Part shown: positions 1 through 64,000 of the stretch, in pieces | Position numbering within the stretch: position 1 is the stretch's first letter | Layout: each line of letters starts with the position of its first letter | Source: Escherichia phage vB_Eco_F22 | DNA length: 64,000 nt | Sequence record: OP870143.1 | Strand: one strand, 5' to 3' | Made by a program: the position numbers and the translations under genes | Notes under the pieces: model-generated | Told to the model about the DNA's origin: nothing | Seen by the model: the letters and a program-made list of their open reading frames with translations, nothing else | The model's database searches: none

Positions 1-210
1 TTTCTCTGCCATAGTAGATACATATGAGTTAAGCATACCTACTGCTTTAGTAGCAGTACCAAATGTATCTGCAACAGTAGTAGCAGCAGAGTTAACAGTA
101 CCAAGTAAAGTTCCTGCGGTCATACGTACAGTAGCGGTAGTAGTCATGATGATAGCTCCAATAGTTGATGATAGGACGACATGTCCATAGGTTGCGGAGC
201 AACGTGTAAC
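1..210. repeat. Left arm of a perfect 210-bp inverted repeat (reverse complement of 304..513); truncated by the window edge
   Basis: Manual reverse-complement comparison: 1..210 matches 304..513 exactly, symmetry axis near 257; the 93-bp spacer is itself partly palindromic. Confidence 0.85.
191..203 (-). promoter_or_regulatory. Mirror copy of the 311..323 hairpin motif on the minus strand, directing leftward
   Basis: Lies in the left arm of the inverted repeat; a minus-strand ATG at 145..147 opens a reading frame running off the window start. Confidence 0.3.
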
Positions 211-303
211 ATGTAAAGTGGTGTGGCAGGGGCTACACCCTTACACTCAACCATCCCCCCCGGTATGTTGACCGTGTAGCCACTACCCTACCCCACCTTA
301 CAC

Positions 304-513
304 GTTACACGTTGCTCCGCAACCTATGGACATGTCGTCCTATCATCAACTATTGGAGCTATCATCATGACTACTACCGCTACTGTACGTATGACCGCAG
401 GAACTTTACTTGGTACTGTTAACTCTGCTGCTACTACTGTTGCAGATACATTTGGTACTGCTACTAAAGCAGTAGGTATGCTTAACTCATATGTATCTAC
501 TATGGCAGAGAAA
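304..513. repeat. Right arm of the 210-bp inverted repeat; contains a hairpin motif and the first 49 codons of ORF 367..690
   Basis: Exact reverse complement of 1..210. Confidence 0.85.
311..323 (+). promoter_or_regulatory. Hairpin motif GTTGC-TCC-GCAAC upstream of ORF 367..690; candidate virion-RNAP-type hairpin promoter
   Basis: 5-bp GC-rich stem with 3-nt TCC loop, followed by ctatGGAc; same family as motifs at 929, 1242 and 5106. Confidence 0.4.
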
Positions 514-690
514 CAAGCCATTCGTACTAAATTAGAAATGCATACATTCGTAAACAAATTAGCTGAAGAAACAGCTATGAACGAGACTATGCGTAAGAAA
601 AGTATTGAAGAATTCTGCAAAGATTCAGAGAACGCTCGTATCTATAACGCAGAATATTCAAAAGTAATCGACATCCTGACTAAAGACTAA
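367..690 (+). CDS. Hypothetical early protein (107 aa); 5' 147 nt duplicated in inverted orientation at 1..147
   Basis: ORF with GGAG 9 nt upstream of ATG; followed by a terminator hairpin. Confidence 0.5.
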   Translation: MTTTATVRMTAGTLLGTVNSAATTVADTFGTATKAVGMLNSYVSTMAEKQAIRTKLEMHTFVNKLAEETAMNETMRKKSIEEFCKDSENARIYNAEYSKVIDILTKD

Positions 691-696
691 ATCAAT

Positions 697-724
697 AGGA
701 GGCTCTTCGGAGTCTCCTTTTATA
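697..724 (+). terminator. Intrinsic terminator
   Basis: Hairpin AGGAGGCTC-TTCG-GAGTCTCCT followed by TTTTAT. Confidence 0.6.
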
Positions 725-777
725 AACATTAGATAGATAGTCTATTTTGCATAAAAAGTTAAAAGAGAATCCTACTA

Positions 778-924
778 TGAGCAAACTAGAAAACGCATTT
801 ATCCTGACTGTTTGTGTACTTGCAATTGTTACTTTGGTTTCCATTCACATTGGGAAACCTCTGGTAAATACTGACTATGGCAATGGTCAAAAAGTAAAAT
901 CCATCTTGCTAATGGATAAGTAAA
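778..924 (+). CDS. Possible small hydrophobic protein (about 48 aa), not in the ORF track
   Basis: ATG..TAA read by eye in the 690-976 gap; predicted single hydrophobic helix; weak RBS. Confidence 0.2.
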
Positions 925-928
925 AACC

Positions 929-941
929 GCTGTTCCACAGC
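929..941 (+). promoter_or_regulatory. Hairpin motif GCTGT-TCC-ACAGC upstream of ORF 976..1191
   Basis: 5-bp stem, TCC loop, followed by ttacGGATa; member of the repeated motif family. Confidence 0.4.
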
Positions 942-975
942 TTACGGATACATTTCAACCAATTAGGAGACATCC

Positions 976-1191
976 ATGCACACAGAAAATATCCGTATAA
1001 TTGAGAATTGCTTTAGTAACAAACCAGTAGACCTCAGCAACGCAAGAAGGTCTACTGATAAAGAGTATGGAGAGTTTCTATCCTTACTCGATGAGTATCG
1101 TATGCAAGGGCATGTTGAATTACATGCCTATCTGCATAACTCAGGCTACTTCATGGATAAACTGGAATCTGAAACAGGCTGTCCATTCTAA
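976..1191 (+). CDS. Hypothetical early protein (71 aa)
   Basis: ORF with AGGAG RBS; downstream of hairpin motif at 929. Confidence 0.5.
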   Translation: MHTENIRIIENCFSNKPVDLSNARRSTDKEYGEFLSLLDEYRMQGHVELHAYLHNSGYFMDKLESETGCPF

Positions 1192-1241
1192 GTAAACAAT
1201 TCCCTCTTAAGAGGGAATCAGCACAGAGTGCTTAAAACCAG

Positions 1242-1256
1242 GGCTGCTCCGCAGCC
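1242..1256 (+). promoter_or_regulatory. Hairpin motif GGCTGC-TCC-GCAGCC upstream of ORF 1269..1751
   Basis: 6-bp stem, TCC loop, followed by tttGGATgattt then ATG at 1269. Confidence 0.45.
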
Positions 1257-1268
1257 TTTGGATGATTT

Positions 1269-1751
1269 ATGCATCCACTAATCATTGAAATCTTAAGTCT
1301 TTTCTTGGGTTTAGTCACCGACGGACAAACCCATAAATCAAACAATCATTTATCTGGAGAGTACAAAATGTCTATTCAAAAATTCACTTTCGGTCAATCT
1401 AACCCTGCTGCTACCACTGAAACTAAAACTGCTAAGCCTAAAGCTCAGTTCTGGTTGAACATTGGTTATATTGCTAATGAAGGCTCTGAAGATGAGAAGT
1501 TCATCTCTCTGCCTACTGGTATTCCACTGGATACTCAGGAACCACTGCCTACTAATAGCAGCAATGCTGACTTCCGTGCTATGCGTTGTGCACAGAACGA
1601 CTTGCTGGAACAGTTAATCGAATATGCTCAGAACCTGGAACCAGGTGAAGAAGGTATCATTAACCTGCAAGTTCAACTACGTCGTGTGAAAGCAGAGGCT
1701 GCTGACATCCCAGCAGACGAGAATAAATATGCTCGTAAACTGACTTTCTAA
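1269..1751 (+). CDS. Hypothetical early protein (160 aa; alternative start at 1368 with GGAG RBS gives 127 aa)
   Basis: ORF immediately downstream of hairpin motif at 1242; terminator hairpin at 1761..1790. Confidence 0.5.
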
Positions 1752-1760
1752 TCAACAACT

Positions 1761-1790
1761 GGACTCCCTTCGGGGAGTCTTTTATTTTTA
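1761..1790 (+). terminator. Intrinsic terminator
   Basis: Hairpin GGACTCCC-TTCG-GGGAGTC followed by TTTTATTTTT. Confidence 0.7.
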
Positions 1791-1894
1791 ACTAGACGAT
1801 AAGCTATTTCTACTTTTTGAGTATCTTTAGACGAAGGGTACTGAAACAGTAACCAGATAGATATAGATTTATATTAGATGAAGGAGTAACCACT

Positions 1895-2191
1895 ATGCGT
1901 ACATTATGTAACCGTTATAACTCACAAAAGTTGATTGATACGTTGCAACCTTGGGGTAGTAAGATGTCACTGAATGCTCGCTGGCAGGTAAGTGTAAAAG
2001 ATGAAAACGGTCACTGCTATGACCACTTCTTTGTAACTAAACCTACTCGTAAACAAATCCGTAAACTTCACAATGTGCAAAAACATTACCTATCACAAAA
2101 ATGCTATGAGTGTGGTAAGAGAATAGAACTAGGTAAAGAATTTACTTTTGATGATCTCAACTATGCTCACACTGACTGCCTGAAAGGATAA
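1895..2191 (+). CDS. Hypothetical Cys/His-rich protein (98 aa), possible zinc-binding
   Basis: ORF with GGAG RBS; HCYDH...CYECGKR...HTDC pattern. Confidence 0.5.
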   Translation: MRTLCNRYNSQKLIDTLQPWGSKMSLNARWQVSVKDENGHCYDHFFVTKPTRKQIRKLHNVQKHYLSQKCYECGKRIELGKEFTFDDLNYAHTDCLKG

Positions 2192-2195
2192 GACT

Positions 2196-2414
2196 ATGCT
2201 GGACTTCATTGCGTTTGTAATACTCTGCTCTGTACTGTATCGCCTGCGTGGTTACATCCTCAATGGAGCCAAGTGGGTAAGAACTAAGTTGGTACTTATC
2301 TGTAAGTTACCCGTTGTATTCGTTAAGTGTCTGTTTGCTTCCATAGTAGCTAAAGAAGTTCGTAAGCAACTCTGGGCTAAAGAAGCAGAAGAGTTTGCAA
2401 AGAGGAACCAGTGA
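2196..2414 (+). CDS. Hypothetical small protein (72 aa) with hydrophobic N-terminus
   Basis: ORF closely following the previous gene. Confidence 0.4.
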   Translation: MLDFIAFVILCSVLYRLRGYILNGAKWVRTKLVLICKLPVVFVKCLFASIVAKEVRKQLWAKEAEEFAKRNQ

Positions 2415-2584
2415 TATTCACTAACATTGAGGATGCCATTGAAGAATGTATCTTCCGTAGATATCACACTGGAGTACAGAAGCGACACTATGGTGTTGTA
2501 CAGCTCAATGGTTATCAAATGGCTGTAAGAATTGTACGTAACAATAAACCTTTTAACTTTATGTGGAGTACTAAACATGCGTAA
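2411..2584 (+). CDS. Possible small protein (about 57 aa, GTG start overlapping the upstream stop)
   Basis: Read by eye; not in the ORF track; weak support. Confidence 0.2.
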   Translation: MIFTNIEDAIEECIFRRYHTGVQKRHYGVVQLNGYQMAVRIVRNNKPFNFMWSTKHA

Positions 2585-2706
2585 GTCATTAATCATGGGA
2601 ACCAAAGCTGACGTACAGAAGATGAAAGAGCGTCTGGCTGCTAAGCAACAGACATCTGAACCAGTACGTAAGATTGTTACCTTCAACCATCCGTGCATAA
2701 AATAGT
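2578..2706 (+). CDS. Possible small protein (about 42 aa)
   Basis: ATG with GGAG about 10 nt upstream; ends just before terminator hairpin at 2708. Confidence 0.25.
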
Positions 2707-2707
2707 A

Positions 2708-2745
2708 AGGAGTCCTCCAATAGGAGGCTCCTATTTTTTATTTTT
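2708..2745 (+). terminator. Intrinsic terminator
   Basis: Imperfect hairpin AAGGAGTCCTCC/AGGAGGCTCCT followed by T-rich run. Confidence 0.55.
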
Positions 2746-2782
2746 GAATAGTTAGTTATGTATTTAAATAGGAGAAAGAGCC

Positions 2783-3097
2783 TTGAATGAAATAGTATGT
2801 ATACTTCCTCACTTAGCTAAAGTAGCTGACAGGAATATACGGGTACATTTACCCTTCCCATTAAGTAATCCATTCACTCGTAATGAAAGAACCACAGTAG
2901 AAGATATAGAGGTAGCTTATGAGGCTTATCTTCGTAATCGTCTTATTAGTGGTGACAAATTAATTACAGCAGAGATGGAAAGGATTGCATCCTTTGTCAC
3001 AGATAGTACTAAGAAACCTGTTGGTTTAATTGGTACTGAATCTGATGTTAACGTTATTCGTAAAATATTAATGGAGGCTTTAGGTGAACAACCTTAG
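2783..3097 (+). CDS. Hypothetical protein (104 aa; TTG start in track)
   Basis: ORF with AGGAG upstream. Confidence 0.45.
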   Translation: MNEIVCILPHLAKVADRNIRVHLPFPLSNPFTRNERTTVEDIEVAYEAYLRNRLISGDKLITAEMERIASFVTDSTKKPVGLIGTESDVNVIRKILMEALGEQP

Positions 3098-3317
3098 TGA
3101 TGTAATAGTAGGTAATGAAATATTCGTTAACCGAAAAGGTTATGCACGAATTAAGCTAAAGAGTACTAACAGAACTATTGTTCGTAAGGTGTACTCTAAA
3201 CCTTTTAGTAATTTCTCTATTGATGAGGTGCGTATTAATAACAAAATGTACCTCATAGATAGTAAAGTATCTGTATGCCATACAGACGGTAAAACCTCAC
3301 TTGAATATGCTTATTAA
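3084..3317 (+). CDS. Hypothetical protein (77 aa; GTG start)
   Basis: ORF overlapping the upstream gene end; same transcriptional orientation. Confidence 0.4.
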   Translation: MNNLSDVIVGNEIFVNRKGYARIKLKSTNRTIVRKVYSKPFSNFSIDEVRINNKMYLIDSKVSVCHTDGKTSLEYAY

Positions 3318-3329
3318 GGAATAAACAAA

Positions 3330-3551
3330 ATGTTGTTCAGCACTAATTATGGTATTTGCCCGATTTGCAATAAAGGAAGAGGAGTTGCTAATCATAAGAA
3401 GTGTAGTCGTATCCTACAGAAACAACGGAACCAGGAAGAATGGGATAAGTTGTTAAATAATCAGCATAAAGAAGAGAACCAACAGATGGCTGTTAAGGCA
3501 TCTACTCAACGTATTCGCCGTATTAACTATATACAGGGGTATCAGAAATGA
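3330..3551 (+). CDS. Hypothetical basic protein with CxxC motif (73 aa)
   Basis: ORF; CPICNKG near N-terminus; 4-nt overlap with the next gene. Confidence 0.45.
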   Translation: MLFSTNYGICPICNKGRGVANHKKCSRILQKQRNQEEWDKLLNNQHKEENQQMAVKASTQRIRRINYIQGYQK

Positions 3552-3904
3552 AACTAATTGTAGCTGGGGGACGTGACTTCACTGACACCAATCGTATGAT
3601 TGCTGAATTACAGAAGCTAGTAGAATCAGGTGAAATAACTGATTCACCTGAACTTGTATGTGGTATGGCTCGAGGAGCAGATATGCTTGCATATAGTCTC
3701 TGGGCTAATAACCGTATGCCTATCCACAACTTCCCAGCAAACTGGAATAAGCATGGAAAGTCTGCTGGTTATAAACGTAATCAGGAAATGGGTGAATTTG
3801 CAGATGCTGCTGTATGTTTCTGGGATGGTAATTCCAAAGGAACCAAGCACATGATTGATATCATGAATAGGCTTAATAAACCTGTATACATTGTGAGGTA
3901 CTGA
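3548..3904 (+). CDS. SLOG/DprA-like Rossmann-fold protein (DUF2493-like, 118 aa)
   Basis: N-terminal VAGGRDF and central GMARGAD motifs resemble the DprA/SLOG GxARGxD signature. Confidence 0.5.
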   Translation: MKLIVAGGRDFTDTNRMIAELQKLVESGEITDSPELVCGMARGADMLAYSLWANNRMPIHNFPANWNKHGKSAGYKRNQEMGEFADAAVCFWDGNSKGTKHMIDIMNRLNKPVYIVRY

Positions 3905-4162
3905 GTGATTATTACATTCCCTGTAACTAAATCATTTAACTATATGGGACAAACTATTGAAGTCCCATTATGGGTTAAATATGTAGCATTATTACCTCGT
4001 CCTCAGAAAAGCAAGAATGCCTCACTAATTGGATTTAGTAGAAAGCCTAAGCTAACCGAAAACTGTATTTGGAAGTCTAGTGGTAGACAAGAGGAAATTG
4101 GTTTTTGTGACTATGTGCTTCAACCAAATACAGTATATCTAACTCTGGAGAAAGTAGAGTGA
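3905..4162 (+). CDS. Hypothetical protein (85 aa; GTG start)
   Basis: ORF tightly packed with neighbours. Confidence 0.4.
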   Translation: MIITFPVTKSFNYMGQTIEVPLWVKYVALLPRPQKSKNASLIGFSRKPKLTENCIWKSSGRQEEIGFCDYVLQPNTVYLTLEKVE

Positions 4163-4479
4163 ATAACATTGTAGTAGTACATGATAATACATTTACTGAT
4201 GTCGATAAGATGATGCGTAATATTGATTACGTATCTCAGACTAGTAAAGCATTCAATGAAGAGTTCACTATTTACTGTGAACCAGAGTCACCACTGGTTC
4301 CTGTATTAAAGGAAGCAGGTCTACCGTTCTCTACAGAGAACTTCCCAGAAGAACCAGAGTACATGATTACATTCATATATGACTTACATGATGGCTCACA
4401 TGCCAGTGAACTAGCCATGAACCAATGGCGTAGTAAACGTCCTGTATTCGCATTTCAGGTACTTAAACCAAAGGATTAA
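4159..4479 (+). CDS. Hypothetical protein (106 aa; GTG start)
   Basis: ORF with 4-nt overlap to the upstream gene. Confidence 0.45.
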   Translation: MNNIVVVHDNTFTDVDKMMRNIDYVSQTSKAFNEEFTIYCEPESPLVPVLKEAGLPFSTENFPEEPEYMITFIYDLHDGSHASELAMNQWRSKRPVFAFQVLKPKD

Positions 4480-4483
4480 TCAA

Positions 4484-4843
4484 ATGAAAGAGATATTCGT
4501 ATTCACTACTAACACATTAGGTCAGCATACCAATGCTGCTGCCAAGTTAGCCTATAAGAAGCATGGTGCTCGTTGGGGTATGGCCTATGGTCATTATGGT
4601 AATAGCTTTGCCATTCCAGTAAGAGATGGCAATGGTAACCGTATCAAAGAGGGTGCTATTTATGGCTTCATTGAAGGTTTTATTGCCTATGCGTCTACTA
4701 ATCCGCAGTGGGATTTCAAAGTCATGAGTAATGACTATCTGGACCCATACCAATTCATTAATGTAACTGGCAATGTACTGTTACCGGAAGCATGGCGTAA
4801 ACACTTAGGTGATGCTTACAACTACTGGGGAACATTCTCATGA
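4484..4843 (+). CDS. Hypothetical protein (119 aa)
   Basis: ORF; no motif recognised. Confidence 0.5.
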   Translation: MKEIFVFTTNTLGQHTNAAAKLAYKKHGARWGMAYGHYGNSFAIPVRDGNGNRIKEGAIYGFIEGFIAYASTNPQWDFKVMSNDYLDPYQFINVTGNVLLPEAWRKHLGDAYNYWGTFS

Positions 4844-5100
4844 CATATGAAGAACTATGGGCTGCTCAGGTCAGAGCCAGAGCACTCACACGGCATGACA
4901 TCTATTGTGCATTGCAGAACGAATTAAAAGGTCGTACTAAGCTAGGTCACATATCAGGTTTAGTTAAAATACCTATGCGTAGTCTAGTATGGCCTTATCA
5001 GAAAAAAAGTAATGAATTTAACGGTAATGGTTTATATGTACGTATTAACTACCTTGGTCAAGAGAACAGTATTCGTATTGCCTTTTGGACTAAGCGGTAG
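4840..5100 (+). CDS. Hypothetical protein (86 aa)
   Basis: ORF with ATGA overlap to the upstream gene. Confidence 0.45.
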   Translation: MTYEELWAAQVRARALTRHDIYCALQNELKGRTKLGHISGLVKIPMRSLVWPYQKKSNEFNGNGLYVRINYLGQENSIRIAFWTKR

Positions 5101-5105
5101 GCAAT

Positions 5106-5120
5106 AGCTGCTCCGCAGCT
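5106..5120 (+). promoter_or_regulatory. Hairpin motif AGCTGC-TCC-GCAGCT upstream of ORF 5134..5364
   Basis: 6-bp stem, TCC loop, followed by tgaGGATgtaatc then ATG at 5134; near-identical core to the 1242 motif. Confidence 0.45.
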
Positions 5121-5133
5121 TGAGGATGTAATC

Positions 5134-5364
5134 ATGGCAGTATCCATTCAGGAAATCATTGTTAAAAGGCACAAGAGAAAATGGGAAAGCTATTACAAGC
5201 TAAAAGAGGTAATTAATGCTGCTTACCTTAGTGAAGAAGGTTATGCCTGGGTTGAACTAAATAGTGTATGGCCTTGGAGACATAACATCTATACAGACAG
5301 TTTAATCATATTCTACAGCTATGCGAATGAGCATAGTGGTAGGCGTCTAATTGCAAGAATGTAA
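5134..5364 (+). CDS. Hypothetical protein (76 aa)
   Basis: ORF directly downstream of hairpin motif at 5106. Confidence 0.5.
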   Translation: MAVSIQEIIVKRHKRKWESYYKLKEVINAAYLSEEGYAWVELNSVWPWRHNIYTDSLIIFYSYANEHSGRRLIARM

Positions 5365-5386
5365 TTAACTAATTGGAGAATATGCG

Positions 5387-6205
5387 ATGTACTCATCAAT
5401 AGAACATCAGAAGCAGCTTGAAGTCCTATTCAATAAAAATCAATTACTGCCTCGCATGAGGAAGGAATTCGAGGACTCCAAAGAAATTGACTTTAAGGCA
5501 TTCGCTGCCTATTTAGAAATTGATTATAAGCTGCTCATTGATGCAATGGTGCAGATTGCCCTACATAAACGTGCTGACATCCAGACTATGATTGGCTCTC
5601 TCATGAGTCACTCAGATGATGCTCAGTACATCGCTGACTGTCTATATAAGATGGCAGAGAATGACTGCTTCAACTATGACCCTACCATCGACAAATTCGG
5701 TGTTATCTATGAGATTAGTGAAGATGTTCAGATGGAACTGGAAGCATTCCAGTATCCATTACCTATCGTAAGTGCTCCTAAGCCTGTTCTGTGTAACCGT
5801 GATACAGGTTACTACGAAAGCAGAGGCAGCATCATCCTCAAGAAGAATCATCATGAAATGGACGTCTGCCTTGACCACATCAACCGTATGAACAATCAAC
5901 GTCTCTGTATTAACTGGGACGTTGCCAACTATGTAAAAGACTCTCGTCCTAACATGGATAAACCCAAAGAGGGGGAAACCCGTCAGGACTATGAGAAACG
6001 TGTTAAAGCCTTTGAGAAGTACAGTCGTACTGCTAAGGAAGTAATGGAGTTAGTAACTCAAGAAGGCAATAACTTCTCACTAGCACATAAGTACGATAAG
6101 AGGGGCAGAACCTATGCCTGTGGATACCATATCAATTTTCAAGGGACTTCATATAACAAGGCAGTGATTGAATTTGCTGATAAGGAGCTGGTAAACGATG
6201 ATTAA
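5387..6205 (+). CDS. Phage RNA polymerase II small subunit (N4 gp15-like)
   Basis: 272 aa, immediately upstream of the catalytic subunit; size and position match the N4 RNAPII heterodimer. Confidence 0.5.
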   Translation: MYSSIEHQKQLEVLFNKNQLLPRMRKEFEDSKEIDFKAFAAYLEIDYKLLIDAMVQIALHKRADIQTMIGSLMSHSDDAQYIADCLYKMAENDCFNYDPTIDKFGVIYEISEDVQMELEAFQYPLPIVSAPKPVLCNRDTGYYESRGSIILKKNHHEMDVCLDHINRMNNQRLCINWDVANYVKDSRPNMDKPKEGETRQDYEKRVKAFEKYSRTAKEVMELVTQEGNNFSLAHKYDKRGRTYACGYHINFQGTSYNKAVIEFADKELVNDD

Positions 6206-6346
6206 TAAACGTGCAGTAGAAGACTTCTATGCTCATAGAGAGTTGGTACTGAAACGCATCAATGAAGCAATGAAACGTGAGGCTGAAGCTAAAGCTAAGC
6301 ATAACCGTAAATAAATCCAAATGCGAGCCAAGAGGACTAATCTCAA

Positions 6347-6589
6347 ATGAGTAAGCTATTAAAACTGTGGTTAATTAGCCAAAGTGAAAACCGTGGGCAT
6401 GACTCCTTTGATTCTGCTGTTGTAGCAGCCTACACAGAGGAAGAAGCTAAACAAATTAATCCAGACGGAGAATGGAAACTATACACCGCCTGGTGTTCTT
6501 CACCAGATAAAGTACATGTTGAGTACCTGGGTATTGCCACCGAAGGCGTGGAACCAGGAATAGTATTGTCATCATTTAATGCTGGTTAA
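6347..6589 (+). CDS. Hypothetical protein (80 aa)
   Basis: ORF between the two RNAP subunit genes. Confidence 0.4.
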   Translation: MSKLLKLWLISQSENRGHDSFDSAVVAAYTEEEAKQINPDGEWKLYTAWCSSPDKVHVEYLGIATEGVEPGIVLSSFNAG

Positions 6590-6643
6590 TCATCCAATAA
6601 GCAGGCTCTCCATAGTGGGGAGCCAAGAAGCGAGGAATATACA

Positions 6644-7861
6644 ATGCAACTGTTAACTGCCCGTGAATACCTGAAAGTAGATGTCGCTAACAACTATGGC
6701 TTAGATAAAAAGACATGGGATGAACGTATTAGCTGGTTCGATGAGAACGAAGCTAATCTGCTCAATCTGGTAGATGAAGCTGAAGAATCTGCACTGTTCT
6801 ATGCTGGTGTAAACGCATGGAAAGATATGAAAGCTGGTAAGCCTATTGGTTATGCCGTAGCTCTGGATGCTACATCATCTGGCTTACAGTTACTGGCTTG
6901 CCTGACTGGTGACCGTTCTGCTGCTGAACTGTGTAACGTAGTTAACTACATGGGCAAGAATGGTAAGCCATTACGTCGTGATGCTTATACAGTTATCTAT
7001 CATAAGATGCTGGACATCCTTGGTGAAGCATCTCGTATTAAACGTAGTGACACCAAGCAGGCAGTTATGACTGCATTCTATGGTTCAGAAGCTAAACCTA
7101 AAGAAGTATTCGGTGAAGGTATCCGTCTCAAGACTTTTGAGAATGTAATGGAAACTGTTGCTAGTGGACCTTGGGCATTGAACAAGTTCTTACTGCAATG
7201 TGGTAACCCAGACGCTAACCGTTATGTATGGGTATTGCCTGACAACTTCCATGCTGTCATTAAAGTTATGGTTCCTGAAGTACAGACTGTTAACTTCTTA
7301 GGTAAGCCATTCGACATCACTCGTATGGTCCAAGGTACTGAAGAGAAGACCCGTATGCTCTCTGCTAACATCACCCACTCTATTGATGGGATGGTAGTAC
7401 GTGAGATGCTGCGTCGTTGTAACTTCAACATGAACCAGGTGAACTATATTAAGTCCCTCTGTGAGGGAACCAGTGAATACATGGTTGGCTCTGATGATAA
7501 CTATGAAATGGTTAACACACTGTGGTCTAACTATGAGAAGTCGGGATTCCTGTCTACCCGTATCTTTGATTATCTGGACTCTGAAACAATTGCATTGGTT
7601 GATACAGATGTAATCATGGCTATGCTCAATACCATGCCTAAGAAACCATTCCCTGTAATGACCGTACACGACTGCTTCCGTTGTCATCCTAACTACGGTA
7701 ATGACCTGCGTCGTCAGTACAATCAGATTCTGTCTGACATTGCTAAGAGTGACCTACTGGGCTTCATCCTGTCTCAGGTACTGGGACAAGAGTTCTCTGC
7801 TGGTAAGCTGGATGACAGCCTTTGGCAGGACATCCTTGAAACAGATTATGCATTAAGTTAA
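6644..7861 (+). CDS. Phage RNA polymerase II catalytic subunit (T7-like single-subunit RNAP palm; N4 gp16-like)
   Basis: ALDATSSGLQ (motif A), RSDTKQAVMTAFYGSEAKPKEVFG (motif B, close to T7 RSVTKRSVMTLAYGSKEFG), TVHDCF (motif C); terminator at 7869. Confidence 0.8.
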   Translation: MQLLTAREYLKVDVANNYGLDKKTWDERISWFDENEANLLNLVDEAEESALFYAGVNAWKDMKAGKPIGYAVALDATSSGLQLLACLTGDRSAAELCNVVNYMGKNGKPLRRDAYTVIYHKMLDILGEASRIKRSDTKQAVMTAFYGSEAKPKEVFGEGIRLKTFENVMETVASGPWALNKFLLQCGNPDANRYVWVLPDNFHAVIKVMVPEVQTVNFLGKPFDITRMVQGTEEKTRMLSANITHSIDGMVVREMLRRCNFNMNQVNYIKSLCEGTSEYMVGSDDNYEMVNTLWSNYEKSGFLSTRIFDYLDSETIALVDTDVIMAMLNTMPKKPFPVMTVHDCFRCHPNYGNDLRRQYNQILSDIAKSDLLGFILSQVLGQEFSAGKLDDSLWQDILETDYALS

Positions 7862-7868
7862 TAAACTG

Positions 7869-7903
7869 GCCTCATACCTTCGGGTATGGGGCTTTTATTT
7901 TTT
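7869..7903 (+). terminator. Intrinsic terminator after the RNAPII catalytic subunit gene
   Basis: Hairpin GCCTCATACC-TTCG-GGTATGGGGC followed by TTTTATTTTTT. Confidence 0.75.
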
Positions 7904-7905
7904 GC

Positions 7906-8103
7906 TTGGAGGTAGTCAACATGCCAGACATCTATGATGTTATTACTAAAACCGTACTGATAGTTTTATCTGCTATTGTGATACTCACTATAGTTAACGC
8001 CCACAAATCCAAGTTTGCTTATTGCTACTATGGAGCATACTCTGCCGGATGTTTTGTATTAGCCGGTTGGATAGCTTACTGGATTTACCACATCAACAAC
8101 TAG
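7906..8103 (+). CDS. Small membrane protein (65 aa, two hydrophobic helices)
   Basis: ORF between two terminators. Confidence 0.4.
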   Translation: MEVVNMPDIYDVITKTVLIVLSAIVILTIVNAHKSKFAYCYYGAYSAGCFVLAGWIAYWIYHINN

Positions 8104-8130
8104 CCACCCTCAAGGGTGGCTTTCTTTTTT
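8103..8130 (+). terminator. Intrinsic terminator
   Basis: Hairpin GCCACCC-TCAA-GGGTGGC followed by TTTCTTTTTT. Confidence 0.7.
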
Positions 8131-8177
8131 ATCAGCCTTCATAATGATTAGGCATATTTACTCAAGAGGATACATAC

Positions 8178-9011
8178 ATGCCAACCCTAAAGATTGCGTT
8201 TAATAAAACTACCAACGTTGCTACCGTGCTTGATTCAGGTGGCAGTGTTCCAGGTGGTTCCGTGGAAGTAGGTACTTTTGAACATCCAGATGCCACTTAC
8301 CCTGATAGCTTAGTTATCTATCACGGTGTTCGTGACCTGTTGTATAAACGTTCTGCTAAAAACCCTGCTGAAGAAGGCTTCTGGCCTGACAACATCGTGG
8401 ATATGCAATCGGTCACTATCGACATGCAAGCTACTCCACGACTGACTGTTGCTACCAAACTGCCTCGTGTAGTCTCTGCCATCGAAGGAGTAGATGTTAA
8501 CTGGCATATTGATGTAGCAGGTGGTAAAGCACCATTTACTTATAAGTGGCAATTCAAAGCTGATACTGCTGGTGCAGTATTCACTGATATTGATTCTGGT
8601 GATAACGCATCTGCTATCACTGCAACATTGACCCTTAGTAACGTAACAGCTGCTTCTGCCGGTACTTATAAAGTGATTGTTACTGATGCTAATGGAACCA
8701 CGGTAGAAGATACCTCGTTGCTGGCTGTAGGTTACTACGAAGCAAGTTCACTGGTAGCTACTCCTACTTCACTGGCTCTGTCTGTTGCTGAAGATCTCGC
8801 CGCTGGCAAGACTGTAACCATTGCTGCTATGCCTGTTGGTTCATCTGCTGGTACTTTGTCTATCAAGACTGCTCCAGATTCTGCCCGTGCTACAGCTACC
8901 ATTGCTGGTAACGTACTGACAGTTAAACCTGTGGCTGCTGGTGATGCTACTTCTGTTGTAGTTACCAACGGTACTGTCGATGTAACCATCGCTGTTACTG
9001 TTGCAGAGTAA
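8178..9011 (+). CDS. Ig-like domain protein, possible capsid decoration protein (N4 gp17-like)
   Basis: TYKWQF...TLTLSNVTAASAGTYKVIVTDANGTT resembles Ig-like/Big domain strands; position after the RNAPII genes matches N4 gp17. Confidence 0.45.
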   Translation: MPTLKIAFNKTTNVATVLDSGGSVPGGSVEVGTFEHPDATYPDSLVIYHGVRDLLYKRSAKNPAEEGFWPDNIVDMQSVTIDMQATPRLTVATKLPRVVSAIEGVDVNWHIDVAGGKAPFTYKWQFKADTAGAVFTDIDSGDNASAITATLTLSNVTAASAGTYKVIVTDANGTTVEDTSLLAVGYYEASSLVATPTSLALSVAEDLAAGKTVTIAAMPVGSSAGTLSIKTAPDSARATATIAGNVLTVKPVAAGDATSVVVTNGTVDVTIAVTVAE

Positions 9012-9063
9012 GGGTATCCCTTATTTGGGGTTATAAACCCCGAAAGGAAACCCTCAAGTTTGG

Positions 9064-9091
9064 CCTCCCTATTGAAGGGAGGTCTTTTTTT
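9064..9091 (+). terminator. Intrinsic terminator after the Ig-like protein gene (third of three consecutive hairpins)
   Basis: Hairpin CCTCCC-TATTGAA-GGGAGG followed by TCTTTTTTT. Confidence 0.7.
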
Positions 9092-9148
9092 GACTATTGT
9101 TTGTCTGTTATATGAATATGTATCAATCTACTAACTAAGAAGGTAACT

Positions 9149-9409
9149 ATGCGTAAAATTGCTATTGGATTCGGTTGTAGTGCTGTTACGGGCCTTATCG
9201 CTTATGCTGCCCACGTAATCTTGGGTATGTCACTGATTGACCTGACACCGGTCATGGTAGCTGCTATCGCAGCCCCACTATTTGGTATCGTAGTCTTTGA
9301 CTTTAAAGCATTCAGCCGTGCTGCTGCTGAAGTAAGCAATCTAATCCTGGGCCGACTTGGACATCGTTCCTTTGGTTCTGGTAGTCTATGCCGACCTCAT
9401 GGTCTGTAA
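9149..9409 (+). CDS. Small membrane protein (86 aa)
   Basis: ORF with predicted hydrophobic helices. Confidence 0.4.
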   Translation: MRKIAIGFGCSAVTGLIAYAAHVILGMSLIDLTPVMVAAIAAPLFGIVVFDFKAFSRAAAEVSNLILGRLGHRSFGSGSLCRPHGL

Positions 9410-9428
9410 AGTATAAACTGATAGATAA

Positions 9429-9453
9429 ACCCCAGCATTGACTGGGGTTTTTT
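9429..9453 (+). terminator. Intrinsic terminator
   Basis: Hairpin AACCCCAG...CTGGGGTT followed by TTTTG. Confidence 0.6.
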
Positions 9454-9659
9454 GCATCTGGAGCCAGGAAATGTATAAAGAGATTGCATTCTTCTCGTTC
9501 TTGTTAGGAGGGTTAATTGGTGCAGGAATTGTAGCTATTTCTAATACCTACTTTGGTTCTACTCCAAACTCTGTAACACAAACCCACAAGCATGAATGTG
9601 AATTGAATATCCCTCGTAATCAAAACTGCGTAATGCAGTTCGTACCGGAGAAGAAATGA
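9438..9659 (+). CDS. Small membrane protein (likely true start at 9471 with GGAG RBS)
   Basis: ORF; the track N-terminus overlaps the terminator hairpin at 9429. Confidence 0.35.
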   Translation: MTGVFCIWSQEMYKEIAFFSFLLGGLIGAGIVAISNTYFGSTPNSVTQTHKHECELNIPRNQNCVMQFVPEKK

Positions 9660-9841
9660 AACTTACCCAGTCCCAAGTAATATTCCTTCGCATGGTTCAA
9701 GGTGGTTCTGCCACCAGCAACCGTAATAACAAAACCGCACAGTCTCTTAAGAAGCTGGGCTTAGTACAGTTCAATACTGGTCTTGGGTGGTCATTAACCC
9801 CTACCGGAGTAATTCAACTCAACGAATTAAAAGGTAACTAA
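9656..9841 (+). CDS. Hypothetical protein (61 aa)
   Basis: ORF with ATGA overlap. Confidence 0.4.
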   Translation: MKLTQSQVIFLRMVQGGSATSNRNNKTAQSLKKLGLVQFNTGLGWSLTPTGVIQLNELKGN

Positions 9842-10168
9842 ATGAAAACTTTAATTGCTGTTGCTGTAGTAGCTTTATCAGTTCTGTCATTCGGTGCTCA
9901 AGCATCTAGTCGTGCAACCTTGCTGGAAGCTGCTGCTGATTACAAAGCTAATAATACAAACTTTGTGAACCAGGGTTACTTCATGGGCATGGTTACCATG
10001 GGGGTGGAAGCAGGAAAGAACTGTGTACCTGACGATATGAAGTTAGGGCACATTTTTGACAGAGTGGCTTCTATTATTCTGTATGACCGAAAGGTTAATG
10101 CAATGAAAGTACCTTCAGACATGGTTCTGTTAGCGATTGATACAGCGTATCCCTGCGTTAAATCTTAA
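9842..10168 (+). CDS. Secreted/periplasmic protein with signal peptide (108 aa)
   Basis: N-terminal MKTLIAVAVVALSVLSFGAQAS. Confidence 0.5.
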   Translation: MKTLIAVAVVALSVLSFGAQASSRATLLEAAADYKANNTNFVNQGYFMGMVTMGVEAGKNCVPDDMKLGHIFDRVASIILYDRKVNAMKVPSDMVLLAIDTAYPCVKS

Positions 10169-10202
10169 TTAGTAATTCCATTAACTTTAGGAGAGTAAGT
10201 AA

Positions 10203-11255
10203 ATGGCGAGCATTGACTCCTTGACTGTATGTAATACACGCCAAGCCCGTAACTTTATTATCCGTGCCTTACAAGCAGGTAACGTACCGTTCCTGACTTC
10301 ATCGCCGGGCATGGGTAAATCTGCAATTATCCGTTCTGTTGCAGAAGAATTTGGCATGAAGCTGATTGACCATCGTCTATCTACTTCTGCCCCGGAAGAC
10401 TTATCTGGTCTACCATTCCGTAATGGTGACCGTGCAGAGTTTATCCCTTTCGCTGACTTATTCCCTATTGAGGGTGACGAAGTACCGGAAGGTTATAATG
10501 GCTGGCTCCTGTTCCTTGATGAGTTCAACTCAGCTAAGAAAGAAGTAGTAGCTGCTGCATATAAACTGATTCTAGACCGTATGACTGGACAGAAAAAACT
10601 TCACCCCAACGTGATGATTATCTGTGCCGGTAATAAAGCTACTGACCGTGCTATCGTTAACCCTCTAGGTACTGCAATGCAGTCCCGTGTTGTCCACTTC
10701 GAAATGGAACTTAACTTCGACATCTTTGTTGAAGACGTAATGATTCCACAAGAATGGGATGAGCGTCTGGTTGCATTTTTACATGCTAACCCAGGTTATC
10801 TGCACGACTTCGACCCTGCCCATAAGAACAAAACATTCTGTTGCCCTCGTACCTGGGACTTTGTTAATAAAGACCTCAAGAACCGACCAGAAGGTGCTTT
10901 GCCTGATGAAGATTCTATCTACTATGCAGGTCACGTTACTGCTGGTAAAGCTACAGAATTTGTTCAGTTCACCCAGGTATACAATCGTATGATTACGATT
11001 GAGAAGGTAGTCAAAGACCCATTGGGCTGTGCACTACCGGAGGATAATAACCTGTGTTGGGCTACCGTTAACCACCTGGCTAACAAGACTACTGAAGATA
11101 ACTTCGCTGATGTACTTAAGTACATTGAACGCTTTAAAACGTTCACCCATAAGATTCTGTACTTCCGTACAGTAGGCAAAGCATTACCAGAAATTCAGGC
11201 TACCCCTGAATGGCGTAAGGCTGCTGCTAATATCTCTCGTTACATTCACGGATAA
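10203..11255 (+). CDS. AAA+ ATPase, MoxR-like
   Basis: Walker A SSPGMGKSAI, Walker B LLFLDEFN; 350 aa. Confidence 0.7.
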   Translation: MASIDSLTVCNTRQARNFIIRALQAGNVPFLTSSPGMGKSAIIRSVAEEFGMKLIDHRLSTSAPEDLSGLPFRNGDRAEFIPFADLFPIEGDEVPEGYNGWLLFLDEFNSAKKEVVAAAYKLILDRMTGQKKLHPNVMIICAGNKATDRAIVNPLGTAMQSRVVHFEMELNFDIFVEDVMIPQEWDERLVAFLHANPGYLHDFDPAHKNKTFCCPRTWDFVNKDLKNRPEGALPDEDSIYYAGHVTAGKATEFVQFTQVYNRMITIEKVVKDPLGCALPEDNNLCWATVNHLANKTTEDNFADVLKYIERFKTFTHKILYFRTVGKALPEIQATPEWRKAAANISRYIHG

Positions 11256-11262
11256 TCACAAC

Positions 11263-12438
11263 ATGAACCAGATACCTCAGCACACACTTAGTGATGAACA
11301 ACTCATGCGTGAGTATGACCGTATTCAGGCCAAAGCCTTTCTCGGACGTAGTGCAGCGTTTTTTGGTTCATTGCTGTGTAGTCTTAAGTTCTCATGGAAA
11401 CGTGAAGACTGTCCTACCGCATGTACTGATGGGATAGAACTGCATTTCAACCCAGACTTCTTTATCTGGATGTGTCCTGATGCAAGAGAAACAGTATTAA
11501 TGCACGAGCTATGGCATGTGGCATATCTACATGACATCCGTCGTGGAAGCCGTGACCCAGAAGTCTGGAACCAGGCTTGTGACCACTTCATTAACCTTCA
11601 GTTAGAAGAAGATGGTTACAAGTTCACTGGTATCGACGAAGGTATTTGTAAAGACCCTCAATATAAAGGATGGGTCGAAGAAGACATCTACGATGACCTG
11701 ATGAAGAACCCTCAGAAAAGGCAGAAGCCGTCAGGGGGTGCTGGAGCAGGTCTTGCTGGCGACATGAAATCCCCCACTTCGGGACAGTCCCAGGGTGCTG
11801 TCGTCAATAACGTAGTACGTGCAATGCAAAGCCAGAAGATGGCTGGTGGACAGATGCCTGGTAAAGGTGCTGGTCGTATGGAAGAGGTCATTACCCAATT
11901 CCTTAAACCAGTGGTTCCTTGGCAGGAAGTTCTGATGAACTTCTTTACCGACATTGATGACACACATTATACGTGGGCCAGACCTAATCGTCGTTACACT
12001 GACATCTATCTACCTTCACTGGAAGATGATGAAGGACGTCTACGTCACTTAGCCTACTTTGAGGATGTATCTGGTTCCATCAGTAGTGCTGACTCTCTGC
12101 GTTTTAACTCAGAGGTTGCCTACGTTAAGAGCCAGTTCAATCCTAAGAAGATGTCCCTAATTACCTTCGACGATATTATCCAGGAAGAAATAGACATCAC
12201 TGAAGAAGATACTTTTGAAGAGATTAAGATTACAGGTCGTGGTGGTACAAACCTTGAACCAGTACGCGAATGGATTATTAAGAATAAGCCAACCGCTGCA
12301 ATCATATTCTCCGATATGTATGTTCGTCCAATGGAAGAATTGCCATTTGATATTTCCATCATCTGGTGTGTTCTGAATAATCCCAATGCTACCGTACCTT
12401 TTGGGGAGGTAGTTCATATCCCTAAAGGAATGAAATAA
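11263..12438 (+). CDS. VWA-domain protein with N-terminal HExxH metallopeptidase-like region (DUF2201-like partner of the MoxR ATPase)
   Basis: HELWHVAYLH motif; gene pairing with upstream AAA+ ATPase; 391 aa. Confidence 0.5.
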   Translation: MNQIPQHTLSDEQLMREYDRIQAKAFLGRSAAFFGSLLCSLKFSWKREDCPTACTDGIELHFNPDFFIWMCPDARETVLMHELWHVAYLHDIRRGSRDPEVWNQACDHFINLQLEEDGYKFTGIDEGICKDPQYKGWVEEDIYDDLMKNPQKRQKPSGGAGAGLAGDMKSPTSGQSQGAVVNNVVRAMQSQKMAGGQMPGKGAGRMEEVITQFLKPVVPWQEVLMNFFTDIDDTHYTWARPNRRYTDIYLPSLEDDEGRLRHLAYFEDVSGSISSADSLRFNSEVAYVKSQFNPKKMSLITFDDIIQEEIDITEEDTFEEIKITGRGGTNLEPVREWIIKNKPTAAIIFSDMYVRPMEELPFDISIIWCVLNNPNATVPFGEVVHIPKGMK

Positions 12439-12944
12439 TGGTTGTTAATGGTAATTCTCTATATCGCTCATCTCAGTTGCTGGATGTTCCAGACCATAAG
12501 GTATCTGAACATGGTGTAAGCTATGGATTAGGTGAAGCTGGCTACGATATTCGTATCAAACAGGACATTACCTTCTATCACTTATTTGGGTTGATTCCAA
12601 TGGTGAAGGTCGTTGATGGAAATCAAGTATCACGCCATTTCGGTAAGTTCACATTGGCTTCAGCAATTGAGAAGTTCAACATGTCCCCTTCCTGTGTAGC
12701 TATCGTTCACGATAAGTCTACATGGGCAAGACGTGCATTATCAGTGTTCAATACCGTAATAGAACCAGGATGGAAAGGGTATTTGACTCTTGAACTGGTC
12801 TATCATGGTCGTAAGAAACTACATATCCCGGCTGGTGCTGGGATAGCTCAAGTATTATTTCATCTGGTTCAGGAACCTGCTAATTACAACGGCAAGTATC
12901 AGAACCAGGAAAATCAACCAGTAGCTGCAAGAAGCAGTAAATAA
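12438..12944 (+). CDS. dcd: dCTP deaminase / dUTPase-superfamily enzyme
   Basis: GEAGYDIRI, KSTWARRAL, EPGWKGYLTLEL and GAGIAQVLFH motifs typical of the Dcd family. Confidence 0.65.
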   Translation: MVVNGNSLYRSSQLLDVPDHKVSEHGVSYGLGEAGYDIRIKQDITFYHLFGLIPMVKVVDGNQVSRHFGKFTLASAIEKFNMSPSCVAIVHDKSTWARRALSVFNTVIEPGWKGYLTLELVYHGRKKLHIPAGAGIAQVLFHLVQEPANYNGKYQNQENQPVAARSSK

Positions 12945-12953
12945 GGAAAACTC

Positions 12954-13163
12954 ATGTCAGTATTTCAAGTAACTCATGCAACCTCAGATGTACGTTTAAC
13001 CATTAATGCTGCAAATGTAGTTGCAGTGGAACAGATTCCACTGTCTGATTGCGCTCGTATTACACTTGTAAATGAAGGTACTTTGGATACCAAAGAAAGC
13101 TATCGTTCAGTACGTAATTACCTGAAGAAAGCTCTTGCTCCTGCAAGCAAAGATGCTGAGTAA
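12954..13163 (+). CDS. Hypothetical protein (69 aa)
   Basis: ORF followed by terminator-like hairpin. Confidence 0.45.
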   Translation: MSVFQVTHATSDVRLTINAANVVAVEQIPLSDCARITLVNEGTLDTKESYRSVRNYLKKALAPASKDAE

Positions 13164-13236
13164 GTAGCTGCCTAAATAGCCCAGCATAGTTGGGCTATTT
13201 GTGAAGAAACTAACTCAACCCCACATAGGAACTATC

Positions 13237-13497
13237 ATGGAATCTTTAGCAGCAATCCTTATTCTGTTATTTGCACTAGCTGTATACCTTATCCCTACCA
13301 TTATTGCTTTTGCACGGGGCCATGCCTCTAAGTGGGGAATTGGTGTACTCAACATCGTATTAGGCTGGTCTTTGGTCTTCTGGGTAGTAGCACTGATTTG
13401 GTCACTGTCTAATAAAGGACAGTCTCAGACTACAATCGTTAACGTTGGTAGTGGGAACCAATACAACGTGTCTCAAACGAGCCAGTCTGATAAGTAA
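13237..13497 (+). CDS. Small membrane protein resembling the superinfection-immunity (Imm-like) family; track start 13201 is GTG
   Basis: LIPTIIAFARGHASKWGIGVLNIVLGWSLVFWVVALIWSL resembles the Imm_superinfect signature; ATG 13237 has AGGA RBS. Confidence 0.5.
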   Translation: MESLAAILILLFALAVYLIPTIIAFARGHASKWGIGVLNIVLGWSLVFWVVALIWSLSNKGQSQTTIVNVGSGNQYNVSQTSQSDK

Positions 13498-13571
13498 CTA
13501 ACCTAAGCATCATTGCATAGTGGTGCTTGTGGAAGTTACTTTCAGCTCATTGCTTATCCATCTCCTAATCC

Positions 13572-13599
13572 AAGCCCACCTAACCCGTGGGCTTTTTTA
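13572..13599 (+). terminator. Intrinsic terminator
   Basis: Hairpin AAGCCCAC-CTAACCC-GTGGGCTT followed by TTTTTAA. Confidence 0.65.
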
Positions 13600-13614
13600 A
13601 TTACAGGTACTCTT

Positions 13615-13998
13615 ATGTCAAACAGACAAAATGGTAAGTCTATCTTATATGGACTGGACTTAAGTAAACTGGAACAAACTGCAATGCTTACTTTAGGTAA
13701 AACTATACATGACCAAGTAGAGAATGAAATAGAATCAGATGTTTATGCAGCAATGCAAGCTGCTATTCTGAAAGGATGGACTAGTAGATCATTTAATGTT
13801 TTCCCATACATCCCTCCTGAACCTCATCTGAAATCTAAGGTAGACCGTATCATAGATAAGTTCTGGCTTAGTCCTTGCTATGACGAAATGCATCTTTACC
13901 TGGCTCAAATACAAAAGAATCCACGTACTAAGGATTTGTTCAAAGGCAAGAGCACTACCCATCATTACCCTTGGTATAGAAGAGGTAGTAAATACTAA
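13615..13998 (+). CDS. Hypothetical protein (track ORF 13513..13998, trimmed to the first Met after the terminator hairpin)
   Basis: ORF; hairpin plus T-run at 13572..13599 sits inside the longer track ORF. Confidence 0.4.
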   Translation: MSNRQNGKSILYGLDLSKLEQTAMLTLGKTIHDQVENEIESDVYAAMQAAILKGWTSRSFNVFPYIPPEPHLKSKVDRIIDKFWLSPCYDEMHLYLAQIQKNPRTKDLFKGKSTTHHYPWYRRGSKY

Positions 13999-14441
13999 TG
14001 CGTATCCCATTCCTAAGAAAAAGGGAACGAAATCCTGTTCTTTATAATAAAGGCATAGAGGATGAGTACGAACTTAACCGTAAGGCCCGTTCCTACGCAG
14101 CAAAATTATTAATGGGGGCTACCAACCCTGATAGATTACTGGACTTTGTTTTCGAACAAGTCTTTATCATATACAGCTTAGCTATGTCTGCTGGTTCACA
14201 AGAAGTAAGTGATAAGGCAAGAGATGCTCTCTGTATGCTCCGTAAAGAGTATGAAGCCCTCATGTATGAAGACTTGTACTCCTTTAAAAAAGAAACCGCT
14301 GTAGCGTGTTCTGTGGCTCTTACTGAAGGTATAGCAGTATTACAGGAACTACCACGTAGTGAGTTTAAACTGGTATATGTTCAGGCCAAGAGGATTACAG
14401 AAAGCCGTAGTGGTATTACCAACTATCTAAGGTCATTCTAA
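13998..14441 (+). CDS. Hypothetical protein (147 aa)
   Basis: ORF with ATGA-type overlaps on both sides. Confidence 0.5.
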   Translation: MRIPFLRKRERNPVLYNKGIEDEYELNRKARSYAAKLLMGATNPDRLLDFVFEQVFIIYSLAMSAGSQEVSDKARDALCMLRKEYEALMYEDLYSFKKETAVACSVALTEGIAVLQELPRSEFKLVYVQAKRITESRSGITNYLRSF

Positions 14442-15385
14442 TGATTAAGGCAACTGTCATTGCAGATTCCGTTCATCATGCAACGGGTACTCGTATTACT
14501 ACCTTTGAATTGGTCTATCCCCGATTCATTCACAGTGAGTTTATGACCCACCGTGTATTCAACCGAAATGCTTCAAGTAGTCGTGCTATCCCTACTTCTA
14601 AGTTCATCGAACAAGTTCGTAATGAACCAGTGATGCCAAGTCACTGGGGCAAGAACCAGAAGGGTATGCAGGCATTTGAGGAACTGTCCGAAGACCAACG
14701 TAGTGATGCAATCTTTATCTGGAACCAGGCTGCGTCAAGTGCTGCTACCTATGCGGAAATGCTTCGTCGTGGACAAGTTCATAAGCAGATTGTTAACCGT
14801 ATTCTGGAACCATTCACACATATCCGTGTAGTGGTAACTTCAACTAGCTGGGCTAATTTCTATGGCTTACGTGACCATGAAGATGCCCAACCAGAGATTC
14901 GTGAATTAGCTCAAGCAATGCGTAAGGCTCATAATGAAAGCACTCCAAGAGCACTCCCACAAGGGGAATGGCATTTACCGTATATTGCTCATATTGATCG
15001 TGTCGGGGCTTATAATTACTGCAAACATCAGCGAATTACTCGTGATGAACCAAGTAGTGAAGAAGTGTATGGCTTACTTCTTAAGGTAAGTGCTGCTCGT
15101 TGTGCTCGTGCTTCTTACAACAATTTTGAAGGCCGTCCTTCTACTATTGAAGAAGACTTAGGATTGTTTGCTAAGTTAGTAGAGAACCAACCTATTCATG
15201 CATCCCCTACAGAACACCAGGCAACTCCTATGCTGTTCGGTGATAAGTTCATTAACAACCAGAACCCATTAACCTGGGAACAGGGTGTTACTTCAATGGA
15301 TCGTGAAGGTAATCTGTATTCAGGTAACCTGTTAGATTTCATCCAATTCCGTAAACTAATCCCCGGAGAAACAATTACAGAATGA
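14441..15385 (+). CDS. thyX: Flavin-dependent thymidylate synthase ThyX-like
   Basis: THRVFNRNASSS fits the ThyX RHRx7S signature with one substitution; 314 aa; adjacent to dCTP deaminase. Confidence 0.5.
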   Translation: MIKATVIADSVHHATGTRITTFELVYPRFIHSEFMTHRVFNRNASSSRAIPTSKFIEQVRNEPVMPSHWGKNQKGMQAFEELSEDQRSDAIFIWNQAASSAATYAEMLRRGQVHKQIVNRILEPFTHIRVVVTSTSWANFYGLRDHEDAQPEIRELAQAMRKAHNESTPRALPQGEWHLPYIAHIDRVGAYNYCKHQRITRDEPSSEEVYGLLLKVSAARCARASYNNFEGRPSTIEEDLGLFAKLVENQPIHASPTEHQATPMLFGDKFINNQNPLTWEQGVTSMDREGNLYSGNLLDFIQFRKLIPGETITE

Positions 15386-15618
15386 AACGTTTAGCTATCC
15401 AAGCCCTGTTTATAAGTATCATCCTGGTTCTGGAATTTGTATTTGCACTGCATGGTGCACAGAGCCTAGAAGAGATGTTCTTCGTAGTAGCCCGTTTTTC
15501 TGCATGTGTTCTTAGCTTATGGTGTGTGTATTACTATGCACGCGATTATGTAGCCATCAAGGAACAGGATGATGCTAAGGAACGTCTATTACAATTCGTA
15601 GAACAGAATCGTAAGTAA
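15382..15618 (+). CDS. Small membrane protein (78 aa)
   Basis: ORF with hydrophobic helices; terminator at 15624. Confidence 0.45.
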   Translation: MKRLAIQALFISIILVLEFVFALHGAQSLEEMFFVVARFSACVLSLWCVYYYARDYVAIKEQDDAKERLLQFVEQNRK

Positions 15619-15623
15619 ACCTA

Positions 15624-15650
15624 AGACCTCCTCCGGGAGGTCTTTTTTTG
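15624..15650 (+). terminator. Intrinsic terminator
   Basis: Hairpin AGACCTCC-TCCG-GGAGGTCT followed by TTTTTTTG. Confidence 0.75.
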
Positions 15651-15678
15651 GTTTCAATTAACTCTTTTAGGGGGGCAT

Positions 15679-15891
15679 ATGCCTGCTAAATACCGTATCA
15701 AAGACACTCCACTAATGTGTGAGGGTGAGAAGGGTGACATTGTATATGCCTGTATCCAGGATGATTTCAATGCTGCTCTGATGTTAACCCAAATGACAAA
15801 TACACTGCATGTATCAGTAACACTGGACCCTACCGGTGACTATCCATGCTTCCCTATCCCTGCCCATAACCTGGAGCAAATCCATGATTAA
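15679..15891 (+). CDS. Hypothetical protein (70 aa)
   Basis: ORF with GGGGG RBS-like stretch upstream. Confidence 0.45.
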   Translation: MPAKYRIKDTPLMCEGEKGDIVYACIQDDFNAALMLTQMTNTLHVSVTLDPTGDYPCFPIPAHNLEQIHD

Positions 15892-16198
15892 TCCTGAAGT
15901 TATTCATAGTAAAACTGGTAAGGCTATTCCACTTAGTGATATTGCAGTTACCGGTGATATTGCTGCTTGTCCGGCTAACATCGCTTCCCTGTGTATGTGC
16001 ATTGCTGCACTAGCAGAGGAACGTAAATTATGGCTGGAACCAAGCAAAGAAATGGTACTAGCTGGCATGTCTGAACTGAATGCACTTCTGAAAGAAATGT
16101 ATGACGAGGATGGTCAATTAGTTGAGCCAACTGATGACCAGATTTCTGATGCTGTAGTATTTATCCTTCAAGCAATGGCAGGTAAACGTAATGGCTAA
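15884..16198 (+). CDS. Hypothetical protein (track ORF 15836..16198, trimmed to the ATGA-overlap start)
   Basis: ORF; internal Met overlaps the upstream stop. Confidence 0.45.
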   Translation: MINPEVIHSKTGKAIPLSDIAVTGDIAACPANIASLCMCIAALAEERKLWLEPSKEMVLAGMSELNALLKEMYDEDGQLVEPTDDQISDAVVFILQAMAGKRNG

Positions 16199-16382
16199 TG
16201 TAAATATCGCCTCAGAGAAAACATATAGCATTCAAATTAATGGCTTAACAGAATATCAGGTCTTATTCCTAATGAATGCTTTTCAAAACAGTCCAGTGGG
16301 TCACCATCCTAATGATGAACCACGGGAAGAAGCTGAGCTTCGTAAAGCTATTTTTGATAAGTGTAAACAAGTACTACTTTAA
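16191..16382 (+). CDS. Hypothetical protein (63 aa)
   Basis: ORF with ATG overlapping the upstream stop. Confidence 0.4.
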   Translation: MANVNIASEKTYSIQINGLTEYQVLFLMNAFQNSPVGHHPNDEPREEAELRKAIFDKCKQVLL

Positions 16383-16409
16383 GCAACATTTAAACTGGAG
16401 AGTAAATAA

Positions 16410-18974
16410 ATGTTAGTTGCAGATACTAATCAATCAGCCACTTCAGCGACACTGGGTGGCAAAGAAGCAATCGCCTTTGGCATCTCTGATGACCCGGCAT
16501 TCTTTCACGTATTAAGTACTTCCTTGTATAACAACCCTACTCTGGCAGTAGTCCGTGAGACTATCTGTAACAGTTGGGATGCCCACATTGAAACAGGTAA
16601 GACTGATACACCTATCCGTATTACCATTGATACTGACAACTTTATTACCTTCCGTGACTTTGGTAACGGAATCCCGGATGAACTCATTGGTTCCATTTAC
16701 GGTGTCTATGGTGCATCCACTAAGAAGTCCAACAGCAGTGTTACTGGTGGCTTTGGTCTGGGATGTAAATCCCCATTCGCTTATACAGATAGCTTCCAGG
16801 TTACTTCATGGAACCAAGGAAAGATGTCTGTGTATAACGTAGCTAAGGCTGCAATTGAGAATGATGGTAAACCAGGTATTGTTCCTATTGTTACTGGTAT
16901 TCCTACTGAGGAATCTGGTCTGGAAGTTAAATTCCAGTTAGGTAAGCACGACGTAAATACCTTTGTGCATTACATCACATCAATTGTGTTTAACGGTGAA
17001 ATTAAGGCCGAGCTTAGTCTTCCCAAATTAATTCGTGAAGAAACAGGTAATAGTATTCAACAAGGTGACTACACGCTACTGAATACATTAGGTATGTCAT
17101 TTGAACCTGGTTCGTATGATATGTCTGATAGCTGGTATCAAAGCTATATGGGTAGCAGTAACATCTTTGTTCGTTACGGTAACGTAATGTACCCAATAGT
17201 ATCCAGCCCAGCTAGTGAAGAAGCTGTAGGTCTTATTCTCAACTTCATGAATATTATTGGTGCTGACACTTTAGTAGTTCAGGCTGCACCAGATACCTTA
17301 GCTATTGCCCCTAGTCGTGAAACCCTGTCTAACCAGAAGCTAACTGACGATGGTATTACTGCTCTATGTGTAGATTTAGTAGACCGTATGGAGAAAGAGA
17401 TTAAGGCTAAGATTCCTGAAGCTATTAAGCAGATTGAAGAATACGCCTCTGAATCTTCTACTCAATATTGGGAATACCCATCTTTCCTGGGTGCTGTTAC
17501 AGATAGAACTGTTCAACGCTATATGTCCTCCAGTTTGTGGGCTAAGCAACGTAAGCATCATATTAAGCACTGGCGTAATCTATCCAATAAGGCATTACTA
17601 GCTCGCCCTGAGTATGCAGGTCTTAAAAAACTGTATAGTAAAGCTATGAGTGCTCTTAAGGATACTCGTGCAGATGGTACAAGATACCCATTCCAGGAAT
17701 TAGTATACCGGCATCTGCACTTACCTCAGCTTGCTGCTTTAAAAGCCACTGGTATTAAGTGGTCTGGTTACATAATGAACCAAGGTTATAGTGTTGACCT
17801 GGTGAAAGGTAAACTTACTGACTACTTTAAGATAGGTTATAACTCCCATCTAGGTATTGGTATTTTCACTACTAAGAACGTTGTAGTTACTCGACGTTTA
17901 TCTGATTGTGCAGACTCTTTCTCATACTTCCCTGAATACAACCGGGGTGACCTGGAGCGTACAGCTTTTGTTCACGTCGTTGGTCCTAAGAAGGGTGAAG
18001 CAGAAAAAGCTGTAGCAAAGTTCACTGCTATGGGTTATCGGGTAATTGACCTTACTCAATATAATGAGTGGGACAAGCCAACTAACTTCCGTAGAGAACA
18101 GGCTAAGATAGCTGCCGAGAAGCGTGCTAAGACAATAGCTGCCAATAAAACCAAAGCAGGAGGTAAAACTAATGCACTGGTTTCATTGAATGCTGTACTA
18201 GGTATTATTCGTGAACGAAATATGAGTGGTGATTGGGAATCCAGGCCATATATTCAGGGGGAGTTTGCTGACCCAATCTACCATGAGAAGTCTGGTTTTG
18301 TTGAAGTAGAACTGCCCAAGTACTACGTACCAGCCAATCAGGTTGGTTCTGGTAGACCAGAAACTGCCAAGATAGGAACCATGTGGAAATGGTATGAACT
18401 GTCCGATGAGATGAAAGCAGAAACTGTTGTCTGTCGTAATCAAATCGAAGTTAACAAGGCCAAACGTCGTGGTGCTATTCACATTGACGATATTCGTCTT
18501 AATGAACTGATGTCTGTTATTACCAGTAAGGGATTCAAGAAGTATGTCACTGAACAGCGTATCGGTGTTCTGGAATATGTAGGACTGGATGACAGAGAAT
18601 ACTGGGAAATTCTCGACATTCTGGGACTAACATTCAAACCATTACAGAATCTGGTTCTTAAACCAGAGTATGAATGGGCGTGTGACTTCCTAAGAAACCA
18701 TCCACGTAACAAAGAGAGACTTATTGAGATGGGCCTCATTAAGTCAGTAGACGACTTAGAGCCATATGTAAGGATGGTTAATCCCCGTATGCACAAGCAT
18801 TACGAAGTACTTAAAAAGTACAAAGAACTATTCTGTTATAGCTGGGGTGCTGGTGACATCCTACAGAGCCTGGACTTGGGTAATTTAGTTAAACATCTCA
18901 AGAAGAATCCAGAGGATATTCCTGGGTTTAAGCCCCTCTACCATAATCGTCTAAATAAACTGAAAGGTAAATAA
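16410..18974 (+). CDS. rIIA: GHKL-family ATPase, rIIA-like protein
   Basis: ETICNSWDAH (N-box), FRDFGNGIP (G1), GGFGLGCKS (G2) in the N-terminal region; 854 aa. Confidence 0.55.
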   Translation: MLVADTNQSATSATLGGKEAIAFGISDDPAFFHVLSTSLYNNPTLAVVRETICNSWDAHIETGKTDTPIRITIDTDNFITFRDFGNGIPDELIGSIYGVYGASTKKSNSSVTGGFGLGCKSPFAYTDSFQVTSWNQGKMSVYNVAKAAIENDGKPGIVPIVTGIPTEESGLEVKFQLGKHDVNTFVHYITSIVFNGEIKAELSLPKLIREETGNSIQQGDYTLLNTLGMSFEPGSYDMSDSWYQSYMGSSNIFVRYGNVMYPIVSSPASEEAVGLILNFMNIIGADTLVVQAAPDTLAIAPSRETLSNQKLTDDGITALCVDLVDRMEKEIKAKIPEAIKQIEEYASESSTQYWEYPSFLGAVTDRTVQRYMSSSLWAKQRKHHIKHWRNLSNKALLARPEYAGLKKLYSKAMSALKDTRADGTRYPFQELVYRHLHLPQLAALKATGIKWSGYIMNQGYSVDLVKGKLTDYFKIGYNSHLGIGIFTTKNVVVTRRLSDCADSFSYFPEYNRGDLERTAFVHVVGPKKGEAEKAVAKFTAMGYRVIDLTQYNEWDKPTNFRREQAKIAAEKRAKTIAANKTKAGGKTNALVSLNAVLGIIRERNMSGDWESRPYIQGEFADPIYHEKSGFVEVELPKYYVPANQVGSGRPETAKIGTMWKWYELSDEMKAETVVCRNQIEVNKAKRRGAIHIDDIRLNELMSVITSKGFKKYVTEQRIGVLEYVGLDDREYWEILDILGLTFKPLQNLVLKPEYEWACDFLRNHPRNKERLIEMGLIKSVDDLEPYVRMVNPRMHKHYEVLKKYKELFCYSWGAGDILQSLDLGNLVKHLKKNPEDIPGFKPLYHNRLNKLKGK

Positions 18975-18978
18975 TCTG

Positions 18979-21024
18979 ATGAAAATCGAATTGATTTCTA
19001 TCATCGCACTGGCAGTTGACAGTCGAAACCTCACACTGTGGAAGCCAGATGGCTCCACGGTTGTATATCCACAGAGTGACCCACGGGTTGCTCGTATTGT
19101 ATCTGAAGCACAGACTAAAGGTCTGGGCACTATCCATGACCAAATAGAAGTAAACATTGCACCAGAAGTAGAGTTACGTATTGAATATCTGGAAGCAGAG
19201 AAGAACACCAACGGATTCGTCCGTTTCTTCAAGGTAGCTAAGGCTAAGCTAAAAGAGTTCTTCGAGGACGGTACAAGTAACCAGCCAGCTCGTATCATTT
19301 CAGATATTAAGCTGGGTAATCCTATTAAGACATTAGTATCTAAAGCTATGGATACCTTCCTGGCTGTTCAGGCTAATGAACCAGAAGTAACAGTAGCAGA
19401 TGGTTGCTATGACAAACGTGACAATCTGATGTGGGTTACTGGTTGGGACAAAGACCATAACCATCTTGCACTGGTTCGTTTTATTAACGACGTACTGGGT
19501 TGGGGTTATGACCATACTAATCGCATCCTTGCACGGGAATGGCCTATTGCAATTCGTGCGGTATCCGATGATGAAATGGGTGAGTTTGCTAAACAAGCTC
19601 AGAATATCAAAGGCGTACACGTTGTATTTACCAATCGTGAAGAAACACCACTGCCTTATGTGGAAGTGGTTAAAACTACTAACCAGGATAAGCTGGCTGC
19701 TGCTTCAGAGAAGCTGGCTGCATTAGGTGCTATCAGTACTGATGATGCTAACTTCCACACTGATGTGAAGGAAGATGAGGTAGTTGTTGCTGTTACCAAC
19801 AATGGGGTTATCCCTGGGGTTGAGAACCTGCAACGTCACCTGCGTCAGTCTGCCAAGCTGAAAGACTACAAGGGCTTTACCAAGTTCCTTGAGCGTCTGG
19901 CCCCGGTTATTAAAGACCGTCTGCACTCAGTGGAAGACCTGATGAAGTTCATGGAAACTGCTGAACTGCCTATCGCTGATGATGGCTCCATCCTGTTCCT
20001 GAAACGACTTAAGTTCAGGAGTACAGAAGATGGTAAACGTGTATTCGTTGACTGTCACTCAGGCAACATCCGTCAGTGGGTAGGCTGTAAAGTACAGGTA
20101 CGAGAAGACCTGGTAGACCCTGACCGTCGTCAGGACTGCTCCAATGGTCTGCACGTAGCATCCATGAGTTACATCCGTACCTTCGGCGGTAACGTAACTA
20201 TCCTTGGTAAAGTAGCACCAGAAGATGTATTTGCTGTTCCTGAGTACAACACTAATAAGATGCGTGTAGCTGCGTATCACATTATTGCTGAACTACCAGA
20301 AGAAGAACGTTGCAACGTTAACAATGGCATCTATCTGTCTAAGACAGAAGTAGGTAAGAAGTTACTTAATGATGCCATCGTTGGGAACCATAGCTCACCT
20401 ACCACACTTGTTATGGTTGGTGGTCACTATGGTACTAACCTCAAATACACTAATCTCTCATCTGGTTTTGTAGAACAATTCCGTACAGTTGCTAATAAAG
20501 AAGCACTGAATATGGAAGAGTCACTGAATGAAGCTGTAGCCGCTGAACCAGTGAAGGCTACTGACCTTAAACCTGTTGTTAAGAAGGCTCCAACTGTGAA
20601 AGAACAAATTCAGGAACTCCTTGGTGAGTTCTTATCTGCATCTACTATGGAAGATAAGTTAGCTGCTGCTGACTTATTGGTAGAGTTACGTGGCAAAGCT
20701 CGTAAGCCTTGGGCTGCTCTAGGTGTTTGTAGTTCTGCTGTAGATGCTATTGCTGCTGTACGTAGTACTCGTATTCCTGTTCCAAAGCCTGAACCAGTGA
20801 AGAAAGCTAAGGCTGTCCGTTCGGCTGCTGCTACTAAAGTAGCTCCGTCCGGTAAACACGCTGATAACCTGCGTAGCATCCTGAACGATACGTCATATTC
20901 TGACTATCAGAAAGGCCATGCTCTGCAAGACTATAAGCGTCATGCTAAGAAGTCGTTCACTGCAATGGGTCTGACTGAAGAAGAAGCTAACTTAGCTACC
21001 AAACTGGTCAAAGCTGCTAAGTAA
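18979..21024 (+). CDS. Hypothetical protein, possible rIIB-like partner (681 aa, Ala/Lys-rich C-terminus)
   Basis: Large ORF immediately downstream of the rIIA-like gene; no motif verified. Confidence 0.35.
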   Translation: MKIELISIIALAVDSRNLTLWKPDGSTVVYPQSDPRVARIVSEAQTKGLGTIHDQIEVNIAPEVELRIEYLEAEKNTNGFVRFFKVAKAKLKEFFEDGTSNQPARIISDIKLGNPIKTLVSKAMDTFLAVQANEPEVTVADGCYDKRDNLMWVTGWDKDHNHLALVRFINDVLGWGYDHTNRILAREWPIAIRAVSDDEMGEFAKQAQNIKGVHVVFTNREETPLPYVEVVKTTNQDKLAAASEKLAALGAISTDDANFHTDVKEDEVVVAVTNNGVIPGVENLQRHLRQSAKLKDYKGFTKFLERLAPVIKDRLHSVEDLMKFMETAELPIADDGSILFLKRLKFRSTEDGKRVFVDCHSGNIRQWVGCKVQVREDLVDPDRRQDCSNGLHVASMSYIRTFGGNVTILGKVAPEDVFAVPEYNTNKMRVAAYHIIAELPEEERCNVNNGIYLSKTEVGKKLLNDAIVGNHSSPTTLVMVGGHYGTNLKYTNLSSGFVEQFRTVANKEALNMEESLNEAVAAEPVKATDLKPVVKKAPTVKEQIQELLGEFLSASTMEDKLAAADLLVELRGKARKPWAALGVCSSAVDAIAAVRSTRIPVPKPEPVKKAKAVRSAAATKVAPSGKHADNLRSILNDTSYSDYQKGHALQDYKRHAKKSFTAMGLTEEEANLATKLVKAAK

Positions 21025-21086
21025 TAGCCTGTTCAAATGCCCTCACTTATAATAAAGTGAGGGTAAATTTGAAGAGGAAATGTACT

Positions 21087-21482
21087 ATGAGTAGTGTATA
21101 TCGTGTAAACCGTAAGGCTACTGATGAAGACATCATTCGAATGAATGCTGTTGGATTGTCTCTGGCAACCATTGCTAAAACATTGGGTGTTCACCCAACA
21201 ACCGTGACCTTACGGTTACGTTCTTTAAACATTGAACCAGCCGACACACGTCGGACGTTCATGGAGAATGTACTCCGTCCATTACCAACCCATGTGGCAG
21301 ATTGGCTATCAGAACAAGTTGGTCCTGCTTATGAGATTCGTTCATATGTAAGGGACTTGATTCTGGAGGCATATAATAATCGCCACCTTAACCAAGAGAG
21401 TGAGCATGACAAGTTCATCCGTTTGTACGCTGGAAAGAACCGAAGCCTGGTTCAAGAAAGCAGTACCGAATCCGACGAGTAA
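21087..21482 (+). CDS. Putative HTH DNA-binding protein (track ORF 21057..21482)
   Basis: LSLATIAKTLGVHPTTV helix-turn-helix-like segment; GAGGAA RBS before ATG 21087. Confidence 0.45.
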   Translation: MSSVYRVNRKATDEDIIRMNAVGLSLATIAKTLGVHPTTVTLRLRSLNIEPADTRRTFMENVLRPLPTHVADWLSEQVGPAYEIRSYVRDLILEAYNNRHLNQESEHDKFIRLYAGKNRSLVQESSTESDE

Positions 21483-21858
21483 GAACATTAGTACCCAGGT
21501 GGGCTGTCACCTGGAAGAAGTAGCAGAGATGCTTAATGCCCTCACTAACGCTGACCCAGAGTTAGCTAGTAAGATGGGCTTCCTAAGTGAAGCCATTGAC
21601 CACGTAGGTAACCTCATCAAAAAGAATGGGGGTATTGTGGTCAAAGACCGTGTGGAACTGTTGGATGCTCTGGCTGATCAGATTGTTACAGCAACTGGCA
21701 TCGGTACTTTCCTTGGGATGAATGTCCCTGGAGCATTGGCTGAAGTCAATCGCTCAAACTATTCTAAGTTCGAAGATGGAGAACCCATCTTCAATGAGAA
21801 CAAGAAAGTCATGAAGGGGAAAGACTATACGCCACCAGACCTGAGTAAATTTATCTGA
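21400..21858 (+). CDS. MazG-like NTP pyrophosphohydrolase candidate (start uncertain; overlaps upstream gene by 83 nt)
   Basis: HLEEVAEM and ELLDALADQIVTATGIG resemble MazG EExxE and helix motifs. Confidence 0.4.
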   Translation: MSMTSSSVCTLERTEAWFKKAVPNPTSKNISTQVGCHLEEVAEMLNALTNADPELASKMGFLSEAIDHVGNLIKKNGGIVVKDRVELLDALADQIVTATGIGTFLGMNVPGALAEVNRSNYSKFEDGEPIFNENKKVMKGKDYTPPDLSKFI

Positions 21859-21865
21859 GGTATAT

Positions 21866-21997
21866 ATGACTGAAGATTTTCTGGCATGGTTTGATAAGAA
21901 TTTCCCTGTACATCTTTGGCCTTCCGAAGAAGAACGAGAGGAAATTAAAACATACACATGGCTCGCTTGGCGTGATGCTAAAAGAGTAAATATTTAA
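21866..21997 (+). CDS. Possible small protein (43 aa)
   Basis: ATG with GAGG RBS; ends before terminator at 22001; not in the ORF track. Confidence 0.25.
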   Translation: MTEDFLAWFDKNFPVHLWPSEEEREEIKTYTWLAWRDAKRVNI

Positions 21998-22000
21998 AAA

Positions 22001-22024
22001 TAACCCTCTACGGAGGGTTTTTTA
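22001..22024 (+). terminator. Intrinsic terminator upstream of the helicase gene
   Basis: Hairpin AACCCTC-TACG-GAGGGTT followed by TTTTTAC. Confidence 0.7.
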
Positions 22025-22036
22025 CTGGAGATTTAA

Positions 22037-23347
22037 ATGTTTTCCAAACCTACCAAAGCCCCATTGAACCAGGGGCAAGAAGCGGTTGCGAAGGAGTTCT
22101 TCGACTTCCTGCTCGACCCTAATGCCACAGAGTTCGGAATCAGTGGACCTGGAGGAACTGGTAAGACATTCCTGATGTCGCACCTTATTGATGACACTAT
22201 GCCTGCATATATGGAAACCTGTTCTTTGATGGGAACCAAGCCTCTGTATAACGAAGTTGTCATGACTGCGACCACGAACAAAGCTGCTGAAGTTCTGGCT
22301 CAGGCTACTGGACGACCAACCTCTACCTATCATTCCTTCCAGGGACTGATTGTTAAGAATGACTTTAAGACTGGTGAAGCTAATGTCGTACCGTCTAAGT
22401 CATTCACTATTAAGAAGAACAAAATTATCTTCGTAGATGAAGCATCCATGATTGACCGTCAGTTACTTAAGTATGCTCGTGAAGGTACTCACCAGTGCAA
22501 ACTGGTATTCGTAGGTGATGCTTCTCAGCTTCTGCCTGTTAAAGAGAGTAAGTCTCCAGTGTACGCAGGTAATATCCCAACACACTATCTGACTGAACAG
22601 ATGCGTACCGATACACCAGAACTCAAAACATTGCACCAGCAATTGCGTGATACGGTGGAAGGTAAGACAGGCTTCCTACCTATTAAATGTATTCCAGGTA
22701 TCATTGACTGGGTGCAGGGGGAAGAGATGGAGAAACTGGTTCTCAGTCACTTCACTCAGCCCACCAATAGCCGTATTGTTGCTTACACAAATGACCAGGT
22801 TATTAATTACAATAACTACATTCGTGAAGCTAATGGATATGTGGGTGAATACTCCATCGGTGAACAGCTTGTTTCTAACTCAGCCGTTCGCTTAGGCGTG
22901 GATGACCGTCTGTCTATCGAGCAGGACGTAAAACTCATTGACCAGGATAGCAGTACTCGCATGATTAAGGTTACAGGTGACCTGGAACTGGAAGTTCGTG
23001 ATAGTACTCTTGACCTTGGCTATGGTGGTATTGTTAGTGAAGTACCGGTTCCTACCGACCCAGACTACTTCAACCGTTTGGTTAAGTGGTTAGGTAAAGA
23101 GAAGAACTGGGAACCTTATTTCCGTCTTAAAGAAACCATTCCAGACCTTCGTGCTACTCATGCATGTACTGTTCATAAATCACAAGGCTCTACTTACGAC
23201 ACAATCTTTATTGATGCAAATGACCTCTCAAGCTGTCGCCAACCTGATATGGTTGCCCGTCTGCTTTACGTCGCTGTGTCTCGTGCTCGTAAGCGTGTAG
23301 TGTTCTATGGCAATCTTGCCAGTAAGTATGGTGGTCTAACTTTCTAA
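22037..23347 (+). CDS. SF1 DNA helicase, Dda/RecD-like
   Basis: Walker A GPGGTGKTF, Walker B VDEASMI, and HKSQGSTYD motif characteristic of RecD/Dda helicases. Confidence 0.75.
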   Translation: MFSKPTKAPLNQGQEAVAKEFFDFLLDPNATEFGISGPGGTGKTFLMSHLIDDTMPAYMETCSLMGTKPLYNEVVMTATTNKAAEVLAQATGRPTSTYHSFQGLIVKNDFKTGEANVVPSKSFTIKKNKIIFVDEASMIDRQLLKYAREGTHQCKLVFVGDASQLLPVKESKSPVYAGNIPTHYLTEQMRTDTPELKTLHQQLRDTVEGKTGFLPIKCIPGIIDWVQGEEMEKLVLSHFTQPTNSRIVAYTNDQVINYNNYIREANGYVGEYSIGEQLVSNSAVRLGVDDRLSIEQDVKLIDQDSSTRMIKVTGDLELEVRDSTLDLGYGGIVSEVPVPTDPDYFNRLVKWLGKEKNWEPYFRLKETIPDLRATHACTVHKSQGSTYDTIFIDANDLSSCRQPDMVARLLYVAVSRARKRVVFYGNLASKYGGLTF

Positions 23348-23357
23348 GGGAGGGTAT

Positions 23358-23888
23358 ATGCCTCAGATTGGTTCAGCGACTATTGGTCAGGTTGCCAATA
23401 GCAGTGAGATAGTCAAACACCTGTTCTTAGCAGAACTGGTTCGTCTTGATGGTGTGTTAAACGGTATCATTGATAAGAACGACCGTATCAATGGTGTAGA
23501 TGTATCGGCTGGATTCCTTCACCAAGGGGAGTTCTATCAGCGTTCTAACGCTACCAGACCTCCAACCTACGGTGAGCGATTAACACTTAATCCAGAACTT
23601 TGGCCTGCAATGGACAAGTATCTGAAAGCCTCCAGTCGTCTGATTATGGAAGTACACCTTGTGAACCAGACTGTATATCGACTGGTTCGCGGTTGTATGT
23701 CCTATCAGGATGTACGTGATGCTTTACCTGAATGTCTGGTAGCTCAGGACCAGACTGGTCAGTACAAAGGGCTACCACGTACTCGTGAAGCAGCTTGGAC
23801 TCTTGCTGGTGATGCTATGGCAATCAAACAGTATGAGAAGATTCTACCTTCTATTGAGTACTATGCAGCTTCACATCTGATCTTCTAA
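23358..23888 (+). CDS. Hypothetical protein (176 aa)
   Basis: ORF between the helicase and DNA polymerase genes. Confidence 0.5.
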   Translation: MPQIGSATIGQVANSSEIVKHLFLAELVRLDGVLNGIIDKNDRINGVDVSAGFLHQGEFYQRSNATRPPTYGERLTLNPELWPAMDKYLKASSRLIMEVHLVNQTVYRLVRGCMSYQDVRDALPECLVAQDQTGQYKGLPRTREAAWTLAGDAMAIKQYEKILPSIEYYAASHLIF

Positions 23889-23897
23889 GGTAAAGCT

Positions 23898-26477
23898 ATG
23901 CGTTACATCACCTCTCAGGATACTGGCAAGTATCCTATTGCTATCCTCGGTCATCAAATCCGAAGGGAGGAGATGATTAAAACCTACCTGCTGCCTTATG
24001 ACCTAAGCATGGAAGATTTCATCTTCCTTGAACTTCATTCTGCTCCCGGTAAGAAGAAGACTCCTGCAAGGGAGATTAAAGAGTTCATTCGGCAGGAACT
24101 ACAGCAAGTACTGGATGATGCAGAGACTCAGTACATTATATGTACCGATTCTGACTACTTTAAGATACTGACTAAAGAAGCTAAAGCAGAGGCTAACCTC
24201 GGCTATGTTTGTGACTCAGTATGGGGTAAGCAGAAGGTTATCTATACACCCAGTTACAGACAGGTCTTTTATGACCCACCTGTAGTGAAAGCCAAGATTG
24301 CTCAGGGTATGGATGCATTACTTAACCACATTCGTGGACAGTATGCTGAACCAGGACAGGGAATCATTGAGTTTGAAGCCTATCCAGATACGCCTGAAAA
24401 GATTAAAGCCTGGTTAGACCAGTTGCTTGAGATGAATAAGCCTCTGGCTATAGACATCGAATCCTTCGGTTTAAAGCACTATAACGCTGGTATAGGAACG
24501 ATTACGTTCTGTTGGAGTAAGACACAAGGCATAGCCTTTAATGTGGACTACGAGCCGATTAAGGGGGCTACTGAAGCTCCTTATGGGCGTATCAACAGGA
24601 ACGATGTTGTTCGTAACCTATTACGTGAGTTCTTCATTAAGTACACACAGCGGCAGATGTATCACAACATTAGCTATGACGTGTACATACTTATCTATCA
24701 GTTATTCATGGATAATCTGATTGATACGGAGGGCTTACTGCATGGCATGGAAATCATGCTGCGTAACTGGGACTGTACTAAGTTAATCACATATCTGGCT
24801 ACTAACAGTTGTGCTGGCAATCACCTTAGTCTTAAAGACCAGGCTCAGGAGTATGCTGGTAACTATGCTCAGGATGATATTAAAGACATTCGTCTTATTC
24901 CTAATGAGCAATTGTTACGCTACAACCTCATTGATGGTTTGTGTACCTGGTACACCTATGAGAAGCACTGGGATACTCTCATTGCTGATGACCAACTAGA
25001 TGTTTACAACAACATCTTTAAGCCAGCCTGCGAAGATATTATCCAGATGCAACTTACCGGTATGCCCATGAATATGGATACCGTTAACCAAGTAGCTAAG
25101 GAGATGGAAACTGACAGGAACCAGGCTCTGAAAACTATTCGTGAGTCTAAGCTCATGAAGAATTTCACACTGATGCTTCGTCAGGAATGGGTAGACGATA
25201 AGAATGCTAAGCTTAAGAAGAAGCAGGTAACATTGGCTGACTGTGACATTGAGTTTAATCCTAACTCCGGTCCACAATTACAGAAACTGTTATTTGATTA
25301 TATTGGCTTACCGGTTCTTAGCCTTACTAAGAGCAAGCAACCTGCTACTGACGGCGACACTATTAAAGCACTGCGTACACATACGCAGAGTGAAGATGTT
25401 AAGGAACTGCTCAATGCACTTATCGACTATAAACTCGTGGATAAGATTATCACTAGTTTTATACCAGCTTTCAGGAATGCCCAACCGGGGCCAGATGGCT
25501 GGCACTACCTATTCGGCAACCTCAATCTGGGAGGCACAGTATCAGGACGTCTCTCAGCGTCTGAACCTAACCTACAGACCATCCCCAGTGGTTCCAAATA
25601 TGCCAAGAAGATTAAGAAATGCTTCGAAGCACCACCAGGCTGGATATTTTGTGGACTGGACTTTGCAAGCCTTGAAGACCGTATCTCAGCTTTAACTACG
25701 AAAGACCCTCAGAAACTTAAGGTGTATACCGATGGTTATGATGGGCATAGTCTACGTGCATATGCTTACTTCGGTGAGCAGATGCCAGACATTGTAGATA
25801 CAGTTGAGTCAATCAATTCTATTCAGACGAAGTACAAGCACTTGCGTAGTGATTCTAAAGCCCCAACCTTCTTGCTTACCTATGGTGGCACGTATATGGG
25901 CTTGATGAAAAACTGTGGCTTCTCGGAAGAGAAAGCTAAGACAACAGAGAAACGTTATCACGATCTCTATGTAGTTAGTGATATGTGGGTTCAGGCTAAG
26001 CTAGACGAAGCTGCCAAAACTGGTTATGTAACTGCTGCATTTGGTTTGAGAGTGCGTACTCCTTTACTGGCTCAGGTATTACGTGGGACATGTAAGACTC
26101 CATATGAAGCAGAAGCTGAAGGTAGAACTGCTGGTAATGCCTTGGGGCAAAGCTGGTGTCTACTGAATAACCGTGCTGGTTCAGAGTTTATGCGTAAAGT
26201 CAGAGCCAGTGAGTTCAGATTAGATATACGTCCTAGTATTCACATTCATGATGCTCAGTACTTCATGATTCGTGACAACATGGATACCTTGCAGTACACG
26301 AACAAGCATTTGGTTGAAGCCGTTAACTGGCAAGACCATCCTGATATTGCTCATCCAGAAGTTGGTTTGGGTGGGGAACTATCCTTGTTTTACCCAACGT
26401 GGGCTAACGAGATTGAGATTCCAAATCACGCTACCCCAGAAGAAGTTAATCAAATAATTCAAAAGGCATTCGCATGA
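23898..26477 (+). CDS. Family A (Pol I-type) DNA polymerase with 3'-5' exonuclease domain
   Basis: Exo motif LAIDIESFGL; polymerase motif A RLSASEPNLQTIP, motif B KAPTFLLTYGG, motif C HIHDAQ; 859 aa. Confidence 0.85.
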   Translation: MRYITSQDTGKYPIAILGHQIRREEMIKTYLLPYDLSMEDFIFLELHSAPGKKKTPAREIKEFIRQELQQVLDDAETQYIICTDSDYFKILTKEAKAEANLGYVCDSVWGKQKVIYTPSYRQVFYDPPVVKAKIAQGMDALLNHIRGQYAEPGQGIIEFEAYPDTPEKIKAWLDQLLEMNKPLAIDIESFGLKHYNAGIGTITFCWSKTQGIAFNVDYEPIKGATEAPYGRINRNDVVRNLLREFFIKYTQRQMYHNISYDVYILIYQLFMDNLIDTEGLLHGMEIMLRNWDCTKLITYLATNSCAGNHLSLKDQAQEYAGNYAQDDIKDIRLIPNEQLLRYNLIDGLCTWYTYEKHWDTLIADDQLDVYNNIFKPACEDIIQMQLTGMPMNMDTVNQVAKEMETDRNQALKTIRESKLMKNFTLMLRQEWVDDKNAKLKKKQVTLADCDIEFNPNSGPQLQKLLFDYIGLPVLSLTKSKQPATDGDTIKALRTHTQSEDVKELLNALIDYKLVDKIITSFIPAFRNAQPGPDGWHYLFGNLNLGGTVSGRLSASEPNLQTIPSGSKYAKKIKKCFEAPPGWIFCGLDFASLEDRISALTTKDPQKLKVYTDGYDGHSLRAYAYFGEQMPDIVDTVESINSIQTKYKHLRSDSKAPTFLLTYGGTYMGLMKNCGFSEEKAKTTEKRYHDLYVVSDMWVQAKLDEAAKTGYVTAAFGLRVRTPLLAQVLRGTCKTPYEAEAEGRTAGNALGQSWCLLNNRAGSEFMRKVRASEFRLDIRPSIHIHDAQYFMIRDNMDTLQYTNKHLVEAVNWQDHPDIAHPEVGLGGELSLFYPTWANEIEIPNHATPEEVNQIIQKAFA

Positions 26478-26779
26478 CTAAAAGTACTAAAGAAACCGTC
26501 GTCAAAAAATATCATTGGATGGTGGCAGCACAGGTAATCTTCCAGCTTCCTAAAGCTGAAGATGGTTCCCTGCTTACCATGAACACAATGCTGCTCACTG
26601 ACGAACCTCATGTGACTTATAAAGATTTGGCTCGTGTCAATCACTCCCTGAAGATTAGTCTGGACCAGCGTTTCGACACCTCGGTTGACCTGAAAGATAT
26701 TGTTTATCTGTCTCTTAGCAACCTGGGTCTGATGTCTGAACCAGAGTTCCAGGCAAACATGATTCCCAAGGGGGAATAA
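26474..26779 (+). CDS. Hypothetical protein (101 aa)
   Basis: ORF with ATGA overlap. Confidence 0.45.
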   Translation: MTKSTKETVVKKYHWMVAAQVIFQLPKAEDGSLLTMNTMLLTDEPHVTYKDLARVNHSLKISLDQRFDTSVDLKDIVYLSLSNLGLMSEPEFQANMIPKGE

Positions 26780-27063
26780 TGACTAAGCTCTCCGGTGGTC
26801 TTAATAACTACTATGTAGTTCCAATTAAGAATCCCCAACGGAAAGAGCAAGAGCCATATCAAGCAGAGTGTGAGGATATTATCCAAGCACTGGGCATGAC
26901 CTTCGATGAAGGTTGTGCCTTTAAAGCTCTATGGCGAAATGCTGCTGCCCGTATGGGTAATGGTAAACCAGGTAACTCTTCGGTGTACGACTCAGAGAAG
27001 ATTGTGCACTATGCCAATCGAATATTGAAAAAGGCTTATAATGAAGATAACCAACAATCATGA
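26779..27063 (+). CDS. Hypothetical protein (94 aa)
   Basis: ORF with ATGA overlap. Confidence 0.45.
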   Translation: MTKLSGGLNNYYVVPIKNPQRKEQEPYQAECEDIIQALGMTFDEGCAFKALWRNAAARMGNGKPGNSSVYDSEKIVHYANRILKKAYNEDNQQS

Positions 27064-28021
27064 TGTCTCATTGGCTCTGGCTGTATGGCTATTACATGAC
27101 GAGTATGATTACGTAGACAATCCTAAGTACCTGTCTGCTACCACATTGCTTAAACCTATTAAGCAAATCGTCATGAAGCATCGTGTAGATTTTAGTGACC
27201 AGTCCATTGATGTTATGGATTTCGTATCCACATCAATGGGTACTGGCTTACATGACTCTATAGAGAAAGCCTGGAAGCTGGGCCATAAGACTGCATTGAA
27301 GAAGCTAGGTTATCCTCAGCGAGTAATTGATGCAGTAGTCATTAACCCAACCAAAGCAGACTTTGCTGCTAATCCTGACCTTATCCCAATCTACATTGAA
27401 CAACGTGGAACCAAACAGGTTAAGGGATGGACTATTGGTGGTAAGTTCGACATCGTAACGGAAGGTCTGCTGCAAGACTTCAAGTCTACCTCAACCTATT
27501 CCTGGGTTGCTGGTTCCCGTGATGATGAACACAAGATGCAAGGCAGCTTGTATCGTTGGATTCACAACGACATCATTACTGAGGATGTAATTCGTATTAA
27601 CTACATCTTCACCGACTTCATGAAACACATGGCTAACAGCAATCCGAACTATCCTGCTAATCGCATTATGCATAAGGATATTCCATTGCTATCTGTCGAG
27701 AAGACTGAGCGTTGGGTAGAGGAGAAGATTCACTTAATTGAAAAGTACTGGGATGCACCTGAAGAGGAAATCCCTGAATGTACTGACGAGGAGTTGTGGC
27801 GAACAGAGCCACAGTTCAAATACTTCTCTGATGCTTCTAAGGTAGATGTACCTGGAGCCAGAAGTACCAAAAACTTTGACGATATGGCATCTGCCCGTAT
27901 CTTCATGGCTGAAAAAGGTGGCAAGGGTGCTATCAAGGTCGTGGAGGGACAGGTTAAAAGATGTCTTTACTGTCCTGTCGCATCTATTTGCAAACAAAGA
28001 GAGAGATATTTTCCATCATGA
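27041..28021 (+). CDS. PD-(D/E)XK nuclease, Cas4/RecB-like, with C-terminal Cys cluster
   Basis: GKFDIVTEG...QDFKS nuclease core; C-terminal CLYCPVASIC (C-x2-C-x5-C) plus an upstream Cys, consistent with an Fe-S nuclease. Confidence 0.55.
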   Translation: MKITNNHDVSLALAVWLLHDEYDYVDNPKYLSATTLLKPIKQIVMKHRVDFSDQSIDVMDFVSTSMGTGLHDSIEKAWKLGHKTALKKLGYPQRVIDAVVINPTKADFAANPDLIPIYIEQRGTKQVKGWTIGGKFDIVTEGLLQDFKSTSTYSWVAGSRDDEHKMQGSLYRWIHNDIITEDVIRINYIFTDFMKHMANSNPNYPANRIMHKDIPLLSVEKTERWVEEKIHLIEKYWDAPEEEIPECTDEELWRTEPQFKYFSDASKVDVPGARSTKNFDDMASARIFMAEKGGKGAIKVVEGQVKRCLYCPVASICKQRERYFPS

Positions 28022-30171
28022 GTATTGACCTTACCGGAGTAGTGCACCATCCAGCGATTGAAGAAATCGTAGATGTGCTCTGCAATAAAACCCAGAATAA
28101 CGACCGGGGATTCTTCCGTGTCGAAGTAGCCTACTTCTTGGCTAAAATGGCATCCTGCATGGGTGCAACCATCGTAACTAAAGACCGTGGTGACCTGCCG
28201 GTAAACATCTACGCTATGGCGTTGGCTACATCTGGTTTCGGTAAAGGTCACTCGGTAAATATCATTGAAGACGGGTTCATGACTGGCTTCCGTAAACGTT
28301 TTATGGAAGACACCATGCCCGTCATTGCAAATGACCGTTTATGGAAGATTGCTAACGAACGTGCTGCTCGTCAGGGTACGGACCAGAATGATGAGTTTGA
28401 TAAAGTCGAAGCAGAGTATAAACGTGCTGGGGCATTCCCATTCACATTCGACTCTGGTACAGCACCTGCTGTAAAACAACTTCGTCACAAACTACTTATG
28501 GCTGGTTGTGGTGCTATTAACCTACAGATTGATGAGATTGGTTCCAACCTCATTGCCAACGTTGAAGTACTTAACCTGTTCCTTGAGTTGTATGACCAGG
28601 GGAAAGTAAAACAGAAGTTAACCAAGAACACTGCTGAAAGTATTCGTGGTGAAGAACTGGATGGTAAGACTCCTGCTAACCTGCTGCTGTTCGGTACTCC
28701 GAGTAAGCTGCTGGATGGTGGGCAGACTGAAGACCAGTTCTATGACTTCCTCGATACAGGGTATGCACGTCGTTGTCTGTTTGCGATTGGACACTTAGAC
28801 AAGCGAGCACATGCAACGCTGACCCCGGAAGAAATCTACCGTAACCTGATTAAGCAGGATAACGTTCAATCTCTTGGTAAGTGGGCTAACCACTTCCATA
28901 GTCTGGCTGACCCAAACCTGTTTGGCTTTAAGATGATTGTGGAAGATGCAGTGGGTATTGCTTTAATTACTTACAAAATTGATTGTGAGAAAAAAGCAGA
29001 AGCTATGGCTGACCACGAAGAAATTCGTAAGGCTGAAATCTCTCACCGTTACTTTAAGGCTCTTAAGCTGGCAGGTGCACTGGCGTTTGTTGACCAGAGT
29101 TCATTCATTGAGATGTCTCACCTTAAACAAGCAATCCTGCTCGTAGAAGAATCCGGGGCAGCATTCCAGGGTATTCTCAATCGCGAGAAAGCCTATGTGA
29201 AGCTGGCTAAGTACATTGCCTCCGTAGGTAAGGAAGTGACACATGCTGACTTGCTGGAGTCATTACCATTCTATAAGAGTGGTAATGCAGCTCGTAATGA
29301 GATGATGACTCTTGCTACAGCATGGGGTTACAAACAGCACATCATTATTAAGAAGACCTTCAATGAAGGTATTGAGTTCTTCCGTGGTGAGACTCTGAAA
29401 GAGACTGATACCAATGAGATGATAGTGGCATATAGTGATAGCTTTGCTTATGACTATGTTGGTGAACGTGTACCGTTTGACCAATTACATGTATTAACCC
29501 AAGCTCCCGGTATGCACTGGGTGAACCATCACATGAAGAATGGACATCGTTCTGAAGAGAACGTTATTCCAGGATTTAACATGATTGTTATTGACTGTGA
29601 TGGTGGAGTACCTCTGCATACGTGCCATGAACTGATGAAGGAATATAAGTTCATGACCTATACCACTAAGCGTCACACCGACGAAGAGAACCGCTTCCGT
29701 CTGATTATTCCAATGAACTATGAGTTACACCTCGACACTGAGGAATACAAAGAGTTCATGAATAACGTTATGGCTTGGCTACCATTTGAAACGGATGAGT
29801 CTGCTAACCAACGAGCCAAGAAGTGGATGTCCTGTGAGACTGGTTCCTATCATTACAACCTTGATGCAAATCTGTTGGATGTACGTGACTTTATTCCTCG
29901 TACCAGTAAGAACGAGCAGTTCCAGAACCAGATGAAGGAAGTTCAGTCGTTAGACAATCTGGAGCGTTGGTTCGCTGGTCGTATTGCCTCCGGTAATCGT
30001 AATAATCAAATGATTAAGTACGCACTGGCATTAGTAGACAGTGGTTGGGACTTTGCTCAAGTACAGCAAGCCGTCTACTCATTCAATAAGAAACTGGCTA
30101 ATCCATTACCAGATGATGAATTGAATTCAACCGTAATGGTCACCGTGGCTAAACGCTTCGCTGGCAAGTAA
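28018..30171 (+). CDS. DNA primase / primase-polymerase-type replication protein with PriCT-like C-terminus
   Basis: 717 aa from the ATGA-overlap start (track ORF begins 27961); VIDCDGG and a C-terminal PriCT-like segment; replication-module position. Confidence 0.5.
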   Translation: MSIDLTGVVHHPAIEEIVDVLCNKTQNNDRGFFRVEVAYFLAKMASCMGATIVTKDRGDLPVNIYAMALATSGFGKGHSVNIIEDGFMTGFRKRFMEDTMPVIANDRLWKIANERAARQGTDQNDEFDKVEAEYKRAGAFPFTFDSGTAPAVKQLRHKLLMAGCGAINLQIDEIGSNLIANVEVLNLFLELYDQGKVKQKLTKNTAESIRGEELDGKTPANLLLFGTPSKLLDGGQTEDQFYDFLDTGYARRCLFAIGHLDKRAHATLTPEEIYRNLIKQDNVQSLGKWANHFHSLADPNLFGFKMIVEDAVGIALITYKIDCEKKAEAMADHEEIRKAEISHRYFKALKLAGALAFVDQSSFIEMSHLKQAILLVEESGAAFQGILNREKAYVKLAKYIASVGKEVTHADLLESLPFYKSGNAARNEMMTLATAWGYKQHIIIKKTFNEGIEFFRGETLKETDTNEMIVAYSDSFAYDYVGERVPFDQLHVLTQAPGMHWVNHHMKNGHRSEENVIPGFNMIVIDCDGGVPLHTCHELMKEYKFMTYTTKRHTDEENRFRLIIPMNYELHLDTEEYKEFMNNVMAWLPFETDESANQRAKKWMSCETGSYHYNLDANLLDVRDFIPRTSKNEQFQNQMKEVQSLDNLERWFAGRIASGNRNNQMIKYALALVDSGWDFAQVQQAVYSFNKKLANPLPDDELNSTVMVTVAKRFAGK

Positions 30172-30227
30172 GCAAACAGGAGTCTTTCTTTGGTTTGAAG
30201 GACTCCTAAACTAAACGAGGAAAAATA

Positions 30228-30980
30228 ATGTCCGAAGAAATCTCCAACGATATGAACACTCAGCTAATCCTGATTGCAGGATTCTCAGCAAGTGGTAAAT
30301 CAGCATCGCTGCGTAATATCCGGAACCAGGAACGCTGGCTGTATCTGAATACAGAAGCAGGCAAGCGTCTACCTTTTCGTAATAAATTCAACACCTACAA
30401 CATTGAAGACCCATATCAGATTTGGGAAGCATTTGATGTTGCATCTCCAGGTGGTGAAATGGCAGATGATGTTGATGGTATCATCATCGACTCTGCTACC
30501 TTCATGATGGACATGTTGGAATCCCAGTATGTATTGCCATCTGCTAATACTCAGAAAGCCTGGGGAGACTTTGCACAGTTCTTTAAAATACTGCTGCAAC
30601 AGAAAGTCGTTAAGTTTGGTAAGCCAGTAATTATTACTGCACATGCCAAAGATGAACTCGACGAAGCTGCTGGTGTGATGAAAACATTCATCCCAGTTAA
30701 AGGCTCCCTGAAGAACAATGGCCTTGAGGCTTACTTCTCTACAGTGGTTTACGCAGAACGTGTAGACATTAAGGAACTGGAGAAGTACGGCAACAAGATG
30801 CTTGATATTACGGAAGAAGAACGTGACTTAGGCTATAAGCACGTATTCCAGACACGTCCAACCAAGAAGTCTGTTGGTAAACGACTTCGCTCACCGATGG
30901 GTATGTTTGATAAGTCGCAGACTTACATTGATAATGATGCCCAAAAACTCTTAGACCATCTGGCTGAATACTACGCTTAA
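30228..30980 (+). CDS. P-loop ATPase (RecA-fold, Sak4-like candidate)
   Basis: Walker A GFSASGKS, Walker B IIIDSATF; 250 aa. Confidence 0.5.
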   Translation: MSEEISNDMNTQLILIAGFSASGKSASLRNIRNQERWLYLNTEAGKRLPFRNKFNTYNIEDPYQIWEAFDVASPGGEMADDVDGIIIDSATFMMDMLESQYVLPSANTQKAWGDFAQFFKILLQQKVVKFGKPVIITAHAKDELDEAAGVMKTFIPVKGSLKNNGLEAYFSTVVYAERVDIKELEKYGNKMLDITEEERDLGYKHVFQTRPTKKSVGKRLRSPMGMFDKSQTYIDNDAQKLLDHLAEYYA

Positions 30981-31020
30981 GCGTTTGCCTGGTTGTTAAT
31001 CACTTATTAGGAAAAATATT

Positions 31021-31824
31021 ATGTCACTGTTCGGTAACTTGAAAGAAAAAACCAAAAACGTTGAAGCTGCAAAAGACACTCTTGGTGGTGGTGGCTTCGG
31101 TGCTAAAGAATCTGATATCTACACTGGTACTGTAAAAGTAGCTTACGTAGGTAAAGCTGATTCTGGTGCAGACTGGATGCAGTTAATCATCGAAAACCTG
31201 AAAGGTTCTGACGGCAATGATGCTGGTGAGTTCCGTGCTCAGGTGTACTTTACTTCCGGTAATGCTAAAGGCAATAAGCCGACTTACGAGAAGAATGGTA
31301 AAGAATACTTCCTGCCTGGCTACACTGTCATTAATGACATGATGCTGATGGCTACTGGTTGTGAACTGCCAGATGCAGACTTCGAAGAGAAGATTGTTAA
31401 AGTCTATGACTTCGACCTGAAAGCTGAAACCAATAAGTCTGTCATGGTTCCAGTTGACCTGGTTGGGCAGACTGTTACCTTCGCTCTGGAAAAGGTTCTG
31501 GAAGCTAAGCAGGTTAAAGGTGACAACGGTTACGTTGACTCCGGAGAAACTCGTGAAGTAAACGAGATTCAGAAAGTATTTCACCCGGAATTGCTGGTCA
31601 CAGTCGTCGAGGCTCAGGAAGCAGAGAAGGCTGAGAAAGAACTGACCCCAGAACTGGCTGTATTCTATGCAGCATGGCTGGAAAAGAACAAAGGTAAAAC
31701 CCGTGATAAGACCAAGGGTTCTGCTGGTGGTAATGGTAAAGGTGGCCTGCCTCCTAAACCAGGTGCAGGTGCTGGCACAGGTACTACTCCTGCTGGTGGT
31801 AAATCTCTGTTCGGTAAGCGTTAA
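31021..31824 (+). CDS. Single-stranded DNA-binding protein candidate (N4 gp45-like) with Gly-rich C-terminal tail
   Basis: 267 aa; position between replication ATPase and resolvase as in N4; no OB-fold motif verified. Confidence 0.4.
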   Translation: MSLFGNLKEKTKNVEAAKDTLGGGGFGAKESDIYTGTVKVAYVGKADSGADWMQLIIENLKGSDGNDAGEFRAQVYFTSGNAKGNKPTYEKNGKEYFLPGYTVINDMMLMATGCELPDADFEEKIVKVYDFDLKAETNKSVMVPVDLVGQTVTFALEKVLEAKQVKGDNGYVDSGETREVNEIQKVFHPELLVTVVEAQEAEKAEKELTPELAVFYAAWLEKNKGKTRDKTKGSAGGNGKGGLPPKPGAGAGTGTTPAGGKSLFGKR

Positions 31825-32378
31825 TGAAAATCCCAATTGTCGGTGCAGACATTAGCCTCCGCAATTGGGGATTAGCTCGTGGGATGCTGGACATTGAGTC
31901 CGGCGTCTTCGAGCAGGTCGAACTTAAACTGGTTCAAACTGAAGTTGACCACAACAAACAAGTTCGAACCAACTCCAAAGATATACAAGCTGCCCATGAT
32001 TTGTTTCTTGGTTGTGAAGAATGGTTACGGTCTGCTAAAGCAGTATTCGTAGAAGTGCCAGTAGGCTCTCAGTCTGCTAATGGTATGAAGTCCTATGGTG
32101 TATGCGTAGGATTAATCGGTGCATTCCGTGCATTGGGTTGCCCAATCTTTGAAGTATCCCCAATTGAAAACAAACTTGCACTGGTCGGTGATAAAACTGC
32201 ATCCAAAGACACGATGATCCGTGCTGCTCATGCCATCTATCCTGAAGCCAACTGGCTCACAGATAAGAAAGGTAAACTTCTGAATAAGAATGAGCACTTA
32301 GCCGATGCAATCGGTGCAATCCACGCTGGGGTAAATCTTCCAGCTTTCCAAAATCTCATTAAATTAATAAAGGCATAA
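31824..32378 (+). CDS. RuvC-like Holliday junction resolvase
   Basis: N-terminal VGADISLRNWG, FVEVPVGSQ and HLADAIGAIHAG, matching the RuvC acidic catalytic residue spacing; 184 aa. Confidence 0.55.
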   Translation: MKIPIVGADISLRNWGLARGMLDIESGVFEQVELKLVQTEVDHNKQVRTNSKDIQAAHDLFLGCEEWLRSAKAVFVEVPVGSQSANGMKSYGVCVGLIGAFRALGCPIFEVSPIENKLALVGDKTASKDTMIRAAHAIYPEANWLTDKKGKLLNKNEHLADAIGAIHAGVNLPAFQNLIKLIKA

Positions 32379-32379
32379 T

Positions 32380-32829
32380 ATGCAAATCGTTCTGAACCAG
32401 TCTGAAGTAGAAGCTGCTATTGAAGCTTATGTAAACGAACAAGTTAATCTTGCCGGGGACATTAATATCCTGGTGAATGCAGATGGTACTGCCACCATTG
32501 GAATCAATGAAGAGGTCGGTCATAGTGATGACACTCCCCCCGTGGTAGAGAAGAAGACTCGCCGTCCTCGTAAGAATCCACAGGAAGCCAAACACCGTCC
32601 AGTAGAACCGGAACCGGCTGTTGAGGATGAAGCTGAAGAAGAGGTAAAGGAAGAAGAAACCCAGACCTCTACTGGTGGTGTGAACGAGAGTTCTACGCCG
32701 GAAGCTGAAGAAGTAGTAGCTGAACCAGAAGCACAAGAAGAAGCTGTGCAGGAGGAAGTTAAGGCAGAAGAACCAGCAGAGAAACCTGCTGCGAAGCCTT
32801 CACTGTTCGCTGGCCTGAAACGTAGTTAA
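32380..32829 (+). CDS. Hypothetical protein with highly acidic Glu/Ala/Pro-rich C-terminal half
   Basis: 149 aa; C-terminal 70 residues are mostly E/A/P/V. Confidence 0.45.
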   Translation: MQIVLNQSEVEAAIEAYVNEQVNLAGDINILVNADGTATIGINEEVGHSDDTPPVVEKKTRRPRKNPQEAKHRPVEPEPAVEDEAEEEVKEEETQTSTGGVNESSTPEAEEVVAEPEAQEEAVQEEVKAEEPAEKPAAKPSLFAGLKRS

Positions 32830-33060
32830 TCTGGTAGGTGGCTCAGAAGCTGCTGCTAGGTGTGGTAGTGTTTATAGTCCTGATGCTACTACTAGTCAGG
32901 ATTATAGACGTGTCGGCTCCATACATAGCTTTTATCATCACTGTCATTATCCTGTGGAAATGCAGTGGTAAACACGGTGGTGACAAGCCGCCAGAATAAC
33001 AACAACCGAACCAGTGGACTTTAATACTCTCCGAAGTCCATTGGTTCAACCGGGGTTGAT

Positions 33061-33231
33061 ATGAACAAATTTACTATTCACTGGCTCAATGGAAAGGTTA
33101 GTTCTTTCATGGGTGGAGAACCTGCTGAAGGAAACAAAGCATTCCACATTGATTCAGAAGGCTGCAAAATCTTAATACCATATGCTTGGTATAAAGATGG
33201 TGAAGTTGAAGCATTAAAAAAGAGTAGTTAA
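33061..33231 (+). CDS. Possible small protein (about 56 aa) upstream of the structured non-coding region
   Basis: ATG..TAA read by eye; not in the ORF track. Confidence 0.25.
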   Translation: MNKFTIHWLNGKVSSFMGGEPAEGNKAFHIDSEGCKILIPYAWYKDGEVEALKKSS

Positions 33232-33999
33232 TATCGTGAAGGGTTCTGTCAGAATCCTTTGAGATAGGAACTCCTATCATAACCTTTCTTAACTTAATCT
33301 TTGCCGTATGGCACTGACGCTAGGGGTGGCCCCCCATCCGTCAGACAGACTATTTTAAGAATGGGTTATCTCAGAAAATGTAAAGCAACATTCGGGTTAA
33401 TCAATGGCCTCTCCTATAGAGGCCATTTCTGAATCTTAGGCTATATCCCAAAGGTTAATATCTTTGGGATAAGGCTTCAGATCCCTTATCAAACTAACCG
33501 CTCAATGTTGAGCATTTTAATCACATAAGCCCCTATATGGGCTGGGTTAAATGTCGGATAGCATAGCTACCTACAGCATCGAATTGTTAGGTCTTACATG
33601 CAATATAGGGTATAAAGGGAGGACTCGTCCCCTCCCTCCTATTATGACATCCTATCAATGAGTACACTTCAAGTGGTAGGCCTGCCGCTCTTGAAATTCA
33701 TCTGCAAAGCTGGAAGTGTACTCTTTGATAGTTTTCGTAAGCGATTATGCGGTTTTTTAGAAACGAACCAATAACATAAATGCAAACGATGATGTTGTTC
33801 TGATGGCAGCCTAATAAGCCAAGCGTCAGTCAGGAGTGAGTCGTCCTGATTATCAAACGACCGTGGAGTACTCCCGTCCATGTATTAGAAACGGGGGACC
33901 AATTACCAGTTGCACGAGATGGCTTGACATGTTCAAGTTTGGACTAAGTGTGACACCGCTAGATTGGAGGGCTGCTGCGGTAAGCTATAGACTCCAACC

Positions 34000-34270
34000 G
34001 GAGGTTCGAATCCTTCACTGGTAACCAATTCAAAGTAGCACTGCATAGAACGCGAAAAGGTACAGCGACGTTAGCCATACGGTATTGTGAGGTTCGAGTC
34101 CTCACCTATGAGCAGTGACGACTGCAACAGTGCTACTCTGAATTGGAAGAATTAAGACGGGTCTGGTGAAGTAGATGGGGTTCGATTCCCCCAGGTGGAG
34201 TAATCCACTAGCGTGCTTGGTGCACGAATAAGACTTAATACTGGTGGTTCGATTCCATCCCCCGTTACCC
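34000..34270 (+). other. Four tRNA-like T-arm modules (GGTTCGAATCC, GGTTCGAGTCC, GGTTCGATTCC x2) that do not fold into canonical cloverleaves
   Basis: T-loop motifs spaced 88, 88 and 67 nt; module 1 is followed by ACTGGTA-A-CCA whose 7-nt complement TACCAGT lies about 107 nt upstream. Confidence 0.3.
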
Positions 34271-34461
34271 AAAGTCGCCAGGTACTTATGGCAAATGGGT
34301 AGTAACGAACTAGTCATTCGTCAAACGCCCACCTAATTACGAGTCAGCAAGAACGCCTTCATTTAAACTTAAACAAAAAAGCTTAACGCAATAATTATGT
34401 AGGGGTATGTAAGGATTGCGAAGAAGGAGCCAGTTAGAGCCTGGCATGACTCACCCATTAT

Positions 34462-34535
34462 GTCCACTTAGCTTAGACTGGGAAAGCAACCGACTAATAA
34501 TCGGAAGGTCACTGGTTCAAATCCAGTAGTGGACA
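34462..34535 (+). tRNA. tRNA gene (74 nt); anticodon loop CTAATAA, anticodon tentatively AAT; CCA not encoded
   Basis: Manual cloverleaf: acceptor GTCCACT/AGTGGAC (7 bp), D-stem GCTT/AAGC with GG in loop, 4-bp anticodon stem CCGA/TCGG, T-arm ACTGG-TTCAAAT-CCAGT. Confidence 0.5.
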
Positions 34536-34769
34536 CCTATTCAGCAGTAACATAGTCCTGATTGCATAGCACTCTAAAGACAACACTGGTAAGACAGTCC
34601 AGTGGCTGCTAATGTATTGTTATTCCCCTCGACGGGAATTTCGCTAGTGAAGGTAACACTTAAAAATCCAAAGCTACGTCTTACTACTATCGGGCTATCA
34701 ACCCACGGTCGCTTAACCCTATAGCGGTAGTAGTTTGACGGCCTGCCTCGTTGACTGCGTTAAAGTCAC

Positions 34770-34811
34770 TAAGTCCCTCGGAGCCGTCACTCTGGGGGAC
34801 TTTTTTATTTG
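34770..34811 (+). terminator. Intrinsic terminator closing the structured non-coding region
   Basis: Stem AAGTCCC.../...GGGGACTT with about 15-nt loop followed by TTTTTTATTT. Confidence 0.5.
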
Positions 34812-34994
34812 AGAACTACTTATTGGACGATTCATATGATTGACCTAATCTTAACACCGTATGCCTATGAGGTAACGGATAACCAAGGACGTAAGTCTTT
34901 GGTGTTTGCAGGTAGCGTAGCCTATAACAACGCAGTCATGTTTAAATACAAACTCAAACCACTCTATGAGGCTAATAATGGCAACAGTAAGTAA
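34809..34994 (+). CDS. Hypothetical small protein (61 aa; TTG start in track, ATG at 34836)
   Basis: ORF starting inside the T-run of the upstream terminator; weak RBS. Confidence 0.3.
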   Translation: MRTTYWTIHMIDLILTPYAYEVTDNQGRKSLVFAGSVAYNNAVMFKYKLKPLYEANNGNSK

Positions 34995-35358
34995 AGAATC
35001 AATCGAAGCTAAGATTAAGAGCGTCTACTATTTCAACGGTGCTGATGCAGTAAAGTCTGCCTTCGTTAACCCTTCTGCACTTCCGGCAGACGATTTGTCT
35101 AACCTGGGCCTGGTAACCTACTGTATTATCATCCTGGAAAACGGCTTCAAAGTTGAAGGTGTATCTGCCTGTGTTGACCCGACCATCTATGATGAGCAGA
35201 AAGGTCGTCAGTATGCATATGAAAACGCATTCAATAAGATTTGGGAAATAGAGGGTTACCTGCTGCGTCAGGCACTGCATGAGAAAGAGGAGACTGCTAA
35301 GGCTCTGGCTTCCTTTGCAGAAAACAACACCTGTGATGGTGGTGGTTGCACCATTTAA
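34978..35358 (+). CDS. Hypothetical protein (track ORF 34966..35358; GAGG RBS favours ATG 34978)
   Basis: ORF; terminator-like hairpin at about 35440. Confidence 0.45.
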   Translation: MATVSKESIEAKIKSVYYFNGADAVKSAFVNPSALPADDLSNLGLVTYCIIILENGFKVEGVSACVDPTIYDEQKGRQYAYENAFNKIWEIEGYLLRQALHEKEETAKALASFAENNTCDGGGCTI

Positions 35359-35476
35359 CAAACAGGTATATGGTAGTTTTTACCGAAAGGTACTGAACTA
35401 CCTGTCATGTGGTAAGGCTCTAGAAGCCAAAACAAAACAAGCCCTCCTAGTGAGGGCTTTATCATTTGAGGTAGTT

Positions 35477-35965
35477 ATGTCAGAAGAAATTAAAGTTCAC
35501 TTCACCAACTACATTGGAACCAAGTGTGTAAATGGTTTCAAGATGAACAAGGAAACATATTGCAAACTTCGTGGCTGGGATGTGCCTGCTAATGAAGACC
35601 CATTAGAAGTAGGTTACCTAGTAGAATACCCGGATTCTAAACCTAACCATGAGCAATTCCGTGGTTATATTAGCTGGTCACCGAGGGCTGCATTTGAGGC
35701 TGCATATCATGATGTAGATAAAGGCTGTAGCTTTGGTCATGCAGTAGAACTTATAAAACTAGGTCACAGACTGACCCGTAAAGGCTGGAACGGTAAGGGA
35801 ATGTATATCACCCTAGTATCTGGTGAAAATTGGGCTATGGATAAACATGAGAATACCATATGTGAGAAACGGGATTGGTTGGGCATAAAAACTGTTGATG
35901 ACCAGTTTATGCCTTGGGTTCCATCCCAATCGGATGTATTAGCCGAAGACTGGATAATTCTATAG
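35477..35965 (+). CDS. Two-domain protein with C-terminal DUF2829/Tad2-like domain (candidate anti-defense)
   Basis: VELIKLGHRLTRKGWNGKGMYITL resembles the DUF2829 signature; GAGG RBS before ATG 35477; track ORF 35279 overlaps upstream gene. Confidence 0.45.
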   Translation: MSEEIKVHFTNYIGTKCVNGFKMNKETYCKLRGWDVPANEDPLEVGYLVEYPDSKPNHEQFRGYISWSPRAAFEAAYHDVDKGCSFGHAVELIKLGHRLTRKGWNGKGMYITLVSGENWAMDKHENTICEKRDWLGIKTVDDQFMPWVPSQSDVLAEDWIIL

Positions 35966-35973
35966 GAAACTAT

Positions 35974-36267
35974 ATGGAACTCTTTAAGAAAGGGCAGCTT
36001 ATACCAAAGCGTATTGGTGGATTGCATGTTCATCGTAAGGCAAGACATCGTTTAACCTTTGGTTGTGATGTACAAATTGATGGTAACAATTGGATTGCCG
36101 TACCAGATACAGGAATTGCAATGGTTCACTGTAAGAAGTTAGGTATTCGTAGAAACAATGGTACTTATCAAAATGTACATGCTGATTTTGTAGATATTCA
36201 TTTTGAAGCCAACAGGATTGATTATGTAATCAAGACTGAACGAAAAATTCTTGTAGTTAAGAAGTAA
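35974..36267 (+). CDS. Hypothetical protein (track ORF 35914..36267, trimmed to ATG with AGGA RBS)
   Basis: Last + strand ORF before the convergent terminator. Confidence 0.4.
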   Translation: MELFKKGQLIPKRIGGLHVHRKARHRLTFGCDVQIDGNNWIAVPDTGIAMVHCKKLGIRRNNGTYQNVHADFVDIHFEANRIDYVIKTERKILVVKK

Positions 36268-36272
36268 AATAG

Positions 36273-36300
36273 AAGCCCCTCATTAGAGGGGCTTTTTTAT
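36273..36300. terminator. Bidirectional terminator at the convergence of rightward and leftward transcription
   Basis: Hairpin GAAGCCCCTC-ATTA-GAGGGGCTT flanked by A-run upstream and TTTTTTATTTT downstream, between + ORF end 36267 and - ORF end 36302. Confidence 0.7.
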
Positions 36301-36301
36301 T

Positions 36302-39300
36302 TTAGTTTACCAGGTTCATCCAAGGGTTCAGGTTGTGAGCACGTAGACCTTGCCCAAAGCCCCATGAGTAATCCAGCCCACCCTTAGCAGCAATGCTAAA
36401 GATGTTGTCCTGAATAGGCAGACCAACATTACCAAACATGGTAGGAGTTGGAGCCAGCATTGCCATTGCTGCATGCACCGGGTTATTACGAATCATGGAC
36501 ACTGCAACCTTAGCTGAACGAATCTTAAAGTTGTAGAACCACATCAAACCAACACTTTCCATATACCCACGGAAGCGACCTGGTAAACGGTCATAGTTAA
36601 CAAACTCTTCAGTTACACGTCCCAGTGCTTCTTCACGAGTCTTACCTTTACGCTGAGTCAATTCATCATAGATGATTGCTTTAGCGATAAAGTCAGAGTA
36701 CTCAACTGTCTTTTGGATACCCTGGAACAGAGCAGTATCCTTGGTGATAAGTGCATAACGTCCAGCAGTACGTACAGACTTAGGTAACTTATCTGCCAGC
36801 TTTTCCATATATTCGTGAAGTTTGCCTTCAGTAATCAGAATGTCATCACGACCGATACCAGCATCTGCAATTGAAGAGAACTCACCAGCTTCCAACAGAG
36901 GCCAGATGCTCATACGCTTATGGCTATCAGTAATGGACTGAATCTCAGCCTTAAGTTTACGAATCTGGTTCGGGTTAGTAGCTGCACGTAATTCTGCTTC
37001 TGCATCTACCTGACGCAGACGAGATTTCAGGTACTGGTTAATCTCAGCAGTTTTCTGTGGAATGCTTTTAGCAATGTTCTTAACCGGTACACCACGGGCA
37101 ACCATCTGGTAAAGGTTAGCCAAGAAGTTAACAGCAGGTACGACTACTGACTTAACTACAATCAGAGTCTTGGCTTCTTTAACTAAGTTTTGAACCAGGT
37201 TCTCACCACCCATTGTGTACTTATAAGCACGGTTGCCAAATACACCCAGCATAGCTTTCTTGAAGGTATCCAATGTTTCCGGGGACCAACGAGAATTACC
37301 AGACCAGGCATCACCTACAGAAGCTGCACGATAACCAAGTGCATCATTCAGCATGTCACGACGCACCCACAGTTCACCCTCACCAAACAGACTTTCTGCT
37401 TTCTGACGTGTTTCACTGTTCATTAGCTTAAGAGCATCAGCAGTTACTGGGTCCAGTTTAGAACCAAGAAGGTTAACGTACTGGGATTTATTAGAGGCAG
37501 ACATCTTAATGTCGTTCTCATACATGCTATGCAGGTTCTCAATCAACATATTGTTGAAACGCTGAGCCTTAGCTTCTTCCACCTGACGACCACGCCATAC
37601 ACCAATTGCACGGGCAAGGTGATTCTCGCCTTCAATGTGCTTCAGCATGTTAGGGTCAATGGATTGCTCATAGGCAACCACATTACCTTTGTCATCATAT
37701 ACAGGCAGAAGTGGTTCATTACCACGTTCACCACGAGCCAGTGCTTTAGTGATACGGTCTACGGAAGGCTTGTCAGTAATACGACCAGCTACCATCGAAC
37801 CCATCGTAAAGCCCGTACCGATGTCTACACCACCAGCAGTATTACGAACGTTTTGTAGGATACCCTGTGAGAAAGGAGCCTGTGCCTGTACCGGTGCGAA
37901 GTAGTAGCTGCGTGCTGGACCACGGTTAGCAGAGCTACCTTGATAAGTACCCAGACGTACATAAGATTTCTCAATCAAATCTCCAAACTGGCTATCTTCA
38001 GCAACAATCAGATTAACACCCTGTTTAGTCTCACTAGGGATATGCCCTTTGTACTGGTTCAAGGTTGCACGCATATCAGACTTGGCTTTAGCCATTTCAT
38101 CTTTACGCTGACCAACCAGGTAAGAAGTAGCAAAGTCCATTCCATCAACTTCTGTCTGAGCCAGAGAAGATAACATCTCACGGTCGGACTTGTTCATTGC
38201 TTCCAGTGCATACAGGGTAATCAGTTTATCCAGTTGAGCTACATCTACAGTAGAACGAGCAGCCTGACGTTCACCAAGCATACGAGAGATTGCAGTAGCA
38301 TTACGCAGCAGGTTATTACCGACTGTACCGTTAATCATGAACTGAGCCAGTTGCTTAGATTTACGACTAATAAGAGGCCAGTTACGACCAGCTTGTTTCT
38401 GCAAATCTGCTTCCAGCTTATTCACTTCACGGTCAACAATCTTCTGGTCAGATAGTAGGTCACGGATTTCAGCCAGAGACATAGTGTCACGCAGAACAGC
38501 TAAGTCAGTTTTACCCATGCCAGTGTGCATTGCTTTCCACTCATCGTTAGTCAGCTTACGGCTGAACTTAGATGCGATAGTGGTAGGCAGGTGTTCACGG
38601 AATTGCTGACGGTCTGCTTGTACCTGTGCACGAACTGCTTTAATCAAATCGTATACAGAAGCATTACTCTTAGTACGACCAGTTAAGTCATTAACCAGGT
38701 CATGGAAGGGTTGCCATACCTTACCCTGGTTCATTGCAGCCATAACACCTTCAGCTACAATTGCACCATTCTTCTCAGTAGCAATAGCAGCCACCAATTG
38801 TGCAGCATGGGCAGCACCTTTAACCAATGGATTCTTAGTATTAGCTGCAACTTCGCGAGCACTTTCTAAAGCACGAGTAGACAGTGCATCAATAGAATCC
38901 ACCAGATACTGGTTAGCACGATCAATAGCATTACCACTAGGAGTAGCAACGGAATCATAGAATGACTGTGCATTGAGGCTAGTCTGCATGATTGTCTGAG
39001 CCAGTGCATCCATACCTTCCTGTACGTTGGTAGCTTTAGTGTCACCTGCTACACGGGCATTCAAGCTAGACATTGCAGCAGTACCAATGTTAGTCAGCAT
39101 TGCATCAATGGTATTACCGGATTTCTTATCTGCTTTCATAACAGGAATGTTAGCCAGTACGTTACGTACCTCTTCACTTACCATTGCCAGACCAACAAAG
39201 GTAGGCAGTAAGGAAGAACGACCCTGTGCATCAAACTCGATATTGTTAGCACCCATGATGGTATCGAACTTCTGCTGTGCATAGTAACGGTCAGCAGGGT

Positions 39301-42300
39301 TGGTACTATCCGGGTCAGCCATGAATGCTTCAACGGTCAGATTCTTAGTAACGTGTGCATAGTATTCCTGTGCACGAGATAGAGCAGCCGGACTAATAGC
39401 AGCCTCAGTAGCCAAAGCAGCAACGATATTAGTGAACAGGCGTTGTTCCTGCATATTCATAGTGAAACCATGAGCCTGAACATCACGGGTTACTTTAGTA
39501 GCATTCACTACTGCATCAGAGAACTTACCTTTACGAATTACTTGTTGCACTGGTTCTGAACCAATGTAGTTAGTAATCAGCTTATCAAAGGTCTGCCCCA
39601 ATTCTTCCAGACGGGTATTGTCGCCATACGCCTTGTTATGGAACAAGGTAGTGTCCTTGGATACAGCAGCCGTAGGAGCCTGCCCACGCATAACTACGGA
39701 AGAGTTAAACAGTAAGCCAGAGAACATATCATCTGCATTAGCAGGAGCTTTCTTACGACCGAATACCAGACGCTTGATTGCTTCATACACAGACTGAACC
39801 ATAGTCTTCAGTGCAGTAGTCTTCTTCTGCTTACTAATTAGTTCACGGTTGGTTAAGCCCCAAGCCATGTATTCGTTCAGTGCAGCAGCTTTAGCCATTG
39901 CCGGTTCAATGAAGCCATTAGACAAGTGACCGTTAATGGTATTGAGTGCATCAGCATATGCTTCACGTACTGCCGGGGTTTCATCCTTAACATCCAGAGT
40001 ACGGAACTGGTTCATCAGGTCTTCAATATTCTGAACTGCTTCATTAGGAGTACCCTCATAATGAGCCAGTACAGATTCAAAAGTAGAAGCATGTACCAAT
40101 TCATGAACCAGAGTCTCTAAGGAAGGGGTAACTAAGTAGATGGTCTTATCATCAAAGTTAGTCCAGCCATATGCATTACCAGCTTCGGCAGCTTCAATAT
40201 CTTCCGGTGCTGGGCGAGTAATGTTCTTCTCAATAGCATAAGCATCCAGCTGAGCAGGAGTACCGTAAACAACCTTGTAGTCTTTAGCAGCAAGGGATTT
40301 CTGTACTTCTTTCAATACCGCTTGCTGTTCAGGAGACATCTCTTTAGCCAGCTTAGTGATAGCAGTATTAGACAGCAGACGTACACCAGACTTCAGTACA
40401 CGACCAACCTGTTCCATTGCTGGTACTTCTTTAACAGGTGTTTCTTCAGCAGGTACTTCTTTCACTGGTTCTGCTTTAGCAGCACGTACTGCATCACGGC
40501 GCTTATTTAATTCGGCATCAAACAGTTCGTTTAGCTTAGCTACTTGCTGGTCTACAGTCAGACCTTCCAGAGAGATTTTACCGTTGTTCACATAAGGAGC
40601 ACCTACAGCAGCCATCTGGTCAACAGTGGTCTGTACCTGGTTCATTACTTTGTGGCGAATATCTACACCTAAAGCAATGTTACGCAGATTACGTTCAATG
40701 AGGTTAACACCGGATTTCTCAATCATATCAATCTTATACTGCCTGTCTCCCTCAACACGACTGATATGGGAAAGCTGTTCAAAATCTAAAGCGGAACGAG
40801 CAATGTCATCAATTGTCTTATCTGACAACTTATTAAAGTCTACGTTCTTCATGAACTTAGAGAAGGAGTCATACACGTTCTTAATAGGATTGCCCTGCCA
40901 AGAAGTATAAACAGCCTCATTAGCTTTACGACTTGCATCAGTGATGTCATTGATACCAATGTTCATACCATCAAAGATTTTCAGGGTATTCTTCGGAGCA
41001 CCTTTCATAGTAGAAAGGGTCTGCATCATCATGCCATCACCAGTACCAATGGTCATAAATGGAATACCTGCAACACCTGCTTGTGAAGGAGCATAGATGC
41101 TCATTGGCACACGCATACGGTCGTCTAAGTTGGTAGCCAGTACTTGGTTAGCAACATCAGTATTCTCACTGCCAGCAATGTAAAAAGTCTGTGAACCAGT
41201 CTCAATCATTGGAGCCAGTGGAGACAGGGATTTCTGAATTTCATTCAGCTCTTCCTGTGTTAAGAAATCGCCCTTCTTCCAGGTTGGGTCTTTTTCTTTT
41301 TCTGCCAGTTTAGCCTGTACTGCTTGTTGGAACATATCCTGCAATACTAAAGACTGAATTTGAGTAGCCTTCTGCAAGTTCTCAGTGGAGTGCATCAGAC
41401 CTTCACCAACGGTGAACCGGATACTTTGTCTCATTGGTTCAACGAAGAAGTGCAACATGTTCTCTTGTAGGTTCTTAAGAGCATCACCAGATACAGTAAA
41501 CTCCTGGGGATCTAACTCACCAGTCAGAGCACCATCTACTTCCTTAATAAATAACTTACCTTTACGCTTAGCTGGAATCTTACCAGTCAGTGCTTCCATA
41601 GAAGTAAGGAAGGTATCCAGCATAGCCTGAGCATCTGCCTCAGACGCAGCCTCCTTACCAAACAATGCCATAGCTGGGGAAATGCTAGGGTCAGTAGCAC
41701 GTGCTTGTAGAACGTCACTGAGGCGTTCGTAGATGGCGTCAGTAATTGCACTAACCATCTTGCCAGCAATACCACGAGCACCAGAACCATAGATGGTAAT
41801 GGTCAGGGGGTTTTTAGCGATGCCACGTTTCAGGTCCAGAGTACCGTCTTCATTCAGGTTAAAGTCTTTAATGAACAGGTCCATTAGCTTCTGGAGATGA
41901 TCCATCTGGCTCATAACAGGAACGTTGTTACGGTAAGCACTACGTAATTCATTTAGATAGAATTGCAAACTATTGGTAGATGCTTCATACAGGTCAACAT
42001 TATCGTCGATAGAGCAATGTTCGTTCATCGTTTTACCAGCACGACCAAAGAACAAACCACCCTTGGCAGTATTCTTAATCCAATTTGGAGTGAACTTACC
42101 TCCAGTCATTAATACCATTGCGTTGATTGGGCCGTTGGTTACACCATCGGCTTCAACGTACAGAGGAGTATTAAAATTAGCACGGTTATCACTGTTCAGG
42201 TAACGGGCATATTCCATCAGAGCCATGAGAGCCACGAAGGATTTGTTATCACCCAAAGAGGTCTTCAGGATATCTACTGCATCTGTCGGTAAGTGCCCAG

Positions 42301-45300
42301 ACTTATCAAACTCAACCATCATATCAACAGCAGGTTTCAATTTGCCTTCCAGAGCTTTAGTCAACTCTTCAGACATAGCTTCACGGGACATTTTATGTAC
42401 CTTGATGCCTAATGCCTGAGCCAGTCCTAACTGGAAGTCAGAGAACGCTTGGCTATTTTCATTACTCAGGTCAATAGTAGAGAAGGTTGGCAGAATTGCT
42501 TCACGAACCAGCTTACTGGATTGTGGGTTGTTCTTACCAAGCATCTGCATACGACCTACTCGGGTCATGTTATAGCCATAGTGAATGGGGGTATCCAAAC
42601 CATTCTCTTGTTCTTTTAGATGATTAATTAAACCGAACAGAGAATCATATGCCATAGATACTGATAAGTTCTTACCTTCCAGTGATTTAGCATTATTTTT
42701 ATTCAGCAAATCAGGATTAAGAGTACCAGCACCCATTAGTTCCAGAATGCTGTCTCGACCCAATGCTTCATAGAAGTTAACCATCGGCATGTGTACACGG
42801 AACTCAGTAGCCTGTTCAGCTTTCAGTGCAGCTTTCTGTTCGGGGGTATTCTTAACAGCAGGATTACGTAACTGAGTTTGGGCCACGGAAGGAATGTCGT
42901 CACCAAAGTACATTTTCTCTTCCGGATTTACCAACACAGCTTCTTCAATTGCTGTAGGGAAATTATTAATAGGGTCTTTATCAGCCAACTTATTAATAGT
43001 GTACAGACCAATAGTCTTATTAGAGTCCGGGTCAATCTCAGACACATCCAGCATAGTCTCTGTAACTGCACCCATCTCAATGAGGGAAGACAGAATCTCT
43101 GTAGCCATTGCCACTGGAATGCCTTTTGTATAACCCAGTGGTGCATTAGGGTTACGATTCAAACCCCAATAAGATTCAATCTTCTGAGCCAGTGAGCTAG
43201 TAGCTTCGACCAGGGTCTGGGCATTCTCAAATTCAGCCAGAATACTTTCTGGTAACAAGGATGCTTCTACTCCAGTAATGGCAGCTACGTCTTTTATGTC
43301 TTTAATGGCAGCATTCTGTGCAGCAGTCAGTCGCCATTGCAGACCAGCAAGCACGGCAGTCTCTAACAACTGGTCATTGAACTTAAAGGTATCACCATCT
43401 TTTTCAACGATATTCAGCAGTTTGCCACCTACCCAACGGTTAGCTTCAGTACCTTCTGCAAAACGTTTACCAACGTTCTTATTAGCAAGGAACTTAGCCA
43501 GTCGTTCAGACAGAGTAGTCTTCAGTGTTTCCCCAAAGTCCATCAAATCTTGGTAACGTTCTAACACATCACCCGTGAGAGCGTTATTTTCTTTTTGAGT
43601 GAATGCTTCAAAGCGAGCAGCAGAAGACAGTGCTTGCTTAATATCAGCTAAAGGAGATTCAGAACCAATGGTACGGGACTTGGGTTCTTCTGGCAGGGTA
43701 AATGCTTTCAGGAACTGGTTCGGTGTCTTTTCATTGTTATAGACAGGGAACACTGTTTCCATCTCAGAAAGAGGTTTGCCACCTACTGTATAATCTGCTT
43801 TTAGCTGAGCCAGCGATACTTCATCTTTCTCCACGTTGTTAGTGTTACGGCCAGAGGTATCTACACCAACCAGAATCTGTGCATTATTGGCTTCAACGAA
43901 AGATTGAACAGTATTGAATTGTTCAGCGGTCAGCTTTTGATTATCAAACAGTTGTAGGGACACAAACGGTTGTTCACTGCCTTTATAGAAAGTAGAGCGA
44001 ATAGAACCAGTATCCAAAGACATATCACGATAGCCATCATGCCCAAATACGTCAGACAGGCTGATATGGTCGCCATTAGAACCAACCACAGTACCATCAG
44101 CAAACAACCACGGACTCTCTCTACGGTCACCACTCTTATTAAGAGTTTCCTGTGAAATGGTATTTTCTTTCACATAAGCATCTCTTTCAGATTCAGTAGG
44201 TTGCTCAATGGTATCCTCATTAGTGAGGGTAGCATCTACTGTTTCAGGCTTAGTAGTAGAAACTTCTTCTGTTTTTGGGCTAGTCTCCTTAGTAGGAGCA
44301 GTCTTATTTTCTACCACTGGTTTAGCTTTAGGCTGTACAGTAGTAGTGTCCTCTTGCACTGGTGCAGGAGTTTCATCAACCTGATTCACTGGTTCATTAG
44401 TCTGTTGAGACTGAGTGGCATCAAGACCACCTTGACGGAACTCTTTAACTACCTGGGCAGCAGGCTTGTTCAGACGTGAATCCAACGAGGTAACTTTCAC
44501 ATGAGAAACATTAAGCTCCGGGTAAGCCGTAGCAAGTGCATTAGCAATATCAGCTACGGTTTTGGCCTCCAGTCCTACTTGCTGTGCAAACTTAACAGAC
44601 TTGGTATCGTAAGGATTAACACCGAGGCCAGTACGACTACGTACCCATTCACGGGAAGGCGAGAGAGCCTGATAATGAACAGACTTATTCTTATCCGCAT
44701 TCCCCGAAATCAGATGCTCATTCAACGCTCCGACCTTATTCTGCATGTGCTGGGCGAACTTCATAAAGTCGCTCAGATAAGCGGAGGCCAAATCGAAGTT
44801 ACCAGAGTTATACGCAGAACGAATGCGTTTCGCATGTTGCAACGCAGAGTACTGTCCTTCATTAGAACGAGACTCGTCGGTTTTAATCTGTTTACTAACA
44901 ATGTCTTGAGGACGTAAGCCTAGTTCTTCTGCTTTAGCGTCGAACTCTCGTGCACCCTGTAACAAGGCAGCAGCAGATTGCAGGGCAGCACGTTGACGAT
45001 TCCCCAGTGTAATCTTACCTTCGCTTGCGTGCTTCAGAACCATGTTCACTGAATCTGCATCCAGTACTTCTGGAGATACATCAGCAGCCATAGCAATGTT
45101 GTTTGCTTGGGCTTGATTAGCTTCTTCAGTAGCTTTCAGCTTACCTGCTTCAGCCTGTTCCTGAATCATAGAATGGATGGCACGGAATGCACGAAGTACT
45201 TTAGGGGTATTCTGTACGTTAGCCATCAGACCAGAGAACTGGTCTACGATTGCAGCAGCAGGGGAACCCTGTTCCAGATTAGCCAGAGCACCCGGGTCAC

Positions 45301-47149
45301 GGTTAATGAAGCTATCCATGGACATGATGTTGTCATACATCTGGATTGCAGCTTCCATTTGAACGTTAGGGTCTTCGGCAGTATTAACCAGGTCAGCCAT
45401 CTTCTGAATAGCTTCTACACGGTTAGTGGAACCAGAAACAGCTTCACGGATTACTGGGTTAGCTTGTTCCAACTCTACCGGGTCGAACTTCATTGCCTGA
45501 GTTAAGTCAGCAGCATACTGGGTAGCAGCAGCTTTCTCTTCCGGAGAAATATCCATTGCATCTACTGCTTCCTGTACAGTTGCTTGTGCTTGTTCTGCCT
45601 GAGCAGCAGCTTCCTGTGCAGCAGCATTAACCGTAGCATCAGCTACAGGGGATGCTTGTTCATTACGCTTGGCAACTTCTTCACCACGTTGAACCAGAAT
45701 GTTAGTAAGAGGAGATGCAGCTTTTGCTAGTGTTTTACCAACCAGAGAAGCACCAGCCAGGGTAGTACGAAGAGTAGGGCCAGCAGCAGCACCGGCAGCT
45801 TTAACAGTTGCACCAGGGACTTGAGCAACTCCAGCACTACCGAAGCCATAAAGTGCACCAAGACCTGCTTGCTCACCAACCCCTTTGAGGGTGTCACGGG
45901 ATGCATCAACGTTTTCTTTGATTGCAGTATTCTGTGCGAACTGACCAAAGCCGGATTGAATACCTTCCTCTACAGTTTCACGCAGCATATTAGAACCAGC
46001 ACCTGCCAGTGAACCTACCTTAAGTGGGTTAAGTTCAAAGCGAGATACCAGTGGGCCGGTAGCAGCAGCAACTGGAGCAGTTAAGCCAGCAGCAATGATA
46101 CCTGTTTCAGATGCAGTCTGACGACGTGCTTCATCAGGAGATAAACCATCAGCAATATGCTGTTGGTAAACAGGAGACTTACTTGCCAGTTCTTGGTGGG
46201 ACATCTTCATGATTTCAGAAGCAGTCTGTTGGTATGCACCACCAGCTTCCATACCACCGATTGCAATAGCAGGTGCAGCAACACGACCAGCAGACAGTGC
46301 AACCTGTGCAGGACGTGAACCTAACCCAGCAGCTAAGGTAATACCCTTAACAGCTTTATCACCACCTACCATTACTTTACCGAGTGCAGATACACCACGA
46401 ATAAGTGGACCACCGGTAAAGAGGGAACCAACACCTTCACTCAGTCCGTCAGAGGCAGCCATACCATTATCAAGTGTATTAGCAACAGAATCGAAAGCAT
46501 CACGACCAATACGAGACAAGGAGGCAACCAAATCGTTCTCCCCATTTTTGATGTCTTGTTCATAAAGTTTCTGATTCTTTTGAGCAGAAATCTGGTTCTG
46601 ATTCTGAACAACCTTACGGGTAGCATTCAGTGCATCAGACTGTAGATTGTGTACGCCTTCATTCAACCAATCCATCCCGGAAGCAATGGTTGCCCCGGCA
46701 TTATCATTGACCAAACCTGTGCCAAGAGCAGCAATGCCCCCAAGGGTATTAGCAACACCAAGACCAACACCAGAAAGAGTATCGCCAAATGCTTCTGCGT
46801 TAGTACGTTGTTTAGATAAGTCCTGACGTACAACATCCGCAGCATTAGCTCGGCTATTAAGAATTTGTAGACCTTGCTCATTACCGTATTTATTAATGAT
46901 TTCTAATGGGGAGGCTTGAGTGAAATCTGCCTGAAGTGAACCTGGTTCGAATGCACCGATTCCAAGATTACCTACACGTCCGGTCTGGAGATTGTAAGCA
47001 TTCTCTGGGGTTAATTGGAAAGGGATTTGCCCTTGTGCAGCTTGCTTCTGAGAGGTTGCAGTAGAGACATCGACTCGCTTAGCATTAGTGATGCTGTCTG
47101 CGAAACCTGCCAGACGGTCAAATGTTGACATAGCATGTTTCCTGTTCAA
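36302..47149 (-). CDS. Giant virion RNA polymerase (N4 gp50-like vRNAP), 3615 aa
   Basis: Single uninterrupted 10.8-kb ORF; central T7-like palm motifs LYVEADGVTNGPINAM (A), KNPLTITIYGSGARG (B), KIFDGMNIG (C); first gene of the leftward block. Confidence 0.8.
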   Translation of the reverse strand: MNRKHAMSTFDRLAGFADSITNAKRVDVSTATSQKQAAQGQIPFQLTPENAYNLQTGRVGNLGIGAFEPGSLQADFTQASPLEIINKYGNEQGLQILNSRANAADVVRQDLSKQRTNAEAFGDTLSGVGLGVANTLGGIAALGTGLVNDNAGATIASGMDWLNEGVHNLQSDALNATRKVVQNQNQISAQKNQKLYEQDIKNGENDLVASLSRIGRDAFDSVANTLDNGMAASDGLSEGVGSLFTGGPLIRGVSALGKVMVGGDKAVKGITLAAGLGSRPAQVALSAGRVAAPAIAIGGMEAGGAYQQTASEIMKMSHQELASKSPVYQQHIADGLSPDEARRQTASETGIIAAGLTAPVAAATGPLVSRFELNPLKVGSLAGAGSNMLRETVEEGIQSGFGQFAQNTAIKENVDASRDTLKGVGEQAGLGALYGFGSAGVAQVPGATVKAAGAAAGPTLRTTLAGASLVGKTLAKAASPLTNILVQRGEEVAKRNEQASPVADATVNAAAQEAAAQAEQAQATVQEAVDAMDISPEEKAAATQYAADLTQAMKFDPVELEQANPVIREAVSGSTNRVEAIQKMADLVNTAEDPNVQMEAAIQMYDNIMSMDSFINRDPGALANLEQGSPAAAIVDQFSGLMANVQNTPKVLRAFRAIHSMIQEQAEAGKLKATEEANQAQANNIAMAADVSPEVLDADSVNMVLKHASEGKITLGNRQRAALQSAAALLQGAREFDAKAEELGLRPQDIVSKQIKTDESRSNEGQYSALQHAKRIRSAYNSGNFDLASAYLSDFMKFAQHMQNKVGALNEHLISGNADKNKSVHYQALSPSREWVRSRTGLGVNPYDTKSVKFAQQVGLEAKTVADIANALATAYPELNVSHVKVTSLDSRLNKPAAQVVKEFRQGGLDATQSQQTNEPVNQVDETPAPVQEDTTTVQPKAKPVVENKTAPTKETSPKTEEVSTTKPETVDATLTNEDTIEQPTESERDAYVKENTISQETLNKSGDRRESPWLFADGTVVGSNGDHISLSDVFGHDGYRDMSLDTGSIRSTFYKGSEQPFVSLQLFDNQKLTAEQFNTVQSFVEANNAQILVGVDTSGRNTNNVEKDEVSLAQLKADYTVGGKPLSEMETVFPVYNNEKTPNQFLKAFTLPEEPKSRTIGSESPLADIKQALSSAARFEAFTQKENNALTGDVLERYQDLMDFGETLKTTLSERLAKFLANKNVGKRFAEGTEANRWVGGKLLNIVEKDGDTFKFNDQLLETAVLAGLQWRLTAAQNAAIKDIKDVAAITGVEASLLPESILAEFENAQTLVEATSSLAQKIESYWGLNRNPNAPLGYTKGIPVAMATEILSSLIEMGAVTETMLDVSEIDPDSNKTIGLYTINKLADKDPINNFPTAIEEAVLVNPEEKMYFGDDIPSVAQTQLRNPAVKNTPEQKAALKAEQATEFRVHMPMVNFYEALGRDSILELMGAGTLNPDLLNKNNAKSLEGKNLSVSMAYDSLFGLINHLKEQENGLDTPIHYGYNMTRVGRMQMLGKNNPQSSKLVREAILPTFSTIDLSNENSQAFSDFQLGLAQALGIKVHKMSREAMSEELTKALEGKLKPAVDMMVEFDKSGHLPTDAVDILKTSLGDNKSFVALMALMEYARYLNSDNRANFNTPLYVEADGVTNGPINAMVLMTGGKFTPNWIKNTAKGGLFFGRAGKTMNEHCSIDDNVDLYEASTNSLQFYLNELRSAYRNNVPVMSQMDHLQKLMDLFIKDFNLNEDGTLDLKRGIAKNPLTITIYGSGARGIAGKMVSAITDAIYERLSDVLQARATDPSISPAMALFGKEAASEADAQAMLDTFLTSMEALTGKIPAKRKGKLFIKEVDGALTGELDPQEFTVSGDALKNLQENMLHFFVEPMRQSIRFTVGEGLMHSTENLQKATQIQSLVLQDMFQQAVQAKLAEKEKDPTWKKGDFLTQEELNEIQKSLSPLAPMIETGSQTFYIAGSENTDVANQVLATNLDDRMRVPMSIYAPSQAGVAGIPFMTIGTGDGMMMQTLSTMKGAPKNTLKIFDGMNIGINDITDASRKANEAVYTSWQGNPIKNVYDSFSKFMKNVDFNKLSDKTIDDIARSALDFEQLSHISRVEGDRQYKIDMIEKSGVNLIERNLRNIALGVDIRHKVMNQVQTTVDQMAAVGAPYVNNGKISLEGLTVDQQVAKLNELFDAELNKRRDAVRAAKAEPVKEVPAEETPVKEVPAMEQVGRVLKSGVRLLSNTAITKLAKEMSPEQQAVLKEVQKSLAAKDYKVVYGTPAQLDAYAIEKNITRPAPEDIEAAEAGNAYGWTNFDDKTIYLVTPSLETLVHELVHASTFESVLAHYEGTPNEAVQNIEDLMNQFRTLDVKDETPAVREAYADALNTINGHLSNGFIEPAMAKAAALNEYMAWGLTNRELISKQKKTTALKTMVQSVYEAIKRLVFGRKKAPANADDMFSGLLFNSSVVMRGQAPTAAVSKDTTLFHNKAYGDNTRLEELGQTFDKLITNYIGSEPVQQVIRKGKFSDAVVNATKVTRDVQAHGFTMNMQEQRLFTNIVAALATEAAISPAALSRAQEYYAHVTKNLTVEAFMADPDSTNPADRYYAQQKFDTIMGANNIEFDAQGRSSLLPTFVGLAMVSEEVRNVLANIPVMKADKKSGNTIDAMLTNIGTAAMSSLNARVAGDTKATNVQEGMDALAQTIMQTSLNAQSFYDSVATPSGNAIDRANQYLVDSIDALSTRALESAREVAANTKNPLVKGAAHAAQLVAAIATEKNGAIVAEGVMAAMNQGKVWQPFHDLVNDLTGRTKSNASVYDLIKAVRAQVQADRQQFREHLPTTIASKFSRKLTNDEWKAMHTGMGKTDLAVLRDTMSLAEIRDLLSDQKIVDREVNKLEADLQKQAGRNWPLISRKSKQLAQFMINGTVGNNLLRNATAISRMLGERQAARSTVDVAQLDKLITLYALEAMNKSDREMLSSLAQTEVDGMDFATSYLVGQRKDEMAKAKSDMRATLNQYKGHIPSETKQGVNLIVAEDSQFGDLIEKSYVRLGTYQGSSANRGPARSYYFAPVQAQAPFSQGILQNVRNTAGGVDIGTGFTMGSMVAGRITDKPSVDRITKALARGERGNEPLLPVYDDKGNVVAYEQSIDPNMLKHIEGENHLARAIGVWRGRQVEEAKAQRFNNMLIENLHSMYENDIKMSASNKSQYVNLLGSKLDPVTADALKLMNSETRQKAESLFGEGELWVRRDMLNDALGYRAASVGDAWSGNSRWSPETLDTFKKAMLGVFGNRAYKYTMGGENLVQNLVKEAKTLIVVKSVVVPAVNFLANLYQMVARGVPVKNIAKSIPQKTAEINQYLKSRLRQVDAEAELRAATNPNQIRKLKAEIQSITDSHKRMSIWPLLEAGEFSSIADAGIGRDDILITEGKLHEYMEKLADKLPKSVRTAGRYALITKDTALFQGIQKTVEYSDFIAKAIIYDELTQRKGKTREEALGRVTEEFVNYDRLPGRFRGYMESVGLMWFYNFKIRSAKVAVSMIRNNPVHAAMAMLAPTPTMFGNVGLPIQDNIFSIAAKGGLDYSWGFGQGLRAHNLNPWMNLVN

Positions 47150-47193
47150 ACTTATATCGTATATAGGTAACTTACTCTACAGTAAGCCAGTGT

Positions 47194-47216
47194 AAGAAAA
47201 AAGCCCCGTAGGGCTT
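47194..47216 (-). terminator. Intrinsic terminator between the upstream virion gene and vRNAP
   Basis: Hairpin AAGCCCC-GTA-GGGCTT; read on the minus strand it is followed by TTTTTTCTT. Confidence 0.55.
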
Positions 47217-47225
47217 TTATTAGTA

Positions 47226-49178
47226 TTACCGATTTTGTCTTGGTTGCATATACTCGGGCAGTCCTTGTGCCTGACGTAAGTATCGTGCAGCACGCTCTTC
47301 ATCTTCCTTGGCTCGTGCCCTGTCCACACTAGCCTGTGACTGGAAACCTCTTGGAGCCAGGTTAGCTGGGTCAGCTTGAACTTGTGCCTGTGCAGCTTGG
47401 AGCATTGCAGCAGCTTTAGTAACAGCTTCCTGTCTTGCAGGTAACAATGCAGTAAGACCTGTTTGTCCGGTGTTAATCTTATTCTGGGTATTTGCCAGTG
47501 CAGCTACAGCAGCATCATATGCAGTCTGTGCTGCCTGAATATTCTGCATAGCTTGAGCACGACCCAGGTTACGAACACTACCTTCCAGTGGCTCTCCCCG
47601 TTTCACACCCTCAATTAACTGTTCTACCTGACGGTCATTAAGACGCATACCATTACCGGCTTCATTGGTAATGAGTGGGTTAATTGCATCAATAGCACGG
47701 CTAATATAACCCTCTGGTACACCGGTCTGTGCACGTTGCATAACAGCAGCAGCCATAGCTGGTGACATATTCCCACGTTGAGAAATATCATTCAGTCGGT
47801 TCAGTACCCAGTTACGGTCAGCACCTTTAAAATCACCCTCCAACAGACGGTTAGCAATCTCACCTACTGGGGTATTATCAGTGACAGTACCGAGGAAGTC
47901 TGTATTAAGACTACCGGTGTTATCCTGCATAGAACGAGTACCAATCATACCGGTAGCCAGAGTAGATACTGCCTGATTACCAACCATAGCTAGTGGGTCA
48001 GCCCCCACTTCTGCTTGGGCAATAACAGGTTTAATCTGTTCCCAAGTCATATCCTTATAAGCACCCGGAGTAGAGTTAGGCAGAGCAGCCCAGGTATCTT
48101 TAAGGTTGCCATTCTTACGGGCCTCGAAGATAGCCTTACCAATCTTATCCTGGTTCTCAGGAGAAAGAGGCTGGCTTTGCCAATCTGAACCAAGAACTTT
48201 GGGAGCGAAGTCTTGCAGAGTAGCTTGGTTAATCTGGAATGCACCAACAGGTGAAGCACCCTGGTTCGTCTTCATACCTTCTTGATGCTTAACTACATCA
48301 CCAATACTCATTTGAGTAATAGGAGTAGAAGTACCAGCAAACTGGTAAGTAACATCATAAGGGGAACCCTGACGTGTACCAGCAGTACCCGGAGCAGATG
48401 CAGCACCCACACCATTACCGTATACACCCGGGTAAGCACTAGCCAGTAATCCCTGCAAACGTGCCTGTGCAACCGGGGACAGGTTCTTACTATATGCTTC
48501 TGCCAACAGACGGGCATCATTAGGGTTCTCAGCACCACGGGTAATCTGTGACATTACACCCATAGCAGCCTGACTATCAGCATCATTACGCTGAGCAACA
48601 CCTAAATCAAAACGATTCTGAGCTTGATTAATAGCCTGACCACCCTGACCTTGAAGACTACTCAGCATGTCCAATTGCTGGTTAGCAGGGAGTGCAGACA
48701 ATGCATCACGGGTCTGACTTAATGCAGCATTAATACGGTTCTGGTCACCGGACTGATAAGCCTCAGACAGTAAACGAATAGCAGGGGAAGCATTATCTAA
48801 TGCAGAGTTAGTATCCTGCAAACGTCCAAAGATATAAGCATTGTAGTCATTGGTTCCCTGCTGACCTTGTTGAGTCAGTAATGTACCTGCTCTCTCGTCC
48901 AGATTCTGGAGAGTACGCTGGTTTATCAGTGAAGGGTCAACCCCCTGAAACAATGCACCAGATGCTAAAGCATTACGGTACTCATTCGGGTCTTGATACT
49001 GCATAGCATTCATCATGACGGCATTGCCAGCCTCCTGCTTGGCAGCGTTCTGGAAATTACCCAGTGCATCACTTAAGCCGGAGGTGGCGTTACCAATCAT
49101 GTTGCCAAATGTGCGAATGCTGTCACCAACTCCAGAGAAGTTAGGTGCATCAACATTTCTCCACGTTATCTGAGCCAT
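47226..49178 (-). CDS. Virion-associated protein (650 aa)
   Basis: Large ORF directly upstream of vRNAP on the same strand. Confidence 0.5.
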   Translation of the reverse strand: MAQITWRNVDAPNFSGVGDSIRTFGNMIGNATSGLSDALGNFQNAAKQEAGNAVMMNAMQYQDPNEYRNALASGALFQGVDPSLINQRTLQNLDERAGTLLTQQGQQGTNDYNAYIFGRLQDTNSALDNASPAIRLLSEAYQSGDQNRINAALSQTRDALSALPANQQLDMLSSLQGQGGQAINQAQNRFDLGVAQRNDADSQAAMGVMSQITRGAENPNDARLLAEAYSKNLSPVAQARLQGLLASAYPGVYGNGVGAASAPGTAGTRQGSPYDVTYQFAGTSTPITQMSIGDVVKHQEGMKTNQGASPVGAFQINQATLQDFAPKVLGSDWQSQPLSPENQDKIGKAIFEARKNGNLKDTWAALPNSTPGAYKDMTWEQIKPVIAQAEVGADPLAMVGNQAVSTLATGMIGTRSMQDNTGSLNTDFLGTVTDNTPVGEIANRLLEGDFKGADRNWVLNRLNDISQRGNMSPAMAAAVMQRAQTGVPEGYISRAIDAINPLITNEAGNGMRLNDRQVEQLIEGVKRGEPLEGSVRNLGRAQAMQNIQAAQTAYDAAVAALANTQNKINTGQTGLTALLPARQEAVTKAAAMLQAAQAQVQADPANLAPRGFQSQASVDRARAKEDEERAARYLRQAQGLPEYMQPRQNR

Positions 49179-49190
49179 GATGGTTTCCTA

Positions 49191-49655
49191 TTAACGGGTT
49201 AGTTTATTAGCTGCAATGTAAGCATCAGCTGAAGACTGGTCACGGTTCTCTGCTGTAGCACGACTACGAGCACGGTCTTCCAGTGCAGTGTTATAAGACT
49301 TAATCTGGTTATTCAGGTTAGTGTTAGTAACACTCTTAGTAAAGTTCAACTGGTCTTTGGCTAACTTGTTAGCCTGGAAACCACTATAGATACCAGCTAA
49401 GGAACCAAGTGCACCAAGTCCTAGTTGGAAGGTGGGTACGTTCATACCCAACTGATTAGCTGAACCAGATAAGAAGGAGGTAGGGGAAGCCACTCCTGTA
49501 CCTGTATTCATACCAATAGCTGCACCCGGATTATAGTTCATAGCTGGAGTATTAAAGTTTTGATTGTTATTAGACATCCAAGACATAGCAGCTGGCTGTG
49601 GGGTTTGGTTGCCTGTTAAAAATGACAAATCCATGGGGATTCTCCTGTTAAACAA
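49191..49655 (-). CDS. Hypothetical virion protein (154 aa)
   Basis: ORF in the late structural block, 8-nt overlap with the upstream gene. Confidence 0.5.
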   Translation of the reverse strand: MFNRRIPMDLSFLTGNQTPQPAAMSWMSNNNQNFNTPAMNYNPGAAIGMNTGTGVASPTSFLSGSANQLGMNVPTFQLGLGALGSLAGIYSGFQANKLAKDQLNFTKSVTNTNLNNQIKSYNTALEDRARSRATAENRDQSSADAYIAANKLTR

Positions 49656-52290
49656 GGTCAGTATTAAGGGTCATATCAGAGTAGCTGCCAACCATGTTTA
49701 AAGACATGTCAGCTATATCCGAACCAGTCATAAGAGTACGTGAGAGGAAAGAATCCATCGACTCCATTGACACAAATTGCATAGGGTCAATTACACCCTG
49801 CCCAGCAGTACCAAACATTTCTTCATACTGCTTATTGATTGCCATCATATCAGTATTGTACTGCTGCATTAAATTCTCTGCTTTCTGAATAGTAGCAGCC
49901 GTGGATGCATTAATATACTGACTAATGCCGTTACCCACTGAACTGGTAAGTTGCATGATGTTCTGAGCATTCATCATTTCACTGGCTAAGGTAGATAAAG
50001 ATGTACCAGTAGACATAGCAGTACCAACGTTCATAGCTACCATTGAAGCAACAGCAGCAATGATAAAACCTAGCTTATCACCAAAGAGTGAAGTGGATAC
50101 TTTAGTGACAATAGATATCAGAATCATTGCAGCAATGGCGTTTGCTACAGCACCAACTATTACAGCAGCTAACCCAACAAAACCTAGCGATGCACCAACT
50201 GCACCATATGCCCCAAGAATACCAGCACCACCAGTACCCATAGTAAATACGGATACAACGACAGCAACCACAACAACCACAATCTTAAAGGCAGAGGTTT
50301 GATACCACTTCTGCTTAACCTTCTTGTATGAGTTCATCACTAAGTAGGAACAAGCAGTAGACAGTTGGGTACTACGAGTCAGTGACATTGAACGGTAGAT
50401 GTTAGTGTGTAGTGGAATAATGAATCCACTTTCCTCTGCATCACCCATTGCTTCGGCAACATCAATACTCACTGACTTATTTTTATATACTCTATTGTTG
50501 TGGTTTAGTCCCAGTACTCTAAGTTTACGGTAGGTGTCATTACCATCCTGCCAAAGCAATTCATACTCCTGCATAGAATAAAACGTAGGAGTAACTTCTA
50601 GTTTTTTGTTAGCACCAGTACGTATGTTCTTACGGGTAAGGGTTATATCCCCTGCATATCTGGCTCGAAGTTGCCCCTGCTTAGCACCAGCCCATGCTTT
50701 ACCAGAATGAGTAGTTTCAAACACATAGTTCCAACGGATGGTCATGTCATACTTATAATGCTTACTACTATGTACCCTAAACTCTCGCTTAGGTATGACA
50801 GGGTATTCTGGTAGTGGAGGAGGTGTTCCAACAATTTGACCTTCCTGTCTGTTCCACCATTCTACGTATGCATCGACTGCATCGTTTGCTGCCTGATAAC
50901 CTGCAATCACTGCTTCCAGTGTGGGGTAGGTTGGGTCAGGTGGGAATGCTTCAGTAGCCATCTGAAAGAAACGGTAGATGTATTCCTTAGCAGTATCTTC
51001 TGGAGTGTTAAGAGATACACCGAATGTGCCATAGATGTACTGGATATCACCTATGTCGTCATTCTTCTTAAGCTCAGTAACTACTTTATTAAGCTTACCA
51101 CCAGTAGCTTTATAGAGTGCCTTCTTACAGTGGGGGTAGATTGGGTCATTCTCTACCCATTGTTTATCATTCCTGATTGGAATGAATGGATAGAATCGGT
51201 TATCGGTAGCTTCCGTTTCAAACAGTGAATCGAGTGCAACGTTACCAGAGTTCTGCTTATAGATAAGCATCTTAGGAGTACCAACAGCAGTCATCTCAGT
51301 ATCAGTACGAGTAGTCTGGGATGAGTACTTACGAACCAGTGTCTCTGTGGTTGTGGTAATTGTATCTGTGCGAGTAACACCACCACCTAAATCAACTACA
51401 TTGGTAGTTACAGTAGTACTGGATTGAACCTCACCAAACTTTGTATGAGTCATTACCCTGTCAGATACAACTACAGTTACATCATCAGGCTTCTCAGTGA
51501 ACCCCCTACGGTAAACCTTAACGTAAGAGTTCCAGTTATCTACACTTGGTTCAGTAACAGTACTGTCTTCATCCGGTCTACCATCAGAGTAAACAGAATG
51601 GGTCTGTATAGTCTTAGTAAGATTGGTTGTATTAGCTGTAGTATCGCTTGAGATAGTGGTCCACAACAAAGTAGACGGTAAGTCATCTTCATCATCATAG
51701 ACAGTAGTCGGACCTACTACCGGTGGATTGATAATAGGGGACTTATAGAATGAGTAATCAGCATAGAGATACAAAGCACCTGGTTCAAAGTTAGTAGGTG
51801 TGAATGTAATGGTAGAACCTCCATCCAGGGAGGTCATAGTAATTTCATTGGTATCTTCATCAATGTCTATATCAAATCGTTCCATAATTCGACTTGGGGC
51901 ATTCTCATAAAGATACTGGTCACACCATTGCTCAAAGTCAGCAAAGCCAATCTCTGCTGCCTGAACATAGACAGATTCTCCGGCAGGTGGGGTAATTTGA
52001 CCCTCTATAACAGTAGGGTCAATCTTAGCCAGTACACCTAACGAAGAACCAGCCATACCAACTTCTGAATCATAGTGGTTCTTACTCCAGCTGGAGAACA
52101 GTCGCATACGAATACCCGGCCCATTCAGATAACTATCAGAGATAGTGTCTGCCATAGTGAATCCCGTATTGGAAACAATGTTACCAATGACTACAGTCTT
52201 CATATAGTTTGGACGTTTGTGTATATCCCCTGCCATGTTATAGACAGAGGATGCTACGTATACTTTGGTCTTCCCACTGAATAAGCCCAT
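49648..52290 (-). CDS. Large virion structural protein (880 aa) with extended Gly/Ala/Val-rich hydrophobic segment
   Basis: Long ORF; about 90-residue hydrophobic stretch starting VVVVAVVVSVFTMGTGGAGILGAYGAVGASLGFVGLAAVIVGAVANAIAAMILISIVT. Confidence 0.55.
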   Translation of the reverse strand: MGLFSGKTKVYVASSVYNMAGDIHKRPNYMKTVVIGNIVSNTGFTMADTISDSYLNGPGIRMRLFSSWSKNHYDSEVGMAGSSLGVLAKIDPTVIEGQITPPAGESVYVQAAEIGFADFEQWCDQYLYENAPSRIMERFDIDIDEDTNEITMTSLDGGSTITFTPTNFEPGALYLYADYSFYKSPIINPPVVGPTTVYDDEDDLPSTLLWTTISSDTTANTTNLTKTIQTHSVYSDGRPDEDSTVTEPSVDNWNSYVKVYRRGFTEKPDDVTVVVSDRVMTHTKFGEVQSSTTVTTNVVDLGGGVTRTDTITTTTETLVRKYSSQTTRTDTEMTAVGTPKMLIYKQNSGNVALDSLFETEATDNRFYPFIPIRNDKQWVENDPIYPHCKKALYKATGGKLNKVVTELKKNDDIGDIQYIYGTFGVSLNTPEDTAKEYIYRFFQMATEAFPPDPTYPTLEAVIAGYQAANDAVDAYVEWWNRQEGQIVGTPPPLPEYPVIPKREFRVHSSKHYKYDMTIRWNYVFETTHSGKAWAGAKQGQLRARYAGDITLTRKNIRTGANKKLEVTPTFYSMQEYELLWQDGNDTYRKLRVLGLNHNNRVYKNKSVSIDVAEAMGDAEESGFIIPLHTNIYRSMSLTRSTQLSTACSYLVMNSYKKVKQKWYQTSAFKIVVVVVAVVVSVFTMGTGGAGILGAYGAVGASLGFVGLAAVIVGAVANAIAAMILISIVTKVSTSLFGDKLGFIIAAVASMVAMNVGTAMSTGTSLSTLASEMMNAQNIMQLTSSVGNGISQYINASTAATIQKAENLMQQYNTDMMAINKQYEEMFGTAGQGVIDPMQFVSMESMDSFLSRTLMTGSDIADMSLNMVGSYSDMTLNTDLV

Positions 52291-52291
52291 A

Positions 52292-53134
52292 TTAGTTCAG
52301 CCCGTTGTTAGACTTCAGCTTGGTCAGAATGGTATCAATACTTGCGTTAGTGAAACCATTAGGTGGGTTCAAGCCTTCATCAATAGTCTTCTGTGTAATC
52401 CATGCATCAGTAAACAGCTTAGATGCTTTAACTTCTGCATCACGTTGGTAAGAAGTAATTTGCTGAGAGTACAACTCTTTCTGCTTACCTACAGAACCAG
52501 TAACAGTAGCTCCATCACTTCGGGTATCTAGCGTCTGTGCACGTTGTGCTTCGGTCTGCTCAGTAATCAGCTTAAGCTGTTGAGGTAACATCTGGTCAGC
52601 ATTAAATAATGCAGCACAGTATGTTTCAGACTCAGTAGCAATCTTCAGTTTAGTAAGAGCATACTCACTCTTAGCAGACAGTGCCTGAATCTTAGCCAGT
52701 ACATACTGAGCTTTAGAAGTTGCCAGTTGAACGCGTGCAGTAACTGCCTGAATCTGTGCCATAGCAGCAGCCCAGTATGCTTGGTCACGACCAAGTAAAA
52801 ACTGAACAGCATTACTCATGCACGATTCCATCATAGCAATGTATGCTTTGGTGTATTCACCACCAGTAATACGATTAGCTTTAAACTCAGCTTTAAGGTG
52901 ATTGTGTGCAGATTCCATTAATGCATCAAACGTACCACTACCACCTACTTCACGGGTAGTAAGTGATTCATTTGTTACTTTAGTAATAGCATCAAAGATT
53001 GGGGAATTATCACCACCAGGGATATCCCATTCAGGACCAGACATATCAATGTCAGGGAGGGTAAAGTCATCACCCTTAGTTAACTCTTCTAGGAGTCGGT
53101 TAGCTTCTACCTCAGCAGAACAAGACATAATCAT
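52292..53134 (-). CDS. Structural protein (280 aa)
   Basis: ORF in the late block. Confidence 0.5.
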
Positions 53135-53204
53135 TCCTCTTGGTTCAAAAAGAAACGGCCCACGGAGTTACCCCAGTGAGCCGTGTTGAACTGTAGCTTA
53201 TACG

Positions 53205-53846
53205 TTAATCGTTCAGGCTACCAGCAGCAATCTGTGCTTGAGCCAGTTGAGCCAATTCTGCTTCAGTCAGCGGAGGCAATACTTCAATGGAGAACTCACG
53301 TGCTTCTGTTGCACGGATATCCGGTAAGCCATTCTTACCTTTGCGAGTCGTAATGTTGATGAACTTACGCTCTTTAAGGAACTCATAAATACAGTACGGA
53401 ATATGATAACCATTGTCGGTGACTTCACCGAATGGAACAAACTTACGTACAGTACCCATATATTCGTTAGCTACGGTGATAATCTCACCCGGCAGGTCTT
53501 TCTTCTTAGGATCAAGGTTCTGGATACGTACACGAATCAGTCGAGTCTGTTCTGCACGAATCTTCTGACCCAGAGTCATTTTCTTAACACCTGCTTCTTG
53601 TTTTTCACCCAAAGGATTAACAGCAGTTTCTTTTACTTCTGGTTCATCTTTTGCTTGTGCAGCTTCAATCTTCTCACGGAGTTTCTCAACGGAGATGTTG
53701 TTAGAGAACTTAATATTCATCAATGTTGCACGTTGCTTAAGAACTTCAAGTTCGCTAGGCATTGCAATATCGTTAACGGTATCTTCGTTGCCCTGTACGT
53801 CCAGTTCTACGTCAGTGGTCGGTTTATCGTTAATGCTCATGTTCAT
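53205..53846 (-). CDS. Hypothetical structural protein (213 aa)
   Basis: ORF downstream of the capsid gene. Confidence 0.5.
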   Translation of the reverse strand: MNMSINDKPTTDVELDVQGNEDTVNDIAMPSELEVLKQRATLMNIKFSNNISVEKLREKIEAAQAKDEPEVKETAVNPLGEKQEAGVKKMTLGQKIRAEQTRLIRVRIQNLDPKKKDLPGEIITVANEYMGTVRKFVPFGEVTDNGYHIPYCIYEFLKERKFINITTRKGKNGLPDIRATEAREFSIEVLPPLTEAELAQLAQAQIAAGSLND

Positions 53847-53882
53847 ATTTCCTGTGGTTCAACTAGTTTTATTAAGAGGGGG

Positions 53883-53906
53883 ACTTATGTCCCCCTTGTT
53901 TTATTT
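53883..53906. terminator. Strong hairpin downstream of the major capsid gene (orientation ambiguous)
   Basis: Hairpin AGAGGGGGAC-TTAT-GTCCCCCT; T-run is stronger on the + strand reading than on the - strand. Confidence 0.35.
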
Positions 53907-53913
53907 AGGACTA

Positions 53914-55116
53914 TTACAGAGGAGCAACAGTCTTAATCAGAGCCAGACGTTCTGGACGTTTAACCAGGATACCGTAGTACCACTTGATGGAACTGAAGCC
54001 AGTCTCACCATACGGATCATTACGGTCAGCAGTTTCTCGACCAGGCATCTTAGTCATGATGGAGAACTTAACAGACTTACCATCAGTCTGGAAGCCAATG
54101 GTAGAGAAGGAGTCATCACCAACTACCAGCATCGGGAATACGTCGTAGTGTTCTTGACCACTAACCATAGAAGAACGATAACCTGGGTTAGTAGTAACCT
54201 GAGCACCAGCACCTGCCCAATGCAGCATTTCTGGAACCTGGATAATACGGAACTTGTCGATACAACCAATCTCACCATTCATCAGAGTACCAGCATCAGC
54301 ATAGTGCTGAACCTCGATGAATGCTTTGTTACCGAACAGGTCTTTCATCGCTTTCAGTTCTGGAACCAGTTCAGAACCAACGTACATTACACGAGTACCA
54401 CCAAGTACTTTGGTATCAGTAAGTTTAGAACCAGTGATGATAGTAGTCTGGGTCGGAGTACGGTTCTCAGTAAGAATCTGGTCAAGACGCATCAGGTTCT
54501 TATAAGAAACTACAGACGGGGTAGAACCTTCACCGGTGATGGTAGCATCGGAGGTAGCAGCACCTGCATACAGTACAGTACCAGCAGCAGCCAGCAGGTC
54601 TTTCTGGAGAACAGCTTCAGTCAACTGTACAGCACCGTTCATCAGTTCACGGGACAGGTGCTCTTTCAGTTGGTCGTCAGAATCAAAGTCCAGAGACTCT
54701 TGAGTAAATTCGTAGAAGAAACCGAACTTATGAATGGAACCTTCACGAGACAGACGGGTAAAGCCTACACGGTTAACACGACCACCATTCTCTGTCAGCA
54801 GAGGCAGTTTAGAAGTGATGTTACCAACGTCTCGGGAAGAACCATACAGGTTACCATTAACGATGGTAGCACCCTTAGCATCAATACCCTGGTCGTTGAT
54901 GTTCTTATCATCAAGCAGTGGGACGTACTCATACACCTTAACAGTCTTACCATAGTTCTTCGGCATGTTAATGGTGTTAGCCAGTGGCATGAAATACTGG
55001 TCTTTACGGGACTGAATAATAGCTTTCTTCAGCCAGTAATAGGTATTCATCTGGTCGGAACCAGCACCATCAATGCTAGATTTCTGGCCGTCAATTGGGG
55101 CGTTATAGTTTAACAT
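53914..55116 (-). CDS. Major capsid protein candidate (N4 gp56-like, 400 aa)
   Basis: Size and position (portal - small protein - scaffold-like - this gene) match N4-like capsid modules; strong hairpin directly downstream. Confidence 0.55.
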
Positions 55117-55132
55117 ATCATCTTATTCCTGT

Positions 55133-56353
55133 TTAAAGACTACCCGGTACTGGGAGTTTAGCGAAATCTTCATCACTCATAGCGAGTGGGTTTACAATAG
55201 GTGTTGCTTTACGTGTAGCAGCCCGACTAAGGGAAGCTGCTTTAGCTTGCTCACTGTTAGCCAGAGTCTGCTTAGGTTGTGCTACACGCACTACCGGCTG
55301 AACTACTGGTTTAACTGCTTGTACCGGTTCTGGCTTAGCCACTCGGTTAAATGCCCCTTGTTGTGCAAGGAGGTTACCGACGTGGTTATAAGCCTGAATG
55401 AACGGAGTACCTACCGGAATCTGGCCTAACATCTGAAGACGGTTCACTTCGTTTGCAATGGTGTCATAAATACCATTCTCACGTTGTTCGTGAATAGTCT
55501 GGAGTAGGCCACGATTCTGGTAAAGAGCATCTTTACTGGCAGCATCCCATGTCGAGCCGATAACACCTAATGTAGCTTGTCCTTCTTGAGTAGACTTTAA
55601 GTCGTCAATTTCGGTTGCAAAATCTGCTTCGGTGTCGGTAACACGGTGATTGCCACCCTGGTAGTTAATTTCCTCATCTGGGTTAAAGTCCAGAGGATCT
55701 GTACCAGAGTCTTTGAGCAACTTCTTAATGGCTTCAGGATTCTTTTTATCCAGGTCAATCAGGAAGGAAAGTTTGTCCTCATCCATTAAACCGTTGTTCT
55801 GTAACATCAGCATTACCTTACGGTAAGGCTTTAGTTCTTGCATCTTACGAGTATAGTTAGCACCCATCTGCATCAGGCTAATGGCCTCCTCCGGTGAACG
55901 GGGAGTAATCACTTTGCCGTTAGCTTTAAAAGGAGCCATCAACTTTTCGTAACTTTCCTTATAGTTGAAGTCAGCAGGCAGACCTTCAGACTGTTTGCCT
56001 TCTTCTTCCTGTTCCTGGCCTGGTTCAGTAGTAGAAGGTTCAGCTTTAGTAATCGGCTCGCCGTTACTATCAACTTCTGTGTCAACAACTTTATCATCAA
56101 CTTTATCAGAAGTTAAAGGATTTGCTGAATCTTCTTCATCTGGTTCGGCTTCGGGGGAGGTTTCTTCGGTTGGTAGGTCTTCAACAGCAGGGGTGTCAAC
56201 TTCTTCATCAGGAGTCTGTACGCCGTTGGTTTCTGGGTTGTTCTGAGTGGAAGTATCTTCCTCAGCGATAATTGCTGGGGCTTCCATATTCAGAATCTCA
56301 TCATCCGACATTGCGAGAATGTCGGAAGCTGTGGTTGCAGCTTCCGTAGTCAT
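55133..56353 (-). CDS. Acidic protein between portal and capsid genes, scaffolding-protein candidate (406 aa)
   Basis: Highly acidic N-terminal region; syntenic position between portal and capsid. Confidence 0.4.
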   Translation of the reverse strand: MTTEAATTASDILAMSDDEILNMEAPAIIAEEDTSTQNNPETNGVQTPDEEVDTPAVEDLPTEETSPEAEPDEEDSANPLTSDKVDDKVVDTEVDSNGEPITKAEPSTTEPGQEQEEEGKQSEGLPADFNYKESYEKLMAPFKANGKVITPRSPEEAISLMQMGANYTRKMQELKPYRKVMLMLQNNGLMDEDKLSFLIDLDKKNPEAIKKLLKDSGTDPLDFNPDEEINYQGGNHRVTDTEADFATEIDDLKSTQEGQATLGVIGSTWDAASKDALYQNRGLLQTIHEQRENGIYDTIANEVNRLQMLGQIPVGTPFIQAYNHVGNLLAQQGAFNRVAKPEPVQAVKPVVQPVVRVAQPKQTLANSEQAKAASLSRAATRKATPIVNPLAMSDEDFAKLPVPGSL

Positions 56354-56372
56354 AGGAAATATCTCCGGTTAA

Positions 56373-56717
56373 TTATTCGTCTTCAGGTTCAGCACGAACT
56401 GCGTCGAGTTCTTCTTCTACCTGTAGAATAACGTCAGCTTCGTTTTCACCCATGCGAATAGCGAGGTCGAGCCAACGACGTAAGTGACCAGCAGCTTGAG
56501 CCATGTTCAATGCATCTGCACGGTTATTTGCTTCAAGCAGTGGGTCACCAGACTCTTGCACGTAACGTGCACAATCTTCCGTACAGAACTGGCGAAGAAT
56601 TACTTTACGGAACAGTGGATTCTCCAGAAGTTTACGTACATCTTCTGCATGTGCAACTGCACCTTTAGCAGCTTCCAGTCGATGTTCCAGTCCAGCGATT
56701 GTTGATTCTTTACTCAT
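56373..56717 (-). CDS. Hypothetical protein (114 aa)
   Basis: ORF between portal and scaffold-like gene. Confidence 0.45.
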   Translation of the reverse strand: MSKESTIAGLEHRLEAAKGAVAHAEDVRKLLENPLFRKVILRQFCTEDCARYVQESGDPLLEANNRADALNMAQAAGHLRRWLDLAIRMGENEADVILQVEEELDAVRAEPEDE

Positions 56718-56730
56718 GTGAAGGTCTGCC

Positions 56731-59001
56731 TTACAGGTTCATGCCAAGAGCCGATGCTGGGTCTTGGCTAGGGTCATAGTATTGGGAACTAAGTGAATAA
56801 GCCGGGTCTTGTTGAGCAGCTAAATCACGTTCTGGTATAGAGTTCCCGTCAGTCAAAGTATTATATCCAACAGCAGCAGATATGTTGGGGGTAGTTTCCC
56901 CTTCTTTAATAGGTGTTGTCAATGCCTTAGTTATCTGAAGGTTCTGGTTTCCTTGGGATTGTGCTTTTTGTTTTTCCATATCACGAGCATGTTTAGTACC
57001 AGATTCCTGTTCCAGATAATCCAGGTCTTTAAGGTCACCAGCAGAAGCAGCCTCTTTAGCCTTAGCCATATTGAGTGCAATCTTACTTTGTAACTCTTCA
57101 TTCTCAAGCTGTGCTTTCTGAATTGCCAATTGCTTAAGCTGTTCTTCCATAGGGTCTGGTTGTGGTTGCCAGGTACGTAACTCATGGGCCAGGTCAGGCA
57201 TACGTTTAAGTTCTGCAATCTTAGCTACAAGAGATAATGTAATAGTCTGGTCAACCGTATTACCCAATGTTTGAACCATGAAGCTCAAGTCCTGAGATTT
57301 CTGGTTATCAATTTCAGCAGTGTTAATATCAACCTCAATGTCGAAGTTACCTTTAAGGTCTTCACGGTTAATCTCTACATACTGCTCGTTAGTAATACGT
57401 ACGACTTCTTTCTCAGATAAGAACACAGCATTCATTGCACAAATCTTAGTACCAATGTCTGCCATACCTTTAGCCAATCGACGAAGGATTGCCATCTCAC
57501 GTTTGGATGCTGCATCAAGTGCACCACGAATACCGGCAGCCACATCTCCATAAGCTGAACCAGTTACACCACCAGAGAATGCTTTGACCCCAGTTAATGC
57601 TTCTGCTTCCTGGTTTTGCATCTGAGTCATTACTATTGCTGACTGAGGTAACTCAGGGAACTTATGTTCCATAATGGCCTGACTAGGATTACCTTGCATT
57701 GGGTTATATTCATAGTCTTGTCCATCGTCATATCGACGTCGGTTTAGTGTATCCAGCATCCCTTTAGGATAACCACGTTGACCATTTGCACTTCGACCTA
57801 ACAGGTCAATCATCCCACGCATAGTTGCACCAAGAATTGCTTGGTTATCTCCTAACAGTTCAGCATCAGCTTCACCGAATAGCTCTCGTTTACGTGGCAT
57901 GTAAGGAACAACTACCAAAGGTAACTTACCATCCGGGAAAGGGTTCTTCTCCATACGAATAAGAGTAGAGCCAATCCAGGTAGCAACAATTGGTTCCAGA
58001 GAACCATCATCATTGATGTCGTAAAATCCCCAGTACTCATAAGCAACGACTTTCTTACGTAGTGCATCCTTAAACTGGAAGTCGCTTGGAGTTTTACTCT
58101 CATGGTCTGGATCAGTCATAGGACTGGAGCTTTCCCAATCAATCTTATCTAAATTGTGGTAACGATCTTTGTTCTTCATGAGGTCTGCTTTACATGTCTC
58201 AAACGAGATAACTGCATACAGAGCCTTATCCAAATCACCATTACAACTAGGGTCAATAACTACGTTATTAGGGTTAAGCATTTCAACGGTGGGTCTGTTA
58301 ACCAGTGCCTTCTCTACTTCTACTTCAGTAACCCCAGTCTGGATTGCATAGGTAGCTTCCCCAGTTTCATTGAAGTAGTTAACAGCTTCTTTAATATCTT
58401 CAGGCATTGTTTCATCGTACTCACGAGGATTCTCTGCCTGAAGCTGTAAAGCCTGTTGAAGAACATCTGCCTGTTCCTGGTTCTCAATTGGATACAACTG
58501 AAATACTGGAGTTTCAGTTTTAATCTTAACAGTCTTACGTTCCCAACCAATACGAGCAATACCAGTACCGTCATCTACGACACTGTGTACGTAATCATCT
58601 ATCAGTTTCACTTTATTAAGCTGGGTACGGAATTGGTAGTTAAGAACTAATTCATTCTGACGTGCAGCTAATTCATCTTCAAAAGTAACCGGAGTTACTT
58701 TAAAGAGTTTATTAGATGAGAGGAATGGTTCAGACAATGGAGCATATCGCCACTCTGCCTGACGGCGAACCAGTCTAGGCTGGACTTGCGAACGTCCCTT
58801 AACCTTTGGGGGTTTAGCCTTACCCTTGACTTCCATCAGGTCATTCCACTCACGAATCTGTGCCATAATCGCATCGTGAGCAGGTTTAGCTGATTCCAAA
58901 TCACCCTTCAGCAATTGGATACTTGGTTCCTTCTTCCAGTCCGTTATCTTCTCTGATTGAGCCGGGTCTGGTAAAGGCTTAAAAGTGTCTTGGTGTTCCA
59001 T
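56731..59001 (-). CDS. Portal protein candidate (N4 gp59-like, 756 aa)
   Basis: Size and synteny upstream of the capsid assembly genes. Confidence 0.55.
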
Positions 59002-59009
59002 AGTTATTC

Positions 59010-59531
59010 CTATTCAAAAAGTTTACGGTCAGCCTGAATTTGTTTACCCAACTCAATTAGTTGGTTGTCACGGAGTCTAACAGTTGCCCGGAGTTCTTCA
59101 ACCAAACGTCTGCCTTCTTCAAGACTGTTGTCGAGTCTGGCTGCATGGCTTGCAAGACTTCTGCACTCAAGGGTTCCGGCTTCGGCTTGACGTTTATATA
59201 CCGATGCTCGTCTTTCAGACTGTTGCATCCGGCTGTCGTAATCACTGCTAACGCGAGCAAGCTCGCTTGCGTAATTACTCTCAGCCGTCTGCAACCGGGA
59301 AGTGAGTAACCCGACTTCATAACTATGGTTTCTTTGGAGAGCATTGTATTTGTCCTGTAGTTTTTGTATTGCCTTCAGGTCTTCAACCTTTTGGACATCC
59401 CACTTCTTTTGAACAGTAGACTGCCCATTGGAATTGCCCCAAAAGTAAATGGTGGCCCCGAGGACCACCACCAGAAGATAAGGCCAACCTTTAGAGATTA
59501 GCATCTTCATTACATGCCTCCAGTGGTACAT
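59010..59531 (-). CDS. Rz-like inner-membrane spanin (i-spanin)
   Basis: N-terminal transmembrane helix [16 protein letters not shown] followed by coiled-coil-like periplasmic domain; contains embedded lipoprotein ORF. Confidence 0.55.
59057..59320 (-). CDS. Rz1-like outer-membrane lipoprotein spanin (o-spanin), embedded in the Rz gene in another frame
   Basis: Lipobox-like [12 protein letters not shown] with Cys, Pro-rich KPKPEP segment; fully inside the Rz ORF; start codon uncertain (track ORF 59057..59344). Confidence 0.5.
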   Translation of the reverse strand: MKSGYSLPGCRRLRVITQASLLALAVITTAGCNSLKDEHRYINVKPKPEPLSAEVLQAMQPDSTTVLKKADVWLKNSGQLLDSVTTN

Positions 59532-60126
59532 TACCGATTCGGTTAGCTACCCAACCATACGTAAAGTCTGGCATGTTCAATGAGGTGTAGTGGTTCAGTT
59601 GTTTAGCATCAAGCAACTTAATCATTACCTTACATGCTGCAACTTTGCCTCGTTTTTTCTGTAATACTTTATATGCATTAACAGTACCTGCACCGACTTT
59701 ACCATCAACTTGTATTTTAGGGTAGTCTTTGCCATCACGGGACATTTCATTAAGAGATTGCTGCAACCATTTAGCTGGTCTGGTTACACCAGTGTTAACA
59801 CCAGCATCAACCAGTTTGTGTGTTACAGCAGGAGATATATCAGCGAAAGCTACGAAGTTAGGCTTGAGTACGTAGTCATCAATGTATATCTCAGCAGCCA
59901 TCTCTTTCGATAAACCCTTCATGGAACCATTCCAACCATACTCAGTAGCCAGAACTTCTTTATGAGACTTAGCTACCGATTGGGTAATACCATGATTAGT
60001 TTCCCCACCTGGGTCACGAGGATTGTTTACGTACCCTCCTTCCATATAGAACACTGCCCCCAGAATAGCAGCGACAACTCCTCCCACTGCACCACCTTTT
60101 GCAGCAAGTTTTTGTTTAGCTTTCAT
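59491..60126 (-). CDS. Endolysin, GH108-type N-acetylmuramidase with N-terminal signal-anchor (SAR-like) segment
   Basis: YMEGGYVNNPRDPGGETNHGIT matches the GH108 N-terminal signature; Gly/Ala-rich hydrophobic stretch GGAVGGVVAAILGAVF. Confidence 0.65.
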   Translation of the reverse strand: MKAKQKLAAKGGAVGGVVAAILGAVFYMEGGYVNNPRDPGGETNHGITQSVAKSHKEVLATEYGWNGSMKGLSKEMAAEIYIDDYVLKPNFVAFADISPAVTHKLVDAGVNTGVTRPAKWLQQSLNEMSRDGKDYPKIQVDGKVGAGTVNAYKVLQKKRGKVAACKVMIKLLDAKQLNHYTSLNMPDFTYGWVANRIGNVPLEACNEDANL

Positions 60127-60442
60127 GAGAATCTTCCTTTGGATGGAATCGTATTAGTCTGCCCACAATATTTAAAGCAAACAGTGCGATTGTAATACTG
60201 GAACCATGTGGGATATCTTCAAGGATGTGACGGGGTAGTCCTGTTAGCATTGGTTGGATAATATCTACAGCAGAAAACAGAATTAATCCAAACGTACTAA
60301 TCTGAACAGATGCCCACTTCCAGGACTTCTTCCAGTTAGGTACTAGTCCTATCTTTCTTTTTAGCTTGCAAACCATGCGAATATCTCCCGTCTTGCAGCA
60401 GCCAATACACCAATAATTGCACCTGCTCCAGCCCAAACCCAC
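60116..60442 (-). CDS. Putative holin (two transmembrane helices; true start probably near 60376)
   Basis: Small membrane protein adjacent to the endolysin. Confidence 0.4.
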   Translation of the reverse strand: MGLGWSRCNYWCIGCCKTGDIRMVCKLKRKIGLVPNWKKSWKWASVQISTFGLILFSAVDIIQPMLTGLPRHILEDIPHGSSITIALFALNIVGRLIRFHPKEDSHES

Positions 60443-60693
60443 TTACCAAAAATCCCAGCACCGGCAACTTTATGTTTAATGGTGATGAACTCTTCAATGG
60501 TGGGTTCAGACTTAGTGATGCTCTCTTCTACCCGTTTAAGTCGGGTACTAAGGTCGCCCATAGACTCACTTAGCTTTTTAATAGACTCTTCCATTTTCTC
60601 CCTTTCTCTCGATTCACGAGTTTGGTTTTCGAAAATGTTTCTCAGTCTCTCCTCGAGTCTGGCTAGAGTTACGTTATCTGGTTCATTTCCCAT
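60361..60693 (-). CDS. Coiled-coil protein with C-terminal transmembrane helix (holin/antiholin or lysis-associated candidate)
   Basis: 110 aa; charged helical N-terminus, C-terminal GIFGKWVWAGAGAIIGVLAAA. Confidence 0.4.
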   Translation of the reverse strand: MGNEPDNVTLARLEERLRNIFENQTRESREREKMEESIKKLSESMGDLSTRLKRVEESITKSEPTIEEFITIKHKVAGAGIFGKWVWAGAGAIIGVLAAARREIFAWFAS

Positions 60694-60761
60694 AGGGACT
60701 TTCTCAGGTTAGTTAAGTCGTGATTGACTGAAACAGTCTACATAAAGGATTGTTTGGGATA

Positions 60762-60788
60762 CAACAAAAAAGCCCCCAGACGGGGGCT
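60762..60788 (-). terminator. Intrinsic terminator downstream of the tail gene
   Basis: Hairpin AGCCCCC-AGAC-GGGGGCT; minus-strand reading followed by TTTTTTGTTG. Confidence 0.65.
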
Positions 60789-60797
60789 TTGTTTTAT

Positions 60798-63053
60798 TTA
60801 GGTGTTATCAGCAACTACCTCAAGTACTCCGTTATTAGAACGAAGGCGTTTGTAAGTACTATCCCCCACATCTCGGAGTATAATCCCTTTGGTAGCATAC
60901 ATAGTACCGAAACGTCCATCCTTAGAACCAATATCCTGCAAGGAATCTGTTACTGCTGTCATAACCCCTGCAACACGATTAACTTTACGGGCATACCAGA
61001 CATTTTTGCCAACATCTTTATCCATAGCAACATCGAAGTTAAAGTTTGCAGTATTGGTAGATAAACCATTCATTGCTGCACTAGAAGTATCAACAGTAAT
61101 CTTGAGAGTACCTCCAGTAAGTCCATCAGCAGAAACGTACAACTCTGCATTCTTAAAGTTACGAATGCCACCTAGACCATTGGCAAAGGTAACTTTAGAT
61201 GCATCACCATAAACAATTAACCGATTCTCTTTGAATCGTTCTGCGTAAAGACCGAAAGGAGTAGCGTCCTGATCTTCAATATTAATTGTTGCATGGTTAG
61301 TGTTAATGGTGGGTGGGATACCAAATGTAATAGTATTCCCTTTAAACTCTTTAACTTTGAAATTCAAACGATACTCATCAGCATAATCATTTGCATATCT
61401 GTTCTGAAGTTCACAATCAATAAAGCTATAACACTCAAAACCCATAGCAGCAGGCCAGCCAGTATCAATAATACTGCCTATGATGGTTGTGCCTACAAAC
61501 TTAATATTACGGGCATTACCAGCATTGGATACAGCACCCTCAGAGTGCATACTATGTAGCACGCCACCCACAACCAGAATATCGTTAACAGTCCCCGGTA
61601 CGGATACAGTCTGGAATGCACACTTACCGGTGTTAACAATTTTAGGGTTAATAACACGAATGTTGTAAGGGTTTCCCCCTTCAGCTTCAATATCAATACC
61701 TGCTTCCGGTCCGGTATAATGAGTACCAATCCCACCAGCTTTATTGCCTGAGCGGGTAATTACTGGATTAATGATATCAATGTTAGCTCCACCAGTCAGG
61801 GAGTAGCAGTTGCGCCCACAGGAATCCCAGTAACAGTCTTCAATAACAGTGCGTGGAACAATATCCAAGAAACTGAAGCTACCGGTAGATTGATGATATA
61901 AGCCATCTACAGGCGAATTAAGGTATTTATGTCGGTAAACACGAGCACCTGCTGACTGGTTAATCCACATGTTATAACAAGGAATCTGATAACCAGTGTT
62001 ACCAAACTTACCCCCCCATACAGCAGAGGCTAAGTTACCATCACTGGTCCCACCATTAATTACGACGTTAGGTGCTTTGTACAGTTTAATAAGAAAACCT
62101 TGGTAAGCCATATAGCTATAATCAGGGGTTTCAGCTACAACATCCGGTGCAATAGAACCAGTAACAGGATCAAAAGCCCCTAAACGCATACCGTCATTAA
62201 TCTTAAGTGTCCAGTTACTCATCTCCAGTTCGATATTAGCATCCGTCATATGAATGGAGAACCAGCCTTTAGCAGAAGCATCTGTCCAGGCACGCTGCTC
62301 ATAGGAAGGTTTATAAGAACCACCCTGACCAGTAGAACCAGTGAGATACTGGGAACCTACTAAACTAGTGCCAGCAGGGAATATCACCTTAACCGGTTCA
62401 GTTACCTGTGTGCTTAAGTATTGACCCAATTCCCAAAGAGCGTCTGCGTTATCAGCAGAGTCAACAGTTACACCAAAATCCGTAGCATAGATTACACGTC
62501 TACCCATTAAATCCATGTTAGCAGCTACGTTGGTATTAATTGCATTAGGCATACGAACATAGGGAACTTCTTCAGACTTAACTAATGGGCTTAACTTACT
62601 CCAGGCATCATTAGCTACACCACCTGAGTTTTCTGGTGTAGAGGATGCCGGGACAACTTTAGGGAATGCACCATTCCAAATATAATACTCACCATTATGA
62701 ATCAGTCTTTGGTTTTTAACGGTAAGGGTAGCCCCAGTAGTAAATGAACCGGGAGAGTTAATATACTCCTTACGTTCTACAGCCAGAGCACCTAAGTCAA
62801 CATTACCAGCAGAGTGAACTAATACCCCAGCAGGACTAAGACTTACAGCAGTAACACCTGAACCAATATCAGCAGGTAAGGAGTAAGCACGCTGTGACGC
62901 TTTGTCATAGATGACTTTATAACCGCTTAGTACAGCACCAGTAGAGAAGTAAACAACCTCAGATTGCTTAACCCCAAAGTGACGGGCTACTGCTTGTTTG
63001 TTGGTTAAGATTCCAGTTGAACCCTTACCACCTTGTGAAAACATTTCGTTCAT
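60798..63053 (-). CDS. Tail protein (tailspike/sheath-like, receptor-binding candidate), 751 aa
   Basis: Large late ORF flanked by minus-strand terminators; Gly/Asn/Thr-rich repeats suggestive of beta-structure. Confidence 0.5.
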   Translation of the reverse strand: MNEMFSQGGKGSTGILTNKQAVARHFGVKQSEVVYFSTGAVLSGYKVIYDKASQRAYSLPADIGSGVTAVSLSPAGVLVHSAGNVDLGALAVERKEYINSPGSFTTGATLTVKNQRLIHNGEYYIWNGAFPKVVPASSTPENSGGVANDAWSKLSPLVKSEEVPYVRMPNAINTNVAANMDLMGRRVIYATDFGVTVDSADNADALWELGQYLSTQVTEPVKVIFPAGTSLVGSQYLTGSTGQGGSYKPSYEQRAWTDASAKGWFSIHMTDANIELEMSNWTLKINDGMRLGAFDPVTGSIAPDVVAETPDYSYMAYQGFLIKLYKAPNVVINGGTSDGNLASAVWGGKFGNTGYQIPCYNMWINQSAGARVYRHKYLNSPVDGLYHQSTGSFSFLDIVPRTVIEDCYWDSCGRNCYSLTGGANIDIINPVITRSGNKAGGIGTHYTGPEAGIDIEAEGGNPYNIRVINPKIVNTGKCAFQTVSVPGTVNDILVVGGVLHSMHSEGAVSNAGNARNIKFVGTTIIGSIIDTGWPAAMGFECYSFIDCELQNRYANDYADEYRLNFKVKEFKGNTITFGIPPTINTNHATINIEDQDATPFGLYAERFKENRLIVYGDASKVTFANGLGGIRNFKNAELYVSADGLTGGTLKITVDTSSAAMNGLSTNTANFNFDVAMDKDVGKNVWYARKVNRVAGVMTAVTDSLQDIGSKDGRFGTMYATKGIILRDVGDSTYKRLRSNNGVLEVVADNT

Positions 63054-63065
63054 ATAAACCTCATT

Positions 63066-63096
63066 GTTTTTCTATAAAAGCCCCCTCGGGGGCTTT
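63066..63096 (-). terminator. Intrinsic terminator between the two tail genes
   Basis: Hairpin AAAGCCCCC-TCG-GGGGCTTT; minus-strand reading followed by TTTTATAGAAAAA. Confidence 0.55.
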
Positions 63097-63098
63097 CT

Positions 63099-63956
63099 TT
63101 AAAAGAATTGAGAATCAATTGAGTAGGTAATTGTCCCACGTAATTCAGCAGTAGGAGTAATGTCCGATTCTAATAGTGCTGTCGTAGCCTCTTCAGGCTG
63201 TTTAAGTATTTGAATTACATTAGACCCTCTATTCATTACTACAGAAAGTTGTGGGGTTCCTGGTTGCAATCCAGTATATGCACTAATAGTACCACTTGCA
63301 GCATTCTTAGCAGGGTAGGGCATATTACGTATTTGCATAGCACCCGTTTGACCACCTGCACCATTAAGCTTAATAAAGAACTCTACGGTAACTGTATTAC
63401 CTGTTTTAGTGTACTTAATATCTTTAGTAGCACCTCCCACATCTGAGGTTACTGAACCAAAAGTAATAGCTGCAAGGGGAACGTCAGCAGTTTCATTCCA
63501 TGCCTCAAAATTGATGAGGTTGGAATCTCCAGTTACAATATGTATAAACTTGTTGCTGCCAGTATTAACAATAATCTTAGAGCCAGCAGCATTAGCACTT
63601 ACCCCAATCTTAGGCAGTTCTCCATTAGAGAAACGTCCATTGTTAAAGACAATATGGTTGTTAGGTCCATGTATCCACATATCCCTGGAGTATGTAGTTC
63701 CATATGCTAAAAAAGTATTAAATATGATAAAGTTATCATTACCTACTGAAATTAAAGGGTTTTGCTCATTTGTTTTAGGCAAGCAATAAAAATCATCAAC
63801 AGTCATATCATTGCCAGAATTAAAATGAGCAGCTACCCCATAACCTGCATCAGTAGCAGATGGTAACTCAGAACCACAACCACTAATGTGAAGTCCATTG
63901 TTATTGTCAAAGTAATAGGCAGTACGCACCGTACCATCAGAAGCACAGCTTTGCAT
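63099..63956 (-). CDS. Tail fiber-like or appendage protein (285 aa)
   Basis: Late ORF next to the tail gene; Gly/Asn/Thr-rich. Confidence 0.45.
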   Translation of the reverse strand: MQSCASDGTVRTAYYFDNNNGLHISGCGSELPSATDAGYGVAAHFNSGNDMTVDDFYCLPKTNEQNPLISVGNDNFIIFNTFLAYGTTYSRDMWIHGPNNHIVFNNGRFSNGELPKIGVSANAAGSKIIVNTGSNKFIHIVTGDSNLINFEAWNETADVPLAAITFGSVTSDVGGATKDIKYTKTGNTVTVEFFIKLNGAGGQTGAMQIRNMPYPAKNAASGTISAYTGLQPGTPQLSVVMNRGSNVIQILKQPEEATTALLESDITPTAELRGTITYSIDSQFF

Positions 63957-64000
63957 ATTACCATATTGATGATTCAGGATACGGTACGCCCCTGGTGCAA

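Follow-up and report, generated by a model that had tools for sequence, protein, structure and literature searches.

A large palindrome at the left edge of an N4-like coliphage sequence is probably a foldback copy of the physical genome end

Early promoters, gp1 and the palindrome

We analysed 64,000 nt of Escherichia phage vB_Eco_F22 (OP870143.1); this whole stretch is referred to below as the window. Homology places the window in Gamaleyavirus, as a G7C-like member of the N4-like coliphages (Schitoviridae). The genome must extend about 8 kb past position 64000, and the window stops short of its right end. The features at the left edge are as follows.

1-216, minus strand: left arm, probable foldback copy; reverse complement of 298-513, exact over 1-210 and 212-216
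1-147, minus strand: truncated mirrored gp1, codons 1-49; reverse complement of 367-513, cut by the window edge
184-203, minus strand: mirrored copy of promoter P1; hairpin at 191-203 and conserved downstream motif to 184, predicted to fire leftward off the window
217-222, minus strand: bases beyond the mapped top-strand 5' end (223/224); putative native 3' extension of the bottom strand
217-297, no strand assigned: single-copy centre, the last ~81 nt of the natural genome end; conserved among relatives, and the nucleating stem and loop in the snap-back model
223-625, plus strand: predicted direct terminal repeat, left copy, from homology to Mimir124 and IME11; encloses the spacer and the right arm
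298-513, plus strand: right arm, natural sequence and putative template of the copy; carries P1, the start of gp1 and two tandem TTACACG units (298-311)
311-330, plus strand: early promoter P1, predicted for the virion RNA polymerase; 5-bp stem and 3-nt loop
367-690, plus strand: gp1, the first early gene, of the N4 Gp1 family (Pfam PF26891, Phage_N4_Gp1); the annotation of the G7C gp1 notes similarity to N4 gp1

The promoters recognised by the N4 virion RNA polymerase follow a defined set of rules, namely a stem of 5-7 bp, a 3-nt loop (with a purine as the central template-strand base), -10G, -12A and +1C (PMC4496689). The template strand of P1 reads 5'-GTTGC GGA GCAAC-3'. Its loop, 5'-GGA-3', has the central purine (-11) at position 317, between -10G and -12A; the start site (+1) is predicted at 328, with a G on the top strand and a C on the template. 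With all of the listed determinants present, the hairpin is predicted to be an N4-type early promoter of the virion RNA polymerase. The motif TGYTCCRCANCYTWYGGA matched at four sites in the window, compared with 0.01 expected by chance. Three matches are on the plus strand (313-330, 931-948 and 1245-1262), and the one on the minus strand (184-201) lies in the left arm. N4 has three early promoters (P1-P3), and the window likewise carries three natural copies within its first 1.3 kb.

Matches to the window were found in 83 phage records, the best of which was phage E20 (OP745616.1), with 99.9% identity over window 293-3000. Across the first 50 kb of the E20 record, the identity was 88-99% and mosaic. 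We therefore rejected the idea that the window is E20 itself and regard it as a related but separate isolate. Searches with the exact proteins of 5387-6205, 6644-7861 and 8178-9011 gave no recorded match, and neither E. coli genomes nor plasmids contained one.

The preliminary description of this DNA had reported a perfect 210-bp inverted repeat at the left edge, each arm of which carried a hairpin and the first 49 codons of an early gene. These points were confirmed. First, positions 1-210 are the exact reverse complement of 304-513. In addition, the hairpin GTTGC-TCC-GCAAC is present at 311-323 and, mirrored, at 191-203, and 147 nt from the start of the ORF at 367-690 occur in both arms. A repeat finder extended the arms to 1-224 and 290-513 with 99% complementarity; across these extended arms only positions 211, 217 and 222 are non-complementary, and 11 of the 14 positions of 211-224 pair with 290-303. 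When folded as a single strand, 1-513 reached -294.8 kcal/mol, compared with -62.8 +/- 4.8 kcal/mol for shuffles (z = -48.5), and a fold so far below the shuffles excludes chance.

The palindrome is symmetrical about position 257, and its register pairs position i with 514-i. The arms had been described as separated by a 93-bp spacer. The arms stand, although the uncopied centre is narrower (217-297, 81 nt) because 211-216 forms part of the copied arm, in which 211 is mismatched. The window has an A at that position, where a faithful copy would give a G, and this is the sole mismatch within 1-216. We guess that the start of the window is also the start of the contig.

Relatives and the physical left end

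The match between the window and all of its relatives stopped exactly at 216|217, with agreement rightwards and none leftwards. The informative records are those that were assembled through the collapsed repeat, in which the right-hand unique region runs directly into the conserved block. The usual join of the group at 217 is right-end sequence ...GTGTAACTGT|AGTGG-like. The right end of E20 reads ...CATAGCTATGTGTAACTGT|AGTGGTGTGGCAGGGGCTACACCC (...CATAGCTATGTGTAACTGT|AGTGG...) and is unrelated to the left arm. Right-end sequence also lies left of 217 in five further phage records (pSb-1, ZQ2, IME11, PGN829.1 and UE-M6), as well as in ten independent ENA/Logan contigs (metagenome or SRA) with an identical gp1. 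In the relatives, the sequence upstream of 217 is conserved and equal in length.

The left arm was searched for in the same records and beyond. The reverse complement of the gp1 start occurred in none of the ten ENA/Logan contigs. None of the 83 related phage records spanned window 120-300, and the palindrome was present in none of them. The 35-mer across the junction (196-230, exact) was absent from IMG/VR, from the JGI metagenome contigs and from the GTDB genome contigs. The generic pattern of a reverse promoter followed by the terminal block gave no match in IMG/VR, which is a weak negative given only 8 Gamaleyavirus contigs there. Since the relatives, the independent contigs and the junction searches all lacked the left arm, we conclude from these comparisons that 1-216 is not the natural sequence upstream of the left end in this group of phages. 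Another candidate was that the left arm is diverged natural upstream sequence, so that the whole would be a long imperfect natural palindrome. This was rejected, as the local alignment was at the level of shuffles (168 of 500 shuffles reached its score).

The position of the breakpoint was compared with the mapped genome ends of the group. Position 1 of the G7C record corresponds to window 224 and position 1 of the Mimir124 record to window 223; the ends of G7C were checked by Sanger run-off and those of Mimir124 by PhageTerm (PMC11640937). The read-start pile-ups published for IME11 begin with GTGGCTGGGG... (240 reads), TGTGGC... (180), TGGC... (102) and GGTGT... (82) (PMC3896407). They map, in that order, to window 223, 222, 224 and 220. 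The N4 record starts with TGGTGGGGCTACACCCC, which aligns at about window 225. Therefore, the top-strand 5' end in these genomes lies at window 220-225, as mapped in G7C, Mimir124 and IME11 and in agreement with the start of the N4 record.

As to the terminal repeat, the Mimir124 record annotates a direct terminal repeat (DTR) at 1-403, and the corresponding paper gives 401 bp (PMC11640937). The DTR of IME11 is also 401 bp (PMC3896407), and its far-end read sequence matches window ~606-625. The predicted end of the repeat, at about 625, falls inside gp1 (367-690). A truncated 5' part of gp1, together with P1, is therefore expected at the right genome end too, as in IME11 and Mimir124. The left-end extension of N4 is 7 nt long. 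The ends of N4 are known to bear 3' single-stranded extensions (PMC3670811), and positions 217-222 of the window would represent a native bottom-strand 3' overhang of 6-7 nt with its terminus at 217.

The 216|217 junction is located 6-7 nt outside the mapped top-strand 5' ends of G7C (224) and Mimir124 (223), with the IME11 ends at 220-224. We infer a chance probability of roughly 2e-4 for a junction so close (7 nt or less) to a mapped physical end of a ~72-kb genome. This proximity bears on the possibility of a heritable inverted duplication of the P1/gp1 5' region, which would have replaced the usual pre-repeat sequence. It would then occupy the concatemer junction as well as the right end of the virion DNA, and the contig would begin within it. 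Such a duplication does not predict a breakpoint at most 7 nt from a mapped physical end, nor does it accord with the conserved, equal-length sequence upstream of 217 in all relatives. It would also place a strong early promoter so that it fires back into the genes of the right end. Moreover, a perfect palindrome of at least 210 bp is a substrate for SbcCD and survives poorly in E. coli, although an asymmetric centre of 81-93 nt would lessen this instability. Even with the palindrome present in the sequence as given, we consider a heritable duplication very improbable.

Probable self-primed copying at the terminus

The terminal block at 217-311 is near-invariant in about 20 distinct relatives and is recognisable in N4, in which positions 1-95 align with window 217-310. 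It includes a short natural inverted repeat, 218-224 / 290-296, that pairs at 6 of 7 bp (218-221 with 293-296 and 223-224 with 290-291). The inner stem of the centre is formed by GGCTACAC (231-238) and GTGTAGCC (274-281). The C tract at 255-261 is C7 here and is as long as C9 in relatives. G7C and one IMG/VR contig have GGGTGTAC in place of GTGTAGCC, with the same block still paired in a shifted register; a swap that keeps the pairing hints at a conserved structure.

The predicted folding of this terminus was examined on the bottom strand. The terminal 84 nt (217-300) folded at -19.6 kcal/mol (z = -3.3), and in the predicted fold the 3'-terminal bases pair with the 290-297 region. The fold of the equivalent N4 terminus was no better than that of shuffles, and for this reason we do not claim a conserved functional terminal hairpin. 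The dominant predicted fold pairs 220-223 with 294-297 (p ~0.9) and would yield a junction other than the observed one. The conformer with the register required by the junction (514-i) is predicted to be a minor one (~10%), and its outermost 3' base forms a T.G wobble. We therefore rejected the dominant terminal hairpin as the source of the junction: registers 517 and 519 give other junctions, and the observed one is reached only from register 514 with the end at 217.

The explanation that we favour, and hold to be probable, is that 1-216 is a foldback (snap-back, self-primed) copy made on the physical left end and lying outside the mature genome. The bottom strand would end at the left terminus in its native 3' extension, the last base of which would be 217. 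If the terminal ~100 nt became single-stranded, the 3' end could fold on the short inverted repeat (218-224 / 290-296), leaving 225-289 looped out. A DNA polymerase would then lengthen this 3' end with the same strand as template, copying from 298 towards the right. On the top strand, the outcome would be the reverse complement of 298 onwards added left of 217, with perfectly palindromic arms around an asymmetric centre present once, as is seen in the window. Reads from such foldback molecules would let the assembler push the contig ~216 nt past the real end.

An extension from 217 in the 514-i register reproduces positions 216 to 1 base for base, with the exception of 211. As in self-primed chimeras, the copy starts at the physical end, a short inverted repeat lies at the priming point, and the copy is absent from relatives and independent assemblies. 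Library preparation is known to yield chimeric reads nucleated at natural inverted repeats (PMC10908179, PMC13141652). The 216-nt extension appears comparable in length to a short read or insert, and an overrun of this size fits an origin in library preparation. DNA end-repair or amplification during library preparation is thus the most probable site of the event. Besides the minor register that it requires and the unremarkable fold of the N4 terminus, the explanation has further weak points. The mismatch at 211 is not predicted and needs a misincorporation of T opposite G, a cytosine deamination or a consensus error; it also hints that few founder molecules lie behind the contig end. In addition, the 3' extension of 6-7 nt is assigned to Gamaleyavirus by analogy.

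The same geometry could arise inside the infected cell. In that case, the left 3' extension would fold back and prime synthesis in infected cells to give inverted dimers, and the palindrome would be the head-to-head junction of a real replicative intermediate, molecules of which would have been part of the sequenced DNA. Here, too, the junction would fall at the native 3' end and the centre would be the asymmetric terminal ~81 nt. A passage in the IME11 paper, citing Ohmori 1988, states that N4 uses hairpin priming at a 3' terminus (PMC3896407). The terminal block is conserved from N4 to the G7C-like phages, and the retained overhang bases 217-222 suggest that extension began from an untrimmed native end. 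On the other hand, no such junction was found in the ten metagenome or SRA assemblies of close relatives, which could hold intracellular DNA, or in the 83 phage records. The copy runs for only about 216 nt, to what seems to be the contig start, and looks limited by fragment length. In addition, the mismatch at 211 suggests one or few founder molecules, and the N4 terminus has no significant fold. Foldback in the cell and foldback in vitro would produce identical sequences and are inseparable from the sequence alone. Weighing these points, we regard a library or assembly foldback chimera as the most likely source; a captured hairpin-primed replicative junction is less likely and, in our view, improbable.

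A purely computational origin was also weighed, either as a strand switch by the assembler or as the joining of the two strands through an overlooked hairpin or loop adapter (SMRTbell, loop adaptor) or in a nanopore template-complement read. The feature does lie at a contig edge, and inverted-repeat chimeras are common in long-read data (PMC13141652). However, an adapter or follow-on chimera is expected to be symmetrical about the physical end (about 217-224) and to have an adapter or nothing in its middle, whereas the palindrome is symmetrical about 257 and encloses 81 nt of natural sequence in a single copy. On these grounds, we rejected chimeras formed by adapters, by template-complement reads or by head-to-head ligation. 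Furthermore, a repeat of 6 of 7 bp is far below an assembly k-mer, so that strands would not be crossed without chimeric reads, and a computational duplicate would not bear the mismatch at 211. We therefore judge this origin to be scarcely credible.

Known systems and consequences for the record

The library snap-back chimeras described under the PDSM model (PMC10908179) and the nanopore inverted-repeat chimeras (PMC13141652) likewise consist of an inverted adjacent copy that arises from a short natural inverted repeat. They also share a partly single-stranded end, absence from the true genome and a position at an assembly edge. The difference is that the priming end in the window is the native phage terminus, with its 3' extension apparently kept, rather than a random shear end.

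To the right of the breakpoint, the window resembles other N4/G7C-like left ends. Positions 217-690 are typical, with the conserved block GGGGCTACACCC...CCCCACC. These left ends have three promoters with a GGA loop, gp1 as the first gene and a direct repeat, and the window has the same, with the repeat predicted to be about 403 bp. In contrast, N4-like genomes have direct terminal repeats, and none is described with an inverted copy left of the end.

Parvovirus dimer junctions and poxvirus concatemer junctions are palindromes of hairpin-primed replication. Like them, and like the junction that would follow from the hairpin priming mentioned for N4 in a passage of PMC3896407, the palindrome has the asymmetric centre of an unfolded terminal hairpin and carries head-to-head copies of the genome end on both flanks. 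Unlike them, its second copy is only about 216 nt and is known from sequence alone, and N4-like phages are packaged from direct-repeat concatemers. The protein-primed inverted terminal repeats (ITRs) of phi29 and PRD1 also place inverted identical sequence at a genome end. Genuine ITRs, however, are conserved and stand at opposite ends, whereas both arms here are at one end, 81-93 nt apart. We rejected genuine ITRs because both arms lie at one end and because the relatives have direct repeats and no palindrome.

Three origins had been proposed for the palindrome in the preliminary description. A foldback artefact formed on a true genome end holds up, and nothing supports a packaging or ITR-type element. 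The two transcription and translation starts said to diverge from the centre can indeed be read in the given sequence; the phage genome itself very probably lacks such a divergent pair. Most likely, the palindrome does not belong to the genome of the phage, and we recommend trimming the first ~216 nt. For quality control, 1-216 should not be annotated as a second promoter with a partial gp1, nor should it be scored as an ITR or as a signal of completeness. One by-product is of use. The breakpoint marks the physical left end to the base, and it appears to keep the native 3' extension (217-222), which is lost in ordinary end-polishing.

To our knowledge, the way in which N4-like phages begin replication at their ends has been little studied since the 1980s. 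Although we think it unlikely, the palindrome might be an in vivo head-to-head junction in which a G7C-like left 3' extension primed itself on the conserved terminal inverted repeat. If so, it would be direct sequence-level evidence of the hairpin-priming step long proposed for N4 replication, and it would fix the bottom-strand 3' terminus at 217 with an extension of 6-7 nt. If the junction occurs in the DNA of infected cells, it would inform the question of how replication starts at the ends of N4-like genomes.

Several observations concern the related records. In the record of phage CU10EC (PQ435408.1), a run of Ns is followed by a second promoter-P1/gp1 start at the terminal-repeat region, which is another sign of a hard-to-assemble genome end. 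The E20 record starts at window 293 and stops at window 419, and its two ends share an identical overlap of 127 nt. This looks like the k-mer overlap of an assembler in a circularised assembly rather than true termini. The divergence between the window and E20 is concentrated in patches at 12932-13155, 20763-22001 and 33133-35976, where short segments are 88-93% identical or unaligned amid long stretches of 96-99%. A CDS at 1076-1459 of the E20 record carries the label 'integrase'. The 127-aa genes at the equivalent place in related contigs match Pfam Phage_N4_Gp2, and to judge from them the label looks wrong. Finally, the window has a single tRNA-Ile gene with the anticodon AAT (34462-34537), and a tRNA-Ile is annotated at the corresponding position of E20.

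Follow-up and report, generated by a model that had tools for sequence, protein, structure and literature searches.

Four left-end hairpins as very probable early promoters for the virion RNA polymerase of a G7C-like coliphage

The window analyzed here, a 64,000-nucleotide stretch of Escherichia phage vB_Eco_F22 DNA (OP870143.1), comes from a G7C-like, N4-like coliphage of the genus Gamaleyavirus and is 99.9% identical to phage E20. Its left end carries homologues of the N4 early genes gp1, gp2, gp15 and gp16, all on the + strand (Table 1). The protein identical to the gp1 homologue is recorded in Pfam as PF26891 (Phage_N4_Gp1), while the gp15 and gp16 homologues, with 65% and 69% identity to N4, are the subunits of the middle RNA polymerase. 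Intrinsic terminators follow gp1, gp2 and gp16, and a further one lies in between. The virion RNA polymerase (vRNAP) is encoded far downstream on the opposite strand.

Table 1. Features of the early region and the vRNAP gene, in window coordinates
Feature	Coordinates	Strand	Details
Inverted duplicate of ~290-513	1..~223	-	mirrored P1 (191-203) and 5' part of gp1; 99% complementary
P1 orthologue	311..330	+	hairpin GTTGC-TCC-GCAAC (311-323), loop centre 317, predicted +1 G at 328 (GGAC)
gp1 homologue, 107 aa	367..690	+	first early gene, downstream of P1; 66% identity to N4 gp1
Intrinsic terminator after gp1	697..724	+	9-bp stem then UUUUAU; -14.7 kcal/mol, z -3.95
Extra non-canonical candidate promoter	929..948	+	hairpin GCTGT-TCC-ACAGC (929-941), loop centre 935, predicted +1 G at 946 (GGAT)
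71-aa ORF, G7C gp1.2-like	976..1191	+	downstream of 935; AGGAGA ribosome-binding site upstream; no N4 homologue
P2 orthologue	1242..1262	+	hairpin GGCTGC-TCC-GCAGCC (1242-1256), loop centre 1249, predicted +1 G at 1260 (GGAT)
gp2 homologue, 160 aa	1269..1751	+	middle RNA polymerase cofactor, downstream of P2; 68% identity to N4 gp2, residues 1-160
Intrinsic terminator after gp2	1761..1790	+	
Intrinsic terminator	2708-2744		
P3 orthologue	5106..5126	+	hairpin AGCTGC-TCC-GCAGCT (5106-5120), loop centre 5113, predicted +1 G at 5124 (GGAT)
Transcription unit predicted for P3	5134..7861	+	76-aa ORF (5134-5364), gp15 homologue (5387-6205), small ORFs, gp16 homologue (6644-7861)
Strong intrinsic terminator closing the early region after gp16	7868..7903	+	-19.6 kcal/mol, z -5.1
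vRNAP, gp50 homologue, predicted reader of the hairpins	36302..47131	-	66.5% identity to N4 gp50; 70% in the polymerase domain

Four short hairpins lie on the coding strand in the intergenic gaps, all inside the first 5.2 kb. A sequence-only reading had placed them at 311..323, 929..941, 1242..1256 and 5106..5120, and each was found there on re-reading the sequence. Sites 317, 935, 1249 and 5113, named here by their loop centres, have stems of 5, 5, 6 and 6 bp and loops of 3 nt. The loop is TCC on the coding strand at every site, corresponding to 5'-GGA-3' on the template (-) strand, and a GGA begins exactly 11 nt past the loop centre in all four, that is 3-4 nt past the stem. The sequence-only reading had described a shared core GC-TCC-GCAGC with GGAT 3-5 nt downstream; the common TCC loop and the constant GGA hold, but site 317 ends in GCAAC and is followed by GGAC, and site 935 reads GT-TCC-AC. 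The next ATG lies 44, 35, 13 and 14 nt past the stem, in agreement with the 13-45 nt claimed earlier, and the predicted +1 of site 1249 precedes the gp2 ATG by 9 nt.

A strict scan covered both strands of the whole 64-kb window. It demanded a stem of 5 bp or longer without mismatches, the loop TCC and a GGA starting 11 nt past the loop centre, and it returned the four sites, the mirrored copy at 197(-) and no others. Three hundred dinucleotide-preserving shuffles gave a mean of 0.02 sites and a maximum of 1, compared with 5 observed (mirrored copy included), which rules out a chance origin of the hairpins. Loosening the rules to a stem of 4 bp or more, a TYC loop and +1 G added no site with C at -8, and neither this relaxed scan nor a core-only scan of the 64 kb revealed anything credible beyond the four sites. 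The sole other TCC-loop hairpin, at 22991(-), was discounted, as it has neither the -8C nor the GGA. Minimum-energy DNA folds reproduced the predicted hairpin for all four sites on either strand; nearest-neighbour energies are modest (-3.6 to -7.9 kcal/mol), and the P1 hairpin by itself is not distinguishable from shuffles in folding energy (z -0.67). The Rfam search left the hairpins unmatched, its only match being the tRNA at 34462-34535. No sigma-70-like promoter coincides with a hairpin site, and in bases 1-9000 such sites are rarer than chance, with 11 found versus 24.1 expected.

The mirrored copy at 191..203, listed in the sequence-only reading, is present but is not independent, being part of the inverted duplicate that falls outside the conserved genome left terminus at 224. 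The fold-back junction, searched as a 24/25-mer, is absent from IMG/VR and JGI metagenome contigs, from E20 and from ten contigs encoding identical gp1. The duplicate is probably a fold-back artefact, and the mirrored copy was rejected as a divergent promoter on account of its location within it.

Early promoters of N4 have been characterized in detail (Haynes & Rothman-Denes 1985; Glucksmann et al. 1992; Davydova et al. 2007; Gleghorn et al. 2008; reviewed in PMC4496689). N4 vRNAP needs template -11A/G, -10G, -8G and +1C, a G:C loop-closing pair, and the loop bases 3'A and 5'G (PMC4496689). Sites 317, 1249 and 5113 have every required base (template -12A, -11G, -10G, -9C, -8G, +1C), with the G:C closing pair formed by -13G and -9C. 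At site 935 the loop is closed by A·T instead (template -9T:-13A), and the G:C pair is the sole N4 determinant missing there. The C at loop centre +3 on the coding strand, equivalent to template -8G, and the template +1 C, 8 nt beyond -8, occur at all four sites. The proposal of the sequence-only reading, that the virion RNA polymerase uses these sites as hairpin promoters of the N4 type, is supported, with agreement at the sequence level complete for three sites and complete but for one feature at the fourth.

As a control, the N4 genome was scanned in the same way, which returned exactly P1 (centre 96), P2 (565) and P3 (4554), preceding gp1, gp2 and gp15 and identical to the window sites in architecture and spacing. 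The published N4 P2 oligonucleotide (PMC13492108, cryo-EM, 2026), consisting of hairpin GAAGC-GGA-GCTTC, an AAAA spacer and template +1 C, agrees with the scan. N4 P1-P3 and the window sites are alike in their stem of 5-7 bp, 3-nt loop, template loop 5'-G-R-A-3', -8G and +1C, in the 11 nt from loop centre to +1, in the A/T-rich spacer and in their left-end location before gp1, gp2 and gp15; template -9C is common to N4 P1-P3 and sites 317, 1249 and 5113. These three sites precede the homologues of gp1, gp2 and gp15/gp16 in the same layout as in N4. The stem of N4 P1 (GTTGC-TTC-GCAAC) is identical to that of site 317, whereas its loop is TTC (-11A) rather than TCC. The P2 and P3 stems differ between the window and N4 through compensatory changes; N4 P3 reads AAGCTGC-TCC-GCAGCTT, and N4 P2 lies 10 nt before gp2. 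Unlike N4, the window has the 76-aa ORF inserted between P3 and gp15, and a fourth site before an ORF absent from N4.

The predicted reader of these sites is also conserved. The vRNAP retains K114, R119, W129, D901 and R904, which contact the promoter, along with K268, K849 and K850, and K267 is replaced by N (numbering validated on N4 gp50). Its polymerase domain, at ~1111-2215, is the counterpart of N4 residues 998-2103. The sequence-only reading had correctly noted that a vRNAP is encoded, but its length of 3615 aa must be amended: the 3615-codon ORF opens at a mechanical TTG, and a start at the ATG at 47131, the counterpart of N4 gp50 Met1 in the alignment, gives ~3609 aa.

The genome-wide and related-phage motif search suggested earlier showed the four sites to be unique in the window. 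It also recovered the motif from every one of the 16 distinct related genomes scanned first, N4 among them, with stem changes that compensate each other. These genomes carry 1-4 co-oriented copies each, most of them 3-4, with stems of at least 5 bp, on the + strand of the early region, and every copy with such a stem is oriented alike relative to the genes. A core-only search with GCTYCGC-N7-GG gave 54 + strand matches, in each of which all three unconstrained outer stem positions are complementary, across 7 stem versions. Among 39 distinct sequences the inner five stem pairs are paired in 100%, with zero G·T pairs, and the covariation score is 0.49, compared with 0.14 in shuffles and at most 0.11 in slid registers. 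The -8 position (coding C at centre +3) shows no variation among 58 instances drawn from the window and its relatives.

Motifs of this kind have been reported for Klebsiella phage KP8, with four putative promoters P1-P4 that are themselves predictions (PMC6950046, Table 1). The 22-mers of KP8 P1 and P3 are identical to sites 317 and 1249, respectively, and locus L017 has sites at the same four positions. The extra KP8 site, P2 (AAGACGC-TCC-GCGTCTT), has a canonical G:C closing pair, in contrast to the non-canonical extra site 935 of the window. In Pseudomonas phage LUZ7, ONT-cappable-seq showed that early promoters are hairpins with a conserved 3-nt loop and G favoured as the start base (PMC9163698). 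LUZ7 belongs to a distant genus and differs from the window: nine early starts were mapped, the stems have 4 bp or more, and transcription begins 13-14 nt from the hairpin centre, compared with the predicted 11 here; its mapping is experimental support for the use of this promoter class across Schitoviridae.

Taken together, the four hairpins are very probably early promoters for the virion-encapsidated RNA polymerase, working as in coliphage N4. The evidence for this reading comes from the sequence, strand and spacing of the sites, their position and covariation, and the conserved contact residues of vRNAP, whereas extrusion, the parts played by single-stranded DNA-binding protein (SSB) and gyrase, and the true start positions are taken over from N4 by analogy. 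By that analogy, vRNAP would be injected along with the left end of the genome, and supercoiling by host gyrase would extrude each short inverted repeat as a cruciform. Host SSB would then melt the non-template hairpin, leaving the template (- strand) hairpin intact for vRNAP to bind via the 5'-GGA-3' loop (-10G, -11G, -12A), the -9C/-8G side of the stem and the stem/single-strand junction. The RNA would begin with G at the template C located 8 nt beyond -8, with predicted starts at 328, 946, 1260 and 5124. Site 317 would drive gp1, site 1249 gp2, and site 5113 the 76-aa ORF together with gp15 and gp16, that is, the middle RNA polymerase; site 935 would be an additional, probably weaker promoter for the lineage-specific 71-aa ORF. 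The genes between 1895 and 5100 count against a full account by these promoters: with terminators ahead of them and lacking a dedicated hairpin promoter, they would need read-through or another polymerase.

Site 935 calls for separate consideration. It may be that only 317, 1249 and 5113 are functional and that 935, owing to its A·T closing pair, is a relic without activity or a far weaker element, a view to which we give somewhat less than an even chance. N4 mutagenesis requires a G:C loop-closing pair for extrusion and stability, D901 contacts -9C (PMC4496689), and N4 itself has only three promoters, with no counterpart of 935. Against a relic, a 935-type site is kept in five genomes (the window, G7C, E20, L009 and L027). 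In each it precedes the 71-aa gp1.2-like ORF, with loop, -8, spacing and +1 unchanged, and in L009 the stem is lengthened to 8 bp. Other relatives have, at the corresponding place, a fourth site that is canonical, and site 935 folds as well as P1. More tentatively, 935 could be a working fourth promoter despite its A·T pair, and the accessory ORFs that are exchanged between gp1 and gp2 in this genus could move as cassettes, each with its own vRNAP hairpin promoter. We regard site 935 as an additional lineage-restricted candidate promoter tied to the 71-aa ORF, probably weaker because of the A·T closing pair, as judged from N4 mutagenesis.

The hairpins might also act in + strand RNA, as terminators, attenuators, RNase III or other processing sites, or translational elements in read-through transcripts, but this is very improbable. 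Read-through from upstream starts would indeed transcribe them, and covariation alone cannot tell DNA pairing from RNA pairing; however, the absence of G·U pairs from 195 inner-stem cells is what is expected if both DNA strands must pair. A generic scan called 1256-1242 and 941-929 terminator-like on the - strand, where the region has no genes to terminate, whereas on the + strand no hairpin is followed by a U-run and proper intrinsic terminators exist separately (Table 1). The lack of an Rfam match also argues against an RNA element, and in its invariant loop, its -8 base and its constant spacing of 11 nt to GG the motif agrees with what defines N4 promoters. Least probable of all, and barely credible, is that these inverted repeats upstream of genes are palindromic operators for a dimeric double-stranded-DNA-binding regulator of the early genes, since an operator would keep sequence and not pairing, while here the stems vary freely with complementarity kept, the conserved TCC centre is asymmetric, all copies with a stem of at least 5 bp share one orientation to the genes, and GG lies at a fixed distance on one side only.

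Early hairpin promoters read by an injected RNA polymerase are already well known, and the present finding is correct but ordinary, with a motif already published for KP8. Its relevance is mostly for annotation: the predicted early starts of a G7C-like coliphage fall at ~328, 946, 1260 and 5124, and these delimit its early transcription units. The alignment of relatives constitutes a natural mutagenesis data set, in which 7 stem versions occur while the loop, -8 and +1/+2 are invariant. Site 935 offers a cheap test case for whether the G:C loop-closing pair is truly obligatory; if it works, the -9C contact with D901 and the G:C pair would be dispensable, or would be used to tune promoter strength. 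Across the sampled N4 relatives, conservation extends both to the N4 promoter code and to the vRNAP residues by which it is read.

Inspection of the sequence confirmed four hairpins on the + strand of the window, named here by loop centre (sites 317, 935, 1249 and 5113), at the coordinates of the sequence-only reading, which had interpreted them as N4-type promoters preceding early ORFs. Its description of the motif, with GGAT placed 3-5 nt downstream, was too loose: the hairpin/GGA pattern is indeed shared, but the spacing is constant, with GGA starting exactly 11 nt past the central loop base in all four sites (328, 946, 1260 and 5124). When both strands of the 64 kb were searched for perfect stems (5 bp or longer) closing a TCC loop, with GGA at +11, only these four sites and a mirrored copy at 197 (-) came up, and 300 dinucleotide-preserving shuffles gave a mean of 0.02 sites (maximum 1). 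Relaxed scans of the window revealed no credible extra sites. Every site is intergenic and on the coding strand, with the stem ending 13-44 nt upstream of an ATG. As single-stranded DNA of either strand, all four fold into the predicted hairpin with modest energies (-3.6 to -7.9 kcal/mol); the energy of the site 317 hairpin by itself was indistinguishable from shuffles.

Coordinates of hairpins, predicted transcription units and related features
Feature	Genome	Position	Strand	Description
Site 317 hairpin (P1)	window	311-323	+	GTTGC-TCC-GCAAC
Site 935 hairpin	window	929-941	+	GCTGT-TCC-ACAGC
Site 1249 hairpin (P2)	window	1242-1256	+	GGCTGC-TCC-GCAGCC
Site 5113 hairpin (P3)	window	5106-5120	+	AGCTGC-TCC-GCAGCT
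Predicted P1 unit	window	start 328, terminator 697-724	+	gp1
Predicted site 935 unit	window	start 946, runs on into gp2	+	71-aa ORF
Predicted P2 unit	window	start 1260, terminator 1761-1790	+	gp2, 9-nt leader
Predicted P3 unit	window	start 5124, terminator 7868-7903	+	76-aa ORF, gp15, gp16
tRNA gene	window	34462-34535	+	Rfam RF00005, 65 bits; end of early/middle gene block
vRNAP ORF	window	36302-47149	-	66.5% identity to N4 gp50
N4 site	N4	centre 96	+	GTTGC-TTC-GCAAC-ttat-GGAC, upstream of gp1
N4 site	N4	centre 565	+	AAGAAGC-TCC-GCTTCTT-tt-GGAT, upstream of gp2
N4 site	N4	centre 4554	+	AAGCTGC-TCC-GCAGCTT-tt-GGTA, upstream of gp15

The N4 virion RNA polymerase (vRNAP, gp50) uses a template-strand hairpin with a 3-nt loop and specifically recognizes -11A/G, -10G, -8G and +1C; extrusion requires a G:C loop-closing pair together with the loop 3'A and 5'G (PMC4496689). 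W129 and R119 contact -11G, K114 contacts -10G, D901 contacts -9C/-10G and R904 contacts -8G, while the spacer serves as a ruler without base contacts, RNA starting 8 nt beyond -8 (PMC4496689). The P2 oligonucleotide studied by cryo-EM reads GAAGC-GGA-GCTTC, then AAAA, then +1 C (PMC13492108). Scanning the N4 genome gave exactly three sites. On the template (-) strand of sites 317, 1249 and 5113, -12A, -11G, -10G, -9C, -8G and +1C are all present, and the downstream ORFs are homologous to those of N4 (gp1 66%, gp2 68% from residue 1, gp15 65%, gp16 69%), with a 76-aa ORF inserted ahead of the gp15/gp16 homologues. Based on these shared bases and ORFs, the three sites are, by position and sequence, orthologues of N4 P1, P2 and P3.

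Window 293-6000 is 99.9% identical to Escherichia phage E20 and 87-92% identical to G7C, EC1-UPM, St11Ph5 and other members of Gamaleyavirus (Schitoviridae, Enquatrovirinae), the sister genus to that of coliphage N4. The vRNAP probably starts at ATG 47131, the codon that lines up with gp50 Met1. After the mini-vRNAP numbering was checked on N4 gp50 (residue n being gp50 residue 997+n; all named residues fit), we found that K114, R119, W129, K268, K849, K850, D901, R904 and the catalytic aspartates are kept, and that K267 is replaced by N.

Among 16 distinct relatives (N4, G7C, E20 and 13 genomes from IMG/VR, with gp15 identities as low as 55%), the motif was present in the early region of all 16, with 1-4 copies (mostly 3-4) having a stem of at least 5 bp, all on the + strand. 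To avoid circularity, we also searched for the core alone (GCTYCGC-N7-GG), leaving three outer stem positions unconstrained. All 54 + strand matches were complementary at all three positions, in seven stem versions, and the sole - strand match was not. The inner five pairs are intact in 39/39 distinct sequences without any G·T pair, and the covariation score of these sequences was 0.49, compared with 0.14 in shuffled sequences and no more than 0.11 when the register was slid. In addition, ten contigs encoding the identical gp1 protein carry an alternative P1 stem, ACATGC/GCATGT, a compensated allele. Among the window and relatives, no variation occurs in the loop, at -14G, at -8C or at the +1/+2 GG; the A/T-rich spacer is not conserved, in agreement with the N4 ruler. 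Together, the N4 determinants, gene positions, relatives and enzyme residues support the interpretation as vRNAP promoters. Action at the RNA level is unlikely, as the hairpins lack U-runs, G·U pairs and Rfam matches, and true terminators are present separately. Duplex operators are likewise unlikely, given that the stems covary without conserved sequence, the conserved centre is asymmetric and all copies with a stem of at least 5 bp share one orientation.

Site 935 is a less certain candidate promoter: it has the same loop, -8, spacing and +1 as the other sites but an A·T loop-closing pair. The 71-aa ORF downstream resembles G7C gp1.2 and has no homologue in N4. Site and ORF occur together in G7C, E20 and two further related loci (L009, L027), and in other relatives the corresponding place is taken by an extra site of canonical form. 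The gp1-gp2 stretch (window 725-1260; ~1900-2700 in L022-L031) is variable, and its small ORFs differ by relative (DUF7279, DUF7438, the 71-aa ORF), many with their own upstream hairpin promoter, which suggests promoter-plus-gene cassettes. G7C has a canonical hairpin between gp1 and gp1.1 (centre 509, AACGC-TCC-GCGTT; predicted +1 C, not G) that is missing from the window.

The predicted P2 and P3 transcripts (1260-1271, 5124-5136) are near-leaderless early mRNAs with leaders of only 9-10 nt, and no Shine-Dalgarno sequence precedes ATG 1269 or ATG 5134. N4 P2/gp2 is similar, its leader being 10 nt long. Since window scans found no hairpin promoter for the ORFs between 1895 and 5100, these must be expressed by terminator read-through or by another polymerase. 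Sigma-70-like sites in 1-9000 were under-represented (11 vs 24.1 ± 4.9 expected from shuffles), which fits early transcription without the host polymerase; terminator-like sites there were enriched (16 vs 4.8 ± 2.2). E20_04 (E20 1076-1459, window 1368-1751), labelled 'integrase' in GenBank, is the gp2 homologue (Pfam Phage_N4_Gp2; 68% identity to N4 gp2), but its annotated start is an internal ATG; conservation of the N-terminus points to 1269 as the putative gp2 start.

The hairpin at 191-203, given in the sequence-only reading as a mirror of 311-323, is not independent. Bases 1-223 are an inverted copy of 291-513 (P1 and the 5' part of gp1; 1-224 vs 290-513, 99% complementary), joined exactly at the left terminus (223/224). 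Position 224 aligns to position 1 of the G7C and N4 records (TGGCAGGGGCTACACCC...), and the G7C left end was confirmed by run-off sequencing (PMC11640937), which places bases 1-223 beyond the conserved physical terminus. The inverted copy is missing from E20 and from ten metagenome contigs with identical gp1, where another right-end sequence, itself conserved, takes its place (...gctgtagtggtg|TGGCAGGGG), and the junction 24/25-mer had zero occurrences in IMG/VR and JGI metagenome contigs. The segment probably arose by fold-back at the physical DNA end, as an artefact of either library preparation or assembly; whether artefact or not, the mirrored hairpin was rejected as an independent promoter. 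The genome's first 60 nt contain a natural inverted repeat (GGCTACAC at 231-238, GTGTAGCC at 274-281), also found in N4 (about 8-15 and 52-59), through which the terminal 3' end could fold back on itself. Three mismatches adjoin the junction (211, 217, 222), for which simple fold-back does not account. Close to the inverted repeat there are also TTACAC repeats and, at 254-260, a C7 run.

No paper or GenBank feature annotating these putative promoters was found for E20 or G7C in the literature covered, which did not include the G7C genome paper. Hairpin promoters of this class were already known in the 1980s, and papers on N4-like genomes routinely include similar predictions. Start sites of this class were mapped experimentally in LUZ7 (PMC9163698), and four putative promoters of the same motif were listed for KP8 (PMC6950046), two of the KP8 22-mers being identical to sites 317 and 1249.

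What the first reader, a model, noticed from the sequence alone, without database searches (positions are those of the whole stretch)
3548..3904. Standalone SLOG/DprA-like Rossmann protein in the early gene block
The 118-aa protein carries VAGGRDF and GMARGAD motifs typical of SLOG/DprA-like nucleotide-binding domains. Small standalone SLOG proteins in phage early regions are largely uncharacterised and could bind host signalling nucleotides or DNA.
Basis: inference. Interest (0 to 1): 0.5.

Follow-up and report, generated by a model that had tools for sequence, protein, structure and literature searches.

The report
Small phage SLOG (YAcAr/DUF2493) protein
This is a real early gene of an N4-like coliphage encoding a minimal nucleotide-binding protein of a large, already catalogued family (YAcAr/DUF2493, SLOG superfamily); the family's biochemical job is still untested, but it is probably linked to ADP-ribose or nucleotide processing against host defences.

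Summary
Window 3548..3904 (+) is a 118-aa ORF carrying both quoted motifs. The window is Escherichia phage E20 (Gamaleyavirus, N4-like), where this gene is E20_12, "hypothetical protein".

The SLOG reading is supported:
- It hits Pfam PF10686 YAcAr (ex-DUF2493) at 45.9 bits against a cutoff of 28.2.
- It is not a DprA or LOG orthologue, and it has no GTPase motifs despite the PHROG label "GTP-binding domain".

The family is very large: 15,960 50%-identity clusters and 1,151 of 50,697 phage records. N4-like orthologues are already annotated as DUF2493, and viral SLOGs were surveyed in 2021–22, so the identification is not new.

Function is inferred, not shown:
- Close relatives are fused to DUF4326, NADAR, Macro and DUF488.
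- The E20 early operon also carries a DUF4326-like gene and a gene with a macrodomain-like predicted fold.
- A 34%-identical homologue (ΦDruSM1 ORF83) is reported in a preprint to protect against AVAST type III.

The best guess is a ribose-phosphate or ADP-ribose-derivative binder or N-glycosidase used in early counter-defence. Rivals are a DprA-like ssDNA role, a signal sponge and plain nucleotide metabolism.

The parts
3548..3904 (+). Gene for the 118-aa single-domain YAcAr (PF10686, ex-DUF2493) SLOG protein. It corresponds to E20_12 of Escherichia phage E20.
3535..3539 (+). Shine-Dalgarno-like AGGGG, 8 nt before the ATG. The ATG overlaps the TGA of the upstream ORF (ATGA, 3548-3551), which suggests translational coupling.
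   Evidence: Read directly from the sequence. Coupling is inferred.
3557..3580 (+). Motif 1, aa 4-11 IVAGGRDF: strand 1 plus the glycine-rich loop with R9. It has the same G-(G/S)-R pattern as DprA.
   Evidence: G7 is 82/82 and R9 is 81/82 in alignment A2. The profile aligns to S. pneumoniae DprA 'VAVVGSR' at sub-threshold E 0.059.
3662..3682 (+). Motif 2, aa 39-45 GMARGAD: the loop and helix start after strand 2. This is the GxAxGxD signature shared with DprA and the YpsA clade.
   Evidence: G39 81/82, A41 79/82, G43 81/82, D45 81/82. It aligns to the DprA 'SGLAKGID' segment.
3731..3745 (+). Motif 3, aa 62-66 FPANW, located after strand 3. W66 is invariant.
   Evidence: A64 80/82 and W66 82/82. 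Secondary structure.
3755..3790 (+). Motif 4, aa 70-81 GKSAGYKRNQEM in helix 3. R77-N78 are equivalent to R89-N90 of ΦDruSM1 ORF83 / CAjan gp82, and (per the EVADES preprint) to R115-K116 of the LOG enzyme Cg1261.
   Evidence: A73 and R77 82/82, G74 and N78 81/82, M81 80/82. Alignment with CAjan gp82. Residue mapping as stated in 10.1101/2025.06.06.658234.
3818..3856 (+). Motif 5, aa 91-103 FWDGNSKGTKHMI: strand 4 plus a loop. It is the positional counterpart of the LOG PGGxGTxxE motif, with His101 where LOG has the catalytic Glu.
   Evidence: W92 80/82, G94 77/82, S96 81/82, G98 81/82, T99 75/82, M102 74/82. Position 101 is H 63, N 9, D 3, S 3. The correspondence to LOG is inferred through ORF83 T112/D114.
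2783..3097 (+). Context gene in the same operon: 104-aa homologue of N4 gp9, a degenerate DUF4326-like protein. It keeps PLxNPF and Y..yL but lacks the CxC..CHG motif. It is a possible functional partner.
   Evidence: Pfam DUF4326 E 0.033, below cutoff. BLASTP E 2e-6 to the bona fide DUF4326 protein gp10 of phage 24-32N. Alignment. 74% identical to N4 gp9.
4484..4843 (+). Context gene in the same operon: 119-aa homologue of N4 gp14 with a macrodomain-like predicted fold. It is a possible functional partner, but the E20 copy has lost several residues that are near-invariant in its family.
2709..2745 (+). Terminator-like hairpin plus T-run (GGAGTCCTCC-AATA-GGAGGCTCC-TATTTTTTATTTTT). It closes the preceding early unit, and the unit containing the SLOG gene starts downstream of it.
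   Evidence: The next + strand terminator-like sites are at 7868-7903 and 8102-8131.

Best explanation
**Shown**
- Window 3548..3904 is a genuine, conserved protein-coding gene in the early, RNAPII-containing transcription unit of an N4-like coliphage (E20, Gamaleyavirus).
- It encodes a minimal single-domain member of the YAcAr (PF10686, ex-DUF2493) family of the SLOG superfamily.
- The predicted fold is a five-stranded Rossmann-like sandwich. The conserved polar and glycine residues sit in the loops after strands 1-4 (AGGRD, GxAxGAD, PAxW, WDGxSxGTxH) and in helix 3 (R77-N78).
- The gene belongs to an accessory block (3084..4162) that is absent from the first 10 kb of phage N4.

**Inferred**
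- These residues form one pocket that holds a nucleotide-type ligand through its ribose-5-phosphate. The ligand would be AMP or an ADP-ribose-derived molecule, either free or attached to nucleic acid.
- The protein either cleaves the ligand's N-glycosidic bond (LOG-like chemistry, with His101 in place of the LOG Glu) or presents it to partner enzymes.
- It would act together with, or in the same pathway as, DUF4326 (rhodanese/phosphatase-like), Macro and NADAR domains. Made early in infection, it would remove an ADP-ribose-derived host defence signal or adduct, or otherwise blunt a defence such as Avs type III.
For: **Identity**
- Pfam YAcAr above the cutoff, full-length phrog_289 hit, AF2 pLDDT 96.7.
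- Strong motif conservation.

**Link to ADP-ribose processing**
- All 34 longer close relatives (29-44% identical to one another; 36-54% to the query) carry YAcAr. Of these, 9 add DUF4326, 4 NADAR, 3 Macro and up to 3 DUF488-type domains.
- P0122, a SLOG-DUF4326 fusion, is 54% identical to the query.
- In N4-like genomes a bona fide DUF4326 gene lies 0.5-0.8 kb downstream of the SLOG gene in phage 24-32N (E 9.5e-23) and contig L018.
- E20 itself has a DUF4326-like gene upstream and a gene with a macrodomain-like fold downstream, in the same terminator-free unit.
- Phage SU10 has a Macro gene two genes upstream of its homologue.
- This matches the published prediction for viral YpsA-clade SLOGs (PMC9503650 and PMC7824862).

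**Counter-defence**
- CAjan gp82 is PF10686 at E 2e-18 and 34% identical to the query. It carries exactly the R89/N90/T112/D114 residues that the EVADES preprint gives for ΦDruSM1 ORF83.
- Deletion of ORF83 lowered plating on AVAST type III cells (10.1101/2024.04.14.589459).
- The gene has an accessory distribution: absent from the first 10 kb of N4, present in Gamaleyaviruses.
Against: - No biochemical data exist for any YAcAr protein, so the ligand, catalysis and target are all inferred.
- E20 lacks a bona fide DUF4326, and its macro-like and DUF4326-like neighbours look degenerate, so the 'module' may not function as one here.
- In 6 of 11 non-N4 phages inspected, the homologue sits beside replication or recombination genes (helicase, primase, polymerase, Cas4/RecB exonuclease) rather than ADP-ribose enzymes (also 35). 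On plasmids it sits beside toprim and Sno-helicase genes or PolIII alpha.
- The LOG catalytic Glu is not conserved; the position is His in 63/82 sequences.
- The ORF83 phenotype comes from one preprint, in a 34%-identical homologue. The text I read does not describe its complementation explicitly, and the adjacent ORF84 deletion had the stronger effect, so a polar effect is possible.
- PADLOC and NCBIfam give nothing.
Confidence: 0.45

Rival explanations
1. DprA-like ssDNA-binding accessory factor. The mini-SLOG would bind single-stranded DNA through the G-(G/S)-R and GxAxGxD loops, as DprA does, and help phage replication, recombination or protection of ssDNA. No ADP-ribose chemistry would be involved.
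For: - It shares DprA's two N-terminal motifs: the profile aligns to S. pneumoniae DprA 'VAVVGSR...SGLAKGID' at E 0.059.
- 8 of 34 relatives hit PF02481 weakly.
- Homologues lie next to helicase, primase, polymerase and Cas4/RecB exonuclease genes in phages PBC4, H188, Pumbaa, JustaPhage and Iggy.
- A homologous domain is fused to the SF1B helicase HelB of phage ICP1.
- On plasmids it sits beside toprim, Sno-helicase or PolIII alpha genes.
- An anti-Avs3 phenotype shared with a DNA ligase would fit a role in tolerating DNA damage.
Against: - The query gives no PF02481 hit at E<=1.
- It has only 118 aa, without DprA's N-terminal SAM-like and C-terminal domains.
- The C-terminal family motifs (W66, R77-N78, WDGxSxGTxH) are not DprA features.
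- Family pI is not consistently basic: median 7.9, range 4.9-9.9.
- EVADES reports that ORF83 lacks DprA dimerisation and RecA-binding residues, and AF3 gives ipTM 0.18 with RecA.
- In N4-like phages the gene is in the early host-takeover block, not the replication module.
- The Macro, NADAR and DUF4326 fusions are left unexplained.
Confidence: 0.2
2. Free-nucleotide phosphoribohydrolase. This would be a LOG-like enzyme that cleaves AMP or another (d)NMP into base plus ribose-5-phosphate. It would serve phage nucleotide metabolism or pool sanitation rather than immune evasion.
For: - EVADES predicts AMP binding for the homologue ORF83 (AF3 ipTM 0.9), with R89/T112 matching Cg1261 R115/T175. 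The equivalents R77/T99 are 82/82 and 75/82 conserved here.
- Some homologues neighbour nucleotide-metabolism genes: nucleoside deoxyribosyltransferase in Pumbaa, thymidylate synthase and adenylate kinase in PBC4, thymidine kinase in P1048.
Against: - There is no PF03641 hit.
- The PGGxGTxxE Glu is replaced (His 63, Asn 9, Asp 3, Ser 3 of 82), and the GGGxxGLM motif is replaced by GxAxGAD.
- This idea does not explain the recurrent fusions to Macro, NADAR and DUF4326 or the accessory, early-gene location.
Confidence: 0.15
3. Non-catalytic sponge or sensor. The protein would simply sequester a cyclic ADP-ribose-type immune signal, as the SLOG domain of ThsA binds 3'cADPR. It would act as a Tad-like anti-Thoeris decoy, or as a sensor that regulates a partner.
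For: - The protein is small, standalone and early-expressed, as known sponges are.
- Iyer et al. [quoted passage not shown]
Against: - The literature search for SLOG + phage + anti-Thoeris found no such protein described.
- The family is widespread in replication modules, on plasmids and in fusions to enzymes, which does not suit a dedicated sponge.
- Many conserved polar residues (D10, D45, R77, N78, D93, S96, T99, H101) are compatible with catalysis.
- ThsA ligand-contact residues were not compared here.
Confidence: 0.1
4. A GTP-binding or chromosome-segregation protein, as many database records label it (PHROG 289 'GTP-binding domain'; 'chromosome segregation protein').
For: Only the propagated labels in PHROGs and GenBank records support this.
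Against: - There is no Walker A (GxxxxGK[ST]) and no NKxD motif.
- The fold matches are SLOG proteins, not P-loop GTPases.
- The Pfam hit is YAcAr only.
Confidence: 0.02

Closest known systems
Pfam PF10686 YAcAr ('YspA, cpYpsA-related SLOG family', formerly DUF2493); PHROG 289
   Same: - Significant HMM match (45.9 bits against a cutoff of 28.2) and a full-length PHROG match.
- Typical size and all family motifs are present.
- Orthologues in N4-like phages are already labelled DUF2493, DprA-like or YAcAr.
   Different: Nothing structural differs; it is an ordinary member. The Pfam model covers only aa 1-69. The conserved C-terminal half (FPAxW, GxxAGxxRN, FWDGxSxGTxHM) is captured only by the PHROG profile.
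ΦDruSM1 ORF83 / CAjan gp82 (Queuovirinae), reported anti-AVAST type III protein
   Same: - Same Pfam family: CAjan gp82 hits PF10686 at E 2e-18.
- 34% identity to the query, with the same R-N and G-T motif positions (R77/N78/T99 against R89/N90/T112).
- Also a small standalone phage protein.
   Different: - The Queuovirinae protein has a 15-residue insertion after the PAxW motif.
- It has a LOG-like 'FPGGAGT' loop instead of 'FWDGNSKGT', and Asp114 where E20 has His101.
- It comes from a different phage family and genomic position.
- No phenotype is known for the E20 gene.
DprA/Smf (PF02481), recombination mediator
   Different: - No PF02481 hit for the query.
- None of DprA's flanking domains are present.
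- The C-terminal motifs differ.
- No evidence of RecA or ssDNA interaction.
ShosA of the Shosta defence system (PDB 8zva) and YpsA (PDB 2nx2)
   Different: - Sequence identity is only 19% and 12%.
- The PADLOC models give no hit at E<=1.
- ShosA is 308 aa and part of a two-gene host defence system.
- YpsA is a Firmicute cell-division-related protein.
LOG cytokinin riboside 5'-monophosphate phosphoribohydrolases (PF03641) and the ThsA SLOG sensor domain
   Different: - The LOG PGGxGTxxE Glu and the GGGxxGLM motif are not conserved.
- ThsA's SLOG is fused to a SIR2 effector and is a non-catalytic 3'cADPR receptor, whereas this protein stands alone.

Membership tests
SLOG superfamily | Three-layer alpha/beta Rossmann-like fold with a central parallel 5-stranded sheet | tested here: met
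   [not shown]
SLOG superfamily | [quoted passage not shown] | tested here: met
   A6-G7-G8-R9 follow strand 1, G39xAxG43xD45 follow strand 2, and W92-D-G-x-S-x-G-T99 follow strand 4. All are >=90% conserved except G8, which is G or S.
YAcAr, Pfam PF10686 (ex-DUF2493) | Whole-protein score at or above Pfam's gathering threshold | tested here: met
   45.9 bits against 28.2, E 4.9e-12, profile positions 1-66 of 66.
DprA/Smf, Pfam PF02481 | Match to the DNA_processg_A model | tested here: not met
   No PF02481 hit at E<=1 for the query. Only 8 of 34 relatives hit it weakly, best E 7.7e-6. The profile against PDB DprA chains gives E 0.059-1.5.
DprA/Smf, Pfam PF02481 | Multi-domain architecture (Rossmann core plus N-terminal SAM-like and/or C-terminal DNA-binding domain), dimerisation and RecA interaction | tested here: not met
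   The protein is 118 aa and the single SLOG core fills the whole length. RecA interaction was not testable here. EVADES reports it absent for the homologue ORF83.
LOG phosphoribohydrolases, Pfam PF03641 | PGGxGTxxE motif with the catalytic Glu, and the GGGxxGLM motif | tested here: not met
   The equivalent segment is WDGNSKGTKHM. The Glu position is His in 63, Asn in 9, Asp in 3 and Ser in 3 of 82 sequences. The second motif is replaced by GMARGAD. There is no Pfam LOG hit.
ThsA-type SLOG sensor (Thoeris) | SLOG domain fused to an effector (SIR2 or TM) that binds 3'cADPR | tested here: not met
   [not shown]
P-loop GTPase (the 'GTP-binding domain' label of PHROG 289) | Walker A GxxxxGK[ST] and NKxD motifs; P-loop NTPase fold | tested here: not met
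   Neither motif is present. Fold matches are SLOG proteins, not P-loop NTPases.
Anti-defence protein, ORF83-type anti-AVAST III | Homology to ΦDruSM1 ORF83 | tested here: met
   The test used the Queuovirinae orthologue CAjan gp82, which carries the exact residues R89/N90/T112/D114 quoted for ORF83. Both proteins are PF10686. Identity is 34% overall, and BLASTP gives E 6e-9 over the N-terminal 67 aa. The ORF83 sequence itself was not available.
Anti-defence protein, ORF83-type anti-AVAST III | Protects the phage against Avs type III (loss of the gene lowers EOP) | not testable with these tools
   Needs an E20 deletion mutant and plating on Avs3-expressing E. coli. The only data are for ΦDruSM1, in a preprint.

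The most novel reading that the evidence does not exclude
In N4-like phages the early operon would carry a three-part counter-defence module: a YAcAr SLOG, a DUF4326 or DUF4326-like protein, and a small DarG-like macrodomain protein (N4 gp14 family). The same three domains are found fused to one another elsewhere. The module would dismantle an ADP-ribose-derived host weapon, for example DarT-type ADP-ribosylation of phage DNA or a TIR-derived signal. The SLOG would act as a new His-dependent N-glycosidase. This would give the first biochemical activity for the roughly 16,000-cluster YAcAr family and a mechanism for the reported anti-Avs3 effect.
Probability: 0.2. Interest if true: 0.65.

Novelty: already known. 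Interest (0 to 1): 0.3.

Why it matters
The family is very common. It occurs in about 2% of sequenced phage genomes, on many conjugative plasmids, and in roughly 16,000 clusters at 50% identity. It is repeatedly fused to enzymes that process ADP-ribose, yet no member has a demonstrated activity.

E20 and its N4-like relatives infect E. coli and are easy to manipulate. This 118-aa protein is therefore a convenient minimal model for testing the published prediction that viral SLOG domains destroy or sense ADP-ribose-derived immune signals. It could also be used to check the single reported anti-Avs phenotype.

As a discovery in this window it is ordinary: a correct domain call on a gene whose relatives are already annotated that way.

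Tried and rejected
- **NCBIfam and PADLOC.** No hits.
- **The search for related loci.** The neighbour census therefore rests on 11 hand-picked phage records and 2 plasmids, not on a systematic sample.
- **Source of the ORF83 result.** I could not fetch Gao et al. 2022, and Silas et al. does not mention ORF83. The source turned out to be Ojima et al. (bioRxiv 10.1101/2024.04.14.589459).
- **Rhodanese-phosphatase paper on DUF4326 and DUF488.** It was not held under the DOI I recalled.
- **'N4-like / N4-ART' family in PMC9503650.** This family is probably named after something other than phage N4 and was not used as evidence.
- **Flanking small ORFs 3330..3551 and 3905..4162.** They do not travel with the SLOG gene outside N4-like phages.
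- **Isoelectric point as a test for nucleic-acid binding.** It was uninformative: query 8.6, family range 4.9-9.9.
Full report

Yes. The ORF listing and the raw sequence show an ATG..TGA ORF of 118 aa at 3548..3904 on the + strand. Its sequence is MKLIVAGGRDFTDTNRMIAELQKLVESGEITDSPELVCGMARGADMLAYSLWANNRMPIHNFPANWNKHGKSAGYKRNQEMGEFADAAVCFWDGNSKGTKHMIDIMNRLNKPVYIVRY. Both quoted motifs are present: VAGGRDF at aa 5-11 and GMARGAD at aa 39-45.

An AGGGG Shine-Dalgarno-like element lies 8 nt upstream. The ATG overlaps the stop of the upstream ORF (ATGA), and the next ORF starts one base after the stop. This tight packing is typical of a phage operon.

The window is Escherichia phage E20 (OP745616.1; Schitoviridae, Enquatrovirinae, Gamaleyavirus). 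Identity is 100% over the 3 kb tested, and window coordinate = record coordinate + 292. The ORF is E20_12, annotated "hypothetical protein".

**2. What is it?**

*Family assignment*
- Pfam gives a single hit, PF10686 "YAcAr: YspA, cpYpsA-related SLOG family" (the former DUF2493). The score is 45.9 bits against a gathering score of 28.2, at E 4.9e-12. The hit covers aa 1-69 and the whole 66-position model.
- PHROGs gives a full-length hit to phrog_289, labelled "GTP-binding domain", at E 2e-32.
- NCBIfam and PADLOC give nothing.

*Family size and conservation*
- There are 3,836 homologues among the 90%-identity clusters and 15,960 50%-identity cluster representatives at E<=1e-3.
- tblastn matches 1,151 of 50,697 phage records, from Mycobacterium, Vibrio, Klebsiella, Escherichia, Erwinia, Campylobacter, Bacillus and other hosts.
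- It also matches 275 plasmids, mostly rhizobial and 148 of them conjugative.
- In an 82-sequence alignment of standalone relatives (38-88% identical to the query), G7, W66, A73 and R77 are invariant. A6, R9, G39, A41, G43, D45, A64, G70, G74, N78, M81, W92, G94, S96, G98, T99 and M102 are >=90% conserved.
- These residues define five motifs: hhAG(G/S)RDF, SGxAxGAD, FPAxW, GxxAGxxRNxxM and FWDGxSxGTxHMI.

*Structure*
- AlphaFold2 run on that alignment gives a very confident model: pLDDT 96.7, pTM 0.89. The order of elements is b1-a1-b2-a2-b3-a3-b4-a4-b5.
- Foldseek against the PDB ranks ShosA (8zva, E 2.5e-5), H. pylori DprA (4ljk, 4.4e-4) and the BcThsA SLOG domain with 3'cADPR (7uxs, 7.3e-4) first.
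- The protein is therefore a minimal, single-domain SLOG.

*What it is not*
- **Not a DprA orthologue.** There is no PF02481 hit and no flanking domains. It shares only the G-S-R and SGxAxGxD motifs.
- **Not a LOG enzyme.** There is no PF03641 hit. The PGGxGTxxE Glu position is His in 63/82 sequences, and GGGxxGLM is replaced by GxAxGAD.
- **Not a GTPase.** It has no Walker A or NKxD motif. The common database labels "GTP-binding domain" and "chromosome segregation protein" therefore have no support.

**3. Genomic setting**

*Position in the early region*
- The gene lies downstream of the N4 gp2 homologue (window 1368..1751, 71% identical to N4 gp2).
- It lies upstream of the two RNAPII-subunit genes, 5387..6205 and 6644..7861.
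- Terminator-like hairpins on the + strand occur at 1761-1790, 2709-2745, 7868-7903 and 8102-8131. None lies between about 2750 and 7868. Sigma-70-like sites are depleted: 11 found against 24.4 expected.
- In phage N4, gp15/gp16 (RNAPII) are early products; this rests on established knowledge rather than on a tool result. I therefore infer, without showing it, that the SLOG gene is co-transcribed with them as an early gene.

*Accessory distribution*
- The first 10 kb of N4 have homologues of the flanking genes: gp9 is 74% identical to window 2783..3097, gp11 is 71% to 4159..4479, and gp14 is 47% to 4484..4843.
- N4 has no counterpart of 3084..4162, the block that contains orf3084, orf3330, the SLOG gene and orf3905.

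*Two neighbours in the same unit are informative*
- **Window 2783..3097 (N4 gp9 family).** It gives a sub-threshold DUF4326 hit (E 0.033). It aligns with the bona fide DUF4326 protein gp10 of phage 24-32N (E 2e-6) on the PLxNPF and Y..wL motifs. It lacks the HHG..YIGRG and CxC..CHG motifs, so it looks like a degenerate relative.
- **Bona fide DUF4326 genes in relatives.** They lie 0.5-0.8 kb downstream of the SLOG gene in 24-32N (E 9.5e-23) and in metagenomic N4-like contig L018. N4 gp12 is also DUF4326. They are absent in E20 and in L017.
- **The E20 macro-like copy looks degenerate.** It deviates from its family's near-invariant G8, S9, G18 and T46, and it lacks the GCGLAG loop.

**4. Evidence on function from relatives**

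*Domain fusions*
- All 34 longer proteins among the 150 best cluster representatives carry YAcAr. Nine add DUF4326, four NADAR, three Macro and up to three DUF488-type domains.
- One SLOG-DUF4326 fusion, P0122, is 54% identical to the E20 protein.
- These partners are ADP-ribose-processing or rhodanese/phosphatase-like domains.
- This reproduces what Iyer, Burroughs and Aravind described for viral YpsA-clade SLOG domains (PMC9503650, PMC7824862). They predict that these domains degrade or sense cADPR-like signals, state that they "remain experimentally uncharacterized", and note fusions to SF1 helicases, HNH and other nucleic-acid enzymes.

*Gene neighbours outside N4-like phages*
- The depositors' annotations often put the homologue in replication or recombination modules:
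  - PBC4: primase and helicase upstream, RecB exonuclease downstream.
  - H188: between a Cas4 exonuclease and a helicase.
  - Pumbaa: DnaB helicase, nucleoside deoxyribosyltransferase, endonuclease VII and primase nearby.
  - JustaPhage: immediately after a DNA polymerase gene.
  - Iggy: between PolIII beta and DNA polymerase, near DpdA.
  - SU10: Macro two genes upstream, ATPase and 5'-3' exonuclease downstream.
- ICP1 HelB is an SF1B helicase with a C-terminal DUF2493 domain.
- On a rhizobial conjugative plasmid, a 313-aa DUF2493 protein follows Sno-like helicase and toprim genes. On a Geobacillus plasmid the gene follows PolIII alpha.
- Five other phages show only hypothetical neighbours, or in ZX6 the phage RNA polymerase.

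*An experimental lead*
- Ojima et al. (bioRxiv 10.1101/2024.04.14.589459) deleted 73 ORFs of the Queuovirinae phage ΦDruSM1. Deletions of ORF55 (DNA ligase), ORF72, ORF83 ("Smf/DprA") and ORF84 lowered plating on AVAST type III cells. They list ORF83 as an anti-AVAST III gene.
- The EVADES preprint (10.1101/2025.06.06.658234) models ORF83 with AMP and names R89, N90, T112 and D114 as the pocket. It maps them to Cg1261 (LOG) R115, K116, T175 and E178. It finds no DprA-type RecA interface, and it notes amoeba-virus homologues fused to DUF4326.
- I could not obtain the ORF83 sequence. However, gp82 of the related Queuovirinae phage CAjan has exactly R89, N90, T112 and D114, hits PF10686 at E 2e-18, and is 34% identical to the E20 protein.
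- So ORF83 belongs to the same family. The E20 equivalents are R77, N78, T99 and His101.
- Caveats: this is one preprint and a distant homologue. The text I read does not describe ORF83 complementation explicitly. The neighbouring ORF84 deletion had the larger effect, and the authors themselves mention polar effects.

**5. How it most likely works**

*Shown*
- A conserved minimal SLOG fold, with invariant Gly/Arg/Asp/Trp/Asn/Ser/Thr residues in the loops after strands 1-4 and in helix 3.
- An accessory distribution, in an early-type operon.
- Recurrent fusion or adjacency to DUF4326, Macro and NADAR.

*Inferred*
- These residues form one pocket for a ribose-5-phosphate-containing ligand, either AMP or an ADP-ribose derivative, free or attached to nucleic acid.
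- The protein either hydrolyses the N-glycosidic bond, with His101 or D93 substituting for the LOG Glu, or binds the ligand for partner enzymes.
- The effect would be removal of a host defence signal or adduct early in infection.
- I put this at about 0.45.

*Rivals*
- A DprA-like ssDNA or replication accessory role (0.2). It is favoured by the replication-module neighbours, the helicase fusions and the shared DprA motifs.
- A plain (d)NMP phosphoribohydrolase for nucleotide metabolism (0.15).
- A non-catalytic cADPR-type sponge or sensor (0.1).
- A GTP-binding protein (0.02, effectively refuted).

A reading that reconciles the two lines of context is repair of ADP-ribosylated DNA at replication forks. 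This is attractive but untested.

**6. Comparison with what is known, and novelty**

- The protein is an ordinary member of PF10686.
- Orthologues in N4-like phages are already annotated as:
  - "DNA processing protein DprA";
  - "YspA cpYpsA-related SLOG family protein".
- The class of viral standalone SLOGs, their Macro/NADAR/DUF4326 associations and their early-gene location were described in 2021-22.
- What remains open is the biochemistry of the whole family. E20 offers a small, tractable example for that.
- Two modest additions come from this analysis. First, N4-like early operons combine the SLOG gene with a DUF4326 or DUF4326-like gene and a small gene with a macrodomain-like fold (the N4 gp14 family). 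Second, the reported anti-Avs3 protein ORF83 is a YAcAr-family member.

**7. Verdict**

- Observation: confirmed.
- Interpretation: supported.
- Novelty: already known.
- Interest: 0.3.
- The most novel reading not excluded is a three-part ADP-ribose-dismantling counter-defence module with a His-dependent SLOG N-glycosidase. I give it about 0.2 probability, and it would merit about 0.65 interest if true.

Noticed in passing
[not shown]
   Followed up: partly
window 2783..3097 (+): This 104-aa protein with a TTG start is 74% identical to N4 gp9. It is a sub-threshold DUF4326 relative that keeps PLxNPF but lacks the Cys/His motif (CxC..CHG). Relatives (N4 gp12, 24-32N gp10, contig L018) carry an additional bona fide DUF4326 gene that E20 lacks.
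   Followed up: partly
window 3084..4162 (+): The four-gene block (orf3084, orf3330, SLOG, orf3905) has no counterpart in the first 10 kb of phage N4, although the genes on either side do. This marks a variable accessory island inside the N4-like early region. orf3330 (73 aa) has a CPICNK...C zinc-finger-like start.
   Followed up: partly
window 1761-1790, 2709-2745, 7868-7903, 8102-8131 (+): Strong terminator-like hairpins with T-runs divide the left end into units. Sigma-70-like promoter matches are depleted (11 found against 24.4 expected), as expected for N4-type early genes transcribed by the virion RNA polymerase. I did not locate the N4-type hairpin promoters.
   Followed up: partly
window 1368..1751 (+) = OP745616.1 1076..1459 (E20_04): This gene is annotated 'integrase' in the GenBank record, but it is 71% identical to N4 gp2 (E 3e-69). 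Relatives carry Pfam Phage_N4_Gp2 at this position, so this is a likely misannotation.
   Followed up: yes
window 3548..3904, aa 54-102: The segment 'FPAxWxxxGxxAGYxR' weakly resembles the LasR autoinducer-binding domain ('YPAAWREHYDRAGYAR'), with E 0.05-1.5 against PDB sequences. I judge this to be chance, since the folds differ.
   Followed up: partly
window 1895..2191 (+): This 98-aa protein has an N-terminal DUF7279 (E 3.4e-9) and a C-terminal CxxC zinc-ribbon-like tail with sub-threshold hits to DUF2175 and the Cas12f TNB domain. DUF7279 recurs at this position in N4-like contigs.
   Followed up: no
L007 (Escherichia phage CAjan) 35867..37160: The CAjan YAcAr gene gp82 is followed by two genes without Pfam hits, gp83 (156 aa) and gp84 (141 aa). 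In ΦDruSM1 the ORF next to the SLOG gene (ORF84) gave the strongest anti-AVAST III and anti-Qat deletion phenotype, so the phenotype attributed to the SLOG gene may be partly polar.
   Followed up: no

Follow-up and report, generated by a model that had tools for sequence, protein, structure and literature searches.

The window analysed here is a stretch of 64,000 nucleotides from Escherichia phage vB_Eco_F22 (OP870143.1), and its positions 5387-7861 are 100% identical to Escherichia phage E20 (Gamaleyavirus, Schitoviridae). Three ORFs of this segment, all on the + strand, were found exactly where the initial annotation had placed them: 5387-6205 (272 aa), 6347-6589 (80 aa) and 6644-7861 (405 aa). 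The outer two, both of which carry the label "RNA polymerase" in the E20 record, each have their own start codon, stop codon and ribosome-binding site, and 438 bp lie between the TAA that ends the first and the start of the second. The 80-aa ORF (E20_20) is indeed present in this gap, as had been noted, but it is not the only one there, since the E20 record also annotates a 38-aa ORF (E20_19) at 6198-6314 on the + strand. The latter is a doubtful gene, and its ATG overlaps the stop of the 272-aa ORF by 8 nt. A further 76-aa ORF (E20_17; 5134-5364, + strand), which appears both in the ORF list and in the E20 annotation, precedes the 272-aa ORF. Family searches, PHROG included, returned no matches for the 76-aa and 38-aa ORFs; the 80-aa product matched phrog_5444 (E 1.8e-22).

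The two larger products were compared with the proteins of phage N4. The 272-aa protein was matched to chain A of PDB 6DT7 (N4 'RNAP1') with an E value of 1.2e-117, residues 3-269 aligning with residues 2-268, and the 405-aa protein to chain B (N4 'RNAP2') with an E value of 5.3e-194, residues 1-405 aligning with residues 1-404. The alignment to N4 gp15 and gp16, which the initial annotation had proposed as a check, gave 65% and 69% identity, respectively (tblastn). In PHROG, the 272-aa protein belongs with phrog_2166 'N4-like RNA polymerase' (E 5e-116) and the 405-aa protein with phrog_2051 'RNA polymerase' (E 3e-177). In addition, residues 8-148 of the 405-aa protein matched PF00940 (Pfam RNA_pol) at 53.1 bits, the gathering cut-off of that family being 22 bits. 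Judged by these similarities, the RNAP assignment of both ORFs is far beyond chance. The pairing expected among homologs was also found, as both genes occur close together on the same strand in 385 phage records. The 272-aa ORF is hereafter referred to as the small-subunit gene (gp15 ortholog) and the 405-aa ORF as the large-subunit gene (gp16 ortholog).

The alignment to T7 RNAP, likewise proposed at the outset, located both proteins on contiguous and non-overlapping stretches of the T7 enzyme. When the concatenated subunits were aligned with T7 RNAP by MAFFT, the subunit junction fell at T7 residue 455; pairwise BLAST aligned the small subunit with T7 270-455 and the large subunit with T7 459-656 and 810-883. 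N4 gp15 and gp16 also map to non-overlapping parts of T7 RNAP (PMC4496689). The small subunit is clearly related to the part of RNAP that immediately precedes the palm; its DKRGRTY string corresponds to DWRGRVY of T7, and it showed weak matches to mitochondrial RNAP as well. With full-length matches to both 6DT7 chains and a contiguous T7 mapping, the claim that a split T7-like RNAP equivalent to the heterodimeric N4 RNAPII is encoded here is supported by all tests made.

All ten T7 residues considered in the MAFFT alignment (D421, R425, D537, R627, K631, Y639, G640, H784, H811 and D812) are kept. In the small subunit, D237 and R241 of the DxxGR motif correspond to T7 D421 and R425. The large subunit holds motifs A, B and C, with D75 (motif A) and D343 (motif C) corresponding to the catalytic D537 and D812 of T7, R134, K138, Y146 and G147 of motif B to R627, K631, Y639 and G640, and H245 to H784. 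The strings quoted initially for the 405-aa protein were located at residues 134 (RSDTKQAVMTAFYGSEAKPKEVFG), 73 (ALDATSSGLQ) and 340 (TVHDCF). The description of motif B as nearly identical to T7 was overstated, for its core is identical at 10 of 15 positions (RSDTKQAVMTAFYGS versus T7 RSVTKRSVMTLAYGS); motifs A and C share 5/10 and 3/6 residues with T7. The functional residues are nevertheless conserved in all three motifs. A PF00940 match is what a single-subunit RNAP would show as well, yet the catalytic domains of the present pair are not all on one polypeptide, and the pair is a member of the T7-like superfamily that is not a single-subunit enzyme.

The signals flanking the two genes were then considered. 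A candidate P3-type early promoter for the virion RNA polymerase (vRNAP) lies at 5106-5124 on the - (template) strand, where a hairpin, AGCTGC-GGA-GCAGCT, occupies 5106-5120 and the predicted +1 C is at 5124. Its heptamer GCGGAGC (- strand, 5110-5116) aligns with P1 and P2 of N4 and with the site that closely precedes gp15 at 4551-4557 of N4. The candidate has -8G, -10G, -11G and +1C, all of which are contacts of vRNAP in its promoters (PMC4496689). Three hairpin promoters of the vRNAP type were found in positions matching those of N4, the third being that just upstream of the RNAPII genes. We infer that this hairpin drives rightward transcription of the RNAPII genes. Right after the large-subunit stop, an intrinsic terminator-like hairpin of 11 pairs, followed by TTTATTTTTT, occupies 7868-7903 on the + strand. 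Given the hairpin promoter upstream and the terminator downstream, both assigned by sequence pattern, the subunit genes look like part of an early operon.

Within this putative operon, a second hairpin with a 9-bp stem and a 3-nt loop (GGCTCTCCA-TAG-TGGGGAGCC) is located at 6604-6624 on the + strand, 20 nt upstream of the large-subunit start codon. It folds as RNA at -16.6 kcal/mol (z = -3.2) and is kept at about 90% among Gamaleyaviruses independently of what the inter-subunit gap carries; it is missing from Bas96, in which an HNH gene abuts the large-subunit gene. The early promoters of N4 are hairpins with a 3-nt loop beside a CATCC element, and a CATCCAA motif is found at 6591. The idea that the 6604-6624 hairpin provides the large-subunit gene with a vRNAP promoter of its own was nevertheless rejected: CATCCAA at 6591 sits on the + strand, whereas the N4 P2 sequence is located on the template (-) strand, and the template loop, C-T-A, breaks the requirements for a purine at -11 and a G at -10. 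The CATCCAA motif is about as common as chance would predict (11 occurrences against 9.9 expected), and no GCGRAGC heptamer was detected in the inter-subunit gap. A sigma-70 promoter scan of 4800-8300 gave 6 hits versus 9.5 in shuffled sequence, and hence no sign of host-type promoters.

The genes for the proteins with which N4 RNAPII works have counterparts in the window. The N4 gp1 homolog is encoded at 367-690 (+ strand; tblastn 66% identity over 104/108 aa; phrog_5020) and the N4 gp2 homolog at 1269-1751 (+ strand; 68% identity along the entire 161 aa of N4 gp2; phrog_4099). The latter (E20_04) carries the label 'integrase' in the E20 record. A homolog of the virion RNA polymerase, N4 gp50, lies on the - strand at approximately 36305-47131 as placed by tblastn, with residues 1-3500 matched in two pieces of 59% and 69% identity; this homolog would be responsible for transcribing the RNAPII operon. 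A homolog of N4SSB (58% identity, tblastn) and a DNA polymerase homolog are also present. In N4, RNAPII has been purified as a gp15-gp16 heterodimer that needs gp2 and gp1, of which gp2 is the ssDNA-binding protein recruiting RNAPII to middle promoters and gp1 is a cofactor of RNAPII middle transcription (PMC4496689).

With these homologies and this gene context, we are close to certain that the small- and large-subunit genes together encode a two-subunit middle-gene RNA polymerase, an ortholog of N4 RNAPII, in the proposed early operon; no evidence contrary to an N4-type RNAPII was found. Together the subunits would make up a minimal T7-family RNAP of 677 aa that lacks most of the T7 N-terminal promoter-binding domain. 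What is left of the N-terminal region would come from the small subunit, as would the thumb and the DxxGR motif, and the large subunit would bring the palm and the fingers with motifs A, B and C. The sequence itself shows the homologies, the conserved motifs, the split position, the surrounding genes and the resemblance of promoter and terminator to their consensus; heterodimer formation, expression timing and cofactor dependence are proposed on the basis of N4 biochemistry. By this analogy, the injected virion RNAP would transcribe the operon early, starting from the DNA hairpin at about 5106-5124, the subunits would join as a heterodimer, and the ssDNA-binding gp2 homolog, assisted by the gp1 homolog, would bring RNAPII to AT-rich middle promoters.

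What the 438-bp gap holds differs among Gamaleyavirus phages. G7C and PhAPEC5 have RNAPII subunits that are 94-99% identical to the present ones, but the position between the subunit genes is taken by an HNH endonuclease in G7C (ORF15.1) and Bas96, by a different endonuclease in HK2 and by an unrelated 53-aa ORF in PhAPEC5. In IME11 and about 10 other records, it is taken by the same 80-aa ORF at 79-85% identity, and only E20 has the 38-aa ORF in addition. Among phage records, gap bases 1-141, the DNA of the 38-aa ORF, have a full match in E20 only and a short partial one in CU10EC. The gap is a variable cargo slot. The location of the 80-aa ORF had been given correctly, but the ORF is variable cargo and no conserved part of the enzyme, being absent from N4, G7C and PhAPEC5. 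Most likely, the 38-aa and 80-aa ORFs are passengers co-transcribed with the polymerase genes.

The 80-aa protein itself is real and conserved. Its family counts 181 homologs, carries neither a Pfam domain nor a name, and has 14 invariant alignment columns, including a C-terminal SFNAG; the predicted model is confident (pLDDT 86). It could be asked whether this protein, alone or together with the 38-aa product, serves RNAPII of this lineage as a working third component or as a regulator, its gene being set between those of the subunits so that all are made in step. The conservation just described would suit such a role, as would the lack of any separate promoter found in the inter-subunit gap and the recurrence of the ORF immediately before the large-subunit gene in three lineages of the Enquatrovirinae with RNAP subunits that are mutually only about 64-70% identical (about 12 records of Gamaleyavirus, two Klebsiella phages of Kaypoctavirus and the metagenomic contig L015). 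However, N4, G7C, Bas96, HK2 and PhAPEC5 all have intact RNAPII genes without the 80-aa ORF, and the family also occurs apart from a split RNAP, in jumbo Erwinia, Rhizobium and Acinetobacter phages, a Vibrio myovirus and contigs L013 and L016. Moreover, the Kaypoctavirus copy is 39% identical to that of E20, versus about 50% for copies from outside the Schitoviridae, which suggests an independent capture. The fold search with the 80-aa model gave no informative match, and no fold or family match pointed the protein to transcription. A role as an RNAPII component is accordingly quite improbable, and the 80-aa protein is probably a passenger.

A wider proposal is that the inter-subunit position is a long-lived landing site for mobile cargo, which has received HNH homing endonucleases in certain lineages and the SFNAG-terminal 80-aa family in at least three, and that the 80-aa protein has a modulating effect on RNAPII or on the early takeover of the host, or that such an insertion caused the ancestral fission of a single-chain T7-like RNAP at T7 residue 455. 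We regard this proposal as speculative and unlikely. The presence of homing-type HNH endonucleases in the same slot of close relatives, the homing-endonuclease insertions reported to interrupt g16 in G7C-like phages (bioRxiv 10.1101/542787) and one Vibrio phage in which the large-subunit gene is in two pieces with an HNH gene between them could also suggest that the two ORFs are a single RNAP gene broken by a mobile insertion (an intron, an intein or a homing-endonuclease cassette), to be spliced into one chain or already a decaying pseudogene. There is next to no chance of this, since each ORF has its own translation signals, the first is closed by its TAA and followed by a gap with stops and independent ORFs, no Rfam family, group I and II introns included, was found at E <= 1 in 4900-8200, both proteins are full length and so similar to their G7C and PhAPEC5 versions that purifying selection is indicated, and N4 has the identical split across a 47-bp gap with an enzyme whose heterodimer has been purified and crystallised (PMC4496689; PDB 6DT7).

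The N4-type heterodimer encoded here is an ordinary, already characterised enzyme with nothing new in it, and only the pair of small passenger genes between its halves is peculiar to this locus. N4 RNAPII has been recognised since 2002 as a heterodimeric T7-family RNAP, and its genes are a core pair of the Schitoviridae. It is reportedly also the subject of a structural paper by Molodtsov and Murakami from 2018. Considering that N4 RNAPII has long been known, that its structures are solved (PDB 6DT7, 6DT8 and 6DTA) and that both genes are already annotated as RNA polymerase in the GenBank record of identical sequence, the importance of the locus beyond correct annotation is slight. The minor by-products are the anatomy of the operon, in which three additional small ORFs and a conserved leader hairpin lie between the hairpin promoter and the terminator; the view of the inter-subunit gap as a recurrent cargo slot that holds a conserved 80-aa family in several lineages; and the finding that the 'integrase' label of the public record sits on a gp2 homolog.

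Compared with N4, the present system has subunits of nearly equal length (272 and 405 aa here, 269 and 404 aa in N4), the same split point relative to T7 RNAP and the same catalytic and DxxGR residues. The gene order is also shared, with a homolog of gp14 on the upstream side, one of the Hoc-like gp17 on the downstream side and an upstream vRNAP hairpin promoter. In contrast, 47 bp separate the subunit genes in N4, whereas the gap of 438 bp in the present phage accommodates two small ORFs and a strong hairpin, and the 76-aa ORF that separates the promoter from the small-subunit gene has no equivalent in N4, where gp15 comes right after the promoter.

Pseudomonas phage LUZ7 is N4-related and likewise has a heterodimeric RNAPII recruited by an ssDNA-binding cofactor; its subunits, about 31-36% identical to those of N4, bind each other, and the enzyme binds the cofactor Drc (PMC7145618). 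LUZ7 has no gp1 or gp2 homologs but the unrelated Drc instead, whereas the window has clear homologs of both, which suggests that the N4 scheme is followed rather than that of LUZ7.

With T7 RNAP, the pair shares the DxxGR motif, the motif A Asp, the R/K/Y/G residues of motif B, the His784 equivalent and the motif C Asp, and the subunits are colinear with T7 from about residue 160 to 883. The T7 enzyme is one chain, whereas two polypeptides are found here, and the identity is about 27% (157/591 aligned positions). Most of the N-terminal domain and several segments of the fingers and specificity region are absent from the phage pair, in which about 70 aa are inserted ahead of motif C. Unlike T7 RNAP, N4 RNAPII requires cofactors and an ssDNA template (PMC4496689).

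The initial annotation had proposed that 5387-7861 encodes a split T7-like RNA polymerase (RNAP) equivalent to the heterodimeric N4 RNAPII, with an 80-aa ORF between the two subunit genes. We found the three ORFs exactly as described, all on the + strand: the small-subunit ORF of 272 aa (5387-6205), the 80-aa ORF (6347-6589), and the large-subunit ORF of 405 aa (6644-7861). The peptides quoted there for motifs B, A, and C map to residues 134, 73, and 340, respectively, of the 405-aa protein. The region 5387-7861 was 100% identical to Escherichia phage E20 (OP745616.1; Schitoviridae, Enquatrovirinae, Gamaleyavirus) and matched ~50 further Gamaleyavirus records at 90-95%. In the E20 record, both large ORFs are labelled "RNA polymerase", and the gap between them is annotated with the 80-aa ORF and a 38-aa ORF (window 6198-6314). 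As the ortholog of N4 RNAPII in Gamaleyavirus, the feature is already known and is annotated in the public record.

The homology of the two subunits was assessed by family searches, PDB sequence searches, and alignment. The 405-aa protein matched Pfam RNA_pol (PF00940) with 53.1 bits (threshold, 22) and PHROG 2051 "RNA polymerase" (E 3e-177), and the 272-aa protein matched PHROG 2166 "N4-like RNA polymerase" (E 5e-116). Among all PDB sequences, the 272-aa and 405-aa proteins matched end to end chain A ("RNAP1", E 1.2e-117) and chain B ("RNAP2", E 5.3e-194) of 6DT7, the structure of heterodimeric RNAPII from coliphage N4 (Molodtsov & Murakami 2018, cited in PMC7145618); their identity to N4 gp15 and gp16 was 65% and 69%, respectively. 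Pairwise BLAST aligned small-subunit residues 126-272 with T7 RNAP 270-455, including the DxxGR motif (DKRGRTY versus DWRGRVY in T7). The large subunit aligned in two blocks, T7 459-656 with motifs A and B, and T7 810-883 from motif C through to the C-terminus. When the concatenated subunits were aligned with T7 and N4 by MAFFT, the subunit junction fell at T7 residue 455. The conserved T7 residues were D421 and R425 (small-subunit D237 and R241), D537, R627, K631, Y639, and G640 (large-subunit D75, R134, K138, Y146, and G147), and H784, H811, and D812 (large-subunit H245, H342, and D343). Overall, 157 of 591 aligned positions were identical between T7 RNAP and the two subunits, with 10/15 in the motif B core, 5/10 in motif A, and 3/6 in motif C. 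The description of motif B as nearly identical to T7 was therefore too strong, although its functional residues are intact. Collectively, the 6DT7 chain matches, the identity to N4, and the T7 alignment support the reading as a split, N4 RNAPII-type enzyme.

The inter-subunit gap is a variable slot, measuring 438 bp in the window versus 47 bp, with no ORF, in N4. It holds a 193-aa HNH endonuclease in G7C and Bas96, a different endonuclease of 204 aa in HK2, a 53-aa ORF in PhAPEC5, the 80-aa ORF in ~12 Gamaleyavirus records, and the 38-aa plus 80-aa ORFs in E20. Most of the genus shares only the 55-60 bp directly ahead of the large-subunit start, which contain a hairpin and the ribosome-binding site. 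The putative 38-aa ORF is lysine- and arginine-rich and opens with an ATG that overlaps the stop codon of the small subunit (ATGATTAA). Of 50,697 phage records, E20 alone matched its DNA in full, and phage CU10EC matched a short part of it. The hairpin at 6604-6624, in the large-subunit gene leader (9-bp stem, 3-nt loop, -16.6 kcal/mol, z -3.2), is kept across Gamaleyaviruses irrespective of cargo, whereas N4 has just a weak 4-bp equivalent. It lacks a T-run and may act in RNA stability, RNA processing, or translation. Its candidacy as an internal promoter for the virion RNAP (vRNAP; N4 gp50) was rejected on account of the wrong strand, the wrong loop sequence, and the missing heptamer.

The 80-aa ORF encodes a genuine conserved protein of phrog_5444, with 181 homologs, most of them 78-100 aa long. 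In their alignment, 14 columns are invariant, the C-terminal SFNAG among them; no match was found in Pfam, NCBIfam, or PADLOC. Two Kaypoctavirus Klebsiella phages have a homolog (39% identity) between their RNAP subunit genes, as does a metagenomic N4-like contig (68% identity). The family also occurs outside the split-RNAP setting, in jumbo Erwinia phages, Rhizobium and Acinetobacter phages, and a Vibrio myovirus, and on contigs with no nearby RNAP gene, and the ORF is missing from N4, G7C, and PhAPEC5. It is best read as a passenger, sitting in a slot that either tolerates insertions or attracts them; a functional link of the protein to RNAPII is unlikely.

We found no support for a single-chain enzyme joined by splicing or by an intein: both ORFs start and stop independently, a search of 4900-8200 gave no Rfam match at E <= 1, and the identical split in N4 yields a crystallised heterodimer. 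To assess how general the two-gene arrangement is, we searched with the concatenated subunits by tblastn and required a single place on one strand covering at least 80% of both; 385 phage records qualified, from hosts including Escherichia, Klebsiella, Pseudomonas, Vibrio, Achromobacter, Erwinia, and Rhizobium. The distance from small-subunit start to large-subunit end ranged from ~1,960 to ~3,060 bp. Neither finding that would have counted against the proposal was seen: the 272-aa protein is related to RNAP through T7 270-455, and its homologs are paired. In Vibrio phage 1.224.A (NC_048124.1; Mukerjeevirus), region 304-3326 shows the reverse gene order and a divided large subunit, whose N-part and C-part flank an HNH endonuclease gene and precede the small-subunit homolog. 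The aligned pieces overlap at motif B (E20 residues 127-143), suggesting that an intron or homing endonuclease has inserted at the most conserved motif. The large-subunit matches in Burkholderia phage HN02 and Vibrio phage pVco-7 are likewise stretched over ~2 kb.

The template strand of N4 carries GC-rich-heptamer hairpins at three sites (93, 562, and 4551), the last of them directly upstream of gp15, and the window has equivalents at 314, 1246, and 5110. All six sites align, with the vRNAP-required contacts -8G, -10G, -11G, and +1C present. The predicted window promoters, each on the template strand with a GCGGAGC heptamer, a GGA loop, and +1C, lie upstream of the gp1 gene (300-335), the gp2 gene (1235-1262), and the RNAPII genes (5106-5124; hairpin 5106-5120, predicted +1 at 5124). 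The third is followed by a 76-aa ORF, the small subunit, the 38-aa and 80-aa ORFs, the 6604-6624 hairpin, the large subunit, and a predicted intrinsic terminator (7868-7903). Since the inter-subunit gap contains no vRNAP-type heptamer and sigma-70-like promoter matches were fewer than in shuffled sequence, this set probably forms one early transcript. The 76-aa ORF (5134-5364) has no family match; N4, G7C, and Bas96 have no ORF at this position, whereas HK2 has one of similar size.

The window also encodes homologs of N4 gp1 (367-690), gp2 (E20_04; 1269-1751), N4SSB (~31018-31821), the N4 DNA polymerase, and the vRNAP (3,500 aa; ~47131-36305, - strand). Window 1-224 is a 99% inverted copy of 290-513, with a reversed partial copy of the gp1 homolog 5' end at 147-1 (-). 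Matches in the remaining phage records listed start at window ~217-230, and the E20 record starts at 293; the inverted copy probably arose at the left genome terminus as a fold-back artefact of assembly. The vRNAP gene aligned by tblastn with its N4 counterpart in two pieces, leaving ~415 nt unaligned at 43732-44147 (-) (N4 residues ~1004-1025), which suggests that inserted or highly divergent sequence lies between the N-terminal and polymerase domains. A tRNA-Ile with the unusual anticodon AAT (34462-34537) was the only Rfam or ARAGORN match in the window. The E20 record labels E20_04 an 'integrase', which is likely a misannotation because the protein aligns along its full length, at 68% identity, with N4 gp2, the ssDNA-binding factor that recruits RNAPII. 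Its start is placed at Met34 (window 1368) in PHROG 4099 and the E20 record, and the N4 annotation has a longer form.

The N4 gp15-gp16 heterodimer has been purified and transcribes the middle genes; alone, it binds only ssDNA, with no sequence specificity, and is recruited to AT-rich middle promoters by the ssDNA-binding protein gp2, with gp1 also required (PMC4496689). Solely by homology, we infer the same mechanism for the window phage, in which the heterodimer would transcribe the middle genes upon recruitment by its gp2 and would likewise need gp1, as in N4.
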